Source: Rhizomicrobium sp. (GTDB taxonomy: Bacteria; Pseudomonadota; Alphaproteobacteria; Micropepsales; Micropepsaceae). Taken from it: DNA of 64,000 nt. This document shows, one piece after another, positions 1-64,000 of this stretch (position 1 is the stretch's first letter; the number at the start of each line of letters is the position of its first letter). Made by a program: the position numbers and the translations under genes. The notes below the pieces were generated by a model, which saw only the letters and a program-made list of their open reading frames with translations, was not told where the DNA came from and searched no databases. The DNA is taken from the NCBI GenBank assembly GCA_036490455.1, contig DASXDS010000007.1, positions 855 to 64,854 of the forward strand, given 5' to 3'.

Positions 1-879
1 GCTTCTGGAAAGCCAGCCAAACACCGGCGGCGGCGTCCAGGCGCCGAGATCGATCTCCGCATCGAGCCCTTCCGGCAAGGCGCGCGGCAGGTTCTCGGTG
101 ATCCCGCCGCCGGTGATGTGCGCGAGACCCTTCACGCCGCCACCGCGGATCGCGGCGAGCCCACTCTTTATATAGAGACGGGTCGGTGCGAGCAGCGCTT
201 CGCCCAGCCTGCGCGTCTTATCGAAGGGCGCGGGCGCGCCGTAAGAAACACCTGCATCGCTCACCACCCGGCGCACCAGCGAATAGCCGTTCGAATGCAC
301 ACCGGACGATGCGACGCCGATCACGACATCGCCGGCCTGCATCTCTGCCGTCTTCGGCAGGATGTCGCCGCGTTCGACCGCGCCGACCGCGAAACCGGCT
401 AGATCGAAATCGCCTTTCGCATACAGCCCCGGCATCTCCGCGGTCTCGCCGCCGATCAGCGCGCAGCCGCTGTCCTTGCAGGCGCGCGCGATGCCTTCGA
501 TCACGACGGCCCCGGCGTCGACGTCCAGTTTGCCGGTTGCGTAATAATCCAGAAAAAAAAGCGGTTCGGCGCCCTGCACGACGATATCGTTGACACACAT
601 CGCGACAAGATCCTGTCCGATGTCCTTAAAATAGCCAATATCGATTGCGATCTTCAGCTTGGTTCCGACGCCATCGGTCGATGCGACGAGCACCGGATCG
701 CGAAAGCCTGCAGCTTTTAAATCGAACAATCCGCCGAAGCCGCCGAGTTCCGCGTCCGCGCCCTTGCGCCGTGTCGCTTTCGCAGCGGGTGCGATCCGTT
801 CGACCAGCGCTTCGCCTGCGTCGATATCCACGCCGGCGTCCTTATAGGTGAGGCTGTTGAAGCGTTTATCGTTGCTCAA
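1..879 (-). CDS. purM: phosphoribosylformylglycinamidine cyclo-ligase (AIR synthetase); the 3' end runs off the left edge
   Basis: Absent from the ORF track because there is no stop in the window. Manual reverse translation from TTG at 879-877 gives [28 protein letters not shown]...[12 protein letters not shown]...[11 protein letters not shown]...[11 protein letters not shown]...HITGGG. The frame stays open to base 1. Confidence 0.9.
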
Positions 880-958
880 AATAAATGTTCCTGCGCGACA
901 AATGGCTTGTAGAGCACCGTTTAAGGGCGAGAATCGAGTCTCGCAAGAGAAGGTCTGA

Positions 959-2317
959 ATGTCGCTCGAAGGTGCCATAGCGGCGCATCGTTTCGGTCTC
1001 GGCGCACGTCCCGGCGAGATCGACGCGGCAAGCGGAAATCCGAAAGGATGGCTTGCCGGCCAGCTCGACGGCGCGGTGCCGCAACCGACGAGCACGGCGC
1101 TGCAATCCGGCGGCGCGCTGGCCGCGCAGGCTTCGGCCACGCTGAAGAGCGTGCGCGCCGCGCCCGATCCGGCGAAGCAGGTTGCGATCGCCAAGGGTTA
1201 CCACGAAATCTTCATGGCCGAGATGGAGGCGCGCTTCGCGCTGGGCTTCACCACTGCGCGTCCCTTCGCCGAACGTCTGGTCTGGTTCTGGAGCAATCAT
1301 TTCACCGTGTCGGGCGTGAACGGCGCGACGCTTTCGTTCATCGGCGCTTACGAGCGCGAAGCGATCCGTCCCCACGTGCTCGGCCGGTTCGAAGATCTTG
1401 TGCTGGCGACGGCGCGTCATCCGGCGATGCTCATCTATCTCAACAACGCCAAATCAATCGGGCCGGATTCGGCGGCCGGGCTGCGCACCCAGAGAGGGCT
1501 CAACGAGAATTACGGCCGCGAGCTGATGGAGCTGCACACGCTTGGCGTCGACGGCGGCTACACCCAGGCCGACGTCATCGCGCTCGCCAAGCTTCTCACC
1601 GGCTGGGCGATCGATCCGCAGGGGCAGAACGGGGGCTTCCGCTTCTATCCCTATCGCCACGAACCGGGCGACATCGTGCTGCTGGGCAAGACCTATCCGC
1701 CGACGGAAGAGGGCGGCATCCAGGCCATCCGCGATCTCGCCAACCATCCGAAAACCGCAACGCACATCGCGCGGAAATTCGCCGGCCATTTCATTTCTGA
1801 AAATCCTTCGGCGGCTTCGGTCGAAAAGCTCGCCGCTGTGTTCCGCCGCACCGGGGGCGATCTCAAAGCGCTGTCGCTGGCGGCCGTTGCCGATCCGGCG
1901 GCGTGGGAGCCTGCGAACACGCGCATCCGCCAGCCGGTCGAATACGTCACTGCGATGGCGCGCGCGCTCGACTGGAGCCCGGGGACGCCGCAGCCGGGAA
2001 CGCCGGAAGCCAAACCGCTGCGCCGGATCATGCAGAGCTGCCGCGTCATGGGCGAATTTCCCTTCAGCGCACCGTCGCCCAAAGGTTTTGAAGACACGTC
2101 CGCCGCATGGTCGGGTCCCGACGCGATCCTCACGCGGATCGAACTGGCTCATGCCGTCGCGCAAAACGCACCGGCGACCGCGGATCCCGTGCGCCTTGCC
2201 GACAGCGCGCTTGGCCAACTGCTCCGCGCAGACACGCGGCTCGCGATCCAGCGCGCGGCAAGCGGCAAACAGGGGCTGGCGCTTGCGTTCGCCAGTCCCG
2301 AATTTCAGCGGAGATAG
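959..2317 (+). CDS. DUF1800 family protein
   Basis: 452-aa ORF. Its N-terminus ([13 protein letters not shown]...) and overall composition match DUF1800 as I recall it. It sits 1 nt upstream of a DUF1501 gene, the usual pairing. Confidence 0.75.
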
Positions 2318-2318
2318 C

Positions 2319-3572
2319 ATGTTCGACCGGCGAAGATTGCTTGGAGCATCTCTGGCCGCGACCGCGCTGTCGGCCTCGGGTATCCGCATCGCCTTCGCAT
2401 CGCCGGTGACGGACAAGCGTCTCGTCGTCGCGATCCTGCGCGGCGCGGTCGACGGGCTCACCGCCGTGCCGCCAATCGGCGATCCCGATTATGCAAAGAT
2501 ACGCGGTTCGCTTGCGATCGCGCAGACGGCGGCGCTTCCGCTCGACACGACATTCGGCCTGCATCCCGCCTTCGCGCAATTGCACGAGATGTGGGTGGCC
2601 AAGCAACTCGTCGTCTTCCATGCGATCGCGTCGCCCTATCGCGAGCGCTCGCATTTCGACGGTCAGGCGGCGCTGGAGACGGGTGGCGCCAAGCCGGACG
2701 GCTTTCGCGACGGCTGGCTCAACCGCGCGTTGCCCGGCGCCGGTCTTGCGGATAATGGCCGCGCGCTTGCGGTGGCGGAGACTGCGCCGCTCATCCTGCT
2801 CGGCAAATCGCGCGCCGCCACGTGGATGCCGGAGATCCTGCCGAGCGCGGACGAGGATTTCCTGGAACGCGTGAGGGCGCTCTATGCGCACGATCCGATC
2901 CTCGGCCGCTCGCTGTCCCAGGCGTTGAAGACCGAAGCATCGGCACGCGCGGCGATGGACGATCCTTCCACCGCGCCGTCGGCTGCACCCGTAGCAGGCG
3001 CCATGACAGAAAACACCGGGATGGCGATGAACGGACAACGTCCGGCCGCCGGTCTGGCGAGCCTGACGGCCCTGGCATCCGGCGCGGGAAAACTGCTGGC
3101 CGCGCCGGACGGTCCGCGCGTCGCCGTGCTCGATTTTTCGGGCTGGGATACCCACGTTGCGGAAGGCACAACGGACGGCACCCTGGCGCGGCGCATCGCG
3201 GCGCTCGATGCGGCTCTGGGCGCACTCAAAACAGCGCTCGGTCCCACCTGGAAAGACACCGCCGTCATCGTCGCCACCGAGTTCGGCCGAACAGTGGCGC
3301 CGAACGGTTCCGGTGGGACCGATCATGGGACCGGGACCGTCGCATTCCTGCTGGGCGGCAGCGTGGCCGGCGGACAGGTCCGCGCCACGTGGGGCGGGTT
3401 GAAGCCTGCGGAACTTTACCAGGCGCGCGATCTGCAGCCGCACGCCGACATCCGGTCTTTATTCAAGGCGGGCCTGACCGACCATCTGACCGTGCCGCGC
3501 AAGGATCTCGAAAAGACGGTCTTCCCCGACAGCAGCGCATCGCCGCCGATGCAAGGGCTGTTCGTCGCCTGA
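2319..3572 (+). CDS. DUF1501 (sulfatase-like) protein with a twin-arginine signal
   Basis: ATG at 2319 lies in frame within track ORF 1542..3572. N-terminus MFDRRRLLGASLAATALSASG is a Tat motif. A C-terminal GGTDHGTG motif is present. Confidence 0.8.
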   Translation: MFDRRRLLGASLAATALSASGIRIAFASPVTDKRLVVAILRGAVDGLTAVPPIGDPDYAKIRGSLAIAQTAALPLDTTFGLHPAFAQLHEMWVAKQLVVFHAIASPYRERSHFDGQAALETGGAKPDGFRDGWLNRALPGAGLADNGRALAVAETAPLILLGKSRAATWMPEILPSADEDFLERVRALYAHDPILGRSLSQALKTEASARAAMDDPSTAPSAAPVAGAMTENTGMAMNGQRPAAGLASLTALASGAGKLLAAPDGPRVAVLDFSGWDTHVAEGTTDGTLARRIAALDAALGALKTALGPTWKDTAVIVATEFGRTVAPNGSGGTDHGTGTVAFLLGGSVAGGQVRATWGGLKPAELYQARDLQPHADIRSLFKAGLTDHLTVPRKDLEKTVFPDSSASPPMQGLFVA

Positions 3573-3656
3573 AATCCGGGCAATGCGGCCGGCTCCGCGC
3601 CCTTCCGCCGCCGGGCGGGGGACCCTATAGTCCTGACCGTTTTTCACGAGCGCTTC

Positions 3657-4703
3657 ATGGTCCGGCCGGTCGGGGTTTTTCTTTTTGCCTGTTTTTGCCT
3701 CGCTATGCTGCCGTTTCCCGCGGCTGCGGCGGACGACCAGTACACGGTCCGCAATATCCATGTTGACGCCTCGGCGGTGTCATCTTCGGCGGCCCAGAAT
3801 GCGGCGATCGCGCAAGGCCGGCCGAAGGCGTGGCAAATGCTCTATCGCCGTCTGGCCAAGCAGGCGGACTGGGCCAAGCAGCCGCCGCTCGACGATCTGG
3901 GCATCGAACGGCTGATGCGCACCTACACGGTGGGGAACGAGCGGCGCTCGACCACCCGTTACACGGCCGACATCACCTACATCTTCAATCCCGATCAGGT
4001 CCGCCGCCTGTTGAAGAACACCGGTGTCGCCTATCTCGATGCGGCGGCGACCAAACGCATCCTGATCGTGCCGATGTCGCCCGGCTATTCGCCGGCAGCG
4101 CCGTGGTCGGTGGCCTGGAGAAACCCGAAATTGCTCAACGGCGCGGTGCCGCTGCAGCTTCCGCCGGAGGATCCGGACGCCGCGGCCGCACTCGGCCGCC
4201 TGAACTTCGACAAAGCGACCTGGAAAAATGTCGCCGCGATGGCCACGCGGTTACAGGTGAGTGAGATCGCGCTGCTCCTGTTGAACGGCAACAGCGTGCG
4301 CATCCATCACCTGTCGCTCACGCCCATCGCCGGAAACGCCGTCGAAGATGTGCCGTTCAGCGGCGGGATGCCGGGCGCCACGGCTGCGACGCAAAACGCC
4401 CTGGTAGAGTACTGGAAAGATCGTTCCGCGATCGATTTCAGCCACCACCAGCACGCCACCGTGACGGCGCATTTCGATTCGCTCAGCGACTGGGCGACGT
4501 TGCTCGCGTCGCTGAGCGCAGTTCCGACCGTGACCGGCGTGGAAGTGGTCGCGATCGACAATGGCGAGGCGCGGCTGGGCGTCGTCTATGTCGGATCGCT
4601 CGATCAGATGCACGATGCGCTGGCCAACGCCAAGATCGCGCTCAACCAAAACGACACCGGCTGGTCGCTCGGCTTTCAGTCTTCTTCGGCGTCGTCGCAA
4701 TGA
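3657..4703 (+). CDS. conserved secreted hypothetical protein (possibly DUF2066-like)
   Basis: 348-aa ORF with a signal peptide (MVRPVGVFLFACFCLAMLPFPAAAA). Its stop overlaps the next gene's start (ATGA). Confidence 0.6.
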   Translation: MVRPVGVFLFACFCLAMLPFPAAAADDQYTVRNIHVDASAVSSSAAQNAAIAQGRPKAWQMLYRRLAKQADWAKQPPLDDLGIERLMRTYTVGNERRSTTRYTADITYIFNPDQVRRLLKNTGVAYLDAAATKRILIVPMSPGYSPAAPWSVAWRNPKLLNGAVPLQLPPEDPDAAAALGRLNFDKATWKNVAAMATRLQVSEIALLLLNGNSVRIHHLSLTPIAGNAVEDVPFSGGMPGATAATQNALVEYWKDRSAIDFSHHQHATVTAHFDSLSDWATLLASLSAVPTVTGVEVVAIDNGEARLGVVYVGSLDQMHDALANAKIALNQNDTGWSLGFQSSSASSQ

Positions 4704-5260
4704 TGGTGCTGTTCCGCAACATCCCGAACGTGCTGACGGGGCTGCGGCTGCTGCTCGCGCCGATCACGGCGTTCTTCATTCTGCATGAGCAATACGGCGC
4801 GGCGTTGCTGGTGTTCGCGTTCGCCGGCGCCAGCGATGCGGCCGACGGTTTCCTCGCCAAGCGTTTCGGTCTGGAGTCGCGCTTCGGCGCGCTGCTCGAT
4901 CCGGCGGCCGACAAGCTCCTCATGCTGCTGTCGTTCCTGTCGCTGACCAGGATGGACGTGATCCCGCTCTGGCTCACCGCGGTGGTGATCGCGCGCGACG
5001 CGGCGATCGTGCTTGGCGTCTTCGTCGTGCAGATCTTCTCGCTCCCGGTCCGCATCGAACCGCTGCCGATCGGAAAGATCTGCACGGTGGTGCAGGTCAG
5101 CTACGTCGCGCTGATGCTGCTGTTCCGCGTGCTCGGCGTGGAGGCGCAGAGCAGTGTCGAGGCGCTCTCCGTTCTCACCGCGGCGGCCACGGCGATTTCC
5201 TGGCTGCTCTACGGCCAGACGTTCCTGCGCGGTCTCCTGCCGGGCAGCAAAACGGCCTGA
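4700..5260 (+). CDS. CDP-alcohol phosphatidyltransferase family protein
   Basis: Contains DAADGFLAKRFGLESRFGALLDPAADK, which matches the D-x2-DG-x2-AR...G-x3-D-x3-D signature. Polytopic membrane protein. Confidence 0.85.
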   Translation: MMVLFRNIPNVLTGLRLLLAPITAFFILHEQYGAALLVFAFAGASDAADGFLAKRFGLESRFGALLDPAADKLLMLLSFLSLTRMDVIPLWLTAVVIARDAAIVLGVFVVQIFSLPVRIEPLPIGKICTVVQVSYVALMLLFRVLGVEAQSSVEALSVLTAAATAISWLLYGQTFLRGLLPGSKTA

Positions 5261-5261
5261 A

Positions 5262-5918
5262 GTGCCCGATCAGCTGATTCTTCCGTTCGAAGTGCGCGCC
5301 GCTCTGGGGCGTGAGGATTTTCTCGTCGCCCCCGGCAACGAAGCCGCCGTATCGTTCATCGACCGCTGGCCAGAGTGGCCGGTCCATGCCGCCGCGCTGT
5401 TCGGTCCGTCCGGCTCGGGCAAAAGTCATCTGGTGCAGGTCTGGCGCGCGCGCAGTGCTGCCCGCGTCGTCCCGATCTCCGCGCTCGACATCGAGGTGAC
5501 ACGCGAACCCGCCGCACCGTTGGTGGTCGAGGATGTGGACACCGCGCCGGCGACCGCCGAACGCGACGGGATTCTGTTCACGCTGCTGGATCAGCCCGGC
5601 CGGCCGCTGATTTTCACGGGGCGCGCGCCACCCGCCGAATGGGCTGTCACATTGCCCGACCTGGCGTCGCGCTTGCGCGCATTGCCGGGCTTTGCCCTGT
5701 GGGTACCGGACGACACCCTGCTGGCCGGGATCGCACGCAAGCTGTTCACGGATCGGCAACTCGACGTACCGGATACTGTCATCATGCGCATGGTCCAGTC
5801 GCTCGAACGGTCGCCCGCGGCGATCCGGGATTTCGTCGCCCGCGCCGATGCGCGCGCGCTGGCCGAGCACCGCCCCATAAATACCGCGCTGATCCGCGAG
5901 CTTCTGGCGGTGTCATGA
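5262..5918 (+). CDS. hdaA: DnaA-related regulatory inactivation protein HdaA
   Basis: GTG at 5262 lies in frame with track ORF 5154..5918. Sequence PDQLILPF...[11 protein letters not shown] has Walker-A-like, short DnaA-domain-III-like architecture. The stop overlaps the ppk start. Confidence 0.7.
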
Positions 5919-8158
5919 CAGTTTCGCGAAAAAGACCTAGCCTGTCCGAAATGGCCAAGATCGAAGCGCTTTCCGAAGCCGGCGCCATGCCGCTGCCCGC
6001 CAATTCCGATCCCGCGGAAAAGGCGGAGCACGACATCCACACCAATCCGGATCGTTTCGTGAACCGCGAGCTCTCGTGGCTCGCGTTCAATCGCCGGGTG
6101 CTGGAAGAGGCGCGCAACCTGCGCCATCCGCTGCTGGAGCGGTTGCGTTTCCTTTCGATCTCCGCCTCCAACCTCGACGAGTTCTACATGGTCCGCGTCG
6201 CGGGCCTGAAGGAGATGGTGGAGGGCAACGTCGCAACCCTGAGCGCCGACGGCCTGACGCCGGCCCAGCAGGTCACGCGGGTGGAAGACGTCGCGCGCGA
6301 ATTGATGGCCGACCAGCAGACCGTGTGGATCGCGCTGGATCAGGAGATGCGCAAGGCCGGCGTCTTCCTGCTGCACAACGACGAGCTGACGGCATCCGAC
6401 CGCCAGTGGCTCGAAGTCGAATTCCGCCAGCAGGTGTTTCCGGTTCTGACGCCGCTTGCGATCGACCCGGCGCATCCGTTCCCGTTCATTCCCAATCTCG
6501 GTTTTGCGCTCGCGCTCAAACTGATCCGCAAGCACGACGGCAAGCACGTGAACGCGCTCATTCCCGTACCGTCGCAGCTCAAGCGCTTCATGCGGTTGCC
6601 CGACGCCGACAAGGCCGAACGCTTCGTGCCGCTGGAGACGGTGATCCGGCTGTTCCTCGACAAGCTGTTCCCCGGTCACACCGTCGAAGGCTCCGGCCTG
6701 TTCCGCATCCTGCGCGACAGCGACGTCGAGGTGGAAGAAGAAGCCGAAGATCTCGTGCTCCTGTTCGAGACGCTGCTGCAGCGCCGCCGCCGCGGCAGCG
6801 TCATCCACATGAAATGCAACCGGTCGATGCCGGACGACCTGCGCAAGTTCATCGCCGGCCATCTCGATCTGGCGGATTCCGAAGTGGTGCAGATCGAGCG
6901 CCTGCTCGGCCTGTCGGACTTGCCCGAGTTGATCATCGACGAGCGGCGCGATCTGCAGTTTCCGCCCTACAATGCGCGTTTCCCGGAGCGGATTCGCGAG
7001 CATGGCGGCGACTGTTTCGCGGCGATCCGAGCCAAGGATCTGGTGGTCCATCATCCGTTCGAGAGCTTCGACGTCGTCGTCCAGTTCCTGCGCCAGGCGG
7101 CGCTCGATCCGAACGTGGTGGCGATCAAGCAGACGCTGTACCGCACCTCGAAAGACTCGCCGATCGTCAAGGCGCTGATCGAAGCGGCGGACGCGGGCAA
7201 GTCCGTGACCGCGCTGGTCGAACTCAAAGCGCGCTTCGACGAAGCGGCCAACATCAAATGGGCCCGCGATCTCGAGCGCGCCGGTGTGCAGGTCGTGTTC
7301 GGTTTCATGGCGCTCAAGACCCACGCCAAGGTGAGCATGGTGGTGCGCCGCGAAGGCGGACAATTGCGCACCTACTGCCATTTCGGCACCGGCAACTACC
7401 ATCCGGTGACCGCGAAGATCTATACCGACCTGTCGCTGTTCAGCGCCGATCCCGCGCTGGGGCGCGATGCGGCGCAGATCTTCAACTACATCACCGGCTA
7501 CGCCGAACCGGCGAGCCTGGAGAAGATCGCGATCTCGCCGATCAATCTGCGCGGCACCCTGATCGATGCGATCCAGCAGGAGATCACCCATGCGCTCGCC
7601 GGCAAGCCGGCCGCGATCTGGGTGAAGCTCAACAGTCTCGTCGATTCCCACATCATCGACGGGCTCTACAAGGCGAGCCAGGCCGGCGTGTCGATCGACC
7701 TCGTGGTGCGCGGCATCTGCTGCCTGCGTCCGGGCGTGCCGGGCCTGTCGGACAACATCCGGGTGAAAAGCATCGTCGGCCGCTTCCTCGAACATGGCCG
7801 CATCATCTGTTTCGGGGCCGGACACGGCCTGCCGTCGCCGAAATCGAAGGTCTTTATTTCTTCGGCCGACTGGATGCCGCGCAATCTGGACCGCCGGGTC
7901 GAGACCCTGGTGCCGATCGAAAATCCCACGGTCCACCAGCAGATCCAGGACCAGATCATGGTGGCGCTCCTGAAGGATAATGCCCAGTCCTGGAGCATGA
8001 ATGCGGCCGGAACTTACGTGCGCGACCCGGCGGCCTCTCGCCCGGACGCGTTTTCCGCGCATACTTACTTCATGACGAATCCCTCTCTCTCCGGCCGTGG
8101 CCGGGCGCTGAAGATCGAACAGCCTGCAACCGTCGCCGTCCTGCCGCGGCGCGACTGA
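5915..8158 (+). CDS. ppk: polyphosphate kinase 1
   Basis: ATG at 5915 within track ORF 5375..8158. Contains [19 protein letters not shown]...[23 protein letters not shown] and the paired PLD-like C-terminal domains typical of PPK1. Confidence 0.95.
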
Positions 8159-8161
8159 GGC

Positions 8162-9694
8162 ATGGCTTCCTCGCCCACCATCGCGGCGAGTCTCGGCTCG
8201 CTAACGGGTTCGCGCGAGCGTTCGCGGCGCGACCGGCCGCTTGCGATCGTCGATATCGGCTCGAACTCCGTGCGTCTGGTGATCTACGAGACGGCGTCGC
8301 GCATGCCGTCGGTGGTGCATAACGAAAAGTCGATCTGCGCCATCGGCCGCAACATGGTGTCGAGCGGCCGCCTCAACGACGACGGCATCGTGCTGGCGCT
8401 CGAGGCGCTGAAGCGGTTCCGGATGATCGTGAATGCGCATGGCGTGGAGGCGCGCGATGCCGTCGCCACGGCTGCGGCGCGCGACGCCGCCAACGGACGC
8501 GAGTTCGTCCGCCGCGCCGAAGCGGCGTGGGGTTCGCCGATCCGCGTGCTCTCCGGCGAAGAGGAAGCGCGGCTGGCGGCGGAAGGCGTGCTGGCAGGCA
8601 TTCCCGATGCCGACGGTCTAGTCGGCGATCTCGGCGGCGGCAGCCTCGACATGGTGACCGTCAAGAACGGCAAGACCGGCGCGGCGCTCACGCTGCCTTA
8701 CGGCCCGCTCCGCCTGATGGACGCGACCGGGGGCGATATCGACGATACGCGAAATCTCGTGGACAAAGGCCTGCATGTGCTGGACGGACTCGGCAAGCTG
8801 GAAGGCCGCGCGCTCTACGCCGTCGGCGGCATCTGGCGTTCGTTCGCGCGCGTCGACATGGAAGAGATCGGCTATCCGCTGCACGTCCTGCAGCAATACA
8901 CGATCCCGCGCGACCGCGCGCTCAGGCTCTGCAAGGTGATCTCGCGCCTTTCGATGAAATCGCTGGAGCGCATGAAGGTCGTCTCGAAGCGCCGTGCGGA
9001 ATCCCTGCCCTATGGCGCGATCGTGCTGGAACGCCTGCTGCTCGCCACCGAGATGAAGGAAATCGTGGTCTCCGCTTACGGGTTGCGCGAAGGTCTGTTG
9101 TTCGCAGGCCTCGCCGAAGACGAACGCGCGAAGGATCCGCTGCTCGAATTCGCCGGCGGCATGAACAGCCGCCTGTCGCGGGTGCCGCAGCACGCGCATG
9201 AGATGTTCGCGTGGATGGACAATCTCTATCCGAACGAGAAGCCGGCCGACCGCCGCATTCGCGAAGCGTTCACGATGCTGTCGGACATCGCCTGGCGGCG
9301 CCATCCCGACGACCGCTCGCTCGGCGGCTTCAACCAGGTTCTCACCGCACCGTTCTCGGGCTGCGATCACCGCGCCCGCGCGCTGATCGCGACGGCGGTG
9401 TTTCACCGCTATTCCGGCGACGAGGATTTCCCGCGCGAATACGCCGCCGCAGGATTGCTCCCCGAGGACGACGAGGAGCAGGCGATCCGCATGGGCCTCG
9501 CGGCGCGGCTGGCGTTCGCGCTTTCGGCCTCCGCCGTGGGCGAGTTGCCGTATTACACGCTGCGCCTGACGCCCACCCGGATCCTGCTGAACGTGCCGCC
9601 CCGGCGCGAAACCATCGCCGGCGAACCGGTGCAGAAGCGCCTCGGCGCGCTGGCGGACGCGTTCGACCGGAAAGGCGAGATTCTGGTCGGTTAA
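8162..9694 (+). CDS. ppx: exopolyphosphatase (Ppx/GppA family)
   Basis: 510 aa. Has the IVDIGSNSVRLVIY ASKHA N-terminal motif. Lies directly downstream of ppk. Confidence 0.9.
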   Translation: MASSPTIAASLGSLTGSRERSRRDRPLAIVDIGSNSVRLVIYETASRMPSVVHNEKSICAIGRNMVSSGRLNDDGIVLALEALKRFRMIVNAHGVEARDAVATAAARDAANGREFVRRAEAAWGSPIRVLSGEEEARLAAEGVLAGIPDADGLVGDLGGGSLDMVTVKNGKTGAALTLPYGPLRLMDATGGDIDDTRNLVDKGLHVLDGLGKLEGRALYAVGGIWRSFARVDMEEIGYPLHVLQQYTIPRDRALRLCKVISRLSMKSLERMKVVSKRRAESLPYGAIVLERLLLATEMKEIVVSAYGLREGLLFAGLAEDERAKDPLLEFAGGMNSRLSRVPQHAHEMFAWMDNLYPNEKPADRRIREAFTMLSDIAWRRHPDDRSLGGFNQVLTAPFSGCDHRARALIATAVFHRYSGDEDFPREYAAAGLLPEDDEEQAIRMGLAARLAFALSASAVGELPYYTLRLTPTRILLNVPPRRETIAGEPVQKRLGALADAFDRKGEILVG

Positions 9695-9700
9695 ACGCCG

Positions 9701-10102
9701 CTACAGTTCGATGACGTAGCCGTCCGGATCGGAAACGTAGGCGTACGGATATTGTCCGTCGCGCTTGCCCCGCGAAACCAGCTTTCCGCCGGCTTTCTCC
9801 ACCTGCGCAATCGCGCGGTCGTGATCCCGCGCATCCAGCTTGAATCCGAAATGCTGGAAGCCGCCCGCCATGCCGACAGGCTCGTCCGGTCCGACCAGAT
9901 GCAGGGCAAGCGAATGCTGTGCTGCCTCCGGCGTCATGAAGAGAAGCTCGTCGCCCACCTTGAAGCTGACCTTCAGTCCGAACGCCCCTTTGTAGAAGCG
10001 CACTGACCGCGCCAGATCGCGCACGTTGAGGTGCAGGTGGTTGAAGCCCTCGGCGCGGACAGGGGCTTCGACGGTCGCGGCTTCTGCCGGTTGTTGGGAC
10101 AT
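9701..10102 (-). CDS. VOC (glyoxalase/bleomycin-resistance/dioxygenase) family protein
   Basis: Track ORF 9701..10159. The start MSQQPAE at 10102 is preferred. [18 protein letters not shown]...[12 protein letters not shown] is a typical VOC fold sequence. Confidence 0.8.
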
Positions 10103-10275
10103 GGCTCGCCTCGTCGTTGGAGCGCCGGCCATGGTGCGCGCGCCCGCAAGGGGTGGCAAGGTGCAGCGGGAAACCGCCCGAAATTGACCGTGCCGCGCCT
10201 TATTTCTTGCGCGTCAAGGCGTTAGGGTCTTTAAGGCGGCTGGAACGTCCTCCCGGGAGGACGAAGGAGACATCC

Positions 10276-10479
10276 ATGGGTAGCCTGAGCATCTGGCACA
10301 TTCTGATCCTTGCGGCGATCGTGCTGCTGCTGTTCGGCGGCCGCGGCAAGATTTCCGACCTGATGGGCGATTTCGGCAAAGGCATCAAAAGCTTTCGCGA
10401 AGGGCTGAACACGCCCGAGGATCCGAAGGTCATCAATGCCGAGCGCGCCGAGGACAAGAAAGACACTGTCGCGCGCTGA
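10276..10479 (+). CDS. tatA: Sec-independent translocase subunit TatA
   Basis: [43 protein letters not shown]. Internal ATG of track ORF 10117..10479. Confidence 0.9.
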
Positions 10480-10507
10480 CGGATCCATGTGCCAAGCCAA
10501 AGCTCTC

Positions 10508-10528
10508 ACCCTCCCTCAAGGGGAGGGT
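10508..10528. repeat. GC-rich REP-like hairpin ACCCTCCC-TCAAG-GGGAGGGT (8-bp stem, 5-nt loop) between tatA and tatB
   Basis: Read directly. The same unit recurs twice at 12203-12275. Confidence 0.8.
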
Positions 10529-10544
10529 TTATAGAGCACCCCGC

Positions 10545-10955
10545 ATGTTCGATCTCTTCAGCGGTCCTCACATCCTGCTTCTGCTCATCGTCGCGCTCGT
10601 CGTGGTGGGGCCGAAGGATTTGCCGAAACTGATGCGCACCGCCGGCCAGTGGACGGCGAAGGCGCGCGGGATGGCGAATGAATTCCGCAAGAGCTTCGAC
10701 GAGATGGCGCGCCAGAGCGAGCTGGACGAACTGCGCGCCGAACTGGATGCGCTGCGCAAGGAGCGGCCGCTCGCCGATGTGCACGACGCGCTGAACAATT
10801 CGATCGTCCCGCCGGACATGCAGAGCAAGCCGTCGGTCTCCGTCTCGTCCGAAAACGTGATGACGCCCATCGTGCATGAGCCGGTCGAGGCCGAGCCGCC
10901 GCTGCCCGATCCCGCGACCGTCACCGACGTTTTGAAAAATCCGCCCGCGCCATGA
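10545..10955 (+). CDS. tatB: Sec-independent translocase subunit TatB
   Basis: MFDLFSGPHILLLLIVALVVVGPKDLPKLMRTAGQW. Sits between tatA and tatC. Confidence 0.85.
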   Translation: MFDLFSGPHILLLLIVALVVVGPKDLPKLMRTAGQWTAKARGMANEFRKSFDEMARQSELDELRAELDALRKERPLADVHDALNNSIVPPDMQSKPSVSVSSENVMTPIVHEPVEAEPPLPDPATVTDVLKNPPAP

Positions 10956-11749
10956 GCACGCGCAGCGCCGAAGACGAGGCCGCAATCGAGGCGACGAAGG
11001 CGCCGCTGCTCGATCACCTGATCGAACTGCGCCGCCGGCTGATCTGGTCGATCGTCGCCTTCGTGCTCTGCTTCGTCATGTGCTTCTTCTTTGCGAAGTA
11101 CATCTATGCGTTCCTCACCCTGCCGCTGGCGCATGCACTCAAGGGGCAGCCGAACGATCATCTGATCTATACCGCGCTCTACGAGACCTTCTTCACCTAT
11201 GTGAAGGTCGGCATGTTCGGCGGCATCTGTCTCGCGTTTCCGGTGATCGCGGCGCAGCTCTGGCTGTTCGTGGCACCGGGTCTCTACAGGAACGAGCGCC
11301 GCGCGTTCCTCCCGTTCCTGCTCGCGACGCCAGTGCTGTTCATCGCGGGCGCGGCATTCGTGCTCTATGTGATGCTGCCGAACGCGATCCACTTCTTCCT
11401 GAGCTACGAGACGCCGTCGACCAATGGCGGACTCGGCATCCAGCTGCAGGCGAAGGTAAGCGAATATCTCGACTTCGTGATGACCTTGATCTTCGCGTTC
11501 GGTCTGACGTTCCAGCTGCCGGTGCTGCTGACCCTTTTGGGCCGGGTCGGGATTCTCACCAGCCAGCAGCTGCGTTCGAGCCGGCGCTACGCCGTGGTCG
11601 GCGTCACCGCACTGGCCGCGATCTTCACCCCGCCGGATGCGCTCAGCATGATCAGCCTCGCGATCCCGCTGGTGCTGCTCTACGAGGTCTCGGTCTGGCT
11701 GGTCTGGCTGATCGAACGCAACCGCGCCAAACAGGATGCGAAGACGTAG
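10952..11749 (+). CDS. tatC: Sec-independent translocase subunit TatC
   Basis: 265-aa, six-TM protein. PLLDHLIELRRRL N-terminal motif. ATGA overlap with tatB. Confidence 0.95.
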   Translation: MSTRSAEDEAAIEATKAPLLDHLIELRRRLIWSIVAFVLCFVMCFFFAKYIYAFLTLPLAHALKGQPNDHLIYTALYETFFTYVKVGMFGGICLAFPVIAAQLWLFVAPGLYRNERRAFLPFLLATPVLFIAGAAFVLYVMLPNAIHFFLSYETPSTNGGLGIQLQAKVSEYLDFVMTLIFAFGLTFQLPVLLTLLGRVGILTSQQLRSSRRYAVVGVTALAAIFTPPDALSMISLAIPLVLLYEVSVWLVWLIERNRAKQDAKT

Positions 11750-11752
11750 GGG

Positions 11753-12100
11753 CTAGTGTTCTGAACGGTTCTTGAGCGCGGGAACGTTCATGTGGTTCAG
11801 GACGCTCAGGATATTTTCAATGACATAGGCCGGTTCGCGCAGGAAATCGCTATTCCAAAAGCGAACGATTTTGTAGCCCTGTTCCTCCAGCCACCGCGTG
11901 CGCGTTTTATCCCGAACGGCATTCTCGTCGAGCGCATGCCGGCCGCCGTCCATTTCGATGATGAGTTTCGCAGAGGCGCAATAGAAATCGACAATGTATG
12001 GCCCGATCGGATGCTGTCTTCTGAACCGCAAGCCGCCCAACCGTTTTCCGCGCAACGCATTCCACATGTAGCGTTCGGCATCGGAGGGATGCAAACGCAT
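11753..12100 (-). CDS. DUF559 (Vsr-like) endonuclease-domain protein
   Basis: 115 aa. LRFRRQHPIGPYIVDFYC...IIEMDGGRH...RTRWLEEQGYKIVRFWN is the DUF559 pattern. Confidence 0.85.
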   Translation of the reverse strand: MRLHPSDAERYMWNALRGKRLGGLRFRRQHPIGPYIVDFYCASAKLIIEMDGGRHALDENAVRDKTRTRWLEEQGYKIVRFWNSDFLREPAYVIENILSVLNHMNVPALKNRSEH

Positions 12101-12202
12101 CTGGCGCGATTTTCCTGCTTGAATACAGCCCGTCTGTTCGGATCGCGAACGTTCTGCACCGCGGGACCCCTCCCCGAAAAATCTCCGCTCACGCTGCGAT
12201 TT

Positions 12203-12275
12203 TTCGACCCTCCCTCAAGGGGAGGGTGGAATATCAGCTTTCAACTTACCACCCTCCCTTGAGGGAGGGTCGAAA
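12203..12275. repeat. inverted pair of the ACCCTCCC/GGGAGGGT hairpin unit, followed by a second palindrome (12271-12293)
   Basis: TTCGACCCTCCCTCAAGGGGAGGGTGG (12203-12229) and CCACCCTCCCTTGAGGGAGGGTCGAA (12249-12275) are reverse complements apart from one base. CGAAATTTGCC-T-GGCAAATTTCG follows. Confidence 0.85.
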
Positions 12276-12376
12276 TTTGCCTGGCAAATTTCGGGGTGGG
12301 GTCTCTCTCAAAACTGGCCGCTTTTCTTCCCCTCCGCCCCGTGTCATTACCGCGGCGTTCGAACAGGTTTGACGCC

Positions 12377-13831
12377 ATGCATGACATCAAGGCCATCCGG
12401 GACAATCCCGAGGCGTTCACCGCTGCTCTCAAGCGCCGTCCGGCCTATGCCAATTCGGCGGAGGCGGCGACGGACGACCTGATCGCGCGCGACAAGGCGG
12501 TGCGCGATCTGCTGACCGATCTTCAGGCGAAGCAGGCGCGGCGCAACGAGGCGTCGAAGCTGATCGGCAAGGCGAAGGCGCAGAAAGACGAGGCGCAGGC
12601 AAGCGAATTGATGGCCGAGGTGGCCGGTCTGAAAGACGCGATCCAGCAGGGCGAACAGCGCGAGCGCGAACTGCAGGACGAGATGCGCAATGCGCTGGCG
12701 GTGATCCCGAACCTGCCGGCCGCCGATGTGCCGGACGGCGCGGAAGAGACGGACAACGTGCCGGTGCCCGAGCGCGCCTTCGGCCAGAAACCCACCATGA
12801 ACAGCGCGCGCGAACATTTCGAGCTCGGCGAAGCGCTGAAGATGATGGATTTCGAACGCGCCGCCAAAGTCTCCGGCGCGCGCTTCGTCTATCTCAAGAG
12901 CGGGCTTGCGAGGCTCAGCCGTGCGCTGGCGAGCTTCATGCTCGACACCCACACGGAGCAGTTCGGCTATACCGAGGTGAATCCGCCATTGCTGGCGCGC
13001 AACGCCGCGTTCTTCGGCACCGGGCAGCTTCCGAAATTCGAAGAAGAGCTGTTCTTCACCGATCCGGTGACGCAACAGGCACTGGCGACCTCGCTCGTGG
13101 ACACGATGAACGAGCTGCTCGCGCCCGGCGGCCCGAGGGTCACCGCCAGCGAGATCGCAACCGACGATGAAAACTCGGCGGAGCTGGTGGCGCGGCGCAG
13201 GATCGATTCGTGGCGGGTGCAGAACCGGTTCGGCCTGATCCCGACCGCCGAGGTGTCGCTGACCAATTATGTGGCGGAGGAAATTCTCGACGAGGCCGAG
13301 CTTCCGATCCGCTTCACCGCCTACACGCCCTGTTTCCGCTCGGAGGCTGGGGCGGCGGGCAAGGACACGCGCGGCATGATCCGGATGCATCAGTTCGACA
13401 AGGTGGAGCTTGTTTCGATCACCGCGCCGGAGCAGTCCGATGCCGAGCACGAGCGGATGACCGACGCGGCGCAAAACATCCTGAAGAAACTCGACCTGCA
13501 TCACCGCGTCGTCACGCTGTGCACCGGCGACATGGGGTTCAGCGCGCGCAGGACCTACGACATCGAGGTCTGGCTGCCGGGGCAGGGCCGCTTCCGCGAG
13601 ATCTCGTCCTGCTCCAACTGCGGCGACTTCCAGGCGCGGCGCATGAACGCGCGGCTGCGCGGCAAGGACGGCAAGGTGAAAGGCCCGGTGCACACGCTGA
13701 ACGGCTCCGGCCTCGCCATCGGCCGCACGCTGATCGCGATCATGGAAAACTACCAGCAGCCCGACGGCAGCATCGCGATCCCGGATGCGTTGCAGTCCTA
13801 CATGGGCGGCCAGAAGAAGATCGGCGGGTAA
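12377..13831 (+). CDS. serS: serine--tRNA ligase
   Basis: [14 protein letters not shown] start within track ORF 12296..13831. Has [23 protein letters not shown] and class II motifs ([16 protein letters not shown]). Confidence 0.95.
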
Positions 13832-14018
13832 AATTCCGGTCCGTTCAGTTCGGGATGGAAATGCTCTCCATTATGCAGCAGACGCACCTAAGCAATGAGC
13901 ACTATGACGTCACATAGAATGCTCAGGGCCACGATAAATATCCCGGCTCCAATTGCGCCCCAATTCGCCTACCGTGGTCATACCAAACTGCCCGATGGCG
14001 GGTGCATGACGCTGGCGA

Positions 14019-14369
14019 TTAAAGCCGGCGACGACAGACGCCTTCCGCATTGGATGCCAGTGGATGGCCTTCGGAAGGATTTATCCGGCAGCCTTGCGTA
14101 ACAGGGCGCGCGTCGGAATCTTCGCGGCTTTCCTTAAGATAAGTGAGCCCTGTCATCACGATACATGCAAGAAGCAGGACTGAGGCAACTCCTATATTCT
14201 GCCAATAGAGGTTCGGGTCTTTTTCCCGCTTGACGACCCGAGAAGGTGAGAACCGGCCACCGATCCGTGTTTTTCCCGATCGCAGGCCAGAAATAATCAA
14301 CCAACTGAAACCCAGAATCCCGATCAGAAACGGGAACGGTGCCAGGTAAAACGCAACTGTAGGGCTCAC
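14019..14369 (-). CDS. hypothetical small membrane protein in an AT-richer islet
   Basis: ORF only. Two predicted TM helices in the first ~75 aa. No recognisable family, and the 3' portion is doubtful. Confidence 0.3.
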   Translation of the reverse strand: MSPTVAFYLAPFPFLIGILGFSWLIISGLRSGKTRIGGRFSPSRVVKREKDPNLYWQNIGVASVLLLACIVMTGLTYLKESREDSDARPVTQGCRINPSEGHPLASNAEGVCRRRL

Positions 14370-14537
14370 GGCGTAACCCTGAAGATTGGCGATTCATCTT
14401 AGCTGGCGGGACGTTAACGGTTCAGTCGCGGCCCCTTGTCCTAAGGACCTGTGCGTCAACGGTGTAGTTCCGAAGTAATATCGCATGCATAGCATGCTGG
14501 CCAATTGATACCGAGATGCGGGGAGAACTTCAGCGTC

Positions 14538-15056
14538 TCAATATCCGAACGTCGCCGAGCGGCAGCGGGGTTCGTCGATGCCCATCGCTTTCAGCTCGAT
14601 GCAAGCGGCTTCGGCGAGCGAGGTGTTGCCGTCGGGCGCTTCGTCGAGCCGGTCCGGGAACGCGTCCTTCCCGTTCAGCAATGTCATCTCGTAATATTTG
14701 GCGGCGAGATCGCGGTCGCCGGTCCGCTTGTAGGCATAGGCCAGATTGAATTCGATATAGGGATTGTTGGGGTAGACCCGGTTCTCGCTCTCGAAGGTCG
14801 CGAGCGCGCCCGGCCGGTCGCCCAGATCGAGCTTGTTGAGACCCGGCGTTCCGGGAAGCTGGCCGGTTTCCGACGGTGCGATATCGTGGAACACGCCCTT
14901 GTCGAACACGCCGTTCACGAAGGGATGCTCGTCGACCAGTTCGTGGTCCGTCATCGCTTGGTCGATGGTGTCGCAGCCGGAAACGGCAAGACCGGCTGCC
15001 AGAAGCGTGGCCGCCACAACAGCCGTTCGTTTCCTGCCCGATTTCATCGCCCGCAT
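14538..15056 (-). CDS. lipoprotein with a TPR-like repeat
   Basis: Lipobox LAVSGC after a signal peptide. NLAYAYKRTGDRDLAAKYYEMTL is TPR-like. Confidence 0.65.
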   Translation of the reverse strand: MRAMKSGRKRTAVVAATLLAAGLAVSGCDTIDQAMTDHELVDEHPFVNGVFDKGVFHDIAPSETGQLPGTPGLNKLDLGDRPGALATFESENRVYPNNPYIEFNLAYAYKRTGDRDLAAKYYEMTLLNGKDAFPDRLDEAPDGNTSLAEAACIELKAMGIDEPRCRSATFGY

Positions 15057-15197
15057 TCCTCGCCCTCGCTAACGGGCGGACAATACAGTGGGATTCGTTA
15101 GCGGACCATGGGCGCATTTTCGCGGGAGACATCGCCGCCGCGACCCTTTACTGACAGGCGGGAACCCCGCCCCATCTGCCCTCTGGAGACATTTTCT

Positions 15198-15977
15198 TTG
15201 CGCATCCTGGTCACCAATGACGACGGCATCCACGCCCCCGGCCTCGCGGTCGCGGAAAGCATCGCCCGCGCGCTCAGCGACGATGTCTGGGTGGTCGCGC
15301 CCGAGACGGAACAGTCCGGCGCGTCGCACTCGCTCACCCTGACGATGCCGTTGCGCCTGCGCGAGATCGAGGCGAAGCGGTTTGCGCTGACCGGCACGCC
15401 GACCGATTGCGTGATGATGGGCGCGGCCGAGATCATGAAAGACAGTCCGCCCACCCTGATCCTCTCCGGCGTCAACCGCGGCTCGAATCTCGCCGACGAC
15501 GTCACCTACTCCGGCACCATCGCTGGCGCGATGGAAGGCTGCGCGCTGGGCATCCCGTCGATCGCACTGTCGCAATCCTATGGCTGGACCGAGCGCGCGC
15601 AGGTGAGCTGGGCGGCGGCGGAGGATTACGGTGCCCCGCTGGTGCGCCGTCTCGTGGAGGCCGGCTGGCCCGATGGCGTGCTGATGAACATCAATTTTCC
15701 CGACACCGAACTCGGGCCGGTGCAGGGCATCGAGATCACGGCGCAGGGCAAGCGCGACATGCAGACCGCAGCACTCGACCGCCGCGTCGATGCGCGCGGC
15801 AATCCCTATTACTGGATCGGCTTCAAGCGGGTGAAGAGCGAACCGGTCGCCGGCACCGACCTGCACGCGATCTACAATCGCCGCATCTCGGTCACGCCGC
15901 TGCACATGAATCTCACCGAGCAGCGCGTGGTCGAAAGCCTGCGCAAGACCGTCGACATCGCATCGCTGGTGACATGA
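15198..15977 (+). CDS. surE: 5'/3'-nucleotidase SurE
   Basis: TTG at 15198 within track ORF 15108..15977. RILVTNDDGIHAPGL...SGASHSLT...GTPTDCV. Confidence 0.9.
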   Translation: MRILVTNDDGIHAPGLAVAESIARALSDDVWVVAPETEQSGASHSLTLTMPLRLREIEAKRFALTGTPTDCVMMGAAEIMKDSPPTLILSGVNRGSNLADDVTYSGTIAGAMEGCALGIPSIALSQSYGWTERAQVSWAAAEDYGAPLVRRLVEAGWPDGVLMNINFPDTELGPVQGIEITAQGKRDMQTAALDRRVDARGNPYYWIGFKRVKSEPVAGTDLHAIYNRRISVTPLHMNLTEQRVVESLRKTVDIASLVT

Positions 15978-16660
15978 CGCACGATCCGCGCATCGTCCAA
16001 TTGCTGATGGACCTGCGCCGCCAGGGGATCGGCGATCTGCGCGTGCTGTCCACGATCGAGCGCACGCCGCGCGAAGTGTTCGTCGACAAATCGTTCGATT
16101 ATGCGGCGTACAACAACACCGCGCTGCCGATCGCCTGCGGCCAGACGATCAGCCAGCCTTATGTCGTGGCCTATATGACCCAGGTGCTGGATGTGCCGAA
16201 AGACGGGCGCGTGCTCGAACTCGGCACCGGTTCCGGCTACCAGGCGGCCGTGCTCGCGCAGCTTTGCCGCCGCGTCTACACCATCGAACGGCATCGTCCG
16301 CTGATGCGCGAGGCGCGCGTGCGCTTCGAACAGTTGAAGTTGCACAACATCGTCACCAAGCATGGCGACGGACTGAAAGGCTGGCCGGAGCAGGCGCCGT
16401 TCGATCGCATTTTGTGTTCCGCCGCGATGGACGAAGTTCCGCAAATCCTTATCGACCAGTTAAAGGCCGGCGGAATCCTCGTCGCGCCAATCGGAATTGC
16501 CCCAAAATCGGACGAACCGGAAAGCTTTTCTCAACAATTAACCAAGATCATGAAAACCGAAGACGGAGTGAAACGCGAAGCGCTGATCCCCGTCCTGTTC
16601 GTCCCGATGTTGCCGGGACTGCCGCAGGAAAATTCCGATGTGCGAAGGCAGGGCGATTGA
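15974..16660 (+). CDS. pcm: protein-L-isoaspartate O-methyltransferase
   Basis: ATG at 15974 overlaps the surE stop. QTISQPYVVAYM...VLELGTGSGYQAAVLA. Confidence 0.9.
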   Translation: MTHDPRIVQLLMDLRRQGIGDLRVLSTIERTPREVFVDKSFDYAAYNNTALPIACGQTISQPYVVAYMTQVLDVPKDGRVLELGTGSGYQAAVLAQLCRRVYTIERHRPLMREARVRFEQLKLHNIVTKHGDGLKGWPEQAPFDRILCSAAMDEVPQILIDQLKAGGILVAPIGIAPKSDEPESFSQQLTKIMKTEDGVKREALIPVLFVPMLPGLPQENSDVRRQGD

Positions 16661-17915
16661 CTGGAAGCGCGGGGCCACCGTGCTCGCGATGCTTTTGCCG
16701 CTTCTGCTTTCCGCCTGCATCGATCCGAACGATCGCAAGACACAGCTCGACTGGGGCACCGGTTGGGATGGGCCTGCGGAAGCGCATCCGGTCGCGACCT
16801 ATTACACCGTGCATGTCCGTCCCGGCGATACGCTGGCGCAGCTTTCCGATCGCTACGACGTGTCGGCAGAGTCTGTTGCGCGTCTGAACGGAATCGATCG
16901 GCACGCCGCGATCCATTCCGGCGAGACGCTGCGCATCCCGGCCGGTGCGCGCGCCACGCGCGACGCCGTCTATGCCGATGCGTTGGCGACGCCGTCGCAC
17001 AGCAACCCTTATATCCCCGCGCCGCCGCCACGCCGCGGCGGTTATCCGCATGACGGTGTTGCGGTCGCGACGTTGGCGCCGCTGAAAGGCGCTCCGGTTT
17101 CGGCCGGCCCGATCACGCCCATCGGCGGCTATGGCGATTTCGACACCGCTCCGGTTGTCGCGTCGAAAGCGCCTTCGCACAAGATCGTGCCCGGCGCTGC
17201 CGATGACGAGGCGGATACCGCACCAGCTCCAACGCACACGCCGGCGCCGCATAAGAAACCCGACGGCGACGCGAGCGCGACGCAAGTTGTGGCTTCGGCA
17301 ACGTCCGCAACACCGCACAAGCCGGCAAGCGACACATCCGATCCGCAGATCGCATCTGCCAAACATCGCAATGCGGCAAAGGACGACACGGTCGTCGCCA
17401 GCAACACGCATCCTCACGGTATGCCCGCGTGGTATTCGCCGGCACAGCCGCTCGCATCTTCCGATGCGGAGCCCGTCTCGCAATCGCAGGCCCAGACACC
17501 GTCCGTGCAACAGCAGCAGCGCGTTCCCGGTTCGGGGCGCTTCGTGTGGCCGGTCTCCGGCCGTGTGATCGCGACGTTCGGTTCGTCTGCGAATGGCGAG
17601 CGCAACGACGGCATCAACATCGCCGCCAAAGCCGGCGAACCGATCCGCGCCGCCGCGAGCGGCACGGTGACCTATGCCGGCAATCAGCTGCGCAGTTACG
17701 GCAACCTGTTGCTGATCAAGCATGACGACGGCTATGTGACGGCTTACGCCCACGCCGAGACCATTTTGGTGCAGAAGGGCGATCATGTGCTCAAGGGGCA
17801 GGTGATCGGATCGGTCGGCCAGACCGGTGACGTCACCCAGCCGCAACTGCACTTCGAAATCCGCAACGGCGTACAGCCCGTCAACCCGCTGGCCCTGCTC
17901 GTCGCGTCGCGTTAA
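16638..17915 (+). CDS. nlpD: LysM-domain M23 metallopeptidase lipoprotein (NlpD-like)
   Basis: Lipobox LLLSAC. LysM segment (YTVHVRPGDTLAQLSDRYDVS). C-terminal M23 domain (GINIAAKAGEPIRAAASGTVTYAG...HFEIRNG). Classic surE-pcm-nlpD order. Confidence 0.85.
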   Translation: MCEGRAIDWKRGATVLAMLLPLLLSACIDPNDRKTQLDWGTGWDGPAEAHPVATYYTVHVRPGDTLAQLSDRYDVSAESVARLNGIDRHAAIHSGETLRIPAGARATRDAVYADALATPSHSNPYIPAPPPRRGGYPHDGVAVATLAPLKGAPVSAGPITPIGGYGDFDTAPVVASKAPSHKIVPGAADDEADTAPAPTHTPAPHKKPDGDASATQVVASATSATPHKPASDTSDPQIASAKHRNAAKDDTVVASNTHPHGMPAWYSPAQPLASSDAEPVSQSQAQTPSVQQQQRVPGSGRFVWPVSGRVIATFGSSANGERNDGINIAAKAGEPIRAAASGTVTYAGNQLRSYGNLLLIKHDDGYVTAYAHAETILVQKGDHVLKGQVIGSVGQTGDVTQPQLHFEIRNGVQPVNPLALLVASR

Positions 17916-17934
17916 AGCGCGGTTTCCAAAATCC

Positions 17935-18056
17935 GTCGTCATGGCCGGGCTGTGCGCAACGAAGCTCCTGGCCATCCATTGTCTCGATGTCGGCAGTGAG
18001 GCACTCGCGCAACCACGGAGGTTATGGATGGCCGGGACAAAGCCCGGCCATGACGG
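17935..18056. repeat. ~122-bp palindromic MITE/REP-like element, copy 1
   Basis: 15-bp perfect termini CGTCATGGCCGGGCT ... AGCCCGGCCATGACG, plus an internal GGCCATCCAT ... ATGGATGGCC pair. Confidence 0.85.
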
Positions 18057-18105
18057 TTTTTTTGTTTTGAGGAAGACGCATTACTACTTTCATTCTCCCA
18101 CCAAT

Positions 18106-18252
18106 GTCGTCATGGCCGGGCTGAGCGCAGCGAAGCTCCCGGCCATCCATTGTCTCTCTGTTGGCGATGAGGCTGGTTGTGCAGATACGGAGGTTATGGA
18201 TGGCCGGGACGAACGCCCGGCCATGACGGCTTTCTCTTTGAGAAAGAAACAC
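18106..18252. repeat. ~122-bp palindromic MITE/REP-like element, copy 2, plus a TTTCTC/GAGAAA tail hairpin
   Basis: Aligns by eye with copy 1 and with the copy at 43373. Shares its tail with the 43373 copy. Confidence 0.85.
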
Positions 18253-18276
18253 GAAGGCGTCTAACGCGTGATAAGG

Positions 18277-19158
18277 TTAAATCTTCTTCCCCAACTCGCC
18301 CGCAAGGTCCTGGATGAATTGCCAGGCGACGCGGCCTGAGCGGCCGCCGCGGCCGGTTGCCCAGGCGAGTGCGCGGCGATGGCGCTCGTCCGTCTCGAGC
18401 GGCAATGCGAAATGCTTCGCATAGGCGTCGATCATCGCGAGATAGTCGTCCTGGCCGCAATTGTGGAAGCCGAGCCACAGTCCGAAACGATCGGACAGCG
18501 AGACCTTTTCCTCCACCGCTTCGGACGGATTGATCGCGGTCGAGCGCTCGTTTTCCATCATGTCGCGCGGCATCAGATGGCGCCGGTTGGAGGTGGCGTA
18601 GAACAGCACATTCTCCGGCCGTCCCTCGATGCCGCCTTCCAGCGCGGCTTTGAGCGACTTGTAGCTTGTGTCGTCGCGATCGAACGAAAGGTCGTCGCAA
18701 TAAAGCAGAAAACGCCGCGGATCGGTGCGCAGGATGCGCAACAGGTGCGGCAGGGTTGCGATCTCCTCGCGATGGATTTCGATGAGCACGAGACGCGCCC
18801 CGGGTTTGCGTCCTTCGTTCACCGCGGCATGCGACGCCTTCACGAGCGAGCTTTTGCCCATGCCACGCGCACCCCAGAGGAGCGCATTGTTGGCCGGCAG
18901 CCCGTCGGCAAAGCGCCGGGTGTTTTCCAGCAAGGTATCGCGCGCCGCGTCGATCCCCTGCAGCAAGGTGAGCGGCATCGCCGACACGCGCGCGACCGGC
19001 ATCAGGCCACCGGCGGCGGGCTCCCACACGAAGGCGTCGCCGGACGCCGGCACCGCTGCCATCATCGCCTGAGGGGCAAGCCTGTCCAGCGCCGCAGCGA
19101 TCCGTGTCAGTAGCGCGTCGTCAGGCCGGTTTTTGCCGTTTTTGCGTTGCGCCGCCAC
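18277..19158 (-). CDS. DUF815-type AAA/P-loop ATPase
   Basis: 293 aa. Walker A LLWGARGMGKSSLVKA. Conserved neighbour of yajC-secD in alphaproteobacteria, from memory. Confidence 0.75.
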   Translation of the reverse strand: MAAQRKNGKNRPDDALLTRIAAALDRLAPQAMMAAVPASGDAFVWEPAAGGLMPVARVSAMPLTLLQGIDAARDTLLENTRRFADGLPANNALLWGARGMGKSSLVKASHAAVNEGRKPGARLVLIEIHREEIATLPHLLRILRTDPRRFLLYCDDLSFDRDDTSYKSLKAALEGGIEGRPENVLFYATSNRRHLMPRDMMENERSTAINPSEAVEEKVSLSDRFGLWLGFHNCGQDDYLAMIDAYAKHFALPLETDERHRRALAWATGRGGRSGRVAWQFIQDLAGELGKKI

Positions 19159-19266
19159 GGTTTAGTCCCCATATCCCGCCCGGTTGCAATGGAGTTGCCC
19201 GTGGCTATAGTCCGCGCCAACCGCGTTCGCTTTATCTCCAATTAGCAAGGAATATTCAGACCGCCA

Positions 19267-19566
19267 ATGGACACAAACCTTCTGGTGCAGATCACGCCGT
19301 TCGTTGCGATCTTCGCCATCATGTATTTCCTGCTTATCCGTCCGCAGCAGCAGCGGTTGAAGGATCACCGCGCGATGGTCGCGAACGTCAAGCGCGGCGA
19401 TACGGTGATCACGGCGGGTGGCCATATCGCCACGGTGTCCAAGCCGGTCAAACCCGACGACGAGCACGTCACGGTCGAGATCGCCGACGGCGTGCACACC
19501 AAGGTCCTCAAAAGCACGCTCACCGAAGTGCGCGCCAAAGGTCAGTCCACGGACAGCAAGGAATAG
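19267..19566 (+). CDS. yajC: preprotein translocase subunit YajC
   Basis: 99 aa. FVAIFAIMYFLLIRPQQQRLKDHRAMVANVKRGDTVITAGG. Confidence 0.9.
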   Translation: MDTNLLVQITPFVAIFAIMYFLLIRPQQQRLKDHRAMVANVKRGDTVITAGGHIATVSKPVKPDDEHVTVEIADGVHTKVLKSTLTEVRAKGQSTDSKE

Positions 19567-19577
19567 AGCGGTAACGG

Positions 19578-21185
19578 ATGCTTCACGTCTCCCGATGGGT
19601 TCGTATCCTCGTTTCGCTCATTCTGCTCGCGGGCATCGTCATCGCGCTGCCCAACGCGCTGCCGTCCGGCCTCACTGCGAAATTTCCCTCCTGGGTGCCG
19701 AGCAGCACGGTGAGCCTCGGCCTCGACCTGCAGGGTGGCTCCGATCTGCTGCTCGAGGTTGGCGTCGACCAGGTCTACAAGGACCAGGTTGAATCGCTCA
19801 CCAGCGATATCCGCCTCGCGTTCCGCAAGGCGCGCATCCTGTGGCTCTTCCAGCCGACCAAAACCGATTCCGTCGGCGTGGCGATCAAGGATCCGAGCCG
19901 CCTGGACGAGGCGAAGACCATTCTCGACGGGCTCAATCCGACGCTGAGCACCGGCGTGCTGTCCACCGGTCATGCCTACGACGTCACGACGTCGGGCAAC
20001 ATCATCACGATGCACATGACCGACGCGTACAAGAACCAGACGCGCGAACACACCGTCGACCAGTCCATCGAAGTCGTGCGCAAGCGCATCGACCAGCTGG
20101 GCACCAAGGAGCCGACGATCGAACGCCAGGGCGAGGACCGCATCATCGTCCAGGTCCCGGGCCTGTCCGATCCGCAGCACCTGATCGATCTGCTCGGCAA
20201 GACCGCGAAGATGACGTTCCAGCTGGTGGACGAGACAGCCGACCAGACGCTGATCGGCAAAGGGGTCGCGCCGATCGGCTCCGAACTGCTCAAGGAAAAA
20301 GGCGAGAACGGCCAGCCGGGCGAGGTCATCGCAGTGCAGAAGCGGGTGCTGGTGGCAGGCGACCGCCTGACCGACGCGCAGCAGGGCTTCGATTCGCGCA
20401 CCGGGCAGGTCATCGTCTCGTTCCGCTTCGACACGCTCGGGGCGCGGCAATTCGGCGACGTAACCAAGGATAATGTCGGCCATCGCTTTGCGATCGTGCT
20501 CGACAAGGAGGTGCTGTCGGCACCGGTCATCCAGGAGCCGATCCTCGGCGGCTCGGGCCAGATCACCGGCAACTTCACCGTGCAGAGCGCCAACGACCTT
20601 GCCGTGCTGCTGCGCGCCGGCGCATTGCCCGCACCGTTGAAACCGCTGGAGCAGCGGACGGTCGGCGCCGAACTGGGCGCGGATTCGGTCAAGGCCGGCA
20701 GCTATTCGGCGCTGGGCGGACTGGTCCTTGTCGGGCTGTTCATGATCGGACGCTACGGCCTGTTCGGGCTGTTCGCGGATGTCGCGCTGACCTTGAACAT
20801 GGTCCTGCTGCTCGCGGTGCTGACGCTGTTCGGCGCGACCCTGACGCTGCCCGGCATCGCCGGCATCGTGCTCACCATGGGCATGGCGGTCGATGCCAAC
20901 GTGCTGATCTATGAACGCATCCGCGAAGAACAGCGCAACGGACGCACCATGCTGGCGTCGATCGACACAGGCTTCCGCCGCGCCATGGCGACCATCATCG
21001 ACGCCAACTCGACCCATCTGATCGCGGCGCTGATCCTGTTCGAGCTTGGCTCCGGTCCGGTGCGCGGCTTTGCCGTCACGCTCGGTGTTGGCATTGTCAC
21101 GTCGTTCTTCACCGCGGTGATGGTGACGCGGCTGATCGTGGTCGCGTGGCTCAACATCCGCCGCCCGAGGCAGCTCGCGATTTAA
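19578..21185 (+). CDS. secD: protein translocase subunit SecD (no adjacent secF)
   Basis: 535 aa. LGLDLQGG motif, periplasmic P1 domain and a C-terminal six-TM bundle (TLPGIAGIVLTMGMAVDANVLIYERIREE). Confidence 0.9.
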   Translation: MLHVSRWVRILVSLILLAGIVIALPNALPSGLTAKFPSWVPSSTVSLGLDLQGGSDLLLEVGVDQVYKDQVESLTSDIRLAFRKARILWLFQPTKTDSVGVAIKDPSRLDEAKTILDGLNPTLSTGVLSTGHAYDVTTSGNIITMHMTDAYKNQTREHTVDQSIEVVRKRIDQLGTKEPTIERQGEDRIIVQVPGLSDPQHLIDLLGKTAKMTFQLVDETADQTLIGKGVAPIGSELLKEKGENGQPGEVIAVQKRVLVAGDRLTDAQQGFDSRTGQVIVSFRFDTLGARQFGDVTKDNVGHRFAIVLDKEVLSAPVIQEPILGGSGQITGNFTVQSANDLAVLLRAGALPAPLKPLEQRTVGAELGADSVKAGSYSALGGLVLVGLFMIGRYGLFGLFADVALTLNMVLLLAVLTLFGATLTLPGIAGIVLTMGMAVDANVLIYERIREEQRNGRTMLASIDTGFRRAMATIIDANSTHLIAALILFELGSGPVRGFAVTLGVGIVTSFFTAVMVTRLIVVAWLNIRRPRQLAI

Positions 21186-21257
21186 GCCGAAAAGGGCTGT
21201 ATCCCGCGAAAAACGGAGTACACTGCCGACTCAATATTTCCTGGGGAGGCAAAAACA

Positions 21258-21884
21258 ATGGCCGCATTTCTCGGCAATCTTCGCAACGTCGTCATCGCGG
21301 GCTTCGTGCTTGCGCTGCTGCTCTTCATGATCCATGCGCAGCTGGATCATTGGACTTTCAATGCAGAGTCGCTGACCGCGTTTCTGATCCGCTGGTGCCA
21401 CATCATCTGCGGCGTCATGTGGATCGGCCTGCTGTGGTACTTCAATTTCGTTTCCACACCGACGACGCCGTCGATCCCTACCGAACTGCGTCCCGCGCTG
21501 GGCAAGTACATCACGCCGGCGGCGCTGTGGTGGTTCCGCTGGGGTGCAATGGGCACGATCGTGTTCGGCATCCTGCTTGCGGGCATCAATCGCTACATCG
21601 TGCAGGCCTACACGCTCGACATCGTCGACTCGAACGGCATGTTCTCCAACACGAACTACCTGATGATCGGTATCGGTATGTGGCTCGGCACCATCATGTG
21701 GTTCAATGTGTGGTTCATCATCTGGCCGAACCAGCAGAAGGCGCTGAACATCGACAACGCCTATCCCGATCTGTCGGCGGACGCGCGAGCCGCCGCTGCC
21801 AAGCCGGCGGGTCAGTTCAGCCGCATCAACACGTTGCTCTCGATTCCGATGTTGTTCTGCATGGCTGCTGCCTCGCATTGGTAG
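21258..21884 (+). CDS. polytopic membrane protein resembling the membrane domain of urate hydroxylase PuuD (no cytochrome c domain)
   Basis: 208 aa. IRWCHIICGVMWIGLLWYFNFV motif. Good SD (GGGGAGG). The family assignment is from memory only. Confidence 0.55.
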   Translation: MAAFLGNLRNVVIAGFVLALLLFMIHAQLDHWTFNAESLTAFLIRWCHIICGVMWIGLLWYFNFVSTPTTPSIPTELRPALGKYITPAALWWFRWGAMGTIVFGILLAGINRYIVQAYTLDIVDSNGMFSNTNYLMIGIGMWLGTIMWFNVWFIIWPNQQKALNIDNAYPDLSADARAAAAKPAGQFSRINTLLSIPMLFCMAAASHW

Positions 21885-21905
21885 TGCATCGAAGGCATCG
21901 TATGG

Positions 21906-21941
21906 AAAAGGCCGTCCGGGAAACCGGGCGGCCTTTTGTTT
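21906..21941 (+). terminator. rho-independent terminator
   Basis: AAAAGGCCGTCCGG-GAAA-CCGGGCGGCCTTTT: about 14 paired positions, followed by TTTTGTTT. Confidence 0.7.
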
Positions 21942-21945
21942 GGCC

Positions 21946-22779
21946 ATGAGCGATAGCTTCGCCGCCTGCGCCGCGGCTATCCGGAATTACGATCCGGATC
22001 GCTATTTCTCGGCGTTGTTCGCGCCGGCGGACAAGCGCGGTTTTCTGTTCGCGCTCTATGCGTTGAACCACGAACTGGCGCGCGTGGCCGAAACGGTGCG
22101 CGAGCCGATGATGGGCGAGATCCGCCTGCAATGGTGGCGCGATACGCTGGAAGGCGCGCGCGCGGGCACGCCGCGCAAGCACGATGTCGCCGAAGCGCTG
22201 GCCGAGACGCTGCGCGCCGTCGACCTGCCGCAACCGCTGTTCGATACGATGATCGATGCACGTGCCTTCGACTCGTCGGCCGACACCTTCGCGGATTTCG
22301 CAGCGCTGGAAACCTATGTGGACGAGACCTCCGGCGCGCTCATGCGGCTGGCGGCGCGGGTGCTCGGCGCGGGCGACGGCTACGATGCGCTGGCGCGCGA
22401 AGCGGGTATCGCCTATGGCCTTGCCGGCTTGTTGCGCACGCTGCCGTTCCACACCGCGCGTCACAAGCTCTATCTCCCGATGGGGTTACTCGGGATTCTG
22501 AACATCGGCGAAGACGACGTGTTCGCGAAGCACGACGGGCAGAAGCTGAAAGCCGCGATCAACCAGACCGCGATCCACGCCCGCGACCATCTTGCGGCGG
22601 CGCGCAACATGGCGCGGCCGAAGAAGGCGCTGGCCGCGTTTCTTCCGGCGACGCTCACACCGCTCTATCTGAAGCGCGTGACCCGCAAATGGTTCGACCC
22701 GTTCCACCACAGTGCGGAAGTGCCGGTGCATCGCCGCCAGATGGCGCTGCTCGGCGCGTCGGTGCGCGGCCGGATCTGA
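21946..22779 (+). CDS. phytoene/squalene synthase family protein (NDUFAF6-like)
   Basis: The track ORF starts at TTG 21940; ATG 21946 is preferred. YFSALFAPADKRGFLFALYALNHELARVAE...GEIRLQWWRD. Confidence 0.8.
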   Translation: MSDSFAACAAAIRNYDPDRYFSALFAPADKRGFLFALYALNHELARVAETVREPMMGEIRLQWWRDTLEGARAGTPRKHDVAEALAETLRAVDLPQPLFDTMIDARAFDSSADTFADFAALETYVDETSGALMRLAARVLGAGDGYDALAREAGIAYGLAGLLRTLPFHTARHKLYLPMGLLGILNIGEDDVFAKHDGQKLKAAINQTAIHARDHLAAARNMARPKKALAAFLPATLTPLYLKRVTRKWFDPFHHSAEVPVHRRQMALLGASVRGRI

Positions 22780-24129
22780 TTACTCCGCGGCCTGCTGCGC
22801 CGGGTGCAGCCAGCTTTCGAGATCGGCGAGCGCGCGGTGCGCCATCACCCGCTTACGATCCTTGCCGCGGACTTTCGTGCCCGGTGCGAAATCGGGAAAC
22901 AGCCCGAAGTTCACGTTCATCGGCTGGAACGTCTTCGCATCCGCGCCGCCGGTGATGTGCGCCAGGAGCGCGCCGAACGCGGTCGTCGCGGGCGGCGCAA
23001 CGATCGCGTCGCCGCGCGCTTCGGCGGCGGCGAAGCGGCCCGCGAGCAGGCCGATCGCGGCGCTCTCGACATAGCCTTCGACGCCGGTCACCTGGCCTGC
23101 GAAACGCAACGCCGGACGCGCCTTCAGGCGCAGCGAGGCATCGAGCAGCCGCGGCGAATTGATGAAGGTGTTGCGGTGCAGGCCGCCGAGCCGCGCAAAG
23201 CTCGCGTTCTGCAAACCCGGGATCGTTTTGAAGATGCGCGTCTGTTCGCCGTGCTTCAGCTTGGTCTGGAAGCCGACCATGTTCCACAGCGTGCCGAGCG
23301 CATTGTCCTGGCGCAGCTGCACCACGGCATAGGGCCGCTCGCTCTTGCGCGAATCCTGCAATCCGACCGGCTTCATCGGGCCGAAACGCAGCGTCTCCGG
23401 TCCGCGCGACGCCATCACTTCGATCGGCAGGCAGCCTTCGAAATAAGGCGTCGTTTTTTCCCATTCCTTGAAATCGGTCTTTTCGCCGGACAGCAGCGCC
23501 GCAATGAACGCTTCGTATTCGTCTTTGTTCATCGGACAATTGACGTAGTCGGCGCCGTCGCCCTTGTCGTAGCGCGATTGCATCCAGCAGACGTCGAAAT
23601 CGATGCTTTCGCGATGCACGATCGGTGCGATCGCATCGAAGAACGACAACGAATCCTCGCCGGTCAGCGCGCGGATCGCTTCGGCCAGCGGTGGCGACGT
23701 GAGCGGACCGGTCGCGACGATGACTGAGCGCCACTCTTCCGGCGGCAGCCCGGCGATCTCCTCGCGGCGGATTTCGATGTTCGGATGGCTTTCGATTTCG
23801 CGCGTGATGCTCTCGGAGAACGGCACGCGGTCCACCGCGAGCGCGCCGCCTGCCGGCAGGCGATGGGCGTCGGCCATCCGCATGATGAGCGAACCGGCGC
23901 GGCGCATCTCCGCATGCAGCAGGCCGACCGCGTTGTTCTCCCAATCGTCGGAACGGAACGAATTGGAACACACCAGCTCCGCCAGCCCGTCCGTGACATG
24001 AGCCTCGGTCCCACGCACCGGCCGCATCTCGTGCAGCACGACGTTCGCGCCGGCATCGGCCGCTTGCCAGGCCGCCTCACTCCCGGCAAGACCGCCGCCG
24101 ACGACATGAATGGTAGATTTGGAGGGCAT
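22780..24129 (-). CDS. trmFO: methylenetetrahydrofolate--tRNA-(uracil-5-)-methyltransferase TrmFO
   Basis: [18 protein letters not shown] motif and [11 protein letters not shown]. The track start is 24165, but the internal MPSKS start at 24129 is more typical. Confidence 0.9.
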
Positions 24130-24193
24130 TTGTGGGCCGATCAGCAGGAAAACGGCGGGCTGCATAGCACAGGCGCCGCGGATTCTCTCATTG

Positions 24194-24225
24194 CATCAAG
24201 GCATCGAATATGTGATGCTTTGATG
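24194..24225. promoter_or_regulatory. inverted repeat CATCAAGGCATC-N8-GATGCTTTGATG immediately upstream of vapB (candidate autoregulatory operator)
   Basis: 11/12 complementary arms, read directly. It ends 2 nt before the vapB ATG. Confidence 0.4.
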
Positions 24226-24226
24226 T

Positions 24227-24499
24227 ATGCGCACGACGATAACCCTCGACCCCGACAACGTCGCCCGGCTGGAGAAGCTCCAGAAGGAGCGGGACCTCAC
24301 TTTTAAAGAGGCGGTGAATGACGCGATCCGCCGGGGACTCAATGAGGCGGAGAAGCCGTTTCGGCCTCAGCCGTTCAAAACACGTGTCCTTGATGCGGGC
24401 GAACCGAAATTCAAAACGCCTGAAGAGCTGAAGGCGTTGATAAACGAAATCCAGCTTGAAGAGGATTTGCGGAAGCTCGGCCTTCGTGATCCTGATTGA
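24227..24499 (+). CDS. vapB: type II antitoxin (VapB-like, RHH-type)
   Basis: 90 aa. MRTTITLDPDNVARLEKL. Overlaps the downstream PIN gene. Confidence 0.7.
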   Translation: MRTTITLDPDNVARLEKLQKERDLTFKEAVNDAIRRGLNEAEKPFRPQPFKTRVLDAGEPKFKTPEELKALINEIQLEEDLRKLGLRDPD

Positions 24500-24914
24500 T
24501 ACTAACATCCTTCTGACAGCCGCTTCCGCCCGGGCCGAAAGGCACGAACGTGCGCAGCAATGGCTGGACGAGCGTTTGTCCAGCGGCATGCGCGTCGGAA
24601 TGCCGTGGCACAGCCTTCTTGGTTTCGTGCGCCTCATCACGAACCGGTCTGTGTCCGATACGAAAATAACCGTCGCCGACGCGTGGCAAACGGTGCGTGT
24701 CTGGCTGAGTTTGCCGAACGTCTGGATACCGCAGCCGACCGAGCGGCATGCGGATGTCATCGGCGATCTGATCGCGTCGGCGAATGTCGGCACGCGCGAC
24801 GTGATGGACCTGCATCTCGCCGCACTCGCAATCGAACACGGGCTGACGCTTTGCAGCGCCGATACCGGATTCGTCCGGTTCAAGGCGCTGCAATGGATGA
24901 ACCCGCTCGACTAA
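24486..24914 (+). CDS. vapC: PIN-domain toxin VapC
   Basis: GTG at 24486 within track ORF 24456..24914. ILIDTNILL ... DLHLAALAIEHGLTLCSADTGF carries the PIN acidic residues. Confidence 0.85.
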   Translation: MILIDTNILLTAASARAERHERAQQWLDERLSSGMRVGMPWHSLLGFVRLITNRSVSDTKITVADAWQTVRVWLSLPNVWIPQPTERHADVIGDLIASANVGTRDVMDLHLAALAIEHGLTLCSADTGFVRFKALQWMNPLD

Positions 24915-26344
24915 TTCCAGATCGGCGGATGACGGTCGATCCAGGGGTGTGCCTGCTCCAACTGCGCCGCGAGGCGGAAGAGGGTGGCCTCGTCGCCGTA
25001 GCGCGCGTTGAACATCATCCCGATCGGCAGCCGGTCCGACGACAGTCCCATCGGCACTGACATCGACGGCTGGCCGGTGAGATTGGCGAGCGGTGTGAGG
25101 CCGAAAGTCTGGCCCTGGCGGCGGTTGAACTCGCGCGCGCGCACGCTCATCGGATCGAGGAAGCCGAGTGGCGGCGGCGGCGTGATGGTCATCGGCATCA
25201 GCAGCACGTCGAACTCGCGATGCAACGCGAGCAATTCGCGGCCGATCTGGCGGATCGTCTGCAGACCCCAGGCCACATCCTTCTGTGTGATCTCCTTCGC
25301 CGAGCGGTAGCCGACCAACGCCAGGAATTCGAGCGTCGATTCGTCCAGCGGCCGGTTCATCTTCTCCGCCCACTCTTCATAACCGACGACGCTCATCGCG
25401 CCGGAGACCATGCCTTGCGCCTTGTAGAGCTTGCGCAGGTTCGGACCCAGCACAGGCTTTTCGATCATCGTGTGCCCGAGTTCGCCGAGCAGCTTCACCG
25501 TATCGTTGAAAATCTTCTCGACGTTCGGATGGAGCGCCGTTTCCTGGATCGTCTGTTTGCAGAACGCGATGCGCAGCTTGCCCGGCGGCGTTTCGATCTC
25601 GTCCATGTAGGGACGCGATTTCGGCGCGGGCGCGTAGGGCGCGTCGTCTTCCGGCGTGCCGGTCCAGTCGAGCATCGCGGCGCTGTCGCGCACGGTGCGC
25701 GTCACCACATGGTCGCAGATCATGCCGTGGGCGCGGCCGCGATCGTCCGGGCCGCCCGGATTGCGGAATTGCGTCGGCTTGATGCCGAACAGGCCGCATT
25801 GCGCGGCAGGAATGCGGATGGAGCCGAGGCCGTCGGAAGCATGCGCCATCGGCACGATGCCCGACGCGACGCAGGCGGCGGCGCCGCCGGACGAGCCGCC
25901 GGTCGAGTGATTGGGATTCCACGGGTTGTGGCAGTTGCCGAGGAAGCGGCCCTCGGTCGTGCCGGGAATGCCGAACTCGGGCGTGTTGGTCTTGCCGAAC
26001 ATCACGACGCCGGTGCCGCGATAACGCCTCGTCAGCTCCGCGTCTTCGGGCGAGACATAGCCTTCGAGCAGCGCGCTGCCATTGGTCATCGGCCAGTTGG
26101 CGACGGCCATGCCGATGTCCTTGATCAGGAACGGCACGCCCTTGAACGGTCCGTCGGAGAGTTTGGTTTTCGCGGTGTTCCGCGCCTCGTCATACGCCTT
26201 GTAGACGATGGCGTTCAGCGTCGGGTTGTGTTTCTCGGCCCGCACGATCGCTTCCTCGAGCAATTCGCCGGGAGACACCTCGCCGCGGCGCACCAGATGC
26301 GCGAGACCGAGGCCGTCATAGTCGCTGTATTCTGCAAAGCTCAT
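24911..26344 (-). CDS. amidase-signature family amidase, paralogue A (NylA-like N-terminus)
   Basis: [18 protein letters not shown] start at 26344 within track ORF 24911..26641. LIKDI Lys, GGSSGG, DGLGSIRIP. Confidence 0.9.
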   Translation of the reverse strand: MSFAEYSDYDGLGLAHLVRRGEVSPGELLEEAIVRAEKHNPTLNAIVYKAYDEARNTAKTKLSDGPFKGVPFLIKDIGMAVANWPMTNGSALLEGYVSPEDAELTRRYRGTGVVMFGKTNTPEFGIPGTTEGRFLGNCHNPWNPNHSTGGSSGGAAACVASGIVPMAHASDGLGSIRIPAAQCGLFGIKPTQFRNPGGPDDRGRAHGMICDHVVTRTVRDSAAMLDWTGTPEDDAPYAPAPKSRPYMDEIETPPGKLRIAFCKQTIQETALHPNVEKIFNDTVKLLGELGHTMIEKPVLGPNLRKLYKAQGMVSGAMSVVGYEEWAEKMNRPLDESTLEFLALVGYRSAKEITQKDVAWGLQTIRQIGRELLALHREFDVLLMPMTITPPPPLGFLDPMSVRAREFNRRQGQTFGLTPLANLTGQPSMSVPMGLSSDRLPIGMMFNARYGDEATLFRLAAQLEQAHPWIDRHPPIWN

Positions 26345-26346
26345 GG

Positions 26347-27777
26347 TCAGACCCTCACCTTGGAATAATTCTGCGCCCACGGCGCCGCTTTTTCGAGTTC
26401 GGCCGCCAGCTTCAGCAGCAGCATTTCGTTGCCGGTGCGCGCCACGAACTGCACGCCGATCGGCAGGTTGTCCTTGTTCCAGTGCAGCGGCACATTGATT
26501 GCCGGCTGGCCGGTCGCGTTCTGCATCGCGGTGAACGGCACATAATCCAGGATCGGCGCGAACGCCTTCTGGATGTCCTGCTCCATCACATCGACGGTGC
26601 CGAGCTTGAGTGGCGGCTGGCCCAATGTCGGCGTCAGCCATGCATCGTAGGTCTCGTGGAACGCGGCCATGATGCGCGCCGCGCGGTAGAGCGCCTGCTG
26701 CGCCATCACATGCTGCACCGCCGGGATCGTCTTGCCGAACTCGTAAAGCCCCATGGTCAGGCCTTCGATCACATCAAGTGACGGCGGCACCTTCGTCATC
26801 TGTGAAAGCTGCGTCACCGCCATCGCCGTGTTCACCGCCCAGAGCGTCATGAACGCCGGCGTCAGAACGGTGGAATCGAGCGCCGGCGATTTCTCGTCGA
26901 CGGTGTGGCCGAGGTCTTCGCAAAGCTTCGCGGTGCGCTTGACGGCGGCGGTCACGTCAGGATGGAACGCCTTGCCGTTGAGCCCTTTCAGCGACACCGC
27001 GATCTTCAGCCGCTTCGGTTTGCGCTTGATGCCGTCGAGGTAGCTTCCTTCCGGCGCAATCGCGAAATAGGGATCGCCATAGTCGATGCCGCAAGTCATA
27101 TCGAGGGCCGCGGCGGTGTCGCGCACGCTCTTCGTCACGACGTTGTCGACCGAAAGGCCGCTGGTGGAATCGGTGGCGTCGGGCCCTTGGGTGATGCGGC
27201 CGCGCGAAACCTTCAGCCCGACGAGACCGCAATTCGACGCCGGAATGCGGATCGAGCCGCCGCCGTCGGTCGCGTGCGCGATCGGCACGATGCCGGCCGC
27301 AACGCTCGCCGCCGAGCCGCCGGACGAGCCGCCCGGCGTGTGCGCGAGATTCCACGGATTGTGCGCCGGACCGTAGAGCTTGCCCTCGGTCGTCGGCAGG
27401 ATGCCGAACTCCGGCACGTTGGTCTTGGCGAGCGGGATCAGACCGGCGGCGCGATGGCGCGCGACCACCGTGGAGTCGTGATCGGCAGGCACGGCCGGCA
27501 TGTAGCGCGAGCCGTTGCGCGTCGGCATGCCGAGCGCGCCGGCACGCATGTCCTTCAGCACCATCGGCACGCCGGTGAACGGACCCTTGGGCAGCTTGCC
27601 TTTGGCGGCGTCGCGGGCGCGGTCATAGGCTTCGAACACGATCGCATTGAGCTTGGGGTTCAGGCGTTCGGCGCGCGCAATGGCTTCTTCCACCGCCTCA
27701 CGCGCGGAGACCTTCTTCTTCGCGATCAGCGCAGCCAATCCAAGCGCGTCGTAGGCGCCAAACTCGACGAAGCTCAT
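26347..27777 (-). CDS. amidase-signature family amidase, paralogue B
   Basis: 476 aa. [28 protein letters not shown]. 2-nt gap to paralogue A. Confidence 0.9.
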   Translation of the reverse strand: MSFVEFGAYDALGLAALIAKKKVSAREAVEEAIARAERLNPKLNAIVFEAYDRARDAAKGKLPKGPFTGVPMVLKDMRAGALGMPTRNGSRYMPAVPADHDSTVVARHRAAGLIPLAKTNVPEFGILPTTEGKLYGPAHNPWNLAHTPGGSSGGSAASVAAGIVPIAHATDGGGSIRIPASNCGLVGLKVSRGRITQGPDATDSTSGLSVDNVVTKSVRDTAAALDMTCGIDYGDPYFAIAPEGSYLDGIKRKPKRLKIAVSLKGLNGKAFHPDVTAAVKRTAKLCEDLGHTVDEKSPALDSTVLTPAFMTLWAVNTAMAVTQLSQMTKVPPSLDVIEGLTMGLYEFGKTIPAVQHVMAQQALYRAARIMAAFHETYDAWLTPTLGQPPLKLGTVDVMEQDIQKAFAPILDYVPFTAMQNATGQPAINVPLHWNKDNLPIGVQFVARTGNEMLLLKLAAELEKAAPWAQNYSKVRV

Positions 27778-29204
27778 TGCACCATCACCTGCTTGTAGCG
27801 GCCGAACCAGGGTTGTGCCTTTTCGAGCTGGCCCGCCAGTTGCAGCAGCGTCTTCTCGTCGCCATAGCGGCCGACGAATTGCGTGCCGACCGGCAGGCCT
27901 TCCTTATTCCAGTAAAGCGGCACGTTGACCGCCGGCTGACCGGTCACGTTCTGCATCGCGGTGAACGGCACGTAGTCGATGATCGGCGCGAATGCGGTTT
28001 CGTGGTTCTCGTCCTCGAGATCGAAGGTGCCGAGCTTCACCGGCGGCCCGCCGAGCGTCGCGCTCAACCACACATCGTAAGTCTCGTGGAACGTGGCCAT
28101 TGTGCGCGCGGCCATGTCGAGCGTCCCCTTCGCATTCAGATAGGCGCTTGCCGTGAGCGATTTGCCGTACTGGTAGAGACCCCAGGTGAGGCCTTCGAAC
28201 AACTGGCGCGACGGCTCCTGTCCGGTGAGCTGCGCGATCATGTCGATCCCCGCCGCAAGGCCGCCGCCCCACAGATACATGAAGCAGGGCATCATGGTTT
28301 CCTGGTCGAGAGCGGGCGAGGCTTCTTCCACATCGTGGCCCAGCTGCTCGCACAGTTTCGCGGCGTGCTTCACCGCGGCGAGGCAATCGGGATGTTGCGG
28401 CCGTCCGTCGAGCCGCTTTGCGCTGAACGCGATGCGCAGCTTCTTCGGCTTGCGCTTCATCGCGTCGAGATAGGATTTCTCCGCCGGCGGCGCCCAATAG
28501 GGATCGCCCGGAATGCCGCCCTGCGTGGCATCGAGCGCGGCTGCGGTATCGCGCACGCTGCGCGACACGACATGGTCGCTCGCAAGACCGTCGAGCCCTT
28601 CTCCGAAGTCCGGTCCATAGGTCATGCGCGCGCGGGTCGGCTTCAGACCGACAAGGCCGCAGCATGCCGCGGGAATGCGGATCGAGCCGCCGCCATCATT
28701 GGCGTGTGCGAGCGGCACGATGCCCGCGGCCACCGCCGCGCCGGACCCGCCCGACGAGCCGCCAGGCGTGTAGGCCGGATTCCACGGATTGTGCGCCGGG
28801 CCGTAGAGCCTGGACTCCGTCGTCGGGACCAGTCCGAACTCGGGCACGTTGGTCTTGCCCAGCGGGATCAGTCCCGCCGCACGATAGCGGGCGACAAGGA
28901 TCTGATCGTGATCGCTCGGGATGGCCGGCATGAAGCGCGAGCCTTGCCGGGTCGGCATGCCTTCCGCGAGACCCGCGATGTCCTTGAGCAGGAACGGCAC
29001 ACCGGCGAACGCGCCTTTCGGCCGCTTTTTCGCCGCTTCGCGGGCGCGATCGTAATCCTTGAAGACGACGGCGTTCAGTTGCGGATTGAGCGTTTCGATG
29101 CGGCGGATTGCTTCTTCGACCAGTTCGCTCGGCTTTATCTTCTTCTTGGCGACGAGATTGGCCAGCCCCAGGCCGTCATAATCGGCATATTCCGCGAACG
29201 CCAT
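27774..29204 (-). CDS. amidase-signature family amidase, paralogue C
   Basis: 476 aa. [32 protein letters not shown] overlap with paralogue B. Confidence 0.9.
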
Positions 29205-29366
29205 TTCCAGCCCTGTTTATTAGTCTTAAGGAAACTTAGCGGTGGGTGGCAGGGCTGTCACGGACGCTTTTCTTCCGGCCGCGGTTGCCGCACCGCATCA
29301 TTTCTGGGTATCACGGCGGACCGATTTTCCTGGCGTCCGGCGCAGCCTCCGTTTCAGAGAGCATTC

Positions 29367-30248
29367 ATGACGAAGATCCCGGTCTTCAAGACCGTCGCAG
29401 ACGCCTATGTTTTCACGTTCAACAACCTGGGCGTGATTGCCGGTCTGATCTGGATACCGATGCTTGCGTTCACGGTGCTCGCCTTCTTCGCCCAGTCCAC
29501 CTACCTCGACGCCATGATCGCCTATCAGACCACCAAGAATCCCGCCGATGCGTGGCCGGGCGTCATGTGGCTATTTGTGCTGGTGTTTGCGGCCCTGCTC
29601 GCGAACGCGATGATGATCGTCCCGGTGCTGCAGCAGGCGCTCGGCACCCGCAAAGGCCATGCGCTCGCGCATTTCGCGCTGGGCCAGCCGGAATGGCGCG
29701 TGTTCGGCAGCTATCTCATGCTGATGGCAATCGTTTTCGCGGTCGTCATCGTCGCGACGGTCCTGAACGGCCTGTTCTTCCGGGGAATCCTGACGCTCGA
29801 TCCGGGTGCGGCCACCGCGCCGGCGGTCACGGCGCTTCTGTCGGTGATCGCGCTCGTGCTGATCGTGGGCTGTGCCGTCGTCTTCGCCAGGCTCGGGTTC
29901 TTCGTTCCGGCCGTGGCGGTGGTGGAAGAGAAGATCGATCTGATGCGCGGCTGGTCTCTTGCGCACGGCAACATGCTTCGGATCATCGCCGTCGTGGTGC
30001 TCATCGCGCTTCCCGTTGTCGTGTTGTACACCGCGTTCCAGATCGCGGTGTTCGGCTGGGCCGCGACGGTCTCGTCCAATGGACAGTCGTCGCTGGCCGA
30101 GATGCAAGCCGCGCACGAGCACATGCCGCTGACCGAAGCGTTCGGTTTCTTCATCGCGCCGCTCACCGTCGGCCTCAACGCCGGTGCGGTGGCGAGCGTT
30201 TACCGGACGCTCGTCTCGGGTCCGCGACCGGCGATACCGCCGCAATAG
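29367..30248 (+). CDS. polytopic membrane protein of unknown function, paralogue 1
   Basis: ATG at 29367 within the long track ORF 27777..30248. About 6 TM helices. The N-terminus IPVFKTVADAYVFTFNNLGVIAGLIWIPML parallels the next gene. Confidence 0.7.
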   Translation: MTKIPVFKTVADAYVFTFNNLGVIAGLIWIPMLAFTVLAFFAQSTYLDAMIAYQTTKNPADAWPGVMWLFVLVFAALLANAMMIVPVLQQALGTRKGHALAHFALGQPEWRVFGSYLMLMAIVFAVVIVATVLNGLFFRGILTLDPGAATAPAVTALLSVIALVLIVGCAVVFARLGFFVPAVAVVEEKIDLMRGWSLAHGNMLRIIAVVVLIALPVVVLYTAFQIAVFGWAATVSSNGQSSLAEMQAAHEHMPLTEAFGFFIAPLTVGLNAGAVASVYRTLVSGPRPAIPPQ

Positions 30249-30305
30249 CGTAGCGAACCTGGCGCTCCTATACTGCGGCGAAGCTCCGGCCGCAGGCAGC
30301 GCGCG

Positions 30306-31211
30306 ATGAACAGGATTCCCGTCGGACAGACGATCGCGCAGGCGTATCGCTTCGCATTCGGCCGCTATCTGACCGTGCTCGGTATCGTCTGGGTGCCGCT
30401 GCTGATCTCGCTGTCGCTGCTGTATTTCTTCCGGTTCTCCGCGCATGCGCACACGGTGGGTATCGATCCGATGGCGGCGCGCGCGAGTTTTCTGATTCAG
30501 ATCGTCAACATCGTGCTGTTCGCCGTCGTGGCGGTCGGCATCAACAAGGAAATCCTCGGGCTGCCCCGCGGCTCGCGCTTTTTCTACGTCGGTTTCGGCG
30601 GCGCGGAGTTGCGGGTAATCGTCGGTTCCTTTGCGCTCGCGTTGCTCTTCATCGTGTTCGTCGTCGCCTTCATCCTCGCCGTACTCGTGCTTGCGTTCGT
30701 CGCGCGCATCGTAGCGGGTCAGATGCCGTTGGACGGCCGGCTGGCGATCGCCTTCGTGCTGATCCTTGCCGCCGTGGCGATCTGGCTCGGCCTGATCTAT
30801 GCGATGGTGCGCCTCAGCTTTCTGTTCGTCCCGGCGACGGTTGCGGAGAACCGCATCGGCATCCTGGCCAGCTGGGAGCTTACTGCGGGAAATTTCTGGC
30901 GGATTTTCGCGATCGGGATCTGCGTCCTGCTTCCCTTCATCGTCGTCACGCTGTGCGCGATGATCGCGATCCTGGGACCGGGCTATTTCGCTTTCGTGGT
31001 GCAGCATGCGCAGGACGCGCAGGCGATCCGCGATTATGTCGCGCAACGAATGGCGGCGTTCGATCCCTACGTTCCATACATGATGATCGCCAGCGTTGCG
31101 ATCAATCCGGTGCTGTACGGGTTGATCGTGTCGCCGGCGAGCTTTGCCTACCGCGCGCTCGTGCCGTCGACCCCGCTTCCCACGGCTGAAGCCCCAGGCC
31201 CGATCGTCTAG
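30306..31211 (+). CDS. polytopic membrane protein of unknown function, paralogue 2
   Basis: 301 aa. IPVGQTIAQAYRFAFGRYLTVLGIVWVPLL and SWELTAGNFWRIFAIG mirror paralogue 1 (GWSLAHGNMLRIIAVV). Confidence 0.7.
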   Translation: MNRIPVGQTIAQAYRFAFGRYLTVLGIVWVPLLISLSLLYFFRFSAHAHTVGIDPMAARASFLIQIVNIVLFAVVAVGINKEILGLPRGSRFFYVGFGGAELRVIVGSFALALLFIVFVVAFILAVLVLAFVARIVAGQMPLDGRLAIAFVLILAAVAIWLGLIYAMVRLSFLFVPATVAENRIGILASWELTAGNFWRIFAIGICVLLPFIVVTLCAMIAILGPGYFAFVVQHAQDAQAIRDYVAQRMAAFDPYVPYMMIASVAINPVLYGLIVSPASFAYRALVPSTPLPTAEAPGPIV

Positions 31212-31798
31212 CGGCTGCGCCTCAGACCGGCGACAGCGGTGTCAAGCACCGCGTCGGTGAACGCCGCATCAAGCGGGCCATGGCCGATCAGCAGGCGGAA
31301 ATAGAGCGGCGCGTAGATCAGGTCGAGCGCCACGTCGAGATCGATATCCTTGCGCAGTTCGCGGTTCGCGATGGCGAGCGACAGCATGGTGCGGCCTTCC
31401 TCCCGGCTTTTCAGGATGAAGTGGCTGCGGAAGACTTTCGACAGTTCGCTGTCGTTTTGCGCCGCTGCGATCATCATCGCGGTATTGCGTCCCGCGCGGG
31501 TCGCGAAGGTCTCCGCCACCTTGCGCAGGTGCTGGCGCAGCATATCTAGCGCGTTGCCTTTCTTCCCGGGCGTGCCCACGGGTTTCGCGTTTTCCAGGAA
31601 CGCCGCCATTGCCACCGCCTGCGCGTTTGGCCATTCGCGATAGATGGTGGGCTTGCCCACACCGGCGCGCGCCGCGATCGCTTCCATCGTCACCGCGCCA
31701 ATGCCGCCTTCGTTCAGCAGTGCAAGGGCCGCCTTCAGGATGTTCCCGCGCGCGGTTTGGTCCCTCGGGCGGCCGCGCCGCGGTTGTTCGTCGGCCAT
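31208..31798 (-). CDS. TetR/AcrR family transcriptional regulator
   Basis: MADEQPRRGRPRD start at 31798 within track ORF 31208..32443. HTH segment TMEAIAARAGVGKPTIYREWPN. Confidence 0.9.
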   Translation of the reverse strand: MADEQPRRGRPRDQTARGNILKAALALLNEGGIGAVTMEAIAARAGVGKPTIYREWPNAQAVAMAAFLENAKPVGTPGKKGNALDMLRQHLRKVAETFATRAGRNTAMMIAAAQNDSELSKVFRSHFILKSREEGRTMLSLAIANRELRKDIDLDVALDLIYAPLYFRLLIGHGPLDAAFTDAVLDTAVAGLRRSR

Positions 31799-31800
31799 GA

Positions 31801-31836
31801 TTGACTCGTGGGTTATTTTCGTTACGATACGTAACG
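31801..31836 (+). promoter_or_regulatory. candidate sigma70 promoter (TTGACT-16 nt-TACGAT) overlapped by the palindrome CGTTACG-ATA-CGTAACG (candidate TetR operator)
   Basis: Read directly in the divergent TetR/VOC intergenic region. The palindrome is at 31820-31836. Confidence 0.5.
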
Positions 31837-31864
31837 TAATTAAACGCAAACGGCAAGGTGTGCG

Positions 31865-32314
31865 ATGAGCGGAAGAGGCGCGATGGAATTGACCCCTTAC
31901 ATCACGGTGAAGGGCGCCGCGGCGGCGATCGATTTCTACACCCGGGTGCTCGACGCCAAGGAGCAGTTCCGCCTTAACGGCGAGGACGGCCATATCGGCC
32001 ATGCCGAACTCGCCATCGGCGACGGACGGCTGATGCTCTCGGACGAATCCCCGGCGTTCGGCGCGCTTTCGCCGCTCACCATCGGCGGCACGCCGATCCG
32101 GCTGCATCTCTATGTGCCCGACGTCGATGCAACGTTGCGCAAGGCGGAAGCGGCGGGGGGCACCATCCTGCGCCCGGCGCAGGACCAGTTCTACGGCGAC
32201 CGCTCCGGCCTGTTCGCCGATCCGTTCGGGCATCAATGGTTCGTCGCCACGCGCAAACAGCCCGTGAGTGCGGAAACCATGCAGGAACAGTACACTGACT
32301 CGTTCAAGAGCTGA
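31865..32314 (+). CDS. VOC family protein (PhnB-like)
   Basis: 149 aa. LTPYITVKGAAAAIDFY...HAELAIGDGRLMLSDE...FGHQWFV. Confidence 0.8.
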   Translation: MSGRGAMELTPYITVKGAAAAIDFYTRVLDAKEQFRLNGEDGHIGHAELAIGDGRLMLSDESPAFGALSPLTIGGTPIRLHLYVPDVDATLRKAEAAGGTILRPAQDQFYGDRSGLFADPFGHQWFVATRKQPVSAETMQEQYTDSFKS

Positions 32315-32329
32315 GCGAGGGATCCGCAG

Positions 32330-33592
32330 TTGCGCAACCGTCCGGCGAGCACCGCCGTCGTTCTGGCCGTGGTCTATGTCGACATGCTCGGCATCGGTCT
32401 CGCCTATCCCATTCTGCCGAAGCTGATCCAGCACTTCGAGCACGGCAGCGTTTCGCGCGCGTCCTATATCTTCGGCGCGTTCGCGGCGCTGTTCTCGGTG
32501 GCGCAGTTCGTCTGCGCGCCGCTGATCGGCGTGCTCTCCGATCGCTTCGGACGGCGCTGGGTGATCCTGCCTGCGCTTGTCGGTTCAGGCCTCGCCTATC
32601 TGGTGACGGCGTTCGCACCGAGCCTTGCGGTGCTCGCCGTGGCGCGGGTGATCGCCGGCATGTTCGGCGGGTCCTATTCCACGGCCGGCGCCTATCTCGC
32701 CGATATCACCCCGCCGGAGAAGCGGGCGCAGAGCTTCGGCCTGATCGGCGCCGCGTTCGGGTTCGGCTTCATCACCGGTCCCGCATTGGGCGGGCTGCTC
32801 GGCGGGATCGATCTGCACCTGCCGTTCCTCGTCGCTGCGATTCTGTGTTTCATCGACGCGGCATTCGGTTTCTTCGTGTTGCCGGAATCGCTCGATGCCG
32901 CGCATCGCAAGCCGTTCAGCTGGGGCCGCGCCAATCCCGTCGGCGCTTTGCGCGAGGTCGGCCGCTACGGCTCGGTGCTGGGACTGATGGCGGTCTACCT
33001 GCTCGCGACCTTTGCAAACCGCGTGTCGGAGATGACGTGGGTGCTGTTTACTTCGTATCGCTTCCACTGGTCATCGTTCGAGATCGGACTGTCGCTTGCG
33101 ATGGTCGGCGTGATGTTCGTGGTCGGGCAGGGCGGCCTGGTGCGCGTGATCGTGCCGCGCCTGGGCGAACGCCGCGCGATCTTGCTAGGCCTGTGCGTAG
33201 CGGTGATCGGCATGCTCGCCTATGCGTTCGTGTCCCAGGGCTGGATGGTCTATCCGCTGATGGTGCTGGGCATGCTCGGCTGGACCACGGCGCAGCCGGC
33301 GGTGCAGGGCCTGATGTCGCGATCGGTTCCGCCGAACGAGCAAGGCCTGCTGCAGGGCGCGATCTCCAGCCTGATGAACCTCACCAGCATCGCCGGTCCG
33401 CCGATCTGGACCAGCCTGTTCGGCTATTTCGTGAGCCCGGCGGCGCCATTCATCTTCCCCGGCGCCGCGTTCCTGGCATCGGCGGTGGTGTTCGCGATCG
33501 CGCTTGTGTTGGCGCTGCGCTGGCTGACGGCAGACCACATGACGTTTCCGAAGCAGCCGGTGGCCGAGCCCGCAGGTGCGAGCGCCGATTGA
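32330..33592 (+). CDS. MFS transporter (TetA/DHA1-like)
   Basis: 420 aa, about 12 TM helices. Motif A GVLSDRFGRRWVI. Confidence 0.85.
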   Translation: MRNRPASTAVVLAVVYVDMLGIGLAYPILPKLIQHFEHGSVSRASYIFGAFAALFSVAQFVCAPLIGVLSDRFGRRWVILPALVGSGLAYLVTAFAPSLAVLAVARVIAGMFGGSYSTAGAYLADITPPEKRAQSFGLIGAAFGFGFITGPALGGLLGGIDLHLPFLVAAILCFIDAAFGFFVLPESLDAAHRKPFSWGRANPVGALREVGRYGSVLGLMAVYLLATFANRVSEMTWVLFTSYRFHWSSFEIGLSLAMVGVMFVVGQGGLVRVIVPRLGERRAILLGLCVAVIGMLAYAFVSQGWMVYPLMVLGMLGWTTAQPAVQGLMSRSVPPNEQGLLQGAISSLMNLTSIAGPPIWTSLFGYFVSPAAPFIFPGAAFLASAVVFAIALVLALRWLTADHMTFPKQPVAEPAGASAD

Positions 33593-33629
33593 TTTACTTC
33601 GTTTGATACGTTACAATCACGAAGTAAAT
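33592..33629. other. AT-rich hairpin ATTTACTTCGT-16 nt-ACGAAGTAAAT abutting the MFS stop codon
   Basis: 11-bp perfect stem, read directly. No T-tract follows. The loop TTGATACGTTACAATC resembles the TetR palindrome core. Confidence 0.5.
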
Positions 33630-33644
33630 GCGGAAAGTCTGGAT

Positions 33645-34286
33645 ATGAAAGCGAACCTGCTCGTGGTGAGCGCCGGCGCCGCCAAGGACAACATCGCGCG
33701 GTTCGAAACCGAATTGGCGAAGAACCCGCAGCTGGCCGATATCATGGCGTATGGACGGGGGTGGTACGCCACTCGCACGGCAAAAGGCTGGGCGCTCGGC
33801 CCGTCGAAATTCGCCGGTTATGCGGACAACAGTGCCAAGGCTTATCTTTCCAGCCATCGCGACCGCGACGGCCGTTTGACGGAGCGGGCACTGTCGCAGT
33901 GGTTCGAGGACGTAGAGCCGGGCACTGCGCTTTACGATGAGGTTCATGCTGCGCTGAGAGAACTCTTCGCGCGTTATGGAAAATCGCCGAACAAGCTCCT
34001 GCGTATCAGCGTGCTCAAGAGCGACATCGGCAGCGCGATGGTGCGCAAATCCGGTTCGGGCGCCGCGCAGAACACGCGCATCACGACCGATCCGGACGTG
34101 TGCGGCGGACGTCCCTGCATCAGAGGGATGCGCATCCGGGTCAGCGACGTGCTCGATCTGCTGGCAGCCGGCAACGAGCGCTCTACGATCCTCGCCGATT
34201 ATCCGTATCTCGAAGACGGCGATATCGATGCGGCGCTGGCGTATGCGTCGCGCGCGGTGGACCATCGCGTCATCAAGGCCGCCTGA
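33645..34286 (+). CDS. DUF433 (antitoxin-like) domain protein with an uncharacterised ~150-aa N-terminal extension
   Basis: ATG at 33645 within track ORF 33576..34286. The C-terminus ITTDPDVCGGRPCIRGMRIRVSDVLDLLAAG...ILADYPYLEDGDIDAALAYA is the DUF433 pattern. The N-terminal half belongs to no family I can name. Confidence 0.75.
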   Translation: MKANLLVVSAGAAKDNIARFETELAKNPQLADIMAYGRGWYATRTAKGWALGPSKFAGYADNSAKAYLSSHRDRDGRLTERALSQWFEDVEPGTALYDEVHAALRELFARYGKSPNKLLRISVLKSDIGSAMVRKSGSGAAQNTRITTDPDVCGGRPCIRGMRIRVSDVLDLLAAGNERSTILADYPYLEDGDIDAALAYASRAVDHRVIKAA

Positions 34287-34616
34287 GTGGATTTCCTGAT
34301 CGATGCGCAGTTGCCGCCCGCGCTGGCGCGAGCGCTGACGGACCGGGGCTTCGCCGCCAGGCATCTGTATGACCTGCGCCTGCTGGGCGCGCCCGACCAT
34401 GCGATCTGGCGGCGCGCGATGAAAGAGCGTGCCGCGATCGTCACGAAAGACGAAGACTTTGCGCTTCTCAGAAGAACCGCAAAGACCGGTCCGGTCATCG
34501 TCTGGCTGCGCGTCGGCAATACCGCGAACACCCACCTTATCCCGTGGCTGCTCGCCCTGATGCCGCAGGTGACTGCAGCGATCGCGAACGGCGAGACGCT
34601 GCTGGAATTGCGCTAG
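34287..34616 (+). CDS. DUF5615 (PIN-like/Mut7-C-like) putative toxin
   Basis: 109 aa. GTG start directly after the DUF433 stop. MDFLIDAQLPPALARAL...IVTKDEDFALL. Confidence 0.75.
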   Translation: MDFLIDAQLPPALARALTDRGFAARHLYDLRLLGAPDHAIWRRAMKERAAIVTKDEDFALLRRTAKTGPVIVWLRVGNTANTHLIPWLLALMPQVTAAIANGETLLELR

Positions 34617-34891
34617 AACGTCCGCCGTGCCGTGTGGTAAACGTGAAGAATGGCAATGCTGTCGTTCTCTATGCGGTAGAAGATTTTGAACGGATAGCGG
34701 AGAAGGGGTACGACGCGCACGCCAGCGCTATTCGCTAGCTCCCGCGCGTTTAACGGCCAAATCTCGAGCCGCTCGATCGTCTGGCGAACGCGCCGCTCAA
34801 GCGGTTTTACTTGCTGCGGAAAGTGTCTCGCTGTGTAGGAGAGAATGTCGTCGAGATCCGCAAGCGCGGCGGGCGTAAAGACCGCCTTCAT
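34613..34891 (-). CDS. RelE/ParE family type II toxin
   Basis: 92 aa. ...YTARHFPQQ...VRVVPLLRYPFKIFYRIENDSIAILHVYHTARR. Confidence 0.8.
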   Translation of the reverse strand: MKAVFTPAALADLDDILSYTARHFPQQVKPLERRVRQTIERLEIWPLNARELANSAGVRVVPLLRYPFKIFYRIENDSIAILHVYHTARRTF

Positions 34892-35121
34892 CAGCCGCGG
34901 TATTTGCGAAAGACCGCTTCGACGTCTGCTTCCGATACGAAGCGGCCTGCCCGGACGTCTGACAGTCCGCGATTAATCCCTATAAGCTCGTCTGGAGAAG
35001 CCAAGTACTGCCCAGCGTGGATTTCGCTGTCGATATCGATCGCCAGCTGTTCGAGCTCTTTGCGAGCGGCTTCCGGCCAGTCTTTGGCGCGCAGCAGGAC
35101 ATCTTCAAGCGACTTGGACAT
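34891..35121 (-). CDS. type II antitoxin partner of the ParE/RelE toxin
   Basis: 76 aa. 1-nt overlap with the toxin start. C-terminal GLSDVRAGRFVSEADVEAVFRKY is typical of ParD/Phd-class partners. Confidence 0.7.
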   Translation of the reverse strand: MSKSLEDVLLRAKDWPEAARKELEQLAIDIDSEIHAGQYLASPDELIGINRGLSDVRAGRFVSEADVEAVFRKYRG

Positions 35122-35156
35122 GGTCTCACCTTATCACAAACGATGTGCGCCGTCAG

Positions 35157-38054
35157 TTACTCCGCCGCCTTCATCTTGCCGCGCGCTGGAGCCGCAAGCT
35201 TCTCCGGTGGGCGCGGTTTGAGCAGAGACTTCAGGTACTGCCCGGTGTAGCTGCGTGCCACCTTGGCAACGTCTTCCGGCGTGCCGGTCGCGACGATCTC
35301 GCCGCCGCCGTCGCCGCCTTCCGGGCCGAGGTCGATGATCCAGTCGGCGGTCTTGATGACCTCCAGATTGTGCTCGATCACCACCACGGTGTTGCCGTTG
35401 TCGACCAACTCGTGCAGCACTTCCAACAGCTTCTTTACATCGTGGAAATGCAATCCTGTCGTCGGTTCGTCGAGGATGTAGAGCGTGCGTCCCGTCGCCC
35501 GGCGCGACAATTCCTTCGACAGCTTCACCCGCTGCGCCTCGCCGCCCGACAAGGTCGTCGCCTGCTGGCCGACGGAAATGTAGCCGAGGCCGACGCGCTT
35601 CAGCGTTTCCATCTTCTCCGCGATCGACGGCACCGCCTTGAACAGATCGGCCGCGGCTTCGATCGTCATGTCGAGCACATCCGAAATCGAATGATCGCGG
35701 AATTTCACTTCCAGGGTCTCGCGGTTGTAGCGCTTGCCCTTGCAGACATCGCACTGGACGTAGACGTCGGGCAGGAAGTGCATCTCGATCTTGATGACGC
35801 CGTCGCCCTGGCAGGCTTCGCAGCGTCCGCCTTTCACGTTGAACGAGAAGCGGCCCGGCTGGTAACCGCGCGCTTTCGATTCCGGCAATTCGGTGAACCA
35901 GTCGCGGATCGGCGTGAACGCGCCGGTATAGGTCGCGGGGTTCGAGCGCGGCGTGCGGCCGATCGGCGACTGATCGATGTCGATCACCTTGTCGAGATAT
36001 TCGAGGCCCTCGATCTTGTCGTAAGGCGCGGGATGCTCGCGGCTCTGCGCCAGCTTGCGGGCGGCCGCCTTGTAGAGCGTCTCGATCGTGAGCGTGGATT
36101 TGCCGCCGCCGGAGACGCCGGTGATGCAGGTCATCGTGCCGAGCGGAATTTCGGCCGAGACGTTCTTGAGGTTGTTGCCCTTCGCGCCGCTCACCTTGAG
36201 CCAGCGGTCGTGCGTCGCCTTGCGGCGCTTGGCCGGAATCGGAATCTGCTCGATGCCGACCAGATACTTTCCGGTCAGGCTTTTGGGCGAGGCCATGATC
36301 TCGTCCGGTGTGCCCTCGGCGATGATGTGGCCGCCGTGAATGCCGGCGCCTGGTCCCATGTCGATCACGTGATCGGCGGTGCGGATGGCCTCCTCGTCAT
36401 GTTCGACCACGAGCACAGTGTTGCCCATGTCGCGCAGGCCGCGCAGCGATTCCAGCAGCTTGGCGTTGTCGCGCTGGTGCAGACCGATGCTCGGTTCGTC
36501 CAGCACATACAACACGCCGGTGAGACCGGAACCGATCTGCGAGGCGAGGCGGATGCGCTGACTCTCGCCGCCCGACAGGGTCCCGGAGTTGCGGCTCAGG
36601 GTCAGATAATCGAGACCGACGTTGTTGAGGAATTTCAGGCGCGCGCGAATCTCTTTCAAAATGCGGGCGGCGATTTCCTGCTGCTGCTTGTTGAGCTTCT
36701 TGTCGACGTCGCGGAACCAGGCATCGACCACCCGGATCGATTGTTCGCAGACCTGACCGACATGCAGCCCGGCGATCTTCACCGCGAGCGCTTCCGGTTT
36801 CAGGCGATAGCCGTTGCACACCTCGCACGGGCTGGTGTCCTGGAAGCGTTCCAGTTCCTCGCGCACCCACGACGAATCCGTCTCCTTGAAGCGGCGCTGC
36901 ATGTTCGGGATGACGCCTTCGAACGCTTTCTTGGTCTCGTACCTTCTTAGGCCGTCGTCGTAGATGAACTTGACCTCTTCCTCGCCGGAGCCGTGCAGGA
37001 TGACGTTCTGCGCTTTCTTCGACAGGTCCTCCCAGGCATCGTTGAGCGAGAACTTGTAGTGGCGGCCCAGCGCTTCCAGCGTCTGCAGATAGTAAGGCGA
37101 CGACGATTTCGACCACGGCGCGATCGCGCCCTTGCGCAGCGAGATGCTGTCGTCGGGCACCACGAGCGCCGGATCGAAATAGAGCTGGGTGCCGAGGCCG
37201 TCGCAGGCGGGACAGGCGCCATGCGGGTTGTTGAACGAGAACAGCCGGGGCTCGATCTCCGGAATCGTGAAGCCGGATACCGGGCAGGCAAACTTCGACG
37301 ACATGATCATCTGCTTCGGTTCGCCGTTCTCCTTGATGTCGGCGAACTCGACCACCAGCAGGCCGTCGGCAAGGTTCAGCGCCGTCTCGATGGAATCGGG
37401 CAACCGATTGCCGATGTCCTTCTTCACCGCGATGCGATCGACCACGATCTCGATGTCGTGCTTCAATTTCTTGTCGAGCGCGGGTGTATTCGCGATCTCG
37501 TAGAACTTCCCGTCGATCTTGACGCGCTGAAAGCCCTTCTTCTGCAGCTCGGCCAGTTCCTTGCGGTATTCGCCTTTGCGGCCGCGCACGATGGGCGCGA
37601 GCAGGTAGAGCCGCGTGCCTTCGTCGAGCGTCAGGATGCGGTCGGCCATCTGGCTGACCGTCTGGCTTTCGATGGGAAGTCCGGTCGCCGGCGAATACGG
37701 CACGCCGACGCGGGCGAACAGCAGGCGCAGATAGTCGTAGATCTCGGTGACCGTGCCGACCGTCGAGCGCGGGTTGCGCGAGGTCGTCTTCTGTTCGATC
37801 GAGATCGCCGGCGACAGGCCTTCGATGTGATCGACGTCCGGCTTCTGCATCAGTTCCAGGAACTGGCGGGCATAGGCGGACAGCGATTCCACATAGCGGC
37901 GCTGACCCTCGGCATAGATCGTGTCGAACGCGAGGGACGACTTGCCCGAGCCCGACAGTCCCGTGAGCACCGTCAACGTATCGCGCGGAATCTCGACGTC
38001 GATGTTCTTCAGATTGTGTTCGCGGGCGCCGCGGATCTGGATATTCTTGAGCAT
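35157..38054 (-). CDS. uvrA: excinuclease ABC subunit UvrA
   Basis: [25 protein letters not shown]...[23 protein letters not shown] start at 38054 within track ORF 35157..38183. Two ABC modules and zinc fingers. Confidence 0.95.
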
Positions 38055-38166
38055 GGTCCTCGGGTCGAAGAAGAGCGAAAGAAGAAGCTTGTTCGGTTCT
38101 GCCCACCCCTCGCAAGCGCGCCGATCAAGGTTCCTGCCATGCATTGGCAGGCGCGAATCCGAAAGG

Positions 38167-38181
38167 GAACAAAAACCGAAC
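38167..38181. promoter_or_regulatory. alphaproteobacterial LexA (SOS) box GAAC-N7-GAAC
   Basis: GAACAAAAACCGAAC read directly, about 113 nt upstream of uvrA. Matches the GTTC-N7-GTTC direct-repeat operator known for Rhodobacter and rhizobia. Confidence 0.7.
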
Positions 38182-38307
38182 ACTCTTACGCGGCGGACCG
38201 GAAAATGTCTATTGCTGTGCGGCCTTTTCGGATTGGACGAAAAAGCCGGGAGCGCGTTGCAGAGTCGCGGTGTCCGTGTGCCGTTTAAATAGTAACAAAA
38301 GCTTCAA

Positions 38308-40269
38308 ATGAAAGCCCAAGCCGAACGCCACTACCGGCCCGATGTTGACGGTCTCCGCGCCGTCGCGATCCTGTGCGTGGTTTTCTACCACTACGGCTTT
38401 GCGCCGTTTTCCGGCGGCTTCATCGGCGTCGATGTTTTCTTCGTCATCTCCGGTTTCCTGATCACCGGGCTGATCCATCGCGAGATGGTCGAAGGCCGCT
38501 TCACCATCCGGAATTTCTACGAGCGCCGCATCCGCCGTATTTTTCCCGCGCTGTTCGCGATGCTGGCGGTCGCGACGGTGGCGGCGGCGGTCCTCCTCTT
38601 TCCCCTCGACTTCCAGGAATATGCAAAAAGCCTGATCGCCACCGCGGGGTTCGCCTCGAACTTCGAGTTCTGGCGCGAGGCGGGCTACTTCGATATCGCC
38701 GCGAGCTGGAAGCCGCTGCTGCATCTGTGGTCGATCGCAGTGGAGGAACAGTTCTATCTGCTGTTTCCCGCGCTGCTGCTTCTCGCCGGCACGTCGTCGC
38801 GGCGGAAATTGCTGTGGCTGACCGGCGCGCTGTTCATGGCCTCGCTCGCATTCAGCATCTGGGCGGTGCGGTATGCGCCGGTGACAGCGTTCTATCTGCT
38901 GCCGTCGCGCACCTGGGAACTGATGCTGGGCGCCATGCTCGCGCTCGCGCCGTTTCGGGCGCCGGAAATGCGCGCCGCCCGCGAAGGCCTCGCGCTTACC
39001 GGTCTCGCGATGATCGGCTGTGCGGCGGTGTTTTACACTGCGGCCCAGCCGTTCCCCGGTCTCGCGGCGCTGCTGCCCTGCGTTGGTGCCGCGCTGGTCG
39101 TCTATGCGGGGGGCAAGCCGTCGTTCGTGCGCGGCGTGCTTTCGGCCAGACCGGTCGTGTTCGTCGGTCTGATCTCTTATTCCCTCTATCTCTGGCACTG
39201 GCCGCTCCTGGTGTTCGGCCGGATCGTCCTGGACCATGCGCTGAGTGTTTGGGAAAATGCCGGGCTTCTGGCGCTGGCTTTCCTGCTCGCGATGCTGTCG
39301 TGGCGCTTCGTCGAGATGCCGGTGCGCCGCGGTCTCAGGATCGGCTGGCGGCCGTTATTCGTGGGCGCCGCCACCGCGATGGCGGCGGCTGCCGCCTGCG
39401 GCGTGGCCGTCGCCGAGACCAATGGTTTGCCGGAGCGCTGGCAACCGGAAATCCAGCGGATATTGGCGGCCGAGGCCAGTCACGAGCCGCGCATGGACAT
39501 CTGCTTCGGGCTCACGGCCAACGATGTGAAGTCGGGCCGGATGTGCCGGATCGGCAGCACAAACGCGAAGACGCCCAGCTTCCTCTTGTGGGGCGACTCC
39601 CACGCCGATGCGTTGCTGCCGGCCGTCGAGAAGGTTGCCGAGGCGCACGGCCGCGCCGGGCTGTTCGCCGGCAGCGGCAGTTGCGCGCCGTTGCTCGGCG
39701 TTTCGCGCTCCGATGCGGCCGAGTGCAAGCCGTTCAACGACGCGGTGGAGAAGGTCGCGTTGCGGCCGGACATCGACGAAGTCATCCTCGATGCGCGCTG
39801 GGCGAAGAACGCCAACGATCCGTATTCCGCCGGCGCGAGCAACATCACGCTTTCGGACGAAGAAGGCTGGTCGACCGATCGCACGACGATGGAAGAAGTA
39901 TTCTATCGCGGGTTGGAGCGCACGGTTCATGCCCTGACGAACGCCGGCAAGCATGTCGTGCTGGTGGCGCCGGTGCCGGAAGCGGATTATTCGGTGCCGC
40001 GGACCCTCGCCAAGCTGCGTCTCGCTGGCTACCGGATCGGCCTGTCGCGCGACGTGGCGAGCTATTTCGCGCGGCAGAAATACATCCTCGACGCCTTCGC
40101 GCAGTTGAAACAGCGCTACGGCGTGACCGTCATCTATCCGCACCAGATTCTGTGCGCGACCGGCAGTTGCGAGTTCACCCTGAACGACCGCCCGCTCTAT
40201 CGCGACGAACACCACCTGAGCGTATTCGGCGCGCTGCAACTGACCCCGATCGTGTCGCAGGCGTTTTGA
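38308..40269 (+). CDS. acyltransferase family 3 membrane protein with a C-terminal SGNH domain (OafA/YrhL-like)
   Basis: 653 aa. RPDVDGLRAVAILCVVFYH...GVDVFFVISGFLIT, about 10 TM helices, then a soluble C-terminal domain. Confidence 0.85.
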   Translation: MKAQAERHYRPDVDGLRAVAILCVVFYHYGFAPFSGGFIGVDVFFVISGFLITGLIHREMVEGRFTIRNFYERRIRRIFPALFAMLAVATVAAAVLLFPLDFQEYAKSLIATAGFASNFEFWREAGYFDIAASWKPLLHLWSIAVEEQFYLLFPALLLLAGTSSRRKLLWLTGALFMASLAFSIWAVRYAPVTAFYLLPSRTWELMLGAMLALAPFRAPEMRAAREGLALTGLAMIGCAAVFYTAAQPFPGLAALLPCVGAALVVYAGGKPSFVRGVLSARPVVFVGLISYSLYLWHWPLLVFGRIVLDHALSVWENAGLLALAFLLAMLSWRFVEMPVRRGLRIGWRPLFVGAATAMAAAAACGVAVAETNGLPERWQPEIQRILAAEASHEPRMDICFGLTANDVKSGRMCRIGSTNAKTPSFLLWGDSHADALLPAVEKVAEAHGRAGLFAGSGSCAPLLGVSRSDAAECKPFNDAVEKVALRPDIDEVILDARWAKNANDPYSAGASNITLSDEEGWSTDRTTMEEVFYRGLERTVHALTNAGKHVVLVAPVPEADYSVPRTLAKLRLAGYRIGLSRDVASYFARQKYILDAFAQLKQRYGVTVIYPHQILCATGSCEFTLNDRPLYRDEHHLSVFGALQLTPIVSQAF

Positions 40270-40294
40270 TTTCTTCGACGGCGTCGGAATACGC

Positions 40295-40319
40295 GGCCTT
40301 ATGCAGAAATGTTCCAAGG
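40295..40319. repeat. left arm of a 25-bp imperfect inverted repeat
   Basis: The reverse complement of GGCCTTATGCAGAAATGTTCCAAGG matches 41471-41495 at 22/25 positions (counted by hand). Confidence 0.75.
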
Positions 40320-40501
40320 ACTAGCAAAGCGATGTGAGCCACAGTCCCAACCAAACGAGCGAGTTTTCACATGGCAGACATGTACGTTGTTTTCGCTTTG
40401 AAAGAGGAGTGGATCAAGATCGCGGCAGAAATAGAGGGACTTGCCCCCGATACTGCGTAGGACAACAAAGGGGCAGCGAAGGCGGCCAAGGGGCGCTGAA
40501 A

Positions 40502-41446
40502 ATGCTGAGGCTATCGGCTGTATTGATTCTAGCGGCTTCACTGGCCGCTCCAACACATAACGACAAAAATCACGTCACCGGCGGCAATTCCAGCGCCGCA
40601 CAGAGCAAGGCCGACCCCTCCCCCGCAGCGAGCCTAGGCATTCCAACCGCCGTCCAGAGCGACGTACAGCGTATCGCCCGCGCACTTGAAGCTGCGAACC
40701 ATAAGCAGCCCATAAAAGCCGAGAACGACCGCGCCGAACGCGACATAAAGGCTCAGGAAGCTATTGCTTGGTGGACGCCGTTCGTCGCTGTCGCCGCCAT
40801 TTTGGAAATGGTGGTTACGTCGGCTGGCGTCGTGCTTGTCGGCTTCACGCTGCGCGCTACGCGAGAGGTTGTCAGCGAGACCAAAAGAGCGGCTGACGCT
40901 GCCGTTGCTGCTGGCACTCAATCCGAGCGCCATGCGAGACAGCAACTCCGCGCCTACGTAGTCCGCTCCAGTTTCAAAACCACACCGCTCTGTCCCGGTT
41001 CCATCCCATTTGCCGATTCTTGGGACCTGTCTTTGGTATGGAAAAATACTGGCCAGACGCCCGCGTACAGGGCCGTCACACGCATCGTTTCTAAACAGTT
41101 CACCGGAGATTTGGACCCGAATTTTGATTTTCCAGATGGGGGAAGTGTGGTCCCCGGCGCTCCCGGCGATACCGTTATTGGACCCGGTGGCGAACTGGAG
41201 AGCCATCTCCGTTTCCCCGTAGACAAACTGCAACGAGCCCAAAAAGGCAAATACAACATCTACATCTGGGGCTGGATCGAGTACGACGACGTGTTTGACG
41301 ATTCTCCCCGCCGCAGGACCGAGACTTGTATTCGGCTCGATATCATTGGCGATCCGATAGAGCCTGCAAACTGCACGATTGAACAGGTGTTCAAGGGGCC
41401 CTTTAATGGGGCCGATGAGTACTGCTATCGCCAGCCACAAACGTAA
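40502..41446 (+). CDS. orphan membrane-anchored hypothetical protein
   Basis: MLRLSAVLILAASLAAP start within track ORF 40334..41446. Has a signal/anchor, a charged coil, one central TM helix (WWTPFVAVAAILEMVVTSAGVVLVGF) and a ~190-aa C-terminal domain (YIWGWIEYDDVF). AT-richer than its flanks. Confidence 0.55.
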   Translation: MLRLSAVLILAASLAAPTHNDKNHVTGGNSSAAQSKADPSPAASLGIPTAVQSDVQRIARALEAANHKQPIKAENDRAERDIKAQEAIAWWTPFVAVAAILEMVVTSAGVVLVGFTLRATREVVSETKRAADAAVAAGTQSERHARQQLRAYVVRSSFKTTPLCPGSIPFADSWDLSLVWKNTGQTPAYRAVTRIVSKQFTGDLDPNFDFPDGGSVVPGAPGDTVIGPGGELESHLRFPVDKLQRAQKGKYNIYIWGWIEYDDVFDDSPRRRTETCIRLDIIGDPIEPANCTIEQVFKGPFNGADEYCYRQPQT

Positions 41447-41470
41447 TAGTCCCATCACCCCTGCCGGTGA

Positions 41471-41495
41471 GCTTGGAACGTTGCTGCATAAGGCC
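41471..41495. repeat. right arm of the 25-bp imperfect inverted repeat
   Basis: GCTTGGAACGTTGCTGCATAAGGCC. See 40295-40319. Confidence 0.75.
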
Positions 41496-41546
41496 GGAGC
41501 GAAACGGCGGCACTGTTACAGTTTGACTTCGAGGGTCGGTAGTGGG

Positions 41547-41765
41547 TCAGTTTGAAATTGGGCGTCGAAACGCAGAAATTGTGAGCCAGACTCCTGTGAC
41601 CAATGAAACTGCCCCCACTGCTACCAGCACCAGATAGCCCGGTATATCTCGGGCGCTGATGTAGTAGCCCGTGAGAGCGTCTCCAAATGCGGGAAGTATT
41701 ATTCCAACACCCATGCTAGCCAAGAGAGCGCCAATAACCGCCTTTATCGCCCTAACATGCGTCAC
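41547..41765 (-). CDS. hypothetical 72-aa two-TM protein inside the TIR element
   Basis: ORF only, GTG start. Two hydrophobic helices. Confidence 0.3.
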   Translation of the reverse strand: MTHVRAIKAVIGALLASMGVGIILPAFGDALTGYYISARDIPGYLVLVAVGAVSLVTGVWLTISAFRRPISN

Positions 41766-41993
41766 GGATTTCCCAGTCCTCTAAAGAAGTCGCCTAAACG
41801 AAAACGGTGGCCGGACGTGGCCGCGCTGATCTTGGCAATCTCATTGCTCTTGTTTTTGGCTGGAATCATTTGGGTTGGTCTTCACTGGTTGCCTATACCC
41901 GCGGTCGTGGCAATCACGCTCGGCTACTTCTTTGTAGGTGGTTTTTTTATCGCGTTGATCTGGTTCGTTCTAAGGGTGGTAGATACTCGATAA
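41757..41993 (+). CDS. hypothetical 78-aa two-TM protein inside the TIR element
   Basis: ORF only. Basic N-terminus (KKSPKRKRW) followed by two hydrophobic helices. Its 5' end overlaps the divergent ORF. Confidence 0.3.
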   Translation: MRHGFPSPLKKSPKRKRWPDVAALILAISLLLFLAGIIWVGLHWLPIPAVVAITLGYFFVGGFFIALIWFVLRVVDTR

Positions 41994-42063
41994 TTTCCTA
42001 GCTTGCCGCCCAATCCAAACTGTAACAGTGCCGAAACGGCCACCCGCTTGACGGCGTCCACAG

Positions 42064-42078
42064 GAACATAATAAGAAC
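42064..42078. promoter_or_regulatory. alphaproteobacterial LexA (SOS) box GAAC-N7-GAAC
   Basis: GAACATAATAAGAAC read directly, about 75 nt upstream of ssb. Confidence 0.7.
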
Positions 42079-42152
42079 AAATGGGAGCTCGATAGCGGTG
42101 CCCGAGGTCCGGGCGCTAGGGTGCGCGGCCAGATCGCGGAAGGACAAGAACA

Positions 42153-42608
42153 ATGGCGGGTAGTGTCAACAAGGTGATTTTGGTGGGCAATCTGGGCAAG
42201 GACCCGGAAGTCCGCCGCATGCAGTCCGGCGAGCCGGTGGTGAACCTCTCGATCGCGACTTCCGAATCCTGGCGCGATAAGGCGAGCGGCGAGCGCAAGG
42301 AGAAGACCGAGTGGCACCGCGTGGTGATCTTCAACGAGAACCTCGCGAAGGTCGCCGAGCAATATCTGCGCAAGGGCGCGAAGGTCTACATCGAAGGCCA
42401 GCTCTCGACGCGGAAATGGACCGATAAGGACGGTGCCGAAAAATACTCGACCGAAGTGGTGCTGAACCGCTTCCGCGGTGAGCTGCAGATGCTGGATTCG
42501 CGCGGCGAAGGCGCCGGCATGGGCGGCGGCGGTGGCGGCCGCATGAGCGGCAGCAGCGCCCCGCAGAACTTCGACCGCAGCGAAATGGACGACGAGATCC
42601 CGTTCTGA
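42153..42608 (+). CDS. ssb: single-stranded DNA-binding protein
   Basis: [21 protein letters not shown]...TEWHRVVIF..., a Gly-rich linker, and the acidic tail DDEIPF. Confidence 0.95.
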
Positions 42609-42616
42609 AGCAGCGC

Positions 42617-43261
42617 ATGCGGTCCTTCGCAAGCGTCGTGCTGGCGCTGGTCCTGGCCGGCTGCACGTCGTCGTCCGGCGATCCGGCGCCCGGGTTCATC
42701 GGCCCGGCGGTCGCGGCGGCGTACATCCCGCTCGGCGGCTCGGCCCATCTCGTGATGGTGATGCATGGGGCGGCGGTTGTGTTCGCACCCGGCGTCGCCG
42801 TCACCGCCGCGCACAACGACACGATCGTCGATTCCGCGAGCGTCATCGGAAAAGCAGCGGAATCCGATTTGCTGTTCTTCCGCACCGCACGCACGGCGCC
42901 GCTTGCGACAGCGGCGCCGCAGGAAGGCGAACCGGTCATTGCTTACGGCCAGGACAATAACGGCGGCTTGCGGGTTGCCTATGGCACGATCCGCAAGCTG
43001 CACGTCCCGGTCAAACCGTTTTGCGCAGGCTGCGCGCCGCAGGACGCATTCCTGTTCGAGGCGAATGCGGGACCCGGCTTCAGCGGCGGACCGGTTCTGG
43101 ATGCGAAGGACGGCCGGCTGGTCGGGATCGTCTTCGGTTATCTCGATCCCGGCGAAGTCGCGGACAAGACCGCCATGAATGTCAGCGGCGCGGCGCGGGC
43201 GATGTATGCCTACGACATGGCGCAGGTTGCCGCCGCTTTTTCCGCGCTCCAGAACCGCTGA
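42617..43261 (+). CDS. small trypsin-like (S1) serine protease lipoprotein
   Basis: Lipobox LVLAGC. His motif VAVTAAHND. Ser motif NAGPGFSGGPVLD. Only 8 nt downstream of ssb. Confidence 0.7.
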   Translation: MRSFASVVLALVLAGCTSSSGDPAPGFIGPAVAAAYIPLGGSAHLVMVMHGAAVVFAPGVAVTAAHNDTIVDSASVIGKAAESDLLFFRTARTAPLATAAPQEGEPVIAYGQDNNGGLRVAYGTIRKLHVPVKPFCAGCAPQDAFLFEANAGPGFSGGPVLDAKDGRLVGIVFGYLDPGEVADKTAMNVSGAARAMYAYDMAQVAAAFSALQNR

Positions 43262-43372
43262 GCCGCAGCGGCAAACGGACCTCGTTCCGGAGCCGGATTC
43301 GCGGCGCTTCTGCGCGATTTTCTGTTTGGGAAGAATTACAGCGGCAAATCACGTCTTTCACTTGCCATCGAC

Positions 43373-43520
43373 GCCGTCATGACCGGCTGAGCGCAGTGAA
43401 GCTCCCGGCCATCCATTGCCTCGAAGCCGGGCAGTAAGGTCCGTCGTGCAACCACGGAGGTTATGGATAGCCGGGACAAGGCCCGGCTATGACGGCTTTC
43501 TCTGAGTGAGAAAGACACAC
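43373..43520. repeat. ~122-bp palindromic MITE/REP-like element, copy 3, plus tail hairpin
   Basis: Aligns by eye with 17935-18056 and 18106-18252 (termini CGTCATGACCGGCT ... GCCCGGCTATGACG). Confidence 0.8.
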
Positions 43521-43640
43521 ACTTCCGGTTGAAAAAGACCTCGCGAAAACGGGGCTTTTCTTGCCGGTTTTGCTGGCAAAAACGGGCTCCGAAATGCTAG
43601 ATTCCGGGCTGGTTTTCGGAAGCCCCAGGCCTTCCGATTC

Positions 43641-46385
<2,745 letters not shown>

Positions 46386-46386
46386 C

Positions 46387-46944
46387 GTGGCAGACAGCAG
46401 CAAGCCGGAACGCGGCCGGCTGGAGATCACCAGAAGGCCGTTGATCGGGCTCTATCCCGGCACCTTCGATCCGCCCACACTGGGCCATCTCGACATCATC
46501 AAGCGCGCGGTGAAGCTGGTCGATCACCTCGTGATCGGCGTCGCCACCAATGCCTCCAAGTCGCCGCTCTTCACGCTCGACGAGCGCATGAAGATGATGG
46601 AGCGTGAAGCGGAATCGGTGGTGCACGGCCGCGCCACCATCGAGATCCTGCCGGTCTCCGAAGTGCTGATGGTCGATTTCGCCAAAAGCATCGGCGCCAC
46701 CGTCGTGGTCCGCGGCCTGCGCGCCGTGTCGGACTTCGAATACGAATTTCAGATGGCGGCGATGAACCAGCGTCTGAACATGGAAATCGAGACGGTGGTC
46801 CTCATGGCCGACCCAAGCATGCAGGCCATCGCCTCGAAACTGGTGAAGGAAATCGCCCTGCTCGGCGGCGACGTGAAACCCTTCACCTCGGCTTACGTTG
46901 CCGAACAACTCACGAAACGCTGCAAGGAACTGGCAAGGAACTAA
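46387..46944 (+). CDS. coaD: phosphopantetheine adenylyltransferase
   Basis: GTG at 46387 within track ORF 46303..46944. YPGTFDPPTLGHLDIIKRA. The exact start is uncertain. Confidence 0.85.
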   Translation: MADSSKPERGRLEITRRPLIGLYPGTFDPPTLGHLDIIKRAVKLVDHLVIGVATNASKSPLFTLDERMKMMEREAESVVHGRATIEILPVSEVLMVDFAKSIGATVVVRGLRAVSDFEYEFQMAAMNQRLNMEIETVVLMADPSMQAIASKLVKEIALLGGDVKPFTSAYVAEQLTKRCKELARN

Positions 46945-47426
46945 TGGCTCTCGATCCCGAAAACACGCTCACCATCGATCTCAAGACCGGTCCGGTCGTC
47001 GTCAAGCTTCGCCCCGATCTGGCGCCCAACCATGTGGCCCGGATCAAGGAACTGGCCAATCGCGGTTTTTATGACGGCGTTGTCTTCCATCGCGTGATTC
47101 CAGGCTTCATGGCGCAGACCGGCGATCCCACCGGCACCGGCACCGGCGGTTCCGACCTGCCGAACCTGCAGGCCGAGTTTTCGGCCGAGCCGCACAAGCG
47201 CGGCACGCTTTCGATGGCGCGTTCGTCCAGCCCGAACAGCGCCAACAGCCAATTCTTCATCTGCTTCGACGATACGCCGCATCTGAATCGCCAATACACC
47301 GTCTGGGGCGAAGTGGTCGAAGGGATGGAACATGTCGACGCCATCAAGAAGGGCGGCGAGCACAACAACGGCGCGATCAGCGGCGAGCCCGACAAGATGC
47401 TCAAGGTGCGGGCCGGGAAAGCCTGA
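46944..47426 (+). CDS. peptidylprolyl isomerase (cyclophilin type)
   Basis: 160 aa. FYDGVVFHRVIPGFMAQTGDPTGTGTGG. Confidence 0.9.
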   Translation: MALDPENTLTIDLKTGPVVVKLRPDLAPNHVARIKELANRGFYDGVVFHRVIPGFMAQTGDPTGTGTGGSDLPNLQAEFSAEPHKRGTLSMARSSSPNSANSQFFICFDDTPHLNRQYTVWGEVVEGMEHVDAIKKGGEHNNGAISGEPDKMLKVRAGKA

Positions 47427-47485
47427 AATCCGCGGCAAGTGTTAACCGCTCCCTAAGACCGGTGTGCGATGCTCCGGTCCGCTGA

Positions 47486-47884
47486 ATGGGAGCGGTGATC
47501 GCCGTGCAACAGAGAGCGTTCGGCCGTCGTCCCGGTGTCGCACCGTCGCCGCGCGGCGCCGAGAATATGCAACGCCGGCTCGAACCGGTCTTCGCCGGTC
47601 CGCTTCCTGCCGCTGAAGCAACGGACGCGGCCGAGGATGCTTCGCCATCCGAACTTTCCCTCGAAGAGGAACTGGATGCCTGGAAAATGGAGCGGCGGCA
47701 CAGTCTCGGCCTGCTCCTCGTTCCGTGGCGCCCGCTCTACCTGATTGCGAGCCTGAGCTTCGGCATCGCCTCGTTCGCGTTGCCGGATTCCATCAACAGC
47801 TGGGCCGACTGGCTGCTTTACGCTTTGTCCGCCGCGAGCCTTGTCGTCTGGTTTCTGGGCCGCCGCGAAAAGGCCGCAACCTGA
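47486..47884 (+). CDS. hypothetical membrane protein
   Basis: ORF with two C-terminal TM helices. No recognised family. Start uncertain. Confidence 0.35.
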   Translation: MGAVIAVQQRAFGRRPGVAPSPRGAENMQRRLEPVFAGPLPAAEATDAAEDASPSELSLEEELDAWKMERRHSLGLLLVPWRPLYLIASLSFGIASFALPDSINSWADWLLYALSAASLVVWFLGRREKAAT

Positions 47885-47967
47885 CGCAATTTGCAATATT
47901 AAGTTGGTCGCCGCTGACGGGCCACCGCCTCTAGAAGGCGGCTGTCTGCTTCGTCAGGAGTTCCGGT

Positions 47968-49095
47968 TTGTCCATCGCGTTCATCGACCTTCAGGCCCAG
48001 CGCCGCCGTATCGAACAACCGCTCAATGCCGCAATCGCCGCCGCCGTCGAAGGCGGGCAGTGGATCCTGGGGCCGCAGGTCGCCGAACTCGAAAAGCGCC
48101 TCGCCGATTTCGCGGGCGTGAAGCATTGCATCGCCTGCGCCAACGGTACCGATGCGCTGATGCTGATCCTGCGCGGCTGGAACATCGGTCCCGGCGATGC
48201 GGTGTTCGTGCCGGCCTTCACCTTTGCCGCATCCGCCGAAGTGGTGTCGCTGGTCGGCGCGTCGCCCGTGTTCGTCGACGTGTTCGAAGACACCTACAAC
48301 ATGAATCCCGCCTCGCTGGACGAGGCGATCGCACTGGTGAAACGCGAAGGCAAGCTCACGCCGAAGGTCGTGATGCCGGTCGATCTGTTCGGCCAGGCCG
48401 CGGATTACGCAAAGCTCGAACCGGTCTGCAAGCGCGAAGGCCTGAAGATGCTGTGCGATGCGGCGCAGGGCTTCGGCGCGCTGTTGCACGGCCGCCGTGC
48501 CGGCGGCATCGGCGATGCCGCAGCGACGAGCTTCTTCCCGGCCAAGCCGCTCGGCTGTTTCGGCGACGGCGGCGCCAGCTTCACCGACGACAGCGAACTC
48601 GATGCGCTGCTGCGCTCGATCCGCGTACACGGCCAGGGAACGGATAAGTACGAGAACGTCCGGATCGGCGTGAACTCGCGCCTCGATACCATCCAGGCGG
48701 CGATCCTGCTCGAGAAGATGAAGATCTTCCCGGACGAGATCGAAATGCGCGACCGCGTCGCGAAGCGCTACAACGAAAAGCTTGGCCAGTCGAACCGCAT
48801 CCGCGCGCCGCATGTGATCGACGGCGCGACCTCGACCTGGGCGCAGTACACGATCCAGGTGCCGGAGCGCGACCGCCTTGCCGCCGACCTCAAGGCCAAG
48901 GGCATCCCGAGCGCGATCTACTACACGATCCCGATGACGCATCAGAAGGCGTATGCCCACTATCCGTCCGCCGCGATCCCGGTGTCGGAAGCGATTTCGA
49001 AGACGGTGATCAGCCTGCCGATGCATCCTTATCTGGACGAGGCGACGCAGGACACGATCGTGGCCGCCGTCCTCGAAAGTGTCGGACAGGCCTGA
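47968..49095 (+). CDS. DegT/DnrJ/EryC1/StrS family PLP-dependent aminotransferase
   Basis: TTG start preceded by AGGAG. ...HCIACANGTDAL...SFFPAKPLGCFGDGG. Confidence 0.85.
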   Translation: MSIAFIDLQAQRRRIEQPLNAAIAAAVEGGQWILGPQVAELEKRLADFAGVKHCIACANGTDALMLILRGWNIGPGDAVFVPAFTFAASAEVVSLVGASPVFVDVFEDTYNMNPASLDEAIALVKREGKLTPKVVMPVDLFGQAADYAKLEPVCKREGLKMLCDAAQGFGALLHGRRAGGIGDAAATSFFPAKPLGCFGDGGASFTDDSELDALLRSIRVHGQGTDKYENVRIGVNSRLDTIQAAILLEKMKIFPDEIEMRDRVAKRYNEKLGQSNRIRAPHVIDGATSTWAQYTIQVPERDRLAADLKAKGIPSAIYYTIPMTHQKAYAHYPSAAIPVSEAISKTVISLPMHPYLDEATQDTIVAAVLESVGQA

Positions 49096-49116
49096 CATCC
49101 GCGCTATTGTGCGGCG

Positions 49117-50169
49117 ATGGACGTTTCGCTGTTCGATTTCGATCTGCCGGAAGAGCGCATTGCGCTGAGGCCAGCGAGCCCGCGCGACTCCGCGCGGCTG
49201 CTGGTGGTGCATGCCGACGGACGGCCGGAGCACGCGCAGGTGCGCGATCTGCCGGACTATCTGAACGGCGGCGACGCGCTGGTACTGAACGACACCAAGG
49301 TGTTTCCCGCCCGCCTGCGCGGCGTGCGCATCGGGCGCAACGACACCGAGCCGAAGATCGAGATCATGCTGCACCGGCGGATCGGTGCGGACGCGTTTCT
49401 CGCCTTCGCGCGTCCGGCCCGCAAGCTGGAGCCGGGCGATACGGTGCGTCTCGGCGAAACGCTGCAGGCGGCGATCGCGGCGCGCGGCGATGGCGGCGAG
49501 GTGGAGATACGGTTCGCGCTGTCCGGCCACGAACTCGACACCGCGATCGCGGCGCAAGGCGAGATGCCGCTGCCGCCTTACATCGCGGGCAAGCGCAATG
49601 CCGATGCACAGGACAGCTCGGATTATCAGACCGTCTACGCCGCGCACGAAGGCTCGGTCGCGGCGCCGACCGCCGGGCTGCACTTCACGCCGGAGCTGTT
49701 CGCGCATCTCACGCAGAGGGGTGTCGATCAGGACTATGTCACGCTGCATGTGGGCGCGGGCACATTCCTGCCGGTCACCGCGAGCGACACCGAAGCGCAC
49801 AGGATGCATCCCGAGTTCGCGACGTTGACCGCCCATACCGCCGAACATCTCAATCGTACGCGCAAGGCGGGCGGTCGCATCGCCGCCGTCGGCACGACGT
49901 CGCTGCGCACGCTCGAAAGTGCGACGACGCCCGACGGCATCGTGCATCCGTTCACCGGCGAGACCGACATCTTCATCACGCCCGGCTATCGCTTCCGCGC
50001 GGTGGATGTGCTGCTCACCAATTTCCACCTGCCGCGCTCCACCCTGTTCATGCTGGTGAGCGCCTTTTCCGGTCTCGAGGCGATGAAACGGGCCTATGCC
50101 GAGGCGATCGCGAACAACTACCGGTTCTATTCCTACGGCGACGCCTGCCTGCTATTCCGCCCGCAATGA
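49117..50169 (+). CDS. queA: S-adenosylmethionine:tRNA ribosyltransferase-isomerase
   Basis: [19 protein letters not shown]...[17 protein letters not shown]. Confidence 0.95.
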
Positions 50170-50304
50170 ACGCAACCGCAGTCGCCGCATCGATGAACTG
50201 AATCGCTTAAGCAATCATCAGTCCAAATCGCGCCGCTGAACTGGCGGTCGCGTCTCGCTTTGGTGTAGACGTTATCGTGCGCGCAAAGCCGGGGGGCTGG
50301 GCAA

Positions 50305-51507
50305 ATGGCGTTCATTCGGATTTCGGGATTGTTCCTTTATCTCCTGGTCGTGTTGTCTTGTCTTGGCCTGCCCAACGAAGCTTCGGCCCAGCAACAAGTC
50401 GATCAAGCTGCGCTGCATGCGCTCGAACGCCGATCGATCGAAACGCAAAGCGATGCGGTTCTCGTCTATCTCGATGGGAAACAGATATTCGACTATCGTT
50501 CGAAGGCGCCGCGCGAGCCAATGTACTTGATGTCGTGCACCAAATCGATCACCGGCCTCGCGGTGATGGAGGCCATTACCGAAGGCAAGATCACAAGCAT
50601 CGACGAACCGGTCTACAAATTTTTCCCGGAATTGAACCAGGGCCGCAAGAAGCTCATCACCATACGCATGCTTCTGTCGATGACGTCCGGTATCCAGCAC
50701 ATCGGTACCGGCAACGAGGTTTACGCGGCGCCAGATTCGGTAAAACAGGCTGTCGCGGCAGAACTTGCGGACGCGCCCGGATCGGTGTTCAGCTACAACA
50801 ACAAGGCGGTGTCCCTTCTCGCAGGCATCGTCCAGATCGCCACCGGCGAGCAATTGGACGCATACGCCGACGAACATTTTTTCACCCCGATGGGGATTTC
50901 TGATTGGCGATGGGAGCGGGACACGGCCGGCAATCCCTACGCGATGGCCGATCTGAAGTTGCAGCCGGAAGACTTTGCCAAGTTCGGCACGCTGATCCTT
51001 CAGAAGGGCCAATGGCAGGGCAAACAACTGATCGCCGCAAACTGGGTTGACGAGCTGGGCCGGCAATCCCAACCGTATGAGCCGTTGTATGGACTTTTGT
51101 GGTGGCGAATACCGGCACAGGCAAGCGGCACTGTGACGGACAAGCACCTCGCCGCGCTCTCGACCGGCGGGCTCGATCGCGCACTGGTCGACAAGCTCCA
51201 ACAGCTGCGGGGCAAGACCTTCCAGACCCAAACCCAGTGGCATCGCGCGCTTGCCGGCGTCATTCCCGATTGGGAGGACAAAGTCTACATTCCCGGGGTG
51301 ATCGGTCCTTACGCCATGGATGTGCCGACCTGGACGTATCAAGGCTTCGACGGCGTTTCGGCGGAAGGTTATCTGGGCCAATACCTGGTGGTCTTCCCAA
51401 GCCGCAAGCTTGTGGCAATCAGAATGATCAATTCACGCGATGGCTACGACTTCATCAAGAACCGGTTCGAGGATTTCCCGGACGCGGTGCGGGCTCTGGC
51501 GCATTAG
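50305..51507 (+). CDS. secreted serine hydrolase (beta-lactamase/PBP family, class C-like)
   Basis: Signal peptide. SxxK as MSCTK. YxN as SYNN. AT-richer than the flanking queA and tgt. Confidence 0.75.
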
Positions 51508-51674
51508 CACGAAGGCTTCGCGCTTCGACGCGCAGTCAGATGTTGACGCGCGGCCTCTCATCGAAGCAAATCCGGCCCGCAGTCGGTCACGCCGGGAGCG
51601 CTTCCCGATCGTTTTTCTTGGGCGCGATTGCCGGTCTATTCCTACAGGGGCCCCCGTCTGCTATCCCGCCCGCG

Positions 51675-52808
51675 ATGAGCTCCTTCCGTTTCGAATGCAA
51701 AGTCACCGACGGCGCGGCGCGCACGGGCACGATCCACACCCCGCGCGGCGAAATCCGCACGCCGGCCTTCATGCCGCTTGGGACTGCCGGGACGGTGAAG
51801 GCGATGCTGCCGGAAAGCGTGCGCGAGACCGGCGCCGACATCATCCTGGGCAACACCTATCACCTGATGCTGCGCCCGACGGCGGAGCGGATCGCGGCGC
51901 TCGGCGGACTGCACCGTTTCATGAACTGGCCGCGGCCGATCCTGACCGACAGCGGCGGCTTCCAGGTGATGTCGCTCTCCAAGCTGCGCAAGATCACCGA
52001 AGAGGGCGTTGCCTTCCGCTCGCATGTCGACGGCAGCGAATATTTCCTCTCGCCGGAACGCGCGATGGAGATCCAGCGGCTGCTCGGCTCCGACATCCAG
52101 ATGGTGCTGGACGAATGTCCGGCGTTCGATGCGGACGAAGGGGGAATCGAGAAATCGCTCGCGCTTTCGATGCGCTGGGCGAAGCGCTCGAAAGCGGCGT
52201 TCGGCGAGCAGCCGGGCCATGCCTGTTTCGGCATCGTGCAGGGCGGCGTGTTCGCGCCTTTGCGCCAGCGCTCGGCGCGCCAGCTGGTCGAGATCGGTTT
52301 CGACGGCTACGCAGTCGGCGGTCTCGCGGTGGGCGAGCCGCAGAGCGCGATGTTCGAGACGCTCGACGCCACCACGCCGCATCTGCCGGCCGACCGGCCG
52401 CGCTATCTGATGGGCGTCGGCAAGCCGGACGACATCGCGGGCGCGGTGCTGCGCGGCATCGACATGTTCGATTGCGTGCTGCCGACGCGCTCGGGCCGCA
52501 ACGCGCAGGCGTTCACCCGCTTCGGGACCGTCAACCTGCGTAACGCGCGCCACGCGGACGATCCCGCGCCGCTCGATCCGCAGTGCGGCTGTCCCTGCTG
52601 CCGCAACTACAGCCGCGCCTATCTGCATCACACCGTGAAGGCGAAGGAGATCATCGCCTCGATGCTGCTCACCTGGCACAATCTCACCTATTATCAGGAC
52701 CTGATGGCGGGCCTGCGCGCCGCGATCGAAAATGGTGAAACCGGAGCGTTCGCGGCCGGAATTTTCGCCGCTTTTCCGCGGGAATCCGCCTCCGACGAAA
52801 CGGTTTGA
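51675..52808 (+). CDS. tgt: queuine tRNA-ribosyltransferase
   Basis: ATG at 51675 within track ORF 51099..52808. [22 protein letters not shown], Zn site [16 protein letters not shown]. Confidence 0.95.
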
Positions 52809-52845
52809 CCGGGCAGGCCCATCCCCCTATGTTCCGCCGCCCTTG

Positions 52846-52920
52846 GGGCCCGTAGCTCAGTGGTAGAGCATCTGACTTTTAATCAGAGGGTCGATGGTTC
52901 GATACCATCCGGGCTCACCA
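52846..52920 (+). tRNA. tRNA-Lys (anticodon UUU), CCA encoded
   Basis: Manual fold. Acceptor GGGCCCG/CGGGCTC, D-arm GCTCAGTGGTAGAGC, anticodon loop CTTTTAA, T-arm GGTTCGATACC, discriminator A plus CCA. Confidence 0.9.
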
Positions 52921-53137
52921 TTTAATCAAGGGCTTAGCTTAGAAGCCCTCCGGTTGAGGTAGGCGTCGATTGTCTTGATCGTGTCGTGCATCGACCACGA
53001 GACATACTCCCCTAGCTCTTCGCCGCCAGAGGTCTACTGAGATTCCGCTTTGCGCACGATCTCATGGATGGTCTCCATTTTCCGTCAGTGTAGCACCCAC
53101 GGTGTCAATGCTCGCAGGGATCACTTTGGGGATAACA

Positions 53138-53512
53138 CTATTGGAAGTCCACGTAGTGGAACTCGGATGATCCGAAAAGGCCAGTTTTCACCAAGCCTGA
53201 GAGTATCCACTTTCCGTTGTCGAGGTGCCGCAACTCAGCGTTAGTTTTAACAACGTCAAGGTAAACGAAATAGATCATTCGAACCCCACCTGCGCAATCC
53301 GAAACGCCATATACGTCGACTGCCACACTGTTCGGGTTCGCAGTTCGCCAAAGTGCGTTCGATGCAGTTTGTATCTTGTCGTCTGATGGCCGTGGAGTGT
53401 TACACGCGTCATAAACACGCGGTGCAGCGGCAATTGGCGCTTTAGCGGGTGGATTGCATGCAGCCAGAACCAAGCAAGAGGCGCAAGCCGCAATCTTGAA
53501 AAGTCGTGTCAT
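53138..53512 (-). CDS. hypothetical lipoprotein (AT-rich, island-borne)
   Basis: Track ORF 53138..53524. MTRLFKIAACASCLVLAAC lipobox. No recognised family. Confidence 0.45.
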   Translation of the reverse strand: MTRLFKIAACASCLVLAACNPPAKAPIAAAPRVYDACNTPRPSDDKIQTASNALWRTANPNSVAVDVYGVSDCAGGVRMIYFVYLDVVKTNAELRHLDNGKWILSGLVKTGLFGSSEFHYVDFQ

Positions 53513-53731
53513 CGTGTCCCCCACCGTTCCAGAAAGACTACCCTCGCTCTACCACTTATTTTGAGGCATGTGACGTAAAGAAACAGGCCGCCCGAAAGCA
53601 GGCTGTTTGAAGTCAGGTCAGGGCGGTGCAGATGCCGTGGATGACGTTGTGAAGCTGCCGGGTCGCGCCGGGATTTTCAGCGACGCGGCCGGTGAGCGCA
53701 TAGGTCGTTGCATTGAAGAGCCTCCACGCCG

Positions 53732-53848
53732 TTTTCCGAGCGTGTATTCGGCCAGCCGCCGCTTCGCCTCGCTACGAGCGTCTTGGAGGCTCAGGATGCC
53801 CACGCGGCCGATGGTCTTTCGGTCGCGGCGGTCTTGCGGTGCGACCAG
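53732..53848 (-). pseudogene. remnant of a tyrosine-recombinase (phage-type integrase) N-terminal domain
   Basis: Manual translation gives ...RRDRKTIGRVGILSLQDARSEAKRRLAEYTLGK. This matches the conserved '..R.TIGRYP.ISLAEAR.EAKR.LAE' segment of DUF4102-type integrases as I recall it. The similarity disappears after LGK and no catalytic domain follows. Confidence 0.55.
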
Positions 53849-55398
53849 AACTTGCGGACCGGCGCGTTGTAGTCCTCAACCACCTCGCTTTTGACGTCGA
53901 AGACCATCGAGGTGCGCCGTGTGGTGGAATAGGTCGGCCATGACGGGATCAGCGTGTTGTCTGGGACACCGCTGCGCGCAAAAGCGAGCCAGCTTTCGCT
54001 CATGGCGTCGGCGACCGTCTGCGGCTGCGGTCCATCGCCGACGAAGGCGCGTGTCCTTTCTACATTGTCGAACATGAGCGGGATGTCGAGCGCGTGAGGG
54101 CTGCGGAAACGGCCGCCCAGCACGGGCGTCTCCCAGCCCAGCACGTAATGGAACACGGGCGCCCGCGCAGCGGTGCTGCGGCCTTCGGTCAGCTGCACCG
54201 TTGGATACCAGGCTCCCAGATCGCCCAAGAGGCCGGTCATCAGATAGCCGGGTGGTTCATCCGGCCGCAGTTCTCTGTAGAACGCCAGCGCATCGGCCAT
54301 CGGCTCGCCCGAAACCATGGCGCAGATCTGGCCGGCCTCTTCAAGCGACAGGGAGGCGAAATTCGGAAGGATCGAGAAGTGCATCGCCAGCTCGTCCTTC
54401 GTGGTGCCGATCACGAGCGGTACATCGGGAAACAGCGCATGGGATCTCGGATCGCCGGGATGATGCGGCAGATCCCGCTCGTCAATCATCGGCTGCCAGC
54501 ATCCCATCGAACCGTCGAGGATGCGGACGCCTTGCATCTTCGCTTCCGTCGCGAGAGACGCTTCGACCATGCGCGGCCACGGTACGGTTTCGATCTGACT
54601 CAAGGTCGCTTTGGTGAGGCCGAGCTCCGCGAGCAGCGCATGCGCGGTCTTCGCCGAGCGCTCGCGCGTGTTGGCGTGCACGAACGGTCCGCTCTGAACG
54701 ATTGCGCGATGGAAAAGGCCGCATGCCGCCGGCATGCTCAGCATCGCGAGGACTTTGCCGCCACCACCCGACTCTCCGAAGATGGTGACGTTGCCGGGAT
54801 CGCCGCCGAACGCCGCGATGTTGTCGCGAACCCATTCCAGCGCAAGGACGATGTCGTGCATACCGCTGTTGCCGGAGTGCTCGTATTCGGAGTCGAACTC
54901 ACCCAGATACAGGTGCCCGAACACATTCAGGCGATGGTTCAGCGTGACGATCACCGCGTTGCCGCGCGCGCTCAGCCGCGAGCCATCGATCAGCGGCGTC
55001 GAGCCGCAACCGCGCGCAAACCCGCCGCCGTGCAGCCACACCATGACCGGACGTTGTTCCGCGTCGACCCCCGGTGTCCACACATTCAGGCTCAGGCAGT
55101 CTTCGCCGACATGAAGCATCGACGGATCGGCCTCGAACATCTGTCCGAAGATCGTCGACGGATCGGGTTGCGAGGCCTTGACGTCCTGGGGACAGACTTC
55201 TCCGAATTCGAGCGCGTCGCGCACCCCGCTCCAGCCCTGCGTTTTGCGCGGGGGCCGAAAACGCTGCGCACCACCGGCCGGTTCTCCATAAGGGATGCCC
55301 TTGAATATCGTGACGCCGGCCCTCCGCGCGCCCCGAACCTTGCCGCTTTGCAGTTCCGCAACTGTCGTCATGGGCGCCATCTGCTGCCTTCCGCTCAC
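53791..55398 (-). CDS. type B carboxylesterase/lipase family protein
   Basis: 535-aa ORF. GKVRG...FKGIPYGEP N-terminus and nucleophile elbow FGESGGG. The start could be one of three Met codons (55398, 55380 or 55371). Confidence 0.85.
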   Translation of the reverse strand: MSGRQQMAPMTTVAELQSGKVRGARRAGVTIFKGIPYGEPAGGAQRFRPPRKTQGWSGVRDALEFGEVCPQDVKASQPDPSTIFGQMFEADPSMLHVGEDCLSLNVWTPGVDAEQRPVMVWLHGGGFARGCGSTPLIDGSRLSARGNAVIVTLNHRLNVFGHLYLGEFDSEYEHSGNSGMHDIVLALEWVRDNIAAFGGDPGNVTIFGESGGGGKVLAMLSMPAACGLFHRAIVQSGPFVHANTRERSAKTAHALLAELGLTKATLSQIETVPWPRMVEASLATEAKMQGVRILDGSMGCWQPMIDERDLPHHPGDPRSHALFPDVPLVIGTTKDELAMHFSILPNFASLSLEEAGQICAMVSGEPMADALAFYRELRPDEPPGYLMTGLLGDLGAWYPTVQLTEGRSTAARAPVFHYVLGWETPVLGGRFRSPHALDIPLMFDNVERTRAFVGDGPQPQTVADAMSESWLAFARSGVPDNTLIPSWPTYSTTRRTSMVFDVKSEVVEDYNAPVRKFWSHRKTAATERPSAAWAS

Positions 55399-55496
55399 GT
55401 GTCAGACACCCCGGCCGGAGCTTGCCGCTATTGGCGGTGTTGGCGGGTTCGGCACGCGCCGGGTGTCTTATCCTCCGGGCCAGGAGGCAGCCGTCC

Positions 55497-56402
55497 ATGG
55501 ATATCGGAAACTGGGCTACGACCGCGGATCTGAACCCCATTTACACCGATATCCGCGAGCTCGATCTCGAGCGTTGCATCGCCGAGTTCGATGCGTTCGG
55601 TTTCACCGTCATCCCGCCGGAAAAGATCGGGCCGCGCGCGTTCCATGAACGGCTGCGCGATGCGATTCTCGAAGTGCATGAGCGACGGACAGGACACCAT
55701 GTGGACCCCGCCAAGCTATCGTCGGCAACGCTCGACGGCGACCGTCCACTGGCGACGTATTGGTCGCTCCTGGGCGAAGATCCCGTGTTCGAGAAAGCGG
55801 TGATGAATCCCGTCGTCTATGCGATGGCGCGCTATCTCTGCGGAAAAAGCGTCCTGCTCTCCGATGCGATTGCGCTGGTGAAGCGCCGCGACGCAACGCC
55901 GACGCATCTTCTGCATATCGATCAGGCGGGTACGCCGCCGCCGCTGCCGCCCTATCAGCAGGTGATCAACATCACCTGGGCGCTAACCGACTACACCCGG
56001 GACAACGGCGCGGTTGCCATCGTACCGGGCAGTCATCGCTATGGCCGCATGCCAATGGCTTATGAAGAAAACTTCCTCGCCAACGACGCGCCGGTGCCGG
56101 CTATTCCCATCGAGTGCGAAGCGGGTTCGCTGATCATCTGGGGCGGCACGACGTGGCACGGAAGCTATCCGCGCAATGCGCCGGGTCTGCGCGTCAACCT
56201 GATCATGGCGTTCTGCCGCGCCTACATGAAGCAGGTACGCGACTTCCGCAATGAGATGCCGGCGTTTGTCGTCGAGCGCAACGGACCGGAGTTCGCGCAA
56301 CTCATCGGCATGAATGCGCTTTATCCGATCGACAAAGACAAGCCGATGAACATGACGAACCGCAAGGCGTTCCTCGACGCGGGGCTCAATCCCTGGGCGT
56401 GA
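55497..56402 (+). CDS. phytanoyl-CoA dioxygenase (PhyH) family Fe(II)/2OG oxygenase, paralogue 1
   Basis: MDIGNW start within track ORF 55422..56402. HxD as LLHIDQ, distal His in TTWHGSYPR. Confidence 0.8.
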   Translation: MDIGNWATTADLNPIYTDIRELDLERCIAEFDAFGFTVIPPEKIGPRAFHERLRDAILEVHERRTGHHVDPAKLSSATLDGDRPLATYWSLLGEDPVFEKAVMNPVVYAMARYLCGKSVLLSDAIALVKRRDATPTHLLHIDQAGTPPPLPPYQQVINITWALTDYTRDNGAVAIVPGSHRYGRMPMAYEENFLANDAPVPAIPIECEAGSLIIWGGTTWHGSYPRNAPGLRVNLIMAFCRAYMKQVRDFRNEMPAFVVERNGPEFAQLIGMNALYPIDKDKPMNMTNRKAFLDAGLNPWA

Positions 56403-56403
56403 G

Positions 56404-57825
56404 TCACGCCACGCGCGCGGCCCGTTCCTGCCGCTGATGCAGGCGGCGGCGGATGATGTCGTGGCGGCGCGCATCGATCGGGAAATACACCAGTAGCAGC
56501 ACGCCGCCCAGCACCAGGAACGGCACCGGACCGAAGCAATAGACGTATTTCAGTGCCGTGAGCGCCTGCGGCCCGTTGTGCGCGCCGGGATGGAAGCCCA
56601 GCCACTGCAGGATCGGGAGCGTGACGCCGATGCCGGCGGCAGGCGCAACCTTCTGCGCAAAAGACCAGACGCCGAAGAAAATGCCGCCGCGCGGCAGCCG
56701 GTATTTCAGCGTGTCGAAGTCGATGATGTCGCCGATGATGCCCAGCGGCAGCGTGACGAAGCCCGAACTCGTCGCGCCCATGATCGCCAGCAGGCCGACA
56801 TACACCCAGCCGTCGCCCGCTCCGAACAACGGCGTCACCACACCGTACAGCACCATGGTGAAGAGGAGCGAGATGGCAGTCGCGCGGTGCTTGCCGATGC
56901 GCCGGCTGACCCACAGCCAGAACGGCACCGCACCCACCGTCGTGATGGCGAGGATGAAAAGCGCCGGTCCCACGACCGACGGCTGCTTCAGATAATCGTC
57001 TATGAAGAACACCATCGTGGCGCTGGCGACGCTGGTTCCGATCGTGAAGACGACATAGCAGAAACAAAAAAGACGGAACGGCTTGTTCAGGAACAGCGCC
57101 CGAAGCGAGGGCAGCCAGGGAACGTGGACGCGCCGCGTCACCGGCGGTTCTTCGACGAAAGCGATGGCGATGGCGGCCGCGAGCGGCGTGAGCACGATGA
57201 TGGCAAGGCCCATGATCGTCATCGTGAAGCGGTCGACGCCGTGCCCGTAAAGCCCGGTGATCGCGGGAATGCAGGCGGCGAGGACGCCGCCGATCACACC
57301 GGCCGTTTCGCGGAACGCCGCGAGGCGCGAACGCCCGTGATAGGTCTCGACCAGTTCGGTGCCCCAGGCCGAGTAGGAAAGACCGTAGCAGGAGCCGCCT
57401 GCATAGATCACGAACGACGCGATCAACAGGTACCAGCCGCTGACCGGAATCATCGGCGTGAACAGGATGAAAGCGCCGAGCATCAGGATCGGCGTGCCGA
57501 TCATCATCCACAATTTGCGCCGTCCGAAGCGCGAGCGCGACGCATCCGACCACTTGCCGATCATCGGATCGAGGAACACGTCGGCGGCACGCGACAGCAG
57601 AAGAAATCCGCCGACAGCCGACAGGCTCACATGCATCGTGCTGGCGTAATAGGCCGGCAGCAGCAAGGCGACGGGCAGAAACAGAAACGACAGCGGAATG
57701 GATGGCAGGGCGTAGAGCGCAAGCTTGCCGTGCGAGATATCCGGCGCATTTCTGGGTGCGGGAAGCGCGTCGGCCACGGCGTGTTCGGCCTCGCCGATCG
57801 CCGTACTGACTTCCGTCAATGCCAT
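56404..57825 (-). CDS. glycoside-pentoside-hexuronide (GPH)-type MFS cation symporter
   Basis: 473 aa, about 12 TM helices. The signature DVFLDPMIGKWSDASRSRFGRRKLWM corresponds to the MelB/GPH D-P-x-I-G-x-x-S-D-R...GRRRP motif. Confidence 0.8.
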   Translation of the reverse strand: MALTEVSTAIGEAEHAVADALPAPRNAPDISHGKLALYALPSIPLSFLFLPVALLLPAYYASTMHVSLSAVGGFLLLSRAADVFLDPMIGKWSDASRSRFGRRKLWMMIGTPILMLGAFILFTPMIPVSGWYLLIASFVIYAGGSCYGLSYSAWGTELVETYHGRSRLAAFRETAGVIGGVLAACIPAITGLYGHGVDRFTMTIMGLAIIVLTPLAAAIAIAFVEEPPVTRRVHVPWLPSLRALFLNKPFRLFCFCYVVFTIGTSVASATMVFFIDDYLKQPSVVGPALFILAITTVGAVPFWLWVSRRIGKHRATAISLLFTMVLYGVVTPLFGAGDGWVYVGLLAIMGATSSGFVTLPLGIIGDIIDFDTLKYRLPRGGIFFGVWSFAQKVAPAAGIGVTLPILQWLGFHPGAHNGPQALTALKYVYCFGPVPFLVLGGVLLLVYFPIDARRHDIIRRRLHQRQERAARVA

Positions 57826-57841
57826 TTCGAGCCCCGGTTGT

Positions 57842-59293
57842 TCACGCGCGGATCAGCAGGCTGGCTTCGTCCGGCCGCCGCTGCGCCCAGGGCCGCGCTT
57901 TCTCCAGTTGCCCGGCCAGCCGGAACAAGGTCGCTTCGCCGCCGTTGCGCGCCGCGAACTGGATGCCGATCGGAAGCCCGCTTTCGCTCCAGGCGAGCGG
58001 CACGGACATGGCCGGCGATCCGCTCACATTGAAGGGCTGCGTGTTCGGCATGAAGTTGTAGAGCTTTTCGCCGTAACCGGAGAGATCCTGTGCGTTGGTG
58101 TCCATATAGCCGAGCGGCACCGGTAACTGTGCCAGCGTCGACGACATCACAACATCGTAGGTCTCGAAGACCGAGCTGATCTGCCGGCCGATCGCATGGA
58201 TCGTCTGGATCGCGTTGTAATAGGTAACGGCCGTGCTCGCCTTGCTCTCTTCAAAGATGGTCATGGTGAGGGTTTCGACATCGTCGAGGGTGACCGGTCT
58301 GCCGCGGCGTTCGGCTTCGCGCAGAAGCGACGATGCAACGCTGTTCTGAACGCCGATGTTGACGGCTTGCGCCATCGCGATGAAATCGCCGGGCAGGGTC
58401 GGCAGCTCTTCGACGTGGTGACCGAGAGTTTCGAGGAGCCTTGCGGCGTCCTTCACTGCGCCAACGACGGGTTCTTCGAGCTTGCCCCAGGTTAGTGCCG
58501 CGGTGGTGAAGCCGATGCGCAGCTTGCCCGGATCGCGCGCGACCTCTTCCAGAAAAGGACGTTCCGGCGGTGGAGCCCAGTATGGATCGCCGAGCTGCGG
58601 CACGCTCACGATATCGAGAAGCAGGGCACTGTCGCGCACGCTCCGTGTCACGGCGTGCTGCTGCGCCAGCCCGCCCCAGCCTTCGCCGGCAAACGGCGCA
58701 AGAGAGACCCGGCCACGCGACGGCTTCATGCCGAATACGCCGCAGCACGAAGCCGGGGTGCGGATCGAACCCCCGCCGTCGCTGGCATGCGCTGCCGGAA
58801 CGATGCCGGCTGCCACAGCCGCGGCAGAGCCACCCGATGAGCCGCCCGGCGTGAGCGCCAGATTCCACGGATTGTGCGTGGCGCCGAACAGGACCGGTTC
58901 GGTGGTGCAGGCGAGTCCCAGCTCCGGCGTGTTCGTCTTGCCGAAGATCACAAGCCCGGCGCGCCGCAGAGCCGCAACGAGAGCGCTGTCGCGGTCCATC
59001 GTGGTGTTCGCGAACAAGCGCGAGCCGGCCGATGTCGGCACGCCCTTCATGTAAGCGGAGATGTCCTTGAGCAGGAACGGCACGCCCGCCAGTGGACCGT
59101 CACCGGAACCGGATTTGATCGTCTCGCGCGCTTCGGCTTCGAGGCTACGCACAACGGCGTTGATTTGCGGATTGACTGCTTCGCAGCGCGCAAGCGCCGC
59201 GTCGAGCAGTTCGCCGGCGCTGACATCGCGCTGCTTCACAAGCCCGGCAAGGCCGATGGCGTCGTAGTCTGCGTATTCGGTGAAGTTCGCCAT
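57842..59293 (-). CDS. amidase-signature family amidase, paralogue D
   Basis: 483 aa. MANFTEYADYDAIGLAGLV, LLKDI, GGSSGGSAAAVAAG, DGGGSIRTP. Confidence 0.9.
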   Translation of the reverse strand: MANFTEYADYDAIGLAGLVKQRDVSAGELLDAALARCEAVNPQINAVVRSLEAEARETIKSGSGDGPLAGVPFLLKDISAYMKGVPTSAGSRLFANTTMDRDSALVAALRRAGLVIFGKTNTPELGLACTTEPVLFGATHNPWNLALTPGGSSGGSAAAVAAGIVPAAHASDGGGSIRTPASCCGVFGMKPSRGRVSLAPFAGEGWGGLAQQHAVTRSVRDSALLLDIVSVPQLGDPYWAPPPERPFLEEVARDPGKLRIGFTTAALTWGKLEEPVVGAVKDAARLLETLGHHVEELPTLPGDFIAMAQAVNIGVQNSVASSLLREAERRGRPVTLDDVETLTMTIFEESKASTAVTYYNAIQTIHAIGRQISSVFETYDVVMSSTLAQLPVPLGYMDTNAQDLSGYGEKLYNFMPNTQPFNVSGSPAMSVPLAWSESGLPIGIQFAARNGGEATLFRLAGQLEKARPWAQRRPDEASLLIRA

Positions 59294-59327
59294 GGACCGT
59301 CCGTTTGCGCAAAGATGGATCGGGCTG

Positions 59328-60224
59328 TCAGGCAGACGGTGTGTGGTTCGCCCGGTTCACCGCGACCATGCGATCGTATTTCGGACCGGCGCTGCCATAG
59401 CCCTGCCATTTGGTGCGGCCGATCAGGCGCGCGAACTCCGGACCCTGCTTGTCTACGATCTCGTCGGGAACGTCGCTGAAATCTTCCGCCGGATCGACAT
59501 AGTTGCGGCAGAGCGCGGTCACGATGTGCGCCCGCACGGCGGCATCCTTCTTCGGATAGGTGCCGTGCCAGGTGTTGCCGTGGAACACGAAGAGAGAACC
59601 GGGTTTGGCGATGATCGGTATCCCGATGTCGTTTTCGTTCGGTCCGCCCATCATCTTCGGCTGCTCGATCGGGGTGGGATGGCGGCAATAACGATGGCTG
59701 CCCGGCACGATGAAGAACGTGCCGTTCTCCTCGGTGTAATCGGTCAGAATCCAGCTGATGTTGCACACATGGCCGAAGGAGGGGAGCGGCGGCGGCATGC
59801 CGACCGAGTCGCTGTGCACATTGGTGCAGCCGGCTTCCCCTTTCTTGAGGAACGCGACATTGCTGTAGAGGCGGCAACTCGCACCCATCAGATACTGGCC
59901 GAGGGTGAGCGCCACCGGATTCATGATCGCCTCGGCGAAGACGGCGTCCTTCGCGAGCAGATGGAAGAGATTGCGGCCGTAGACCGGGCGGTCCTTCTGG
60001 GCTCGCGTCCCGAGATCGACCGCCATGGGGTCTTCTTCGTCGGCCACTTTCAACAGCGCCGAGAGCATGCGGTCGGCGAACCCTTTGGGCGCAACCTTCT
60101 CCGGCTCGACGACCGTGAAGCCGAACGCTTCGAGTTCGGCGATGTTGGTCTCCACGCCCAGCGCGCGCGCCCGGCGGTAGATTTCATTCAGTTCAGCGGT
60201 GGTCTTCCAGTTGCCGATTTCCAT
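59328..60224 (-). CDS. phytanoyl-CoA dioxygenase (PhyH) family Fe(II)/2OG oxygenase, paralogue 2
   Basis: MEIGNW start at 60224 within track ORF 59328..60341. HxD as NVHSDS, distal His in NTWHGTYPK. Confidence 0.8.
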   Translation of the reverse strand: MEIGNWKTTAELNEIYRRARALGVETNIAELEAFGFTVVEPEKVAPKGFADRMLSALLKVADEEDPMAVDLGTRAQKDRPVYGRNLFHLLAKDAVFAEAIMNPVALTLGQYLMGASCRLYSNVAFLKKGEAGCTNVHSDSVGMPPPLPSFGHVCNISWILTDYTEENGTFFIVPGSHRYCRHPTPIEQPKMMGGPNENDIGIPIIAKPGSLFVFHGNTWHGTYPKKDAAVRAHIVTALCRNYVDPAEDFSDVPDEIVDKQGPEFARLIGRTKWQGYGSAGPKYDRMVAVNRANHTPSA

Positions 60225-60277
60225 GCGTAAAGCCCCGGATTGCAAAGAAGAAAAGACCCGCCAGCGCGCCAAATCCG

Positions 60278-60721
60278 CTATCGGGCGGCCTGCCCGAAGC
60301 CCCGGAAATAGCGATGCAGCGTCCGGCTTTGAAAATACCATGTATCGCCGGCCTTCACGAACCGGTCGCGGAACTCGCCGAAGGTCGGCGGCTTCGACGC
60401 CGGGAGCGGTTCGTCGCCCGGGGTCGTGTCATAGCTCAGCACCGTCAGGTAGCAGATCCCCGTCGCCTGTTGCGGGCCGGTCACGTCGATCGTGAAGTTG
60501 GTACAGATGTGGCGCATGAAGATGCCGCTGGTTCGCCATTGCGCCTGTCCGGCCATGATCGCGTCCAGACCGGAAAACGGCGGGTATTCGGGCAGCGTGA
60601 TCGTGGCATCCTTGACGAACAGTTCGGCGAATTTCGGATCCTGCCGGTCGGCCAGCGTTCCATACCGTTGCTGGAGGCGGATGCACTGAGCTTCGATCGC
60701 CAGCTTTTCTTCTTGTGTCAC
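60278..60721 (-). CDS. NTF2-like (SnoaL_4-type) protein
   Basis: 147 aa. Composition and length fit SnoaL/NTF2-like proteins (IEAQCIRLQQRYGTLAD...FMRHICTN...). Assignment from memory. Confidence 0.55.
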   Translation of the reverse strand: MTQEEKLAIEAQCIRLQQRYGTLADRQDPKFAELFVKDATITLPEYPPFSGLDAIMAGQAQWRTSGIFMRHICTNFTIDVTGPQQATGICYLTVLSYDTTPGDEPLPASKPPTFGEFRDRFVKAGDTWYFQSRTLHRYFRGFGQAAR

Positions 60722-60878
60722 CGTGGCTCTCCCATCGCGATTTGTGGCGCTACAATGCAGCGAATCCGGAAGTTTCGGGAGTGGCGGGTTCGCGCCGCGC
60801 GGCGTGTCTTACAGCGGGGAAAAATCGGCGTTGGTTTGGCGCAGACGTTTCTCTCCATTCCGAGCCAGGAAGCAAGCC

Positions 60879-61982
60879 ATGAACACCGACGCGCTGAGGG
60901 TCATAACCCTGGACGGTGGACCGGTGGCACGCGGCCACCAGCATGGCGAAACGCTGCGTGAGAAGATCCGCGAACTGCTCGAGCGCTGGGACGAAGGCTT
61001 GCGCCGCGTCTACAAAATCGACCGCACGCGTTACGTCGAGCGTTTCTATGCAGAGACGCGTTTCGAACAGGCGTTGCAAAGCCACGCGCCGGCGATTCTG
61101 CAGGAGGTACACGCCATCGCGGACGGTGCCGGCGTCGACTACCGCACACTGCTCGCGTGGCAGCACATCAACGAGGAGTTCTGGCTCGCGCTGCCTACTG
61201 CGCCGCAAGGCGAAGCGTGCAGCACGATCGCGCTTGGCGGGAACGGCAAGACGCCCTCGCTGATCGGGCAGAATCTCGATCTCGATGCCTATCTGGACGG
61301 TTATCAGATTCTGCTCAGCCACCGATGCGATCGCTCCGATGGACGCATCCTGGCAACCAGCGTTCCCGGGATGATCAGCCTGAACGGGATGAACACGCAC
61401 GGCTTTGCCGTGTGCGACAACGCATTGGTGAAATTGCGATCCGACGTGGCCGGGGTGCCGATTTTTGCGCTCTATCGCCTGCTGCTGGAGGCACGCACGC
61501 TCGCCGAGGCGATAGCGATCATCGAGGCGCTGCCGCACGCGTCGGGATTGAACTGGGTAATGGGCGATCCCAACGCCGTCGCGATGTATGAGCGCAGCGC
61601 AGGACGCATGGTGAAATACGGTCCCGACGATCCGGCGCGACCGGTCTATCACACCAATCACCCCTTCCGGAACGAAGACGTCGCCATGCCTGCCGGAGCG
61701 CCGGAGCGGCCCACCCGCAGCACCCATCTGCGCTTCGCGGCCCTCGACGCGCGGCTGCGCGGACTCGACGAACCCCTGACCGTCGATCTGATCAAGGCGA
61801 TCCTGTCGGGACGCGACGACCGCGACTATCCGGTGTCGCGTGGCGGCGGCAAGAACGAGGAAGACGAAAATATCGGCTTCACGCTCGCCTGTTGCATCTT
61901 CGAACTCGACGCCGCGACGCCCCGGCTGCACATCGCCGCGGGGCCGCCACACCTCTGTGAATTCAGGACTTTTTCCCCCTGA
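60879..61982 (+). CDS. peptidase C45 family Ntn acyltransferase/hydrolase (isopenicillin-N acyltransferase-like)
   Basis: MNTDALRVITLDG...RGHQHGE start within track ORF 60723..61982. Candidate nucleophile Cys in GEACSTIALGG. ...GMNTHGFAVCDN...ASGLNWVMGD. Confidence 0.7.
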   Translation: MNTDALRVITLDGGPVARGHQHGETLREKIRELLERWDEGLRRVYKIDRTRYVERFYAETRFEQALQSHAPAILQEVHAIADGAGVDYRTLLAWQHINEEFWLALPTAPQGEACSTIALGGNGKTPSLIGQNLDLDAYLDGYQILLSHRCDRSDGRILATSVPGMISLNGMNTHGFAVCDNALVKLRSDVAGVPIFALYRLLLEARTLAEAIAIIEALPHASGLNWVMGDPNAVAMYERSAGRMVKYGPDDPARPVYHTNHPFRNEDVAMPAGAPERPTRSTHLRFAALDARLRGLDEPLTVDLIKAILSGRDDRDYPVSRGGGKNEEDENIGFTLACCIFELDAATPRLHIAAGPPHLCEFRTFSP

Positions 61983-62071
61983 ACGAATAGCGGATTTCGC
62001 CCTCCGGCGTGTCGGGCTTGACGCGTCGCTAACCGCGGCAGAAGGCTGTTTTCGTCCTCCCGGAGTGCCTC

Positions 62072-62497
62072 ATGGACAAGTTCGAGTTCGCAAGCCCCGC
62101 GTGGATCGCGGCATTGAAAGAGCTTCTGGTGGTTTATTCGGCAAAGGCCGGGCCTTCGACCAGCCTGAGCATCTGCGAGATCTTCAACAAGGTTCCAAAG
62201 CATCTCGACAAGCACGGCACCGGCACGATCGCCTGGCATTGCATCGTGGAGAACGGCAAGCTGGTGAAGTTCGAGGAAACCGCGATCGACGAGGCGGATG
62301 TCCGCACCGAACACGACTACGATTTCGTCGTGCCGATTGCGAAGAAGGTCTACTCGCCGGAAGGGATGGCGGAAGTCGAAGAATACATGGCCAAAGGCAT
62401 CGCCGAGGGACGATCGAAATCGACAAGCCGCGACCGCAGCAAGGTACCGCCGAGTTTTATCGCAATGCACAACGATCTGGCCGTGCGCACGCTTTAG
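62072..62497 (+). CDS. small hypothetical protein (possibly SCP2-like)
   Basis: 141 aa. SPAWIAALKELL N-terminus is reminiscent of SCP2-type proteins. Weak assignment. Confidence 0.45.
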   Translation: MDKFEFASPAWIAALKELLVVYSAKAGPSTSLSICEIFNKVPKHLDKHGTGTIAWHCIVENGKLVKFEETAIDEADVRTEHDYDFVVPIAKKVYSPEGMAEVEEYMAKGIAEGRSKSTSRDRSKVPPSFIAMHNDLAVRTL

Positions 62498-62522
62498 GAC
62501 GGCCGGCAACAGGGAGATAACC

Positions 62523-63401
62523 ATGGCAGAGCCGATCCTCTACGAAACGCCGGCGCCGGGCATCGCGCGCGTCGTGCTGAATCGTCCCGAGACGCGCAAT
62601 GCGCAGGACACGCGGCTGCTCTATGAACTGAACGACGCCTACGATCGCGCCACCCAGGACGAGAGCATCAAGGTGATCGTCACTGCGGCGAACGGGCCGC
62701 ATTTCTCCTCCGGGCACGATCTTCGCGAGCGCGACCACCTGGAGACGCAGGACCGCTACAAACCGGTCACCAGCGCCACCGGCTATCGCCGCGCAGGCGC
62801 CGAAGGCCGACAGGCGCGCGAGGAGGAGATTTACACCGGCTTCTGCGAGCGCTGGCGCAACATTCCCAAGCCGACCATTGCGGCGGTGCAGGGGCGCTGC
62901 AGCACCGGTGGTCTCATGCTGTGCTGGCCGAGCGATCTCATCGTCGCGTCCGACGATGCGGTATTCGAGGATGTTACCGTGATGCTCGGCATTCCGGGTG
63001 TCGAGATGTTCAGCCACGCCTACGAGCTCGGTCCGCGCAAGGCCAAGGAGATGCTGTTTGCCGGCGCGCATATCAACGCCGAGGAAGCGCGGCAGATGGG
63101 CATGGTCAATCGCGTCGTGCCGCGCGCAGAGCTCGAAGCGGCAACGCTGGCGCTCGCGCAGCAGATCGCGCTGCGGCCGTCTTTTGCGCTGAAGCTCGCG
63201 AAGCAGGCCGTCAACAATGTGCAGGATGCCGCTGGCCGTCATGCCGCGCAGGCAACTGCGTTCGCGATGCATCATCTCGCACACAGCCACGCCATGGAAG
63301 TGTTCGGCCTGCCGGTCGATCCCGGCGGCGTTCACAAGGGCGTCGCGGGCACCTACGCCAAGGGCGACGAGCCCTGGCGGCAGAAGGCGAAAACCGCTTG
63401 A
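62523..63401 (+). CDS. enoyl-CoA hydratase/isomerase (crotonase) family protein
   Basis: ATG at 62523 within track ORF 62298..63401. GIARVVLNRPETRNA...VIVTAANGPHFSSGHDL...AAVQGRCSTGG. Confidence 0.85.
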   Translation: MAEPILYETPAPGIARVVLNRPETRNAQDTRLLYELNDAYDRATQDESIKVIVTAANGPHFSSGHDLRERDHLETQDRYKPVTSATGYRRAGAEGRQAREEEIYTGFCERWRNIPKPTIAAVQGRCSTGGLMLCWPSDLIVASDDAVFEDVTVMLGIPGVEMFSHAYELGPRKAKEMLFAGAHINAEEARQMGMVNRVVPRAELEAATLALAQQIALRPSFALKLAKQAVNNVQDAAGRHAAQATAFAMHHLAHSHAMEVFGLPVDPGGVHKGVAGTYAKGDEPWRQKAKTA

Positions 63402-64000
63402 GACAAGACGAGTATCAGAAGGAGGACGCCGTCGGTCTCGCCGCGCTGATCAAAAATCGCGACGTGAGCGAGACCGAAGTGCTCGATGCCGCGCTGGCGC
63501 GGCTGGATCAGGTCAACGGCAAGTTGAACGCGGTCATCGACCGGTTCGACGACGAGGCCCGGCAGGCGATCAAGACCGGCTTGCCCGACGGGCCGCTGCG
63601 CGGCGTACCTTATCTGATCAAAGATATCGGCGTGTGGATGAAGGGCCATCCGACCGCTGCCGGTTCGCGCCTGTTCAAGCAATCGGCGCCGGCCGCGATG
63701 GACAGCGAGCTGATCGCTGCCTATCGCCGCGCGGGGCTGGTGCTGTTCGGCAAGACCAATACGCCGGAGTTCGGTGCTGCGGCCGTGACGGAATCGCCCG
63801 CGTTCGGCATTGCACGCAATCCCTGGAGCCCGGGCCACACTTGCGGCGGTTCGTCGGGCGGCTCGGCCGCCGCGGTGGCCGCGAGCGTCGTTCCCGCCGC
63901 CCATGGCAGCGACGGCGGCGGCTCGATCCGCATCCCGTCCAGCTGTTGCGGCCTGTTCGGGCTGAAACCGTCGCGCGGGCGCGTGTCCTCTGCACCGCTG
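63398..64000 (+). CDS. amidase-signature family amidase, paralogue E; the 3' end runs off the right edge
   Basis: Absent from the ORF track because there is no stop in the window. A TTG at 63398 overlaps the crotonase stop. Manual translation gives ...GLAALIKNRDVS...YLIKDIG...GGSSGGSAAAVAAS...[14 protein letters not shown]. Confidence 0.85.
   Translation, partial: MRQDEYQKEDAVGLAALIKNRDVSETEVLDAALARLDQVNGKLNAVIDRFDDEARQAIKTGLPDGPLRGVPYLIKDIGVWMKGHPTAAGSRLFKQSAPAAMDSELIAAYRRAGLVLFGKTNTPEFGAAAVTESPAFGIARNPWSPGHTCGGSSGGSAAAVAASVVPAAHGSDGGGSIRIPSSCCGLFGLKPSRGRVSSAPL

Follow-up and report, generated by a model that had tools for sequence, protein, structure and literature searches.

Peroxisomal alpha/beta-oxidation of phytanic and pristanic acid relies on PHYH together with SCP2, an acyl-CoA ligase, branched-chain acyl-CoA oxidase/LCAD, MFE-2 and SCPx, and PHYH uses SCP2-bound substrate. 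Lipid amides are disposed of in animals by FAAH, NAAA and acid ceramidase, and by ethanolamine kinase with the ethanolamine-phosphate phospho-lyase ETNPPL/PHYKPL. In the Alphaproteobacteria, the fum cluster of Sphingopyxis sp. MTA144, which acts on fumonisin, includes tricarballylate transport and dehydrogenase genes (PMC3136697). The locus described here shares components with each of these systems and in part with acyl-CoA:isopenicillin N acyltransferase (AAT/IAT, MEROPS C45), the nylon-oligomer hydrolase NylA and tRNA-linked P4-type integrase islands. The search for a characterised pathway matching it found none; the first-pass annotation likewise knew of none combining these families.

The window, a stretch of 64,000 nucleotides from a contig of a soil Rhizomicrobium sp., carries the following features at its right end:

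52846-52920, plus strand: tRNA-Lys(UUU) (ARAGORN; Rfam 73.6 bits)
52921-53830: junction segment of ~0.9 kb with foreign composition (low GC; without homology to relatives)
53138-53524, minus strand: orphan lipoprotein-like ORF, 128 aa, lipobox LAAC (GC3 0.535; coding status uncertain)
53735-53824, minus strand: stretch of ~30 codons resembling the arm-type DNA-binding domain of tyrosine integrases (PF13356, sub-threshold)
53791-55380, minus strand: type-B carboxylesterase, 529 aa, GESGG serine motif, no signal peptide (PF00135, E 3e-91)
55405-55467: two back-to-back copies of a promoter-like motif, [GA]GCGG-N15-16-GTGTC (motif scan)
55405-55429, minus strand: motif copy 25 nt before the esterase start
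55442-55467, plus strand: motif copy 30 nt before the PhyH1 start
55497-56402, plus strand: PhyH-family Fe(II)/2-oxoglutarate dioxygenase 1 (PhyH1), HID...WHG (PF05721, E 6e-21)
56404-57825, minus strand: MFS_2 symporter, 473 aa (PF13347, E 6e-70)
57842-59293, minus strand: amidase D, amidase-signature (GGSSGG, DGGGSIR), no signal peptide (PF01425, E 2e-101)
59328-60224, minus strand: PhyH-family dioxygenase 2, HSD...WHG, core member (90% aa to L003)
60278-60721, minus strand: SnoaL_4 (NTF2-fold) protein, core member (PF13577, E 6e-21)
60783-60808, plus strand: promoter-like motif 71 nt before the C45 start
60879-61982, plus strand: C45-family Cys-Ntn acyltransferase/hydrolase proenzyme, 367 aa (NF040521, 173.7 bits, cutoff 85)
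61989-62013, plus strand: promoter-like motif 59 nt before the SCP2-like gene
62072-62497, plus strand: SCP2-fold protein, 141 aa, unannotated family (AF2 model)
62523-63401, plus strand: crotonase-family enzyme, PRK08290 type (PF00378, E 4e-39; NF006140, 373 bits, cutoff 280)
63398-64000, plus strand: amidase E, first 200 codons (runs past the window end)

The region 53791-64000 is best explained as the left portion of a catabolic gene cluster that is chromosomal and conserved in Rhizomicrobium-like Alphaproteobacteria; the whole cluster is 20 kb long or more, probably ~30 kb. Taking all parts jointly, we favour with moderate confidence a conserved, self-regulated chromosomal cluster for lipid-like amide/ester catabolism and a variable zone behind tRNA-Lys. 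The observations of the first-pass annotation were partly confirmed and its interpretation was partly supported. All ten enzyme and transporter families it named hold (COesterase, PhyH twice, MFS_2, Amidase twice, SnoaL_4, C45/AAT and ECH_1 by Pfam/NCBIfam, and an SCP2 fold); a motif check found the catalytic motifs intact and signal peptides absent in the cluster enzymes. Divergent transcription units meet at 60722-60878, as described, but the reported convergent PhyH/esterase pair is in fact divergent (starts 55380 and 55497), and it is PhyH1 and the symporter that converge (56402/56404). No regulator, transposase or repeat occurs within 52921-64000, the missing transposase again agreeing with the earlier description.

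A near-identical contig, L001 (99.93% identity over the shared 11.5 kb, 52523-64000), carries the cluster onward with the full-length amidase E (479 aa, 57% identical to amidase D), a second crotonase (ECH2), two LCAD-like acyl-CoA dehydrogenases, a TetR regulator, an ECF sigma factor, a long-chain acyl-CoA (AMP) ligase, a third PhyH protein (PhyH3) and an S15 hydrolase (CocE/NonD type). As the TetR and ECF sigma genes lie ~5 kb beyond the window end, and promoter-like motifs within it, the description of the cluster as regulator-less is true of the window itself and otherwise an artefact of its edge. Gene order is identical in L003, L004 and L013 (65-93% aa) and is also kept in L033, and the core is retained in Rhizomicrobium L005, Sphingosinicella L006, L011 and L012. 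Across Rhizomicrobium, whose MAGs commonly carry the cluster, Sphingosinicella and other alphaproteobacterial MAGs, the genes stay together as one conserved unit, which answers the earlier question of whether they recur together. Sphingosinicella microcystinivorans (CP116005, about 891-913 kb) is one carrier. The esterase is 74% identical (aa) to that of L003 and has a counterpart at the same position in L033, PhyH1 is found in L033 and L034 and is absent from L003 and L004, and the SnoaL_4 gene always adjoins PhyH or C45 in syntenic loci. A MaoC hot-dog pair, an SDR and a thiolase are found in relatives, as are TonB receptors; in L013 the additions are a further ligase and TetR (the second of each), a TonB receptor, an APH kinase, an Aminotran_3 protein and a third amidase. 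The kinase, the phospholyase-type Aminotran_3 enzyme and the TonB receptor are seen in relatives only, the source genome having been read as far as L001.

The conserved backbone ends 3' of tRNA-Lys(UUU), as first noted: position 52920 is the exact limit of DNA homology to L008, L009 and L010 (blastn, alignment), between which and the window TGT is 85% identical (aa). Beyond the tRNA each of these relatives, the nearest found, has different DNA, including HTH_Tnp_1 and DUF5681 fragments in L008, and the cluster is missing at this locus in all three; the site is therefore a variable zone. The junction segment, called AT-rich in the first description, is so in a relative sense only: GC is 0.49-0.55 between about 52900 and 53600 and near 0.63 elsewhere. 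It contains a hairpin just 3' of the tRNA (52930-52948) and is probably debris of an earlier integrative element. The lipobox of its orphan lipoprotein-like ORF was borne out; the ORF matched no Pfam, NCBIfam or PHROG family and has a single weak homologue (E 2e-5) among 1.8 billion representative proteins, and the JGI gene caller calls just its last 46 codons. The supposed integrase N-terminal remnant comes down to one sub-threshold match to Arm-DNA-bind_3 (E 0.077, 13.6 bits vs cutoff 27; profile positions 44-73 of 83; per-model p about 3e-6), to which a PHROGs search and plasmid tblastn gave no support. This stretch is cut off at both ends, lacking the first ~43 profile positions, and overlaps, in another frame, the last 16, non-conserved codons of the esterase, whose conserved part stops near 53842; its fusion to the esterase 3' end indicates that the junction is a secondary rearrangement.

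That the cluster is a mobile island, as first proposed, is unproven. We regard as doubtful the reading that it is the cargo of a genomic island inserted by a P4-type tyrosine integrase into the tRNA-Lys 3' end, the integrase having since decayed. As in such islands, the cluster directly follows a tRNA 3' end at which synteny with relatives stops and beyond which they differ, and the low-GC junction holds an orphan ORF and a weak arm-domain-like remnant whose per-model p is low though under the Pfam threshold. Also in favour are the HTH_Tnp_1 and DUF5681 fragments at the equivalent site in L008 and the differing contexts of homologous clusters elsewhere, one beside IS5-like ORFs. Unlike in such islands, there is no intact integrase, nor in L001 an intact excisionase, transposase or transfer gene, and the rightward search for a direct repeat (att) of the tRNA-Lys 3' end found none in the 20 kb available. 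The cargo is moreover native in overall GC and close to the backbone in GC3 (0.76-0.84 against 0.84-0.85), the integrase-like fragment is truncated and rearranged, the cluster is common in Rhizomicrobium MAGs, and the other homologous loci show no tRNA within the 13-21 kb examined around them.

The conserved chromosomal cluster most likely imports and breaks down a fat-like amide, our leading guess for the substrate being an N-acylated amino-alcohol or sphingoid-type lipid; the evidence agrees with the earlier suggestion that the compound bears an amide or ester and can be activated with CoA. As no cluster enzyme has a close homologue with experimental characterisation, the substrate class rests on family- and fold-level resemblance. 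A lipid-like substrate is suggested by the symporter, labelled GPH-type at first, a label suggestive of sugars; its nearest solved relatives are MFSD2A lysophosphatidylcholine symporters (PDB, E 4e-20 vs 2e-7 for MelB), and it falls under the TIGR00792 cutoff (140.8 vs 231 bits). The 141-aa protein points the same way, with an AF2 model (pLDDT 95.9) resembling SCP2 folds; it has no Pfam match, and among its 79 homologues found none has a precomputed Pfam domain and almost none is named. Further indications are the ligase, which passes a long-chain-fatty-acid-CoA ligase model (612 bits, cutoff 476), ACAD1, nearest to human LCAD (7e-108; short-chain types about 1e-70), and the C45 protein, whose model (pLDDT 92.3) matches AAT first in Foldseek (TM 0.82, E 2e-22) and then acid ceramidase, NAAA and bile-salt hydrolases. 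The Aminotran_3 protein of L013 adds to these indications, grouping with the phospholyases 5g4i (1e-112) and 6tor (1e-105), the next match being at 1e-48.

With peroxisomal phytanic/pristanic oxidation the cluster shares PhyH proteins, an SCP2-fold protein, a long-chain ligase, LCAD-like dehydrogenases and crotonases, and its relatives the MaoC pair, SDR and thiolase. Unlike that pathway, it shows no ThDP-dependent 2-hydroxyacyl-CoA lyase in the L001 stretch, where no hydroxyacyl-CoA dehydrogenase or thiolase was seen either (absences that weigh against the favoured reading), and its amidases, C45 enzyme and esterases have no peroxisomal counterpart. PHYH itself is not near the PhyH proteins and does not appear among their PDB matches at E<=0.01; their use of CoA esters is putative. 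Animal lipid-amide disposal is resembled in the amidase-signature enzymes, the Cys-Ntn fold neighbours acid ceramidase and NAAA, the MFSD2A-like importer and, in relatives, the APH kinase and phospholyase-like class-III enzyme; in contrast, FAAH is a distant match to amidase D (1.6e-36), C45 is nearer to AAT than to ceramidase, and neither kinase nor phospholyase turned up in the part of the source genome that was read.

Counter to a lipid substrate, both amidase D and amidase E find their best PDB match in NylA, which hydrolyses nylon oligomers and is no lipid amidase. We consider it unlikely that a non-lipid oligo-amide, lactam or xenobiotic amide/ester is degraded instead, such as nylon-type omega-amino-acid oligomers, hydroxamate or amide siderophores, or carbamates. 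This reading draws on the match of amidase D to this 6-aminohexanoate-cyclic-dimer hydrolase (E 3e-90, 306 bits, shared amidase-signature motifs), after which come GatA, aryl acylamidase and FAAH, on urethanases among its further matches, on the relatives' TonB receptors, which would suit siderophore-sized solutes, on several hydrolases, among them the S15 enzyme, and on three further tandem amidases that the same genome has at 24911-29204. Unlike the NylA system, the cluster lacks NylB-, NylC-, NylD- and NylE-type partners, and no amidase reaches any NCBIfam equivalog cutoff. The transporter, SCP2 fold, ligase, dehydrogenases and C45 fold neighbours all point to a hydrophobic acyl chain, and the class-III enzyme of relatives is of phospholyase rather than omega-transaminase type.

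A biosynthetic or tailoring role, for an acylated secondary metabolite or membrane lipid, would make C45 an acyl-CoA:amine acyltransferase and the PhyH enzymes tailoring hydroxylases. AAT, the closest structure to C45, is itself biosynthetic, the nearest solved relatives of the PhyH proteins (AndA, SptF and PrhA among them; PDB) tailor natural products, and a CoA ligase is adjacent. The likeness of C45 to AAT/IAT extends to the fold, the family model and a Cys at the expected cleavage/nucleophile site (candidate Cys114, in ACST), but identity is ~20%, the context is bacterial and catabolic, and autoproteolysis and the direction of acyl transfer are putative. Such a role is highly improbable, given that the 21 kb of L001 contain nothing that would form a scaffold (PKS, NRPS, terpene synthase or other) and that genes typical of catabolism predominate: hydrolases, dehydrogenases and crotonases of beta-oxidation type, TonB receptors, a symporter of uptake type and TetR.

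For lipid-amide catabolism, family membership, fold and synteny suggest the following mechanism. An amphipathic compound with an amide, an ester and a long or branched acyl part would be imported intact by the MFSD2A-like MFS_2 symporter, with the TonB-dependent receptor as an additional import component in relatives. In the cytoplasm, the type-B esterase (best PDB matches bacterial carboxylesterases, E 1e-96) and the S15 hydrolase would remove ester groups, de-amidation or trans-acylation would fall to both amidases and the C45 Cys-Ntn enzyme, and the long-chain acyl-CoA ligase would activate the acyl moiety. The acyl-CoA would then be processed by a conserved module made up of the PhyH dioxygenase(s), SnoaL_4, the SCP2-fold carrier, two crotonases (the first matching 3ome in the PDB, 1e-73) and two LCAD-like dehydrogenases. 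In relatives, the released amine is apparently a vicinal amino alcohol, whose removal would take an APH-type kinase and an enzyme of the ethanolamine-phosphate phospholyase type. The fum cluster is likewise alphaproteobacterial, has a type-B carboxylesterase and apparently acts on a long-chain amino-alcohol; unlike in that system, no tricarballylate transport or dehydrogenase genes are seen here, FumD matches the cluster esterase less well (8e-50) than do generic bacterial esterases, and the proposed deamination proceeds by kinase and phospholyase rather than a FumI-type transaminase.

Most cluster operons are preceded by the bipartite motif TGGCGGAT-N-GTGTC. Across five loci it has 18 matches, 15 of them 24-71 nt upstream of same-strand gene starts, compared with 2.3 in total and 0.12 upstream in shuffled sequences. 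In Sphingosinicella L006 no regex matches were found. The TetR-sigma intergenic region contains a conserved TTGACT-N17-CATAAC promoter followed by two palindromes. TetR would repress this sigma-70-type promoter of the sigma factor/ligase operon, and the ECF sigma factor would drive the remaining operons through TGGCGGAT-N11-12-G(C/G)GTGTC, a link that we infer from co-occurrence only. The motif upstream of C45 is kept in L003, L004, L005, L011, L012 and L033, and that before the SCP2-like gene lies at the same site in L005 and L033.

The DNA that follows tRNA-Lys(UUU) in the window carries a set of enzyme and transporter genes, which were assigned as follows.

Genes of the cluster in the window, with the basis of each assignment
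53791-55380, minus strand: COesterase, type B carboxylesterase (Pfam/NCBIfam)
55497-56402, plus strand: PhyH1 (Pfam; 76.1/63.8 bits for the two PhyH proteins against a cutoff of 22)
56404-57825, minus strand: MFS_2 symporter (Pfam)
57842-59293, minus strand: amidase D (PF01425, E 2e-101)
59328-60224, minus strand: second PhyH (Pfam)
60278-60721, minus strand: SnoaL_4 protein (Pfam)
60879-61982, plus strand: C45/AAT protein (NCBIfam NF040521)
62072-62497, plus strand: orf141 (SCP2 fold from an AlphaFold model)
62523-63401, plus strand: ECH_1, crotonase (Pfam/NCBIfam)
from 63398 and off the window end, plus strand: amidase E, the second amidase

All sequence-family calls of the first-pass annotation were confirmed by Pfam or NCBIfam, and the name "SCP2-like" given to the 141-aa protein orf141 holds at the level of the fold. 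The PhyH/esterase pair described there as convergent is divergent; it is PhyH1 and the symporter that converge. Catalytic motifs are intact across the cluster enzymes and a signal peptide is found in none, so all of them appear cytoplasmic and the compound would be imported intact.

Over 52523-64000 the window is 100% identical to the JGI metagenome contig Ga0376660_0001091 (L002), and a contig from a second sample (L001), 99.93% identical, extends 9.4 kb farther right. For TGT, a 100% identical protein is assigned by NCBI to a Rhizomicrobium sp. MAG. In the part beyond the window, L001 completes amidase E (479 aa) and goes on to encode another crotonase, a pair of acyl-CoA dehydrogenases (ACADs), a TetR regulator (TetR_C_24), an ECF sigma factor and a long-chain acyl-CoA ligase, which scores 612 bits where the cutoff is 476, together with a third PhyH and an S15 (CocE/NonD-type) hydrolase. 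The cluster had been described as regulator-less and as showing no second boundary; both impressions were artefacts of the window edge, as the continuation encodes the TetR and the sigma factor and the cluster runs on past the end of L001. Farther along, the cluster of the related locus L013, where the S15 hydrolase is 79% identical at the amino acid level, also encodes a further ligase and a further TetR, the second of each, as well as a TonB-dependent receptor, an APH kinase, an enzyme of class-III aminotransferase fold and a third amidase.

In neighbourhood comparisons the cluster recurs as a unit. Gene order is shared with L003, L004 and L013, at 65-93% amino acid identity, and is also kept in L033. 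A core consisting of C45, amidase, MFS_2, TetR, ECF sigma factor, ligase, SnoaL_4, PhyH, the SCP2-fold protein, crotonase and the ACAD pair is retained in another Rhizomicrobium (L005), in Sphingosinicella microcystinivorans (L006) and in two further carriers (L011, L012). A database of 5.8 billion proteins held 115 homologues of C45 and 79 matches to orf141 (P0236-P0314), and a search of genome contigs with C45 returned two MAG loci only. A source is named for few of the C45 and orf141 homologues; those few are from Rhizomicrobium, Caulobacteraceae, Hyphomonadaceae and Sphingosinicella. On this evidence the system seems to be rare and is perhaps restricted to a lineage.

Some variation was observed among the carriers. 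L033 (1-20426), from a close relative, has five PhyH paralogues; between its esterase and PhyH1 there are one more TetR, an ORF of 142 aa and a PhyH gene, and their absence from the window indicates gene gain or loss inside the cluster. A second orf141 paralogue is present in L005 (270-692). In the distant carrier L012 (1-9350), genes for a GH116 enzyme, a PIG-L deacetylase, a glucosamine-isomerase-like protein, a GFO/IDH protein, a BadF-type kinase and a TonB-receptor adjoin the C45 cluster. GH116 is a glucosylceramidase family, and these neighbours hint at a glycolipid or amino-sugar conjugate.

We consider it probable that the locus is a conserved catabolic cluster with regulators of its own, acting on an amphipathic amide or ester that is imported, and most improbable that its role is biosynthetic. 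That the substrate is a hydrophobic acyl compound with amide and ester bonds is suggested by several independent lines: the MFSD2A-like symporter, the SCP2 fold, the long-chain ligase, an LCAD-like ACAD1, the structural neighbours of C45, and a phospholyase in relatives. The symporter passed Pfam MFS_2 and scored 140.8 bits against a TIGR00792 cutoff of 231.35; its nearest solved relatives are the MFSD2A lysophosphatidylcholine symporters (E 4e-20), far ahead of MelB (2e-7). The sugar-transporter reading implied by the earlier term "GPH-type symporter" is therefore rejected. ACAD1 matches human LCAD at 7e-108, far closer than short-chain or isovaleryl-CoA dehydrogenases (~1e-70). The C45 protein scored 173.7 bits with NF040521 (cutoff 85) and has a cysteine, C114, that is invariant in 39 homologues. 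Its predicted model (pLDDT 92.3) is closest to AAT (2x1c, TM 0.82); next in rank are enzymes that all hydrolyse lipid amides, namely acid ceramidase, NAAA and bile-salt hydrolases. With the family model, this AAT-like fold and a cysteine at the predicted cleavage/nucleophile position, the protein belongs to MEROPS family C45 and is a predicted autoproteolytic acyltransferase/hydrolase. The class-III enzyme of the relatives falls together with 5g4i and 6tor, both phosphoethanolamine phospholyases (1e-112 and 1e-105, against 1e-48 for the match that follows), and is adjoined by the APH kinase; together they imply that the amine released is a vicinal amino alcohol. It is in relatives only that the genes for the kinase, the phospholyase and the TonB receptor were observed.

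The fold assignment of orf141 comes from its AlphaFold model (pLDDT 95.9), for which each of the first eight Foldseek hits is an SCP2 or UbiJ-SCP2 structure (best E 4e-6, TM 0.56, probability 1.00). At the sequence level there was no Pfam match even at E<=10, and NCBIfam and a PDB profile search were empty. Within the orf141 family, a precomputed Pfam domain is present in none of the proteins and almost none is named, and the family is always linked to PhyH, SnoaL_4 and crotonase. Both PhyH proteins of the window carry the HxD...H iron triad (HID/HSD and WHG); among solved structures they come closest to natural-product dioxygenases, with E values of 1e-7 or weaker. The function of PHYH proper is 2-hydroxylation of 3-methyl-branched acyl-CoA. 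The presence of up to five PhyH paralogues in one locus suggests repeated hydroxylation of a branched or beta-oxidation-resistant chain. No 2-hydroxyacyl-CoA lyase, hydroxyacyl-CoA dehydrogenase or thiolase was found in L001.

Amidases D and E share GGSSGG at residue 150, DGGGSIR at 172 and [LI]KD at 74/75. None of the amidases scored above an NCBIfam equivalog cutoff; the best score was 340 bits with PRK07869, whose cutoff is 418. The best solved relative of amidase D is NylA (3e-90) and not a lipid amidase, which would fit an oligo-amide or xenobiotic as the substrate; set against the lines that point to a hydrophobic acyl compound, we think this quite unlikely. A lipid-type N-acyl amine may well be the substrate, a reading to which we give slightly less than even weight. 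In a more speculative form, which we put forward only tentatively, the cluster would encode an undescribed bacterial pathway for N-acylated amino-alcohol lipids, such as ceramide/sphingoid lipids, N-acylethanolamines or aminohopanoids. A lysolipid-type symporter would import the lipid, the FAAH-like amidases and the ceramidase-like C45 enzyme would split the amide, and the kinase and phospholyase would remove the amino alcohol. PhyH, the new SCP2-fold family, SnoaL and crotonase might then form a bacterial counterpart of peroxisomal alpha-oxidation, readying the branched or hydroxylated chain for beta-oxidation, and a TetR-to-ECF-sigma cascade without an anti-sigma factor would turn on the whole set.

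PhyH1 and C45 share an upstream repeat of 30 nt, which led to a promoter-like motif, [GA]GCGG-N15-16-GTGTC, with the consensus TGGCGGAT-N11-12-G(C/G)GTGTC. Its copies in the window are listed here.

Copies of the promoter-like motif in the window
55405-55429, minus strand
55442-55467, plus strand
60783-60808, plus strand
61989-62013, plus strand

Across five loci the motif has 18 matches, 15 of which lie 24-71 nt upstream of a gene start on the same strand, whereas shuffled sequences gave 2.3 matches in total and 0.12 upstream (maximum 2). Among the genes that follow such sites are those for the esterase, PhyH1, C45, the SCP2-like protein, ACAD2, a thiolase and PhyH2. General sigma-70 and terminator scans stayed at background level.

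The ECF sigma gene lies outside the window, at 16428-17129 of L001 (TIGR02937 79.6 bits against 42.9; Sigma70_r2 and r4_2), and by its sequence the product is a predicted group-4 sigma-70 factor with regions 2 and 4. In 9/9 loci where the sigma gene was seen, the acyl-CoA ligase follows it, a divergent TetR gene precedes it, and no anti-sigma gene is found beside it. The TetR-sigma intergenic region (L001 16251-16427) contains a conserved sigma-70-type promoter, TTGACT-N17-CATAAC, followed by the palindromes CCGAC-NN-GTCGG and TGAC-N7-8-GTCA; promoter and palindromes are common to L001, L003, L004, L005, L013 and L033. The palindromes are candidate TetR operators. In such an arrangement TetR would repress the sigma/ligase operon, and the sigma factor, once made, would fire the other operons.

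The tRNA-Lys(UUU) gene at 52846-52920 was called by both ARAGORN and Rfam, and the Rfam scan matched no RNA family other than tRNA. The backbone up to tgt is alike in four contigs of relatives (TGT 85-86% amino acid identity), the tRNA is present in all three for which there is DNA (L008, L009 and L010), and the longest of them, L008, has the order SSB, GyrA, CoaD, PPIase, DegT, QueA, TGT. As the first-pass annotation had it, the backbone ends right 3' of the tRNA: nucleotide homology to L008, L009 and L010 stops exactly at 52920, the CCA end. The comparison with relatives also showed that the cluster is absent from this site; after tgt, the four contigs carry transposase and phage fragments or polysaccharide genes. 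With homology ending at 52920 and different DNA in each relative, the tRNA-Lys site is a plasticity zone in this lineage. In L008, the nearest relative for which DNA is available, the stretch behind the tRNA (11680-14396) contains a fragment of an HTH_Tnp_1 transposase as well as a DUF5681 ORF, indicating that the same tRNA was struck by other mobile DNA. A separate insertion lies between queA and tgt in the window (50174-51634); it has no blastn match in L008, where queA and tgt overlap directly, and its ORF (50305-51507, plus strand) encodes a beta-lactamase-fold serine hydrolase (PF00144, E 4e-31; GC 0.577, GC3 0.718).

Loss of synteny directly at the tRNA 3' end, and absence of the cluster from the same site in the four contigs of relatives, are what would be expected if the cluster were cargo of an integrase-borne island at tRNA-Lys. 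However, its composition is native (GC 0.62-0.67, GC3 0.76-0.84, compared with a backbone GC3 of 0.84-0.85), no mobility gene is present in L001, and other loci of the cluster have no tRNA in the 13-21 kb fetched, so that we regard the island as doubtful. No repeat of the tRNA-Lys 3' end (GGTTCGATACCATCCGGGCTCACCA) with three or fewer mismatches was found in the 20.9 kb of L001, past which the cluster continues, and a direct-repeat scan returned paralogue similarity and the promoter motif and nothing else. One of the homologous clusters has SelO-like genes as neighbours and another has IS5-like ORFs; the latter, in L004 (MAG JAFEEQ010000006, 898-1739), were judged by eye from translation to resemble an IS5-family transposase. 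Adjacency to a tRNA alone did not make the cluster mobile cargo.

Foreign composition is limited to approximately 52921-53600 (GC 0.49-0.55). The lipoprotein-like ORF in this junction has a lipobox and a GC3 of 0.535; it has one weak homologue only among 1.8 billion representatives, and the JGI gene caller kept its last 46 codons only. For the proposed integrase remnant, what stands is an Arm-DNA-bind_3-like stretch of 30 residues (53735-53824, minus strand; E 0.077, with a per-model p of ~3e-6 that carries some weight as a targeted test), the 13.6 bits of which are below the cutoff of 27; PHROGs and plasmid tblastn gave no support for an integrase. The esterase is conserved with L003 only up to ~53842, and the final 16 codons, which are unique to it, run across the integrase-like stretch in a different reading frame, suggesting that the junction between cluster and debris, at ~53825-53841, is a secondary rearrangement.

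The earlier statement that no characterised pathway combines these families agrees with the literature searched: none of this composition was found in work on the family combination, on bacterial N-acylethanolamine/sphingolipid catabolism, on C45 with amidase, or on phospholyase operons. The combination of PhyH, SCP2, ligase and LCAD recalls peroxisomal phytanic-acid oxidation. A type-B esterase is common to this cluster and the fum cluster of Sphingopyxis, with FumD only a secondary match. The gene list of the fumonisin fum cluster includes tricarballylate genes (PMC3136697), whereas none are present in the 21 kb of L001, and identity with it is rejected on gene content. The locus is thus a catabolic gene cluster of an uncharacterised variety. 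New in it are the unannotated SCP2-fold family, the recurrent PhyH/SnoaL_4/SCP2/crotonase module, and what appears to be a circuit leading from TetR to the ECF sigma factor, with a defined motif. We know of no bacterial route for recycling amide-linked lipids; if the model holds, the cluster would represent such a route, widespread in soil alphaproteobacteria, and would give functions to the unannotated SCP2-fold family, to bacterial C45 enzymes and to clustered PhyH paralogues (up to five per locus). It would also offer a compact example in which an ECF sigma factor with a defined promoter motif is under the control of a TetR repressor and not of an anti-sigma factor.

Elsewhere in the window, a second amidase locus lies ~25 kb upstream (24911-29204 and 31208-32443, both minus strand), with three tandem amidase-signature genes whose products are 38-47% identical to amidases D and E and thus form a different subgroup. 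A TetR gene (TetR_C_11) is located nearby, and between the genes of this locus a strongly negative AT skew (29-33 kb) suggests that a membrane protein is encoded. Just upstream of ssb, at 41001-42000, GC dips to 0.529 over a 314-aa ORF (L035 1386-2330) that has no Pfam family.
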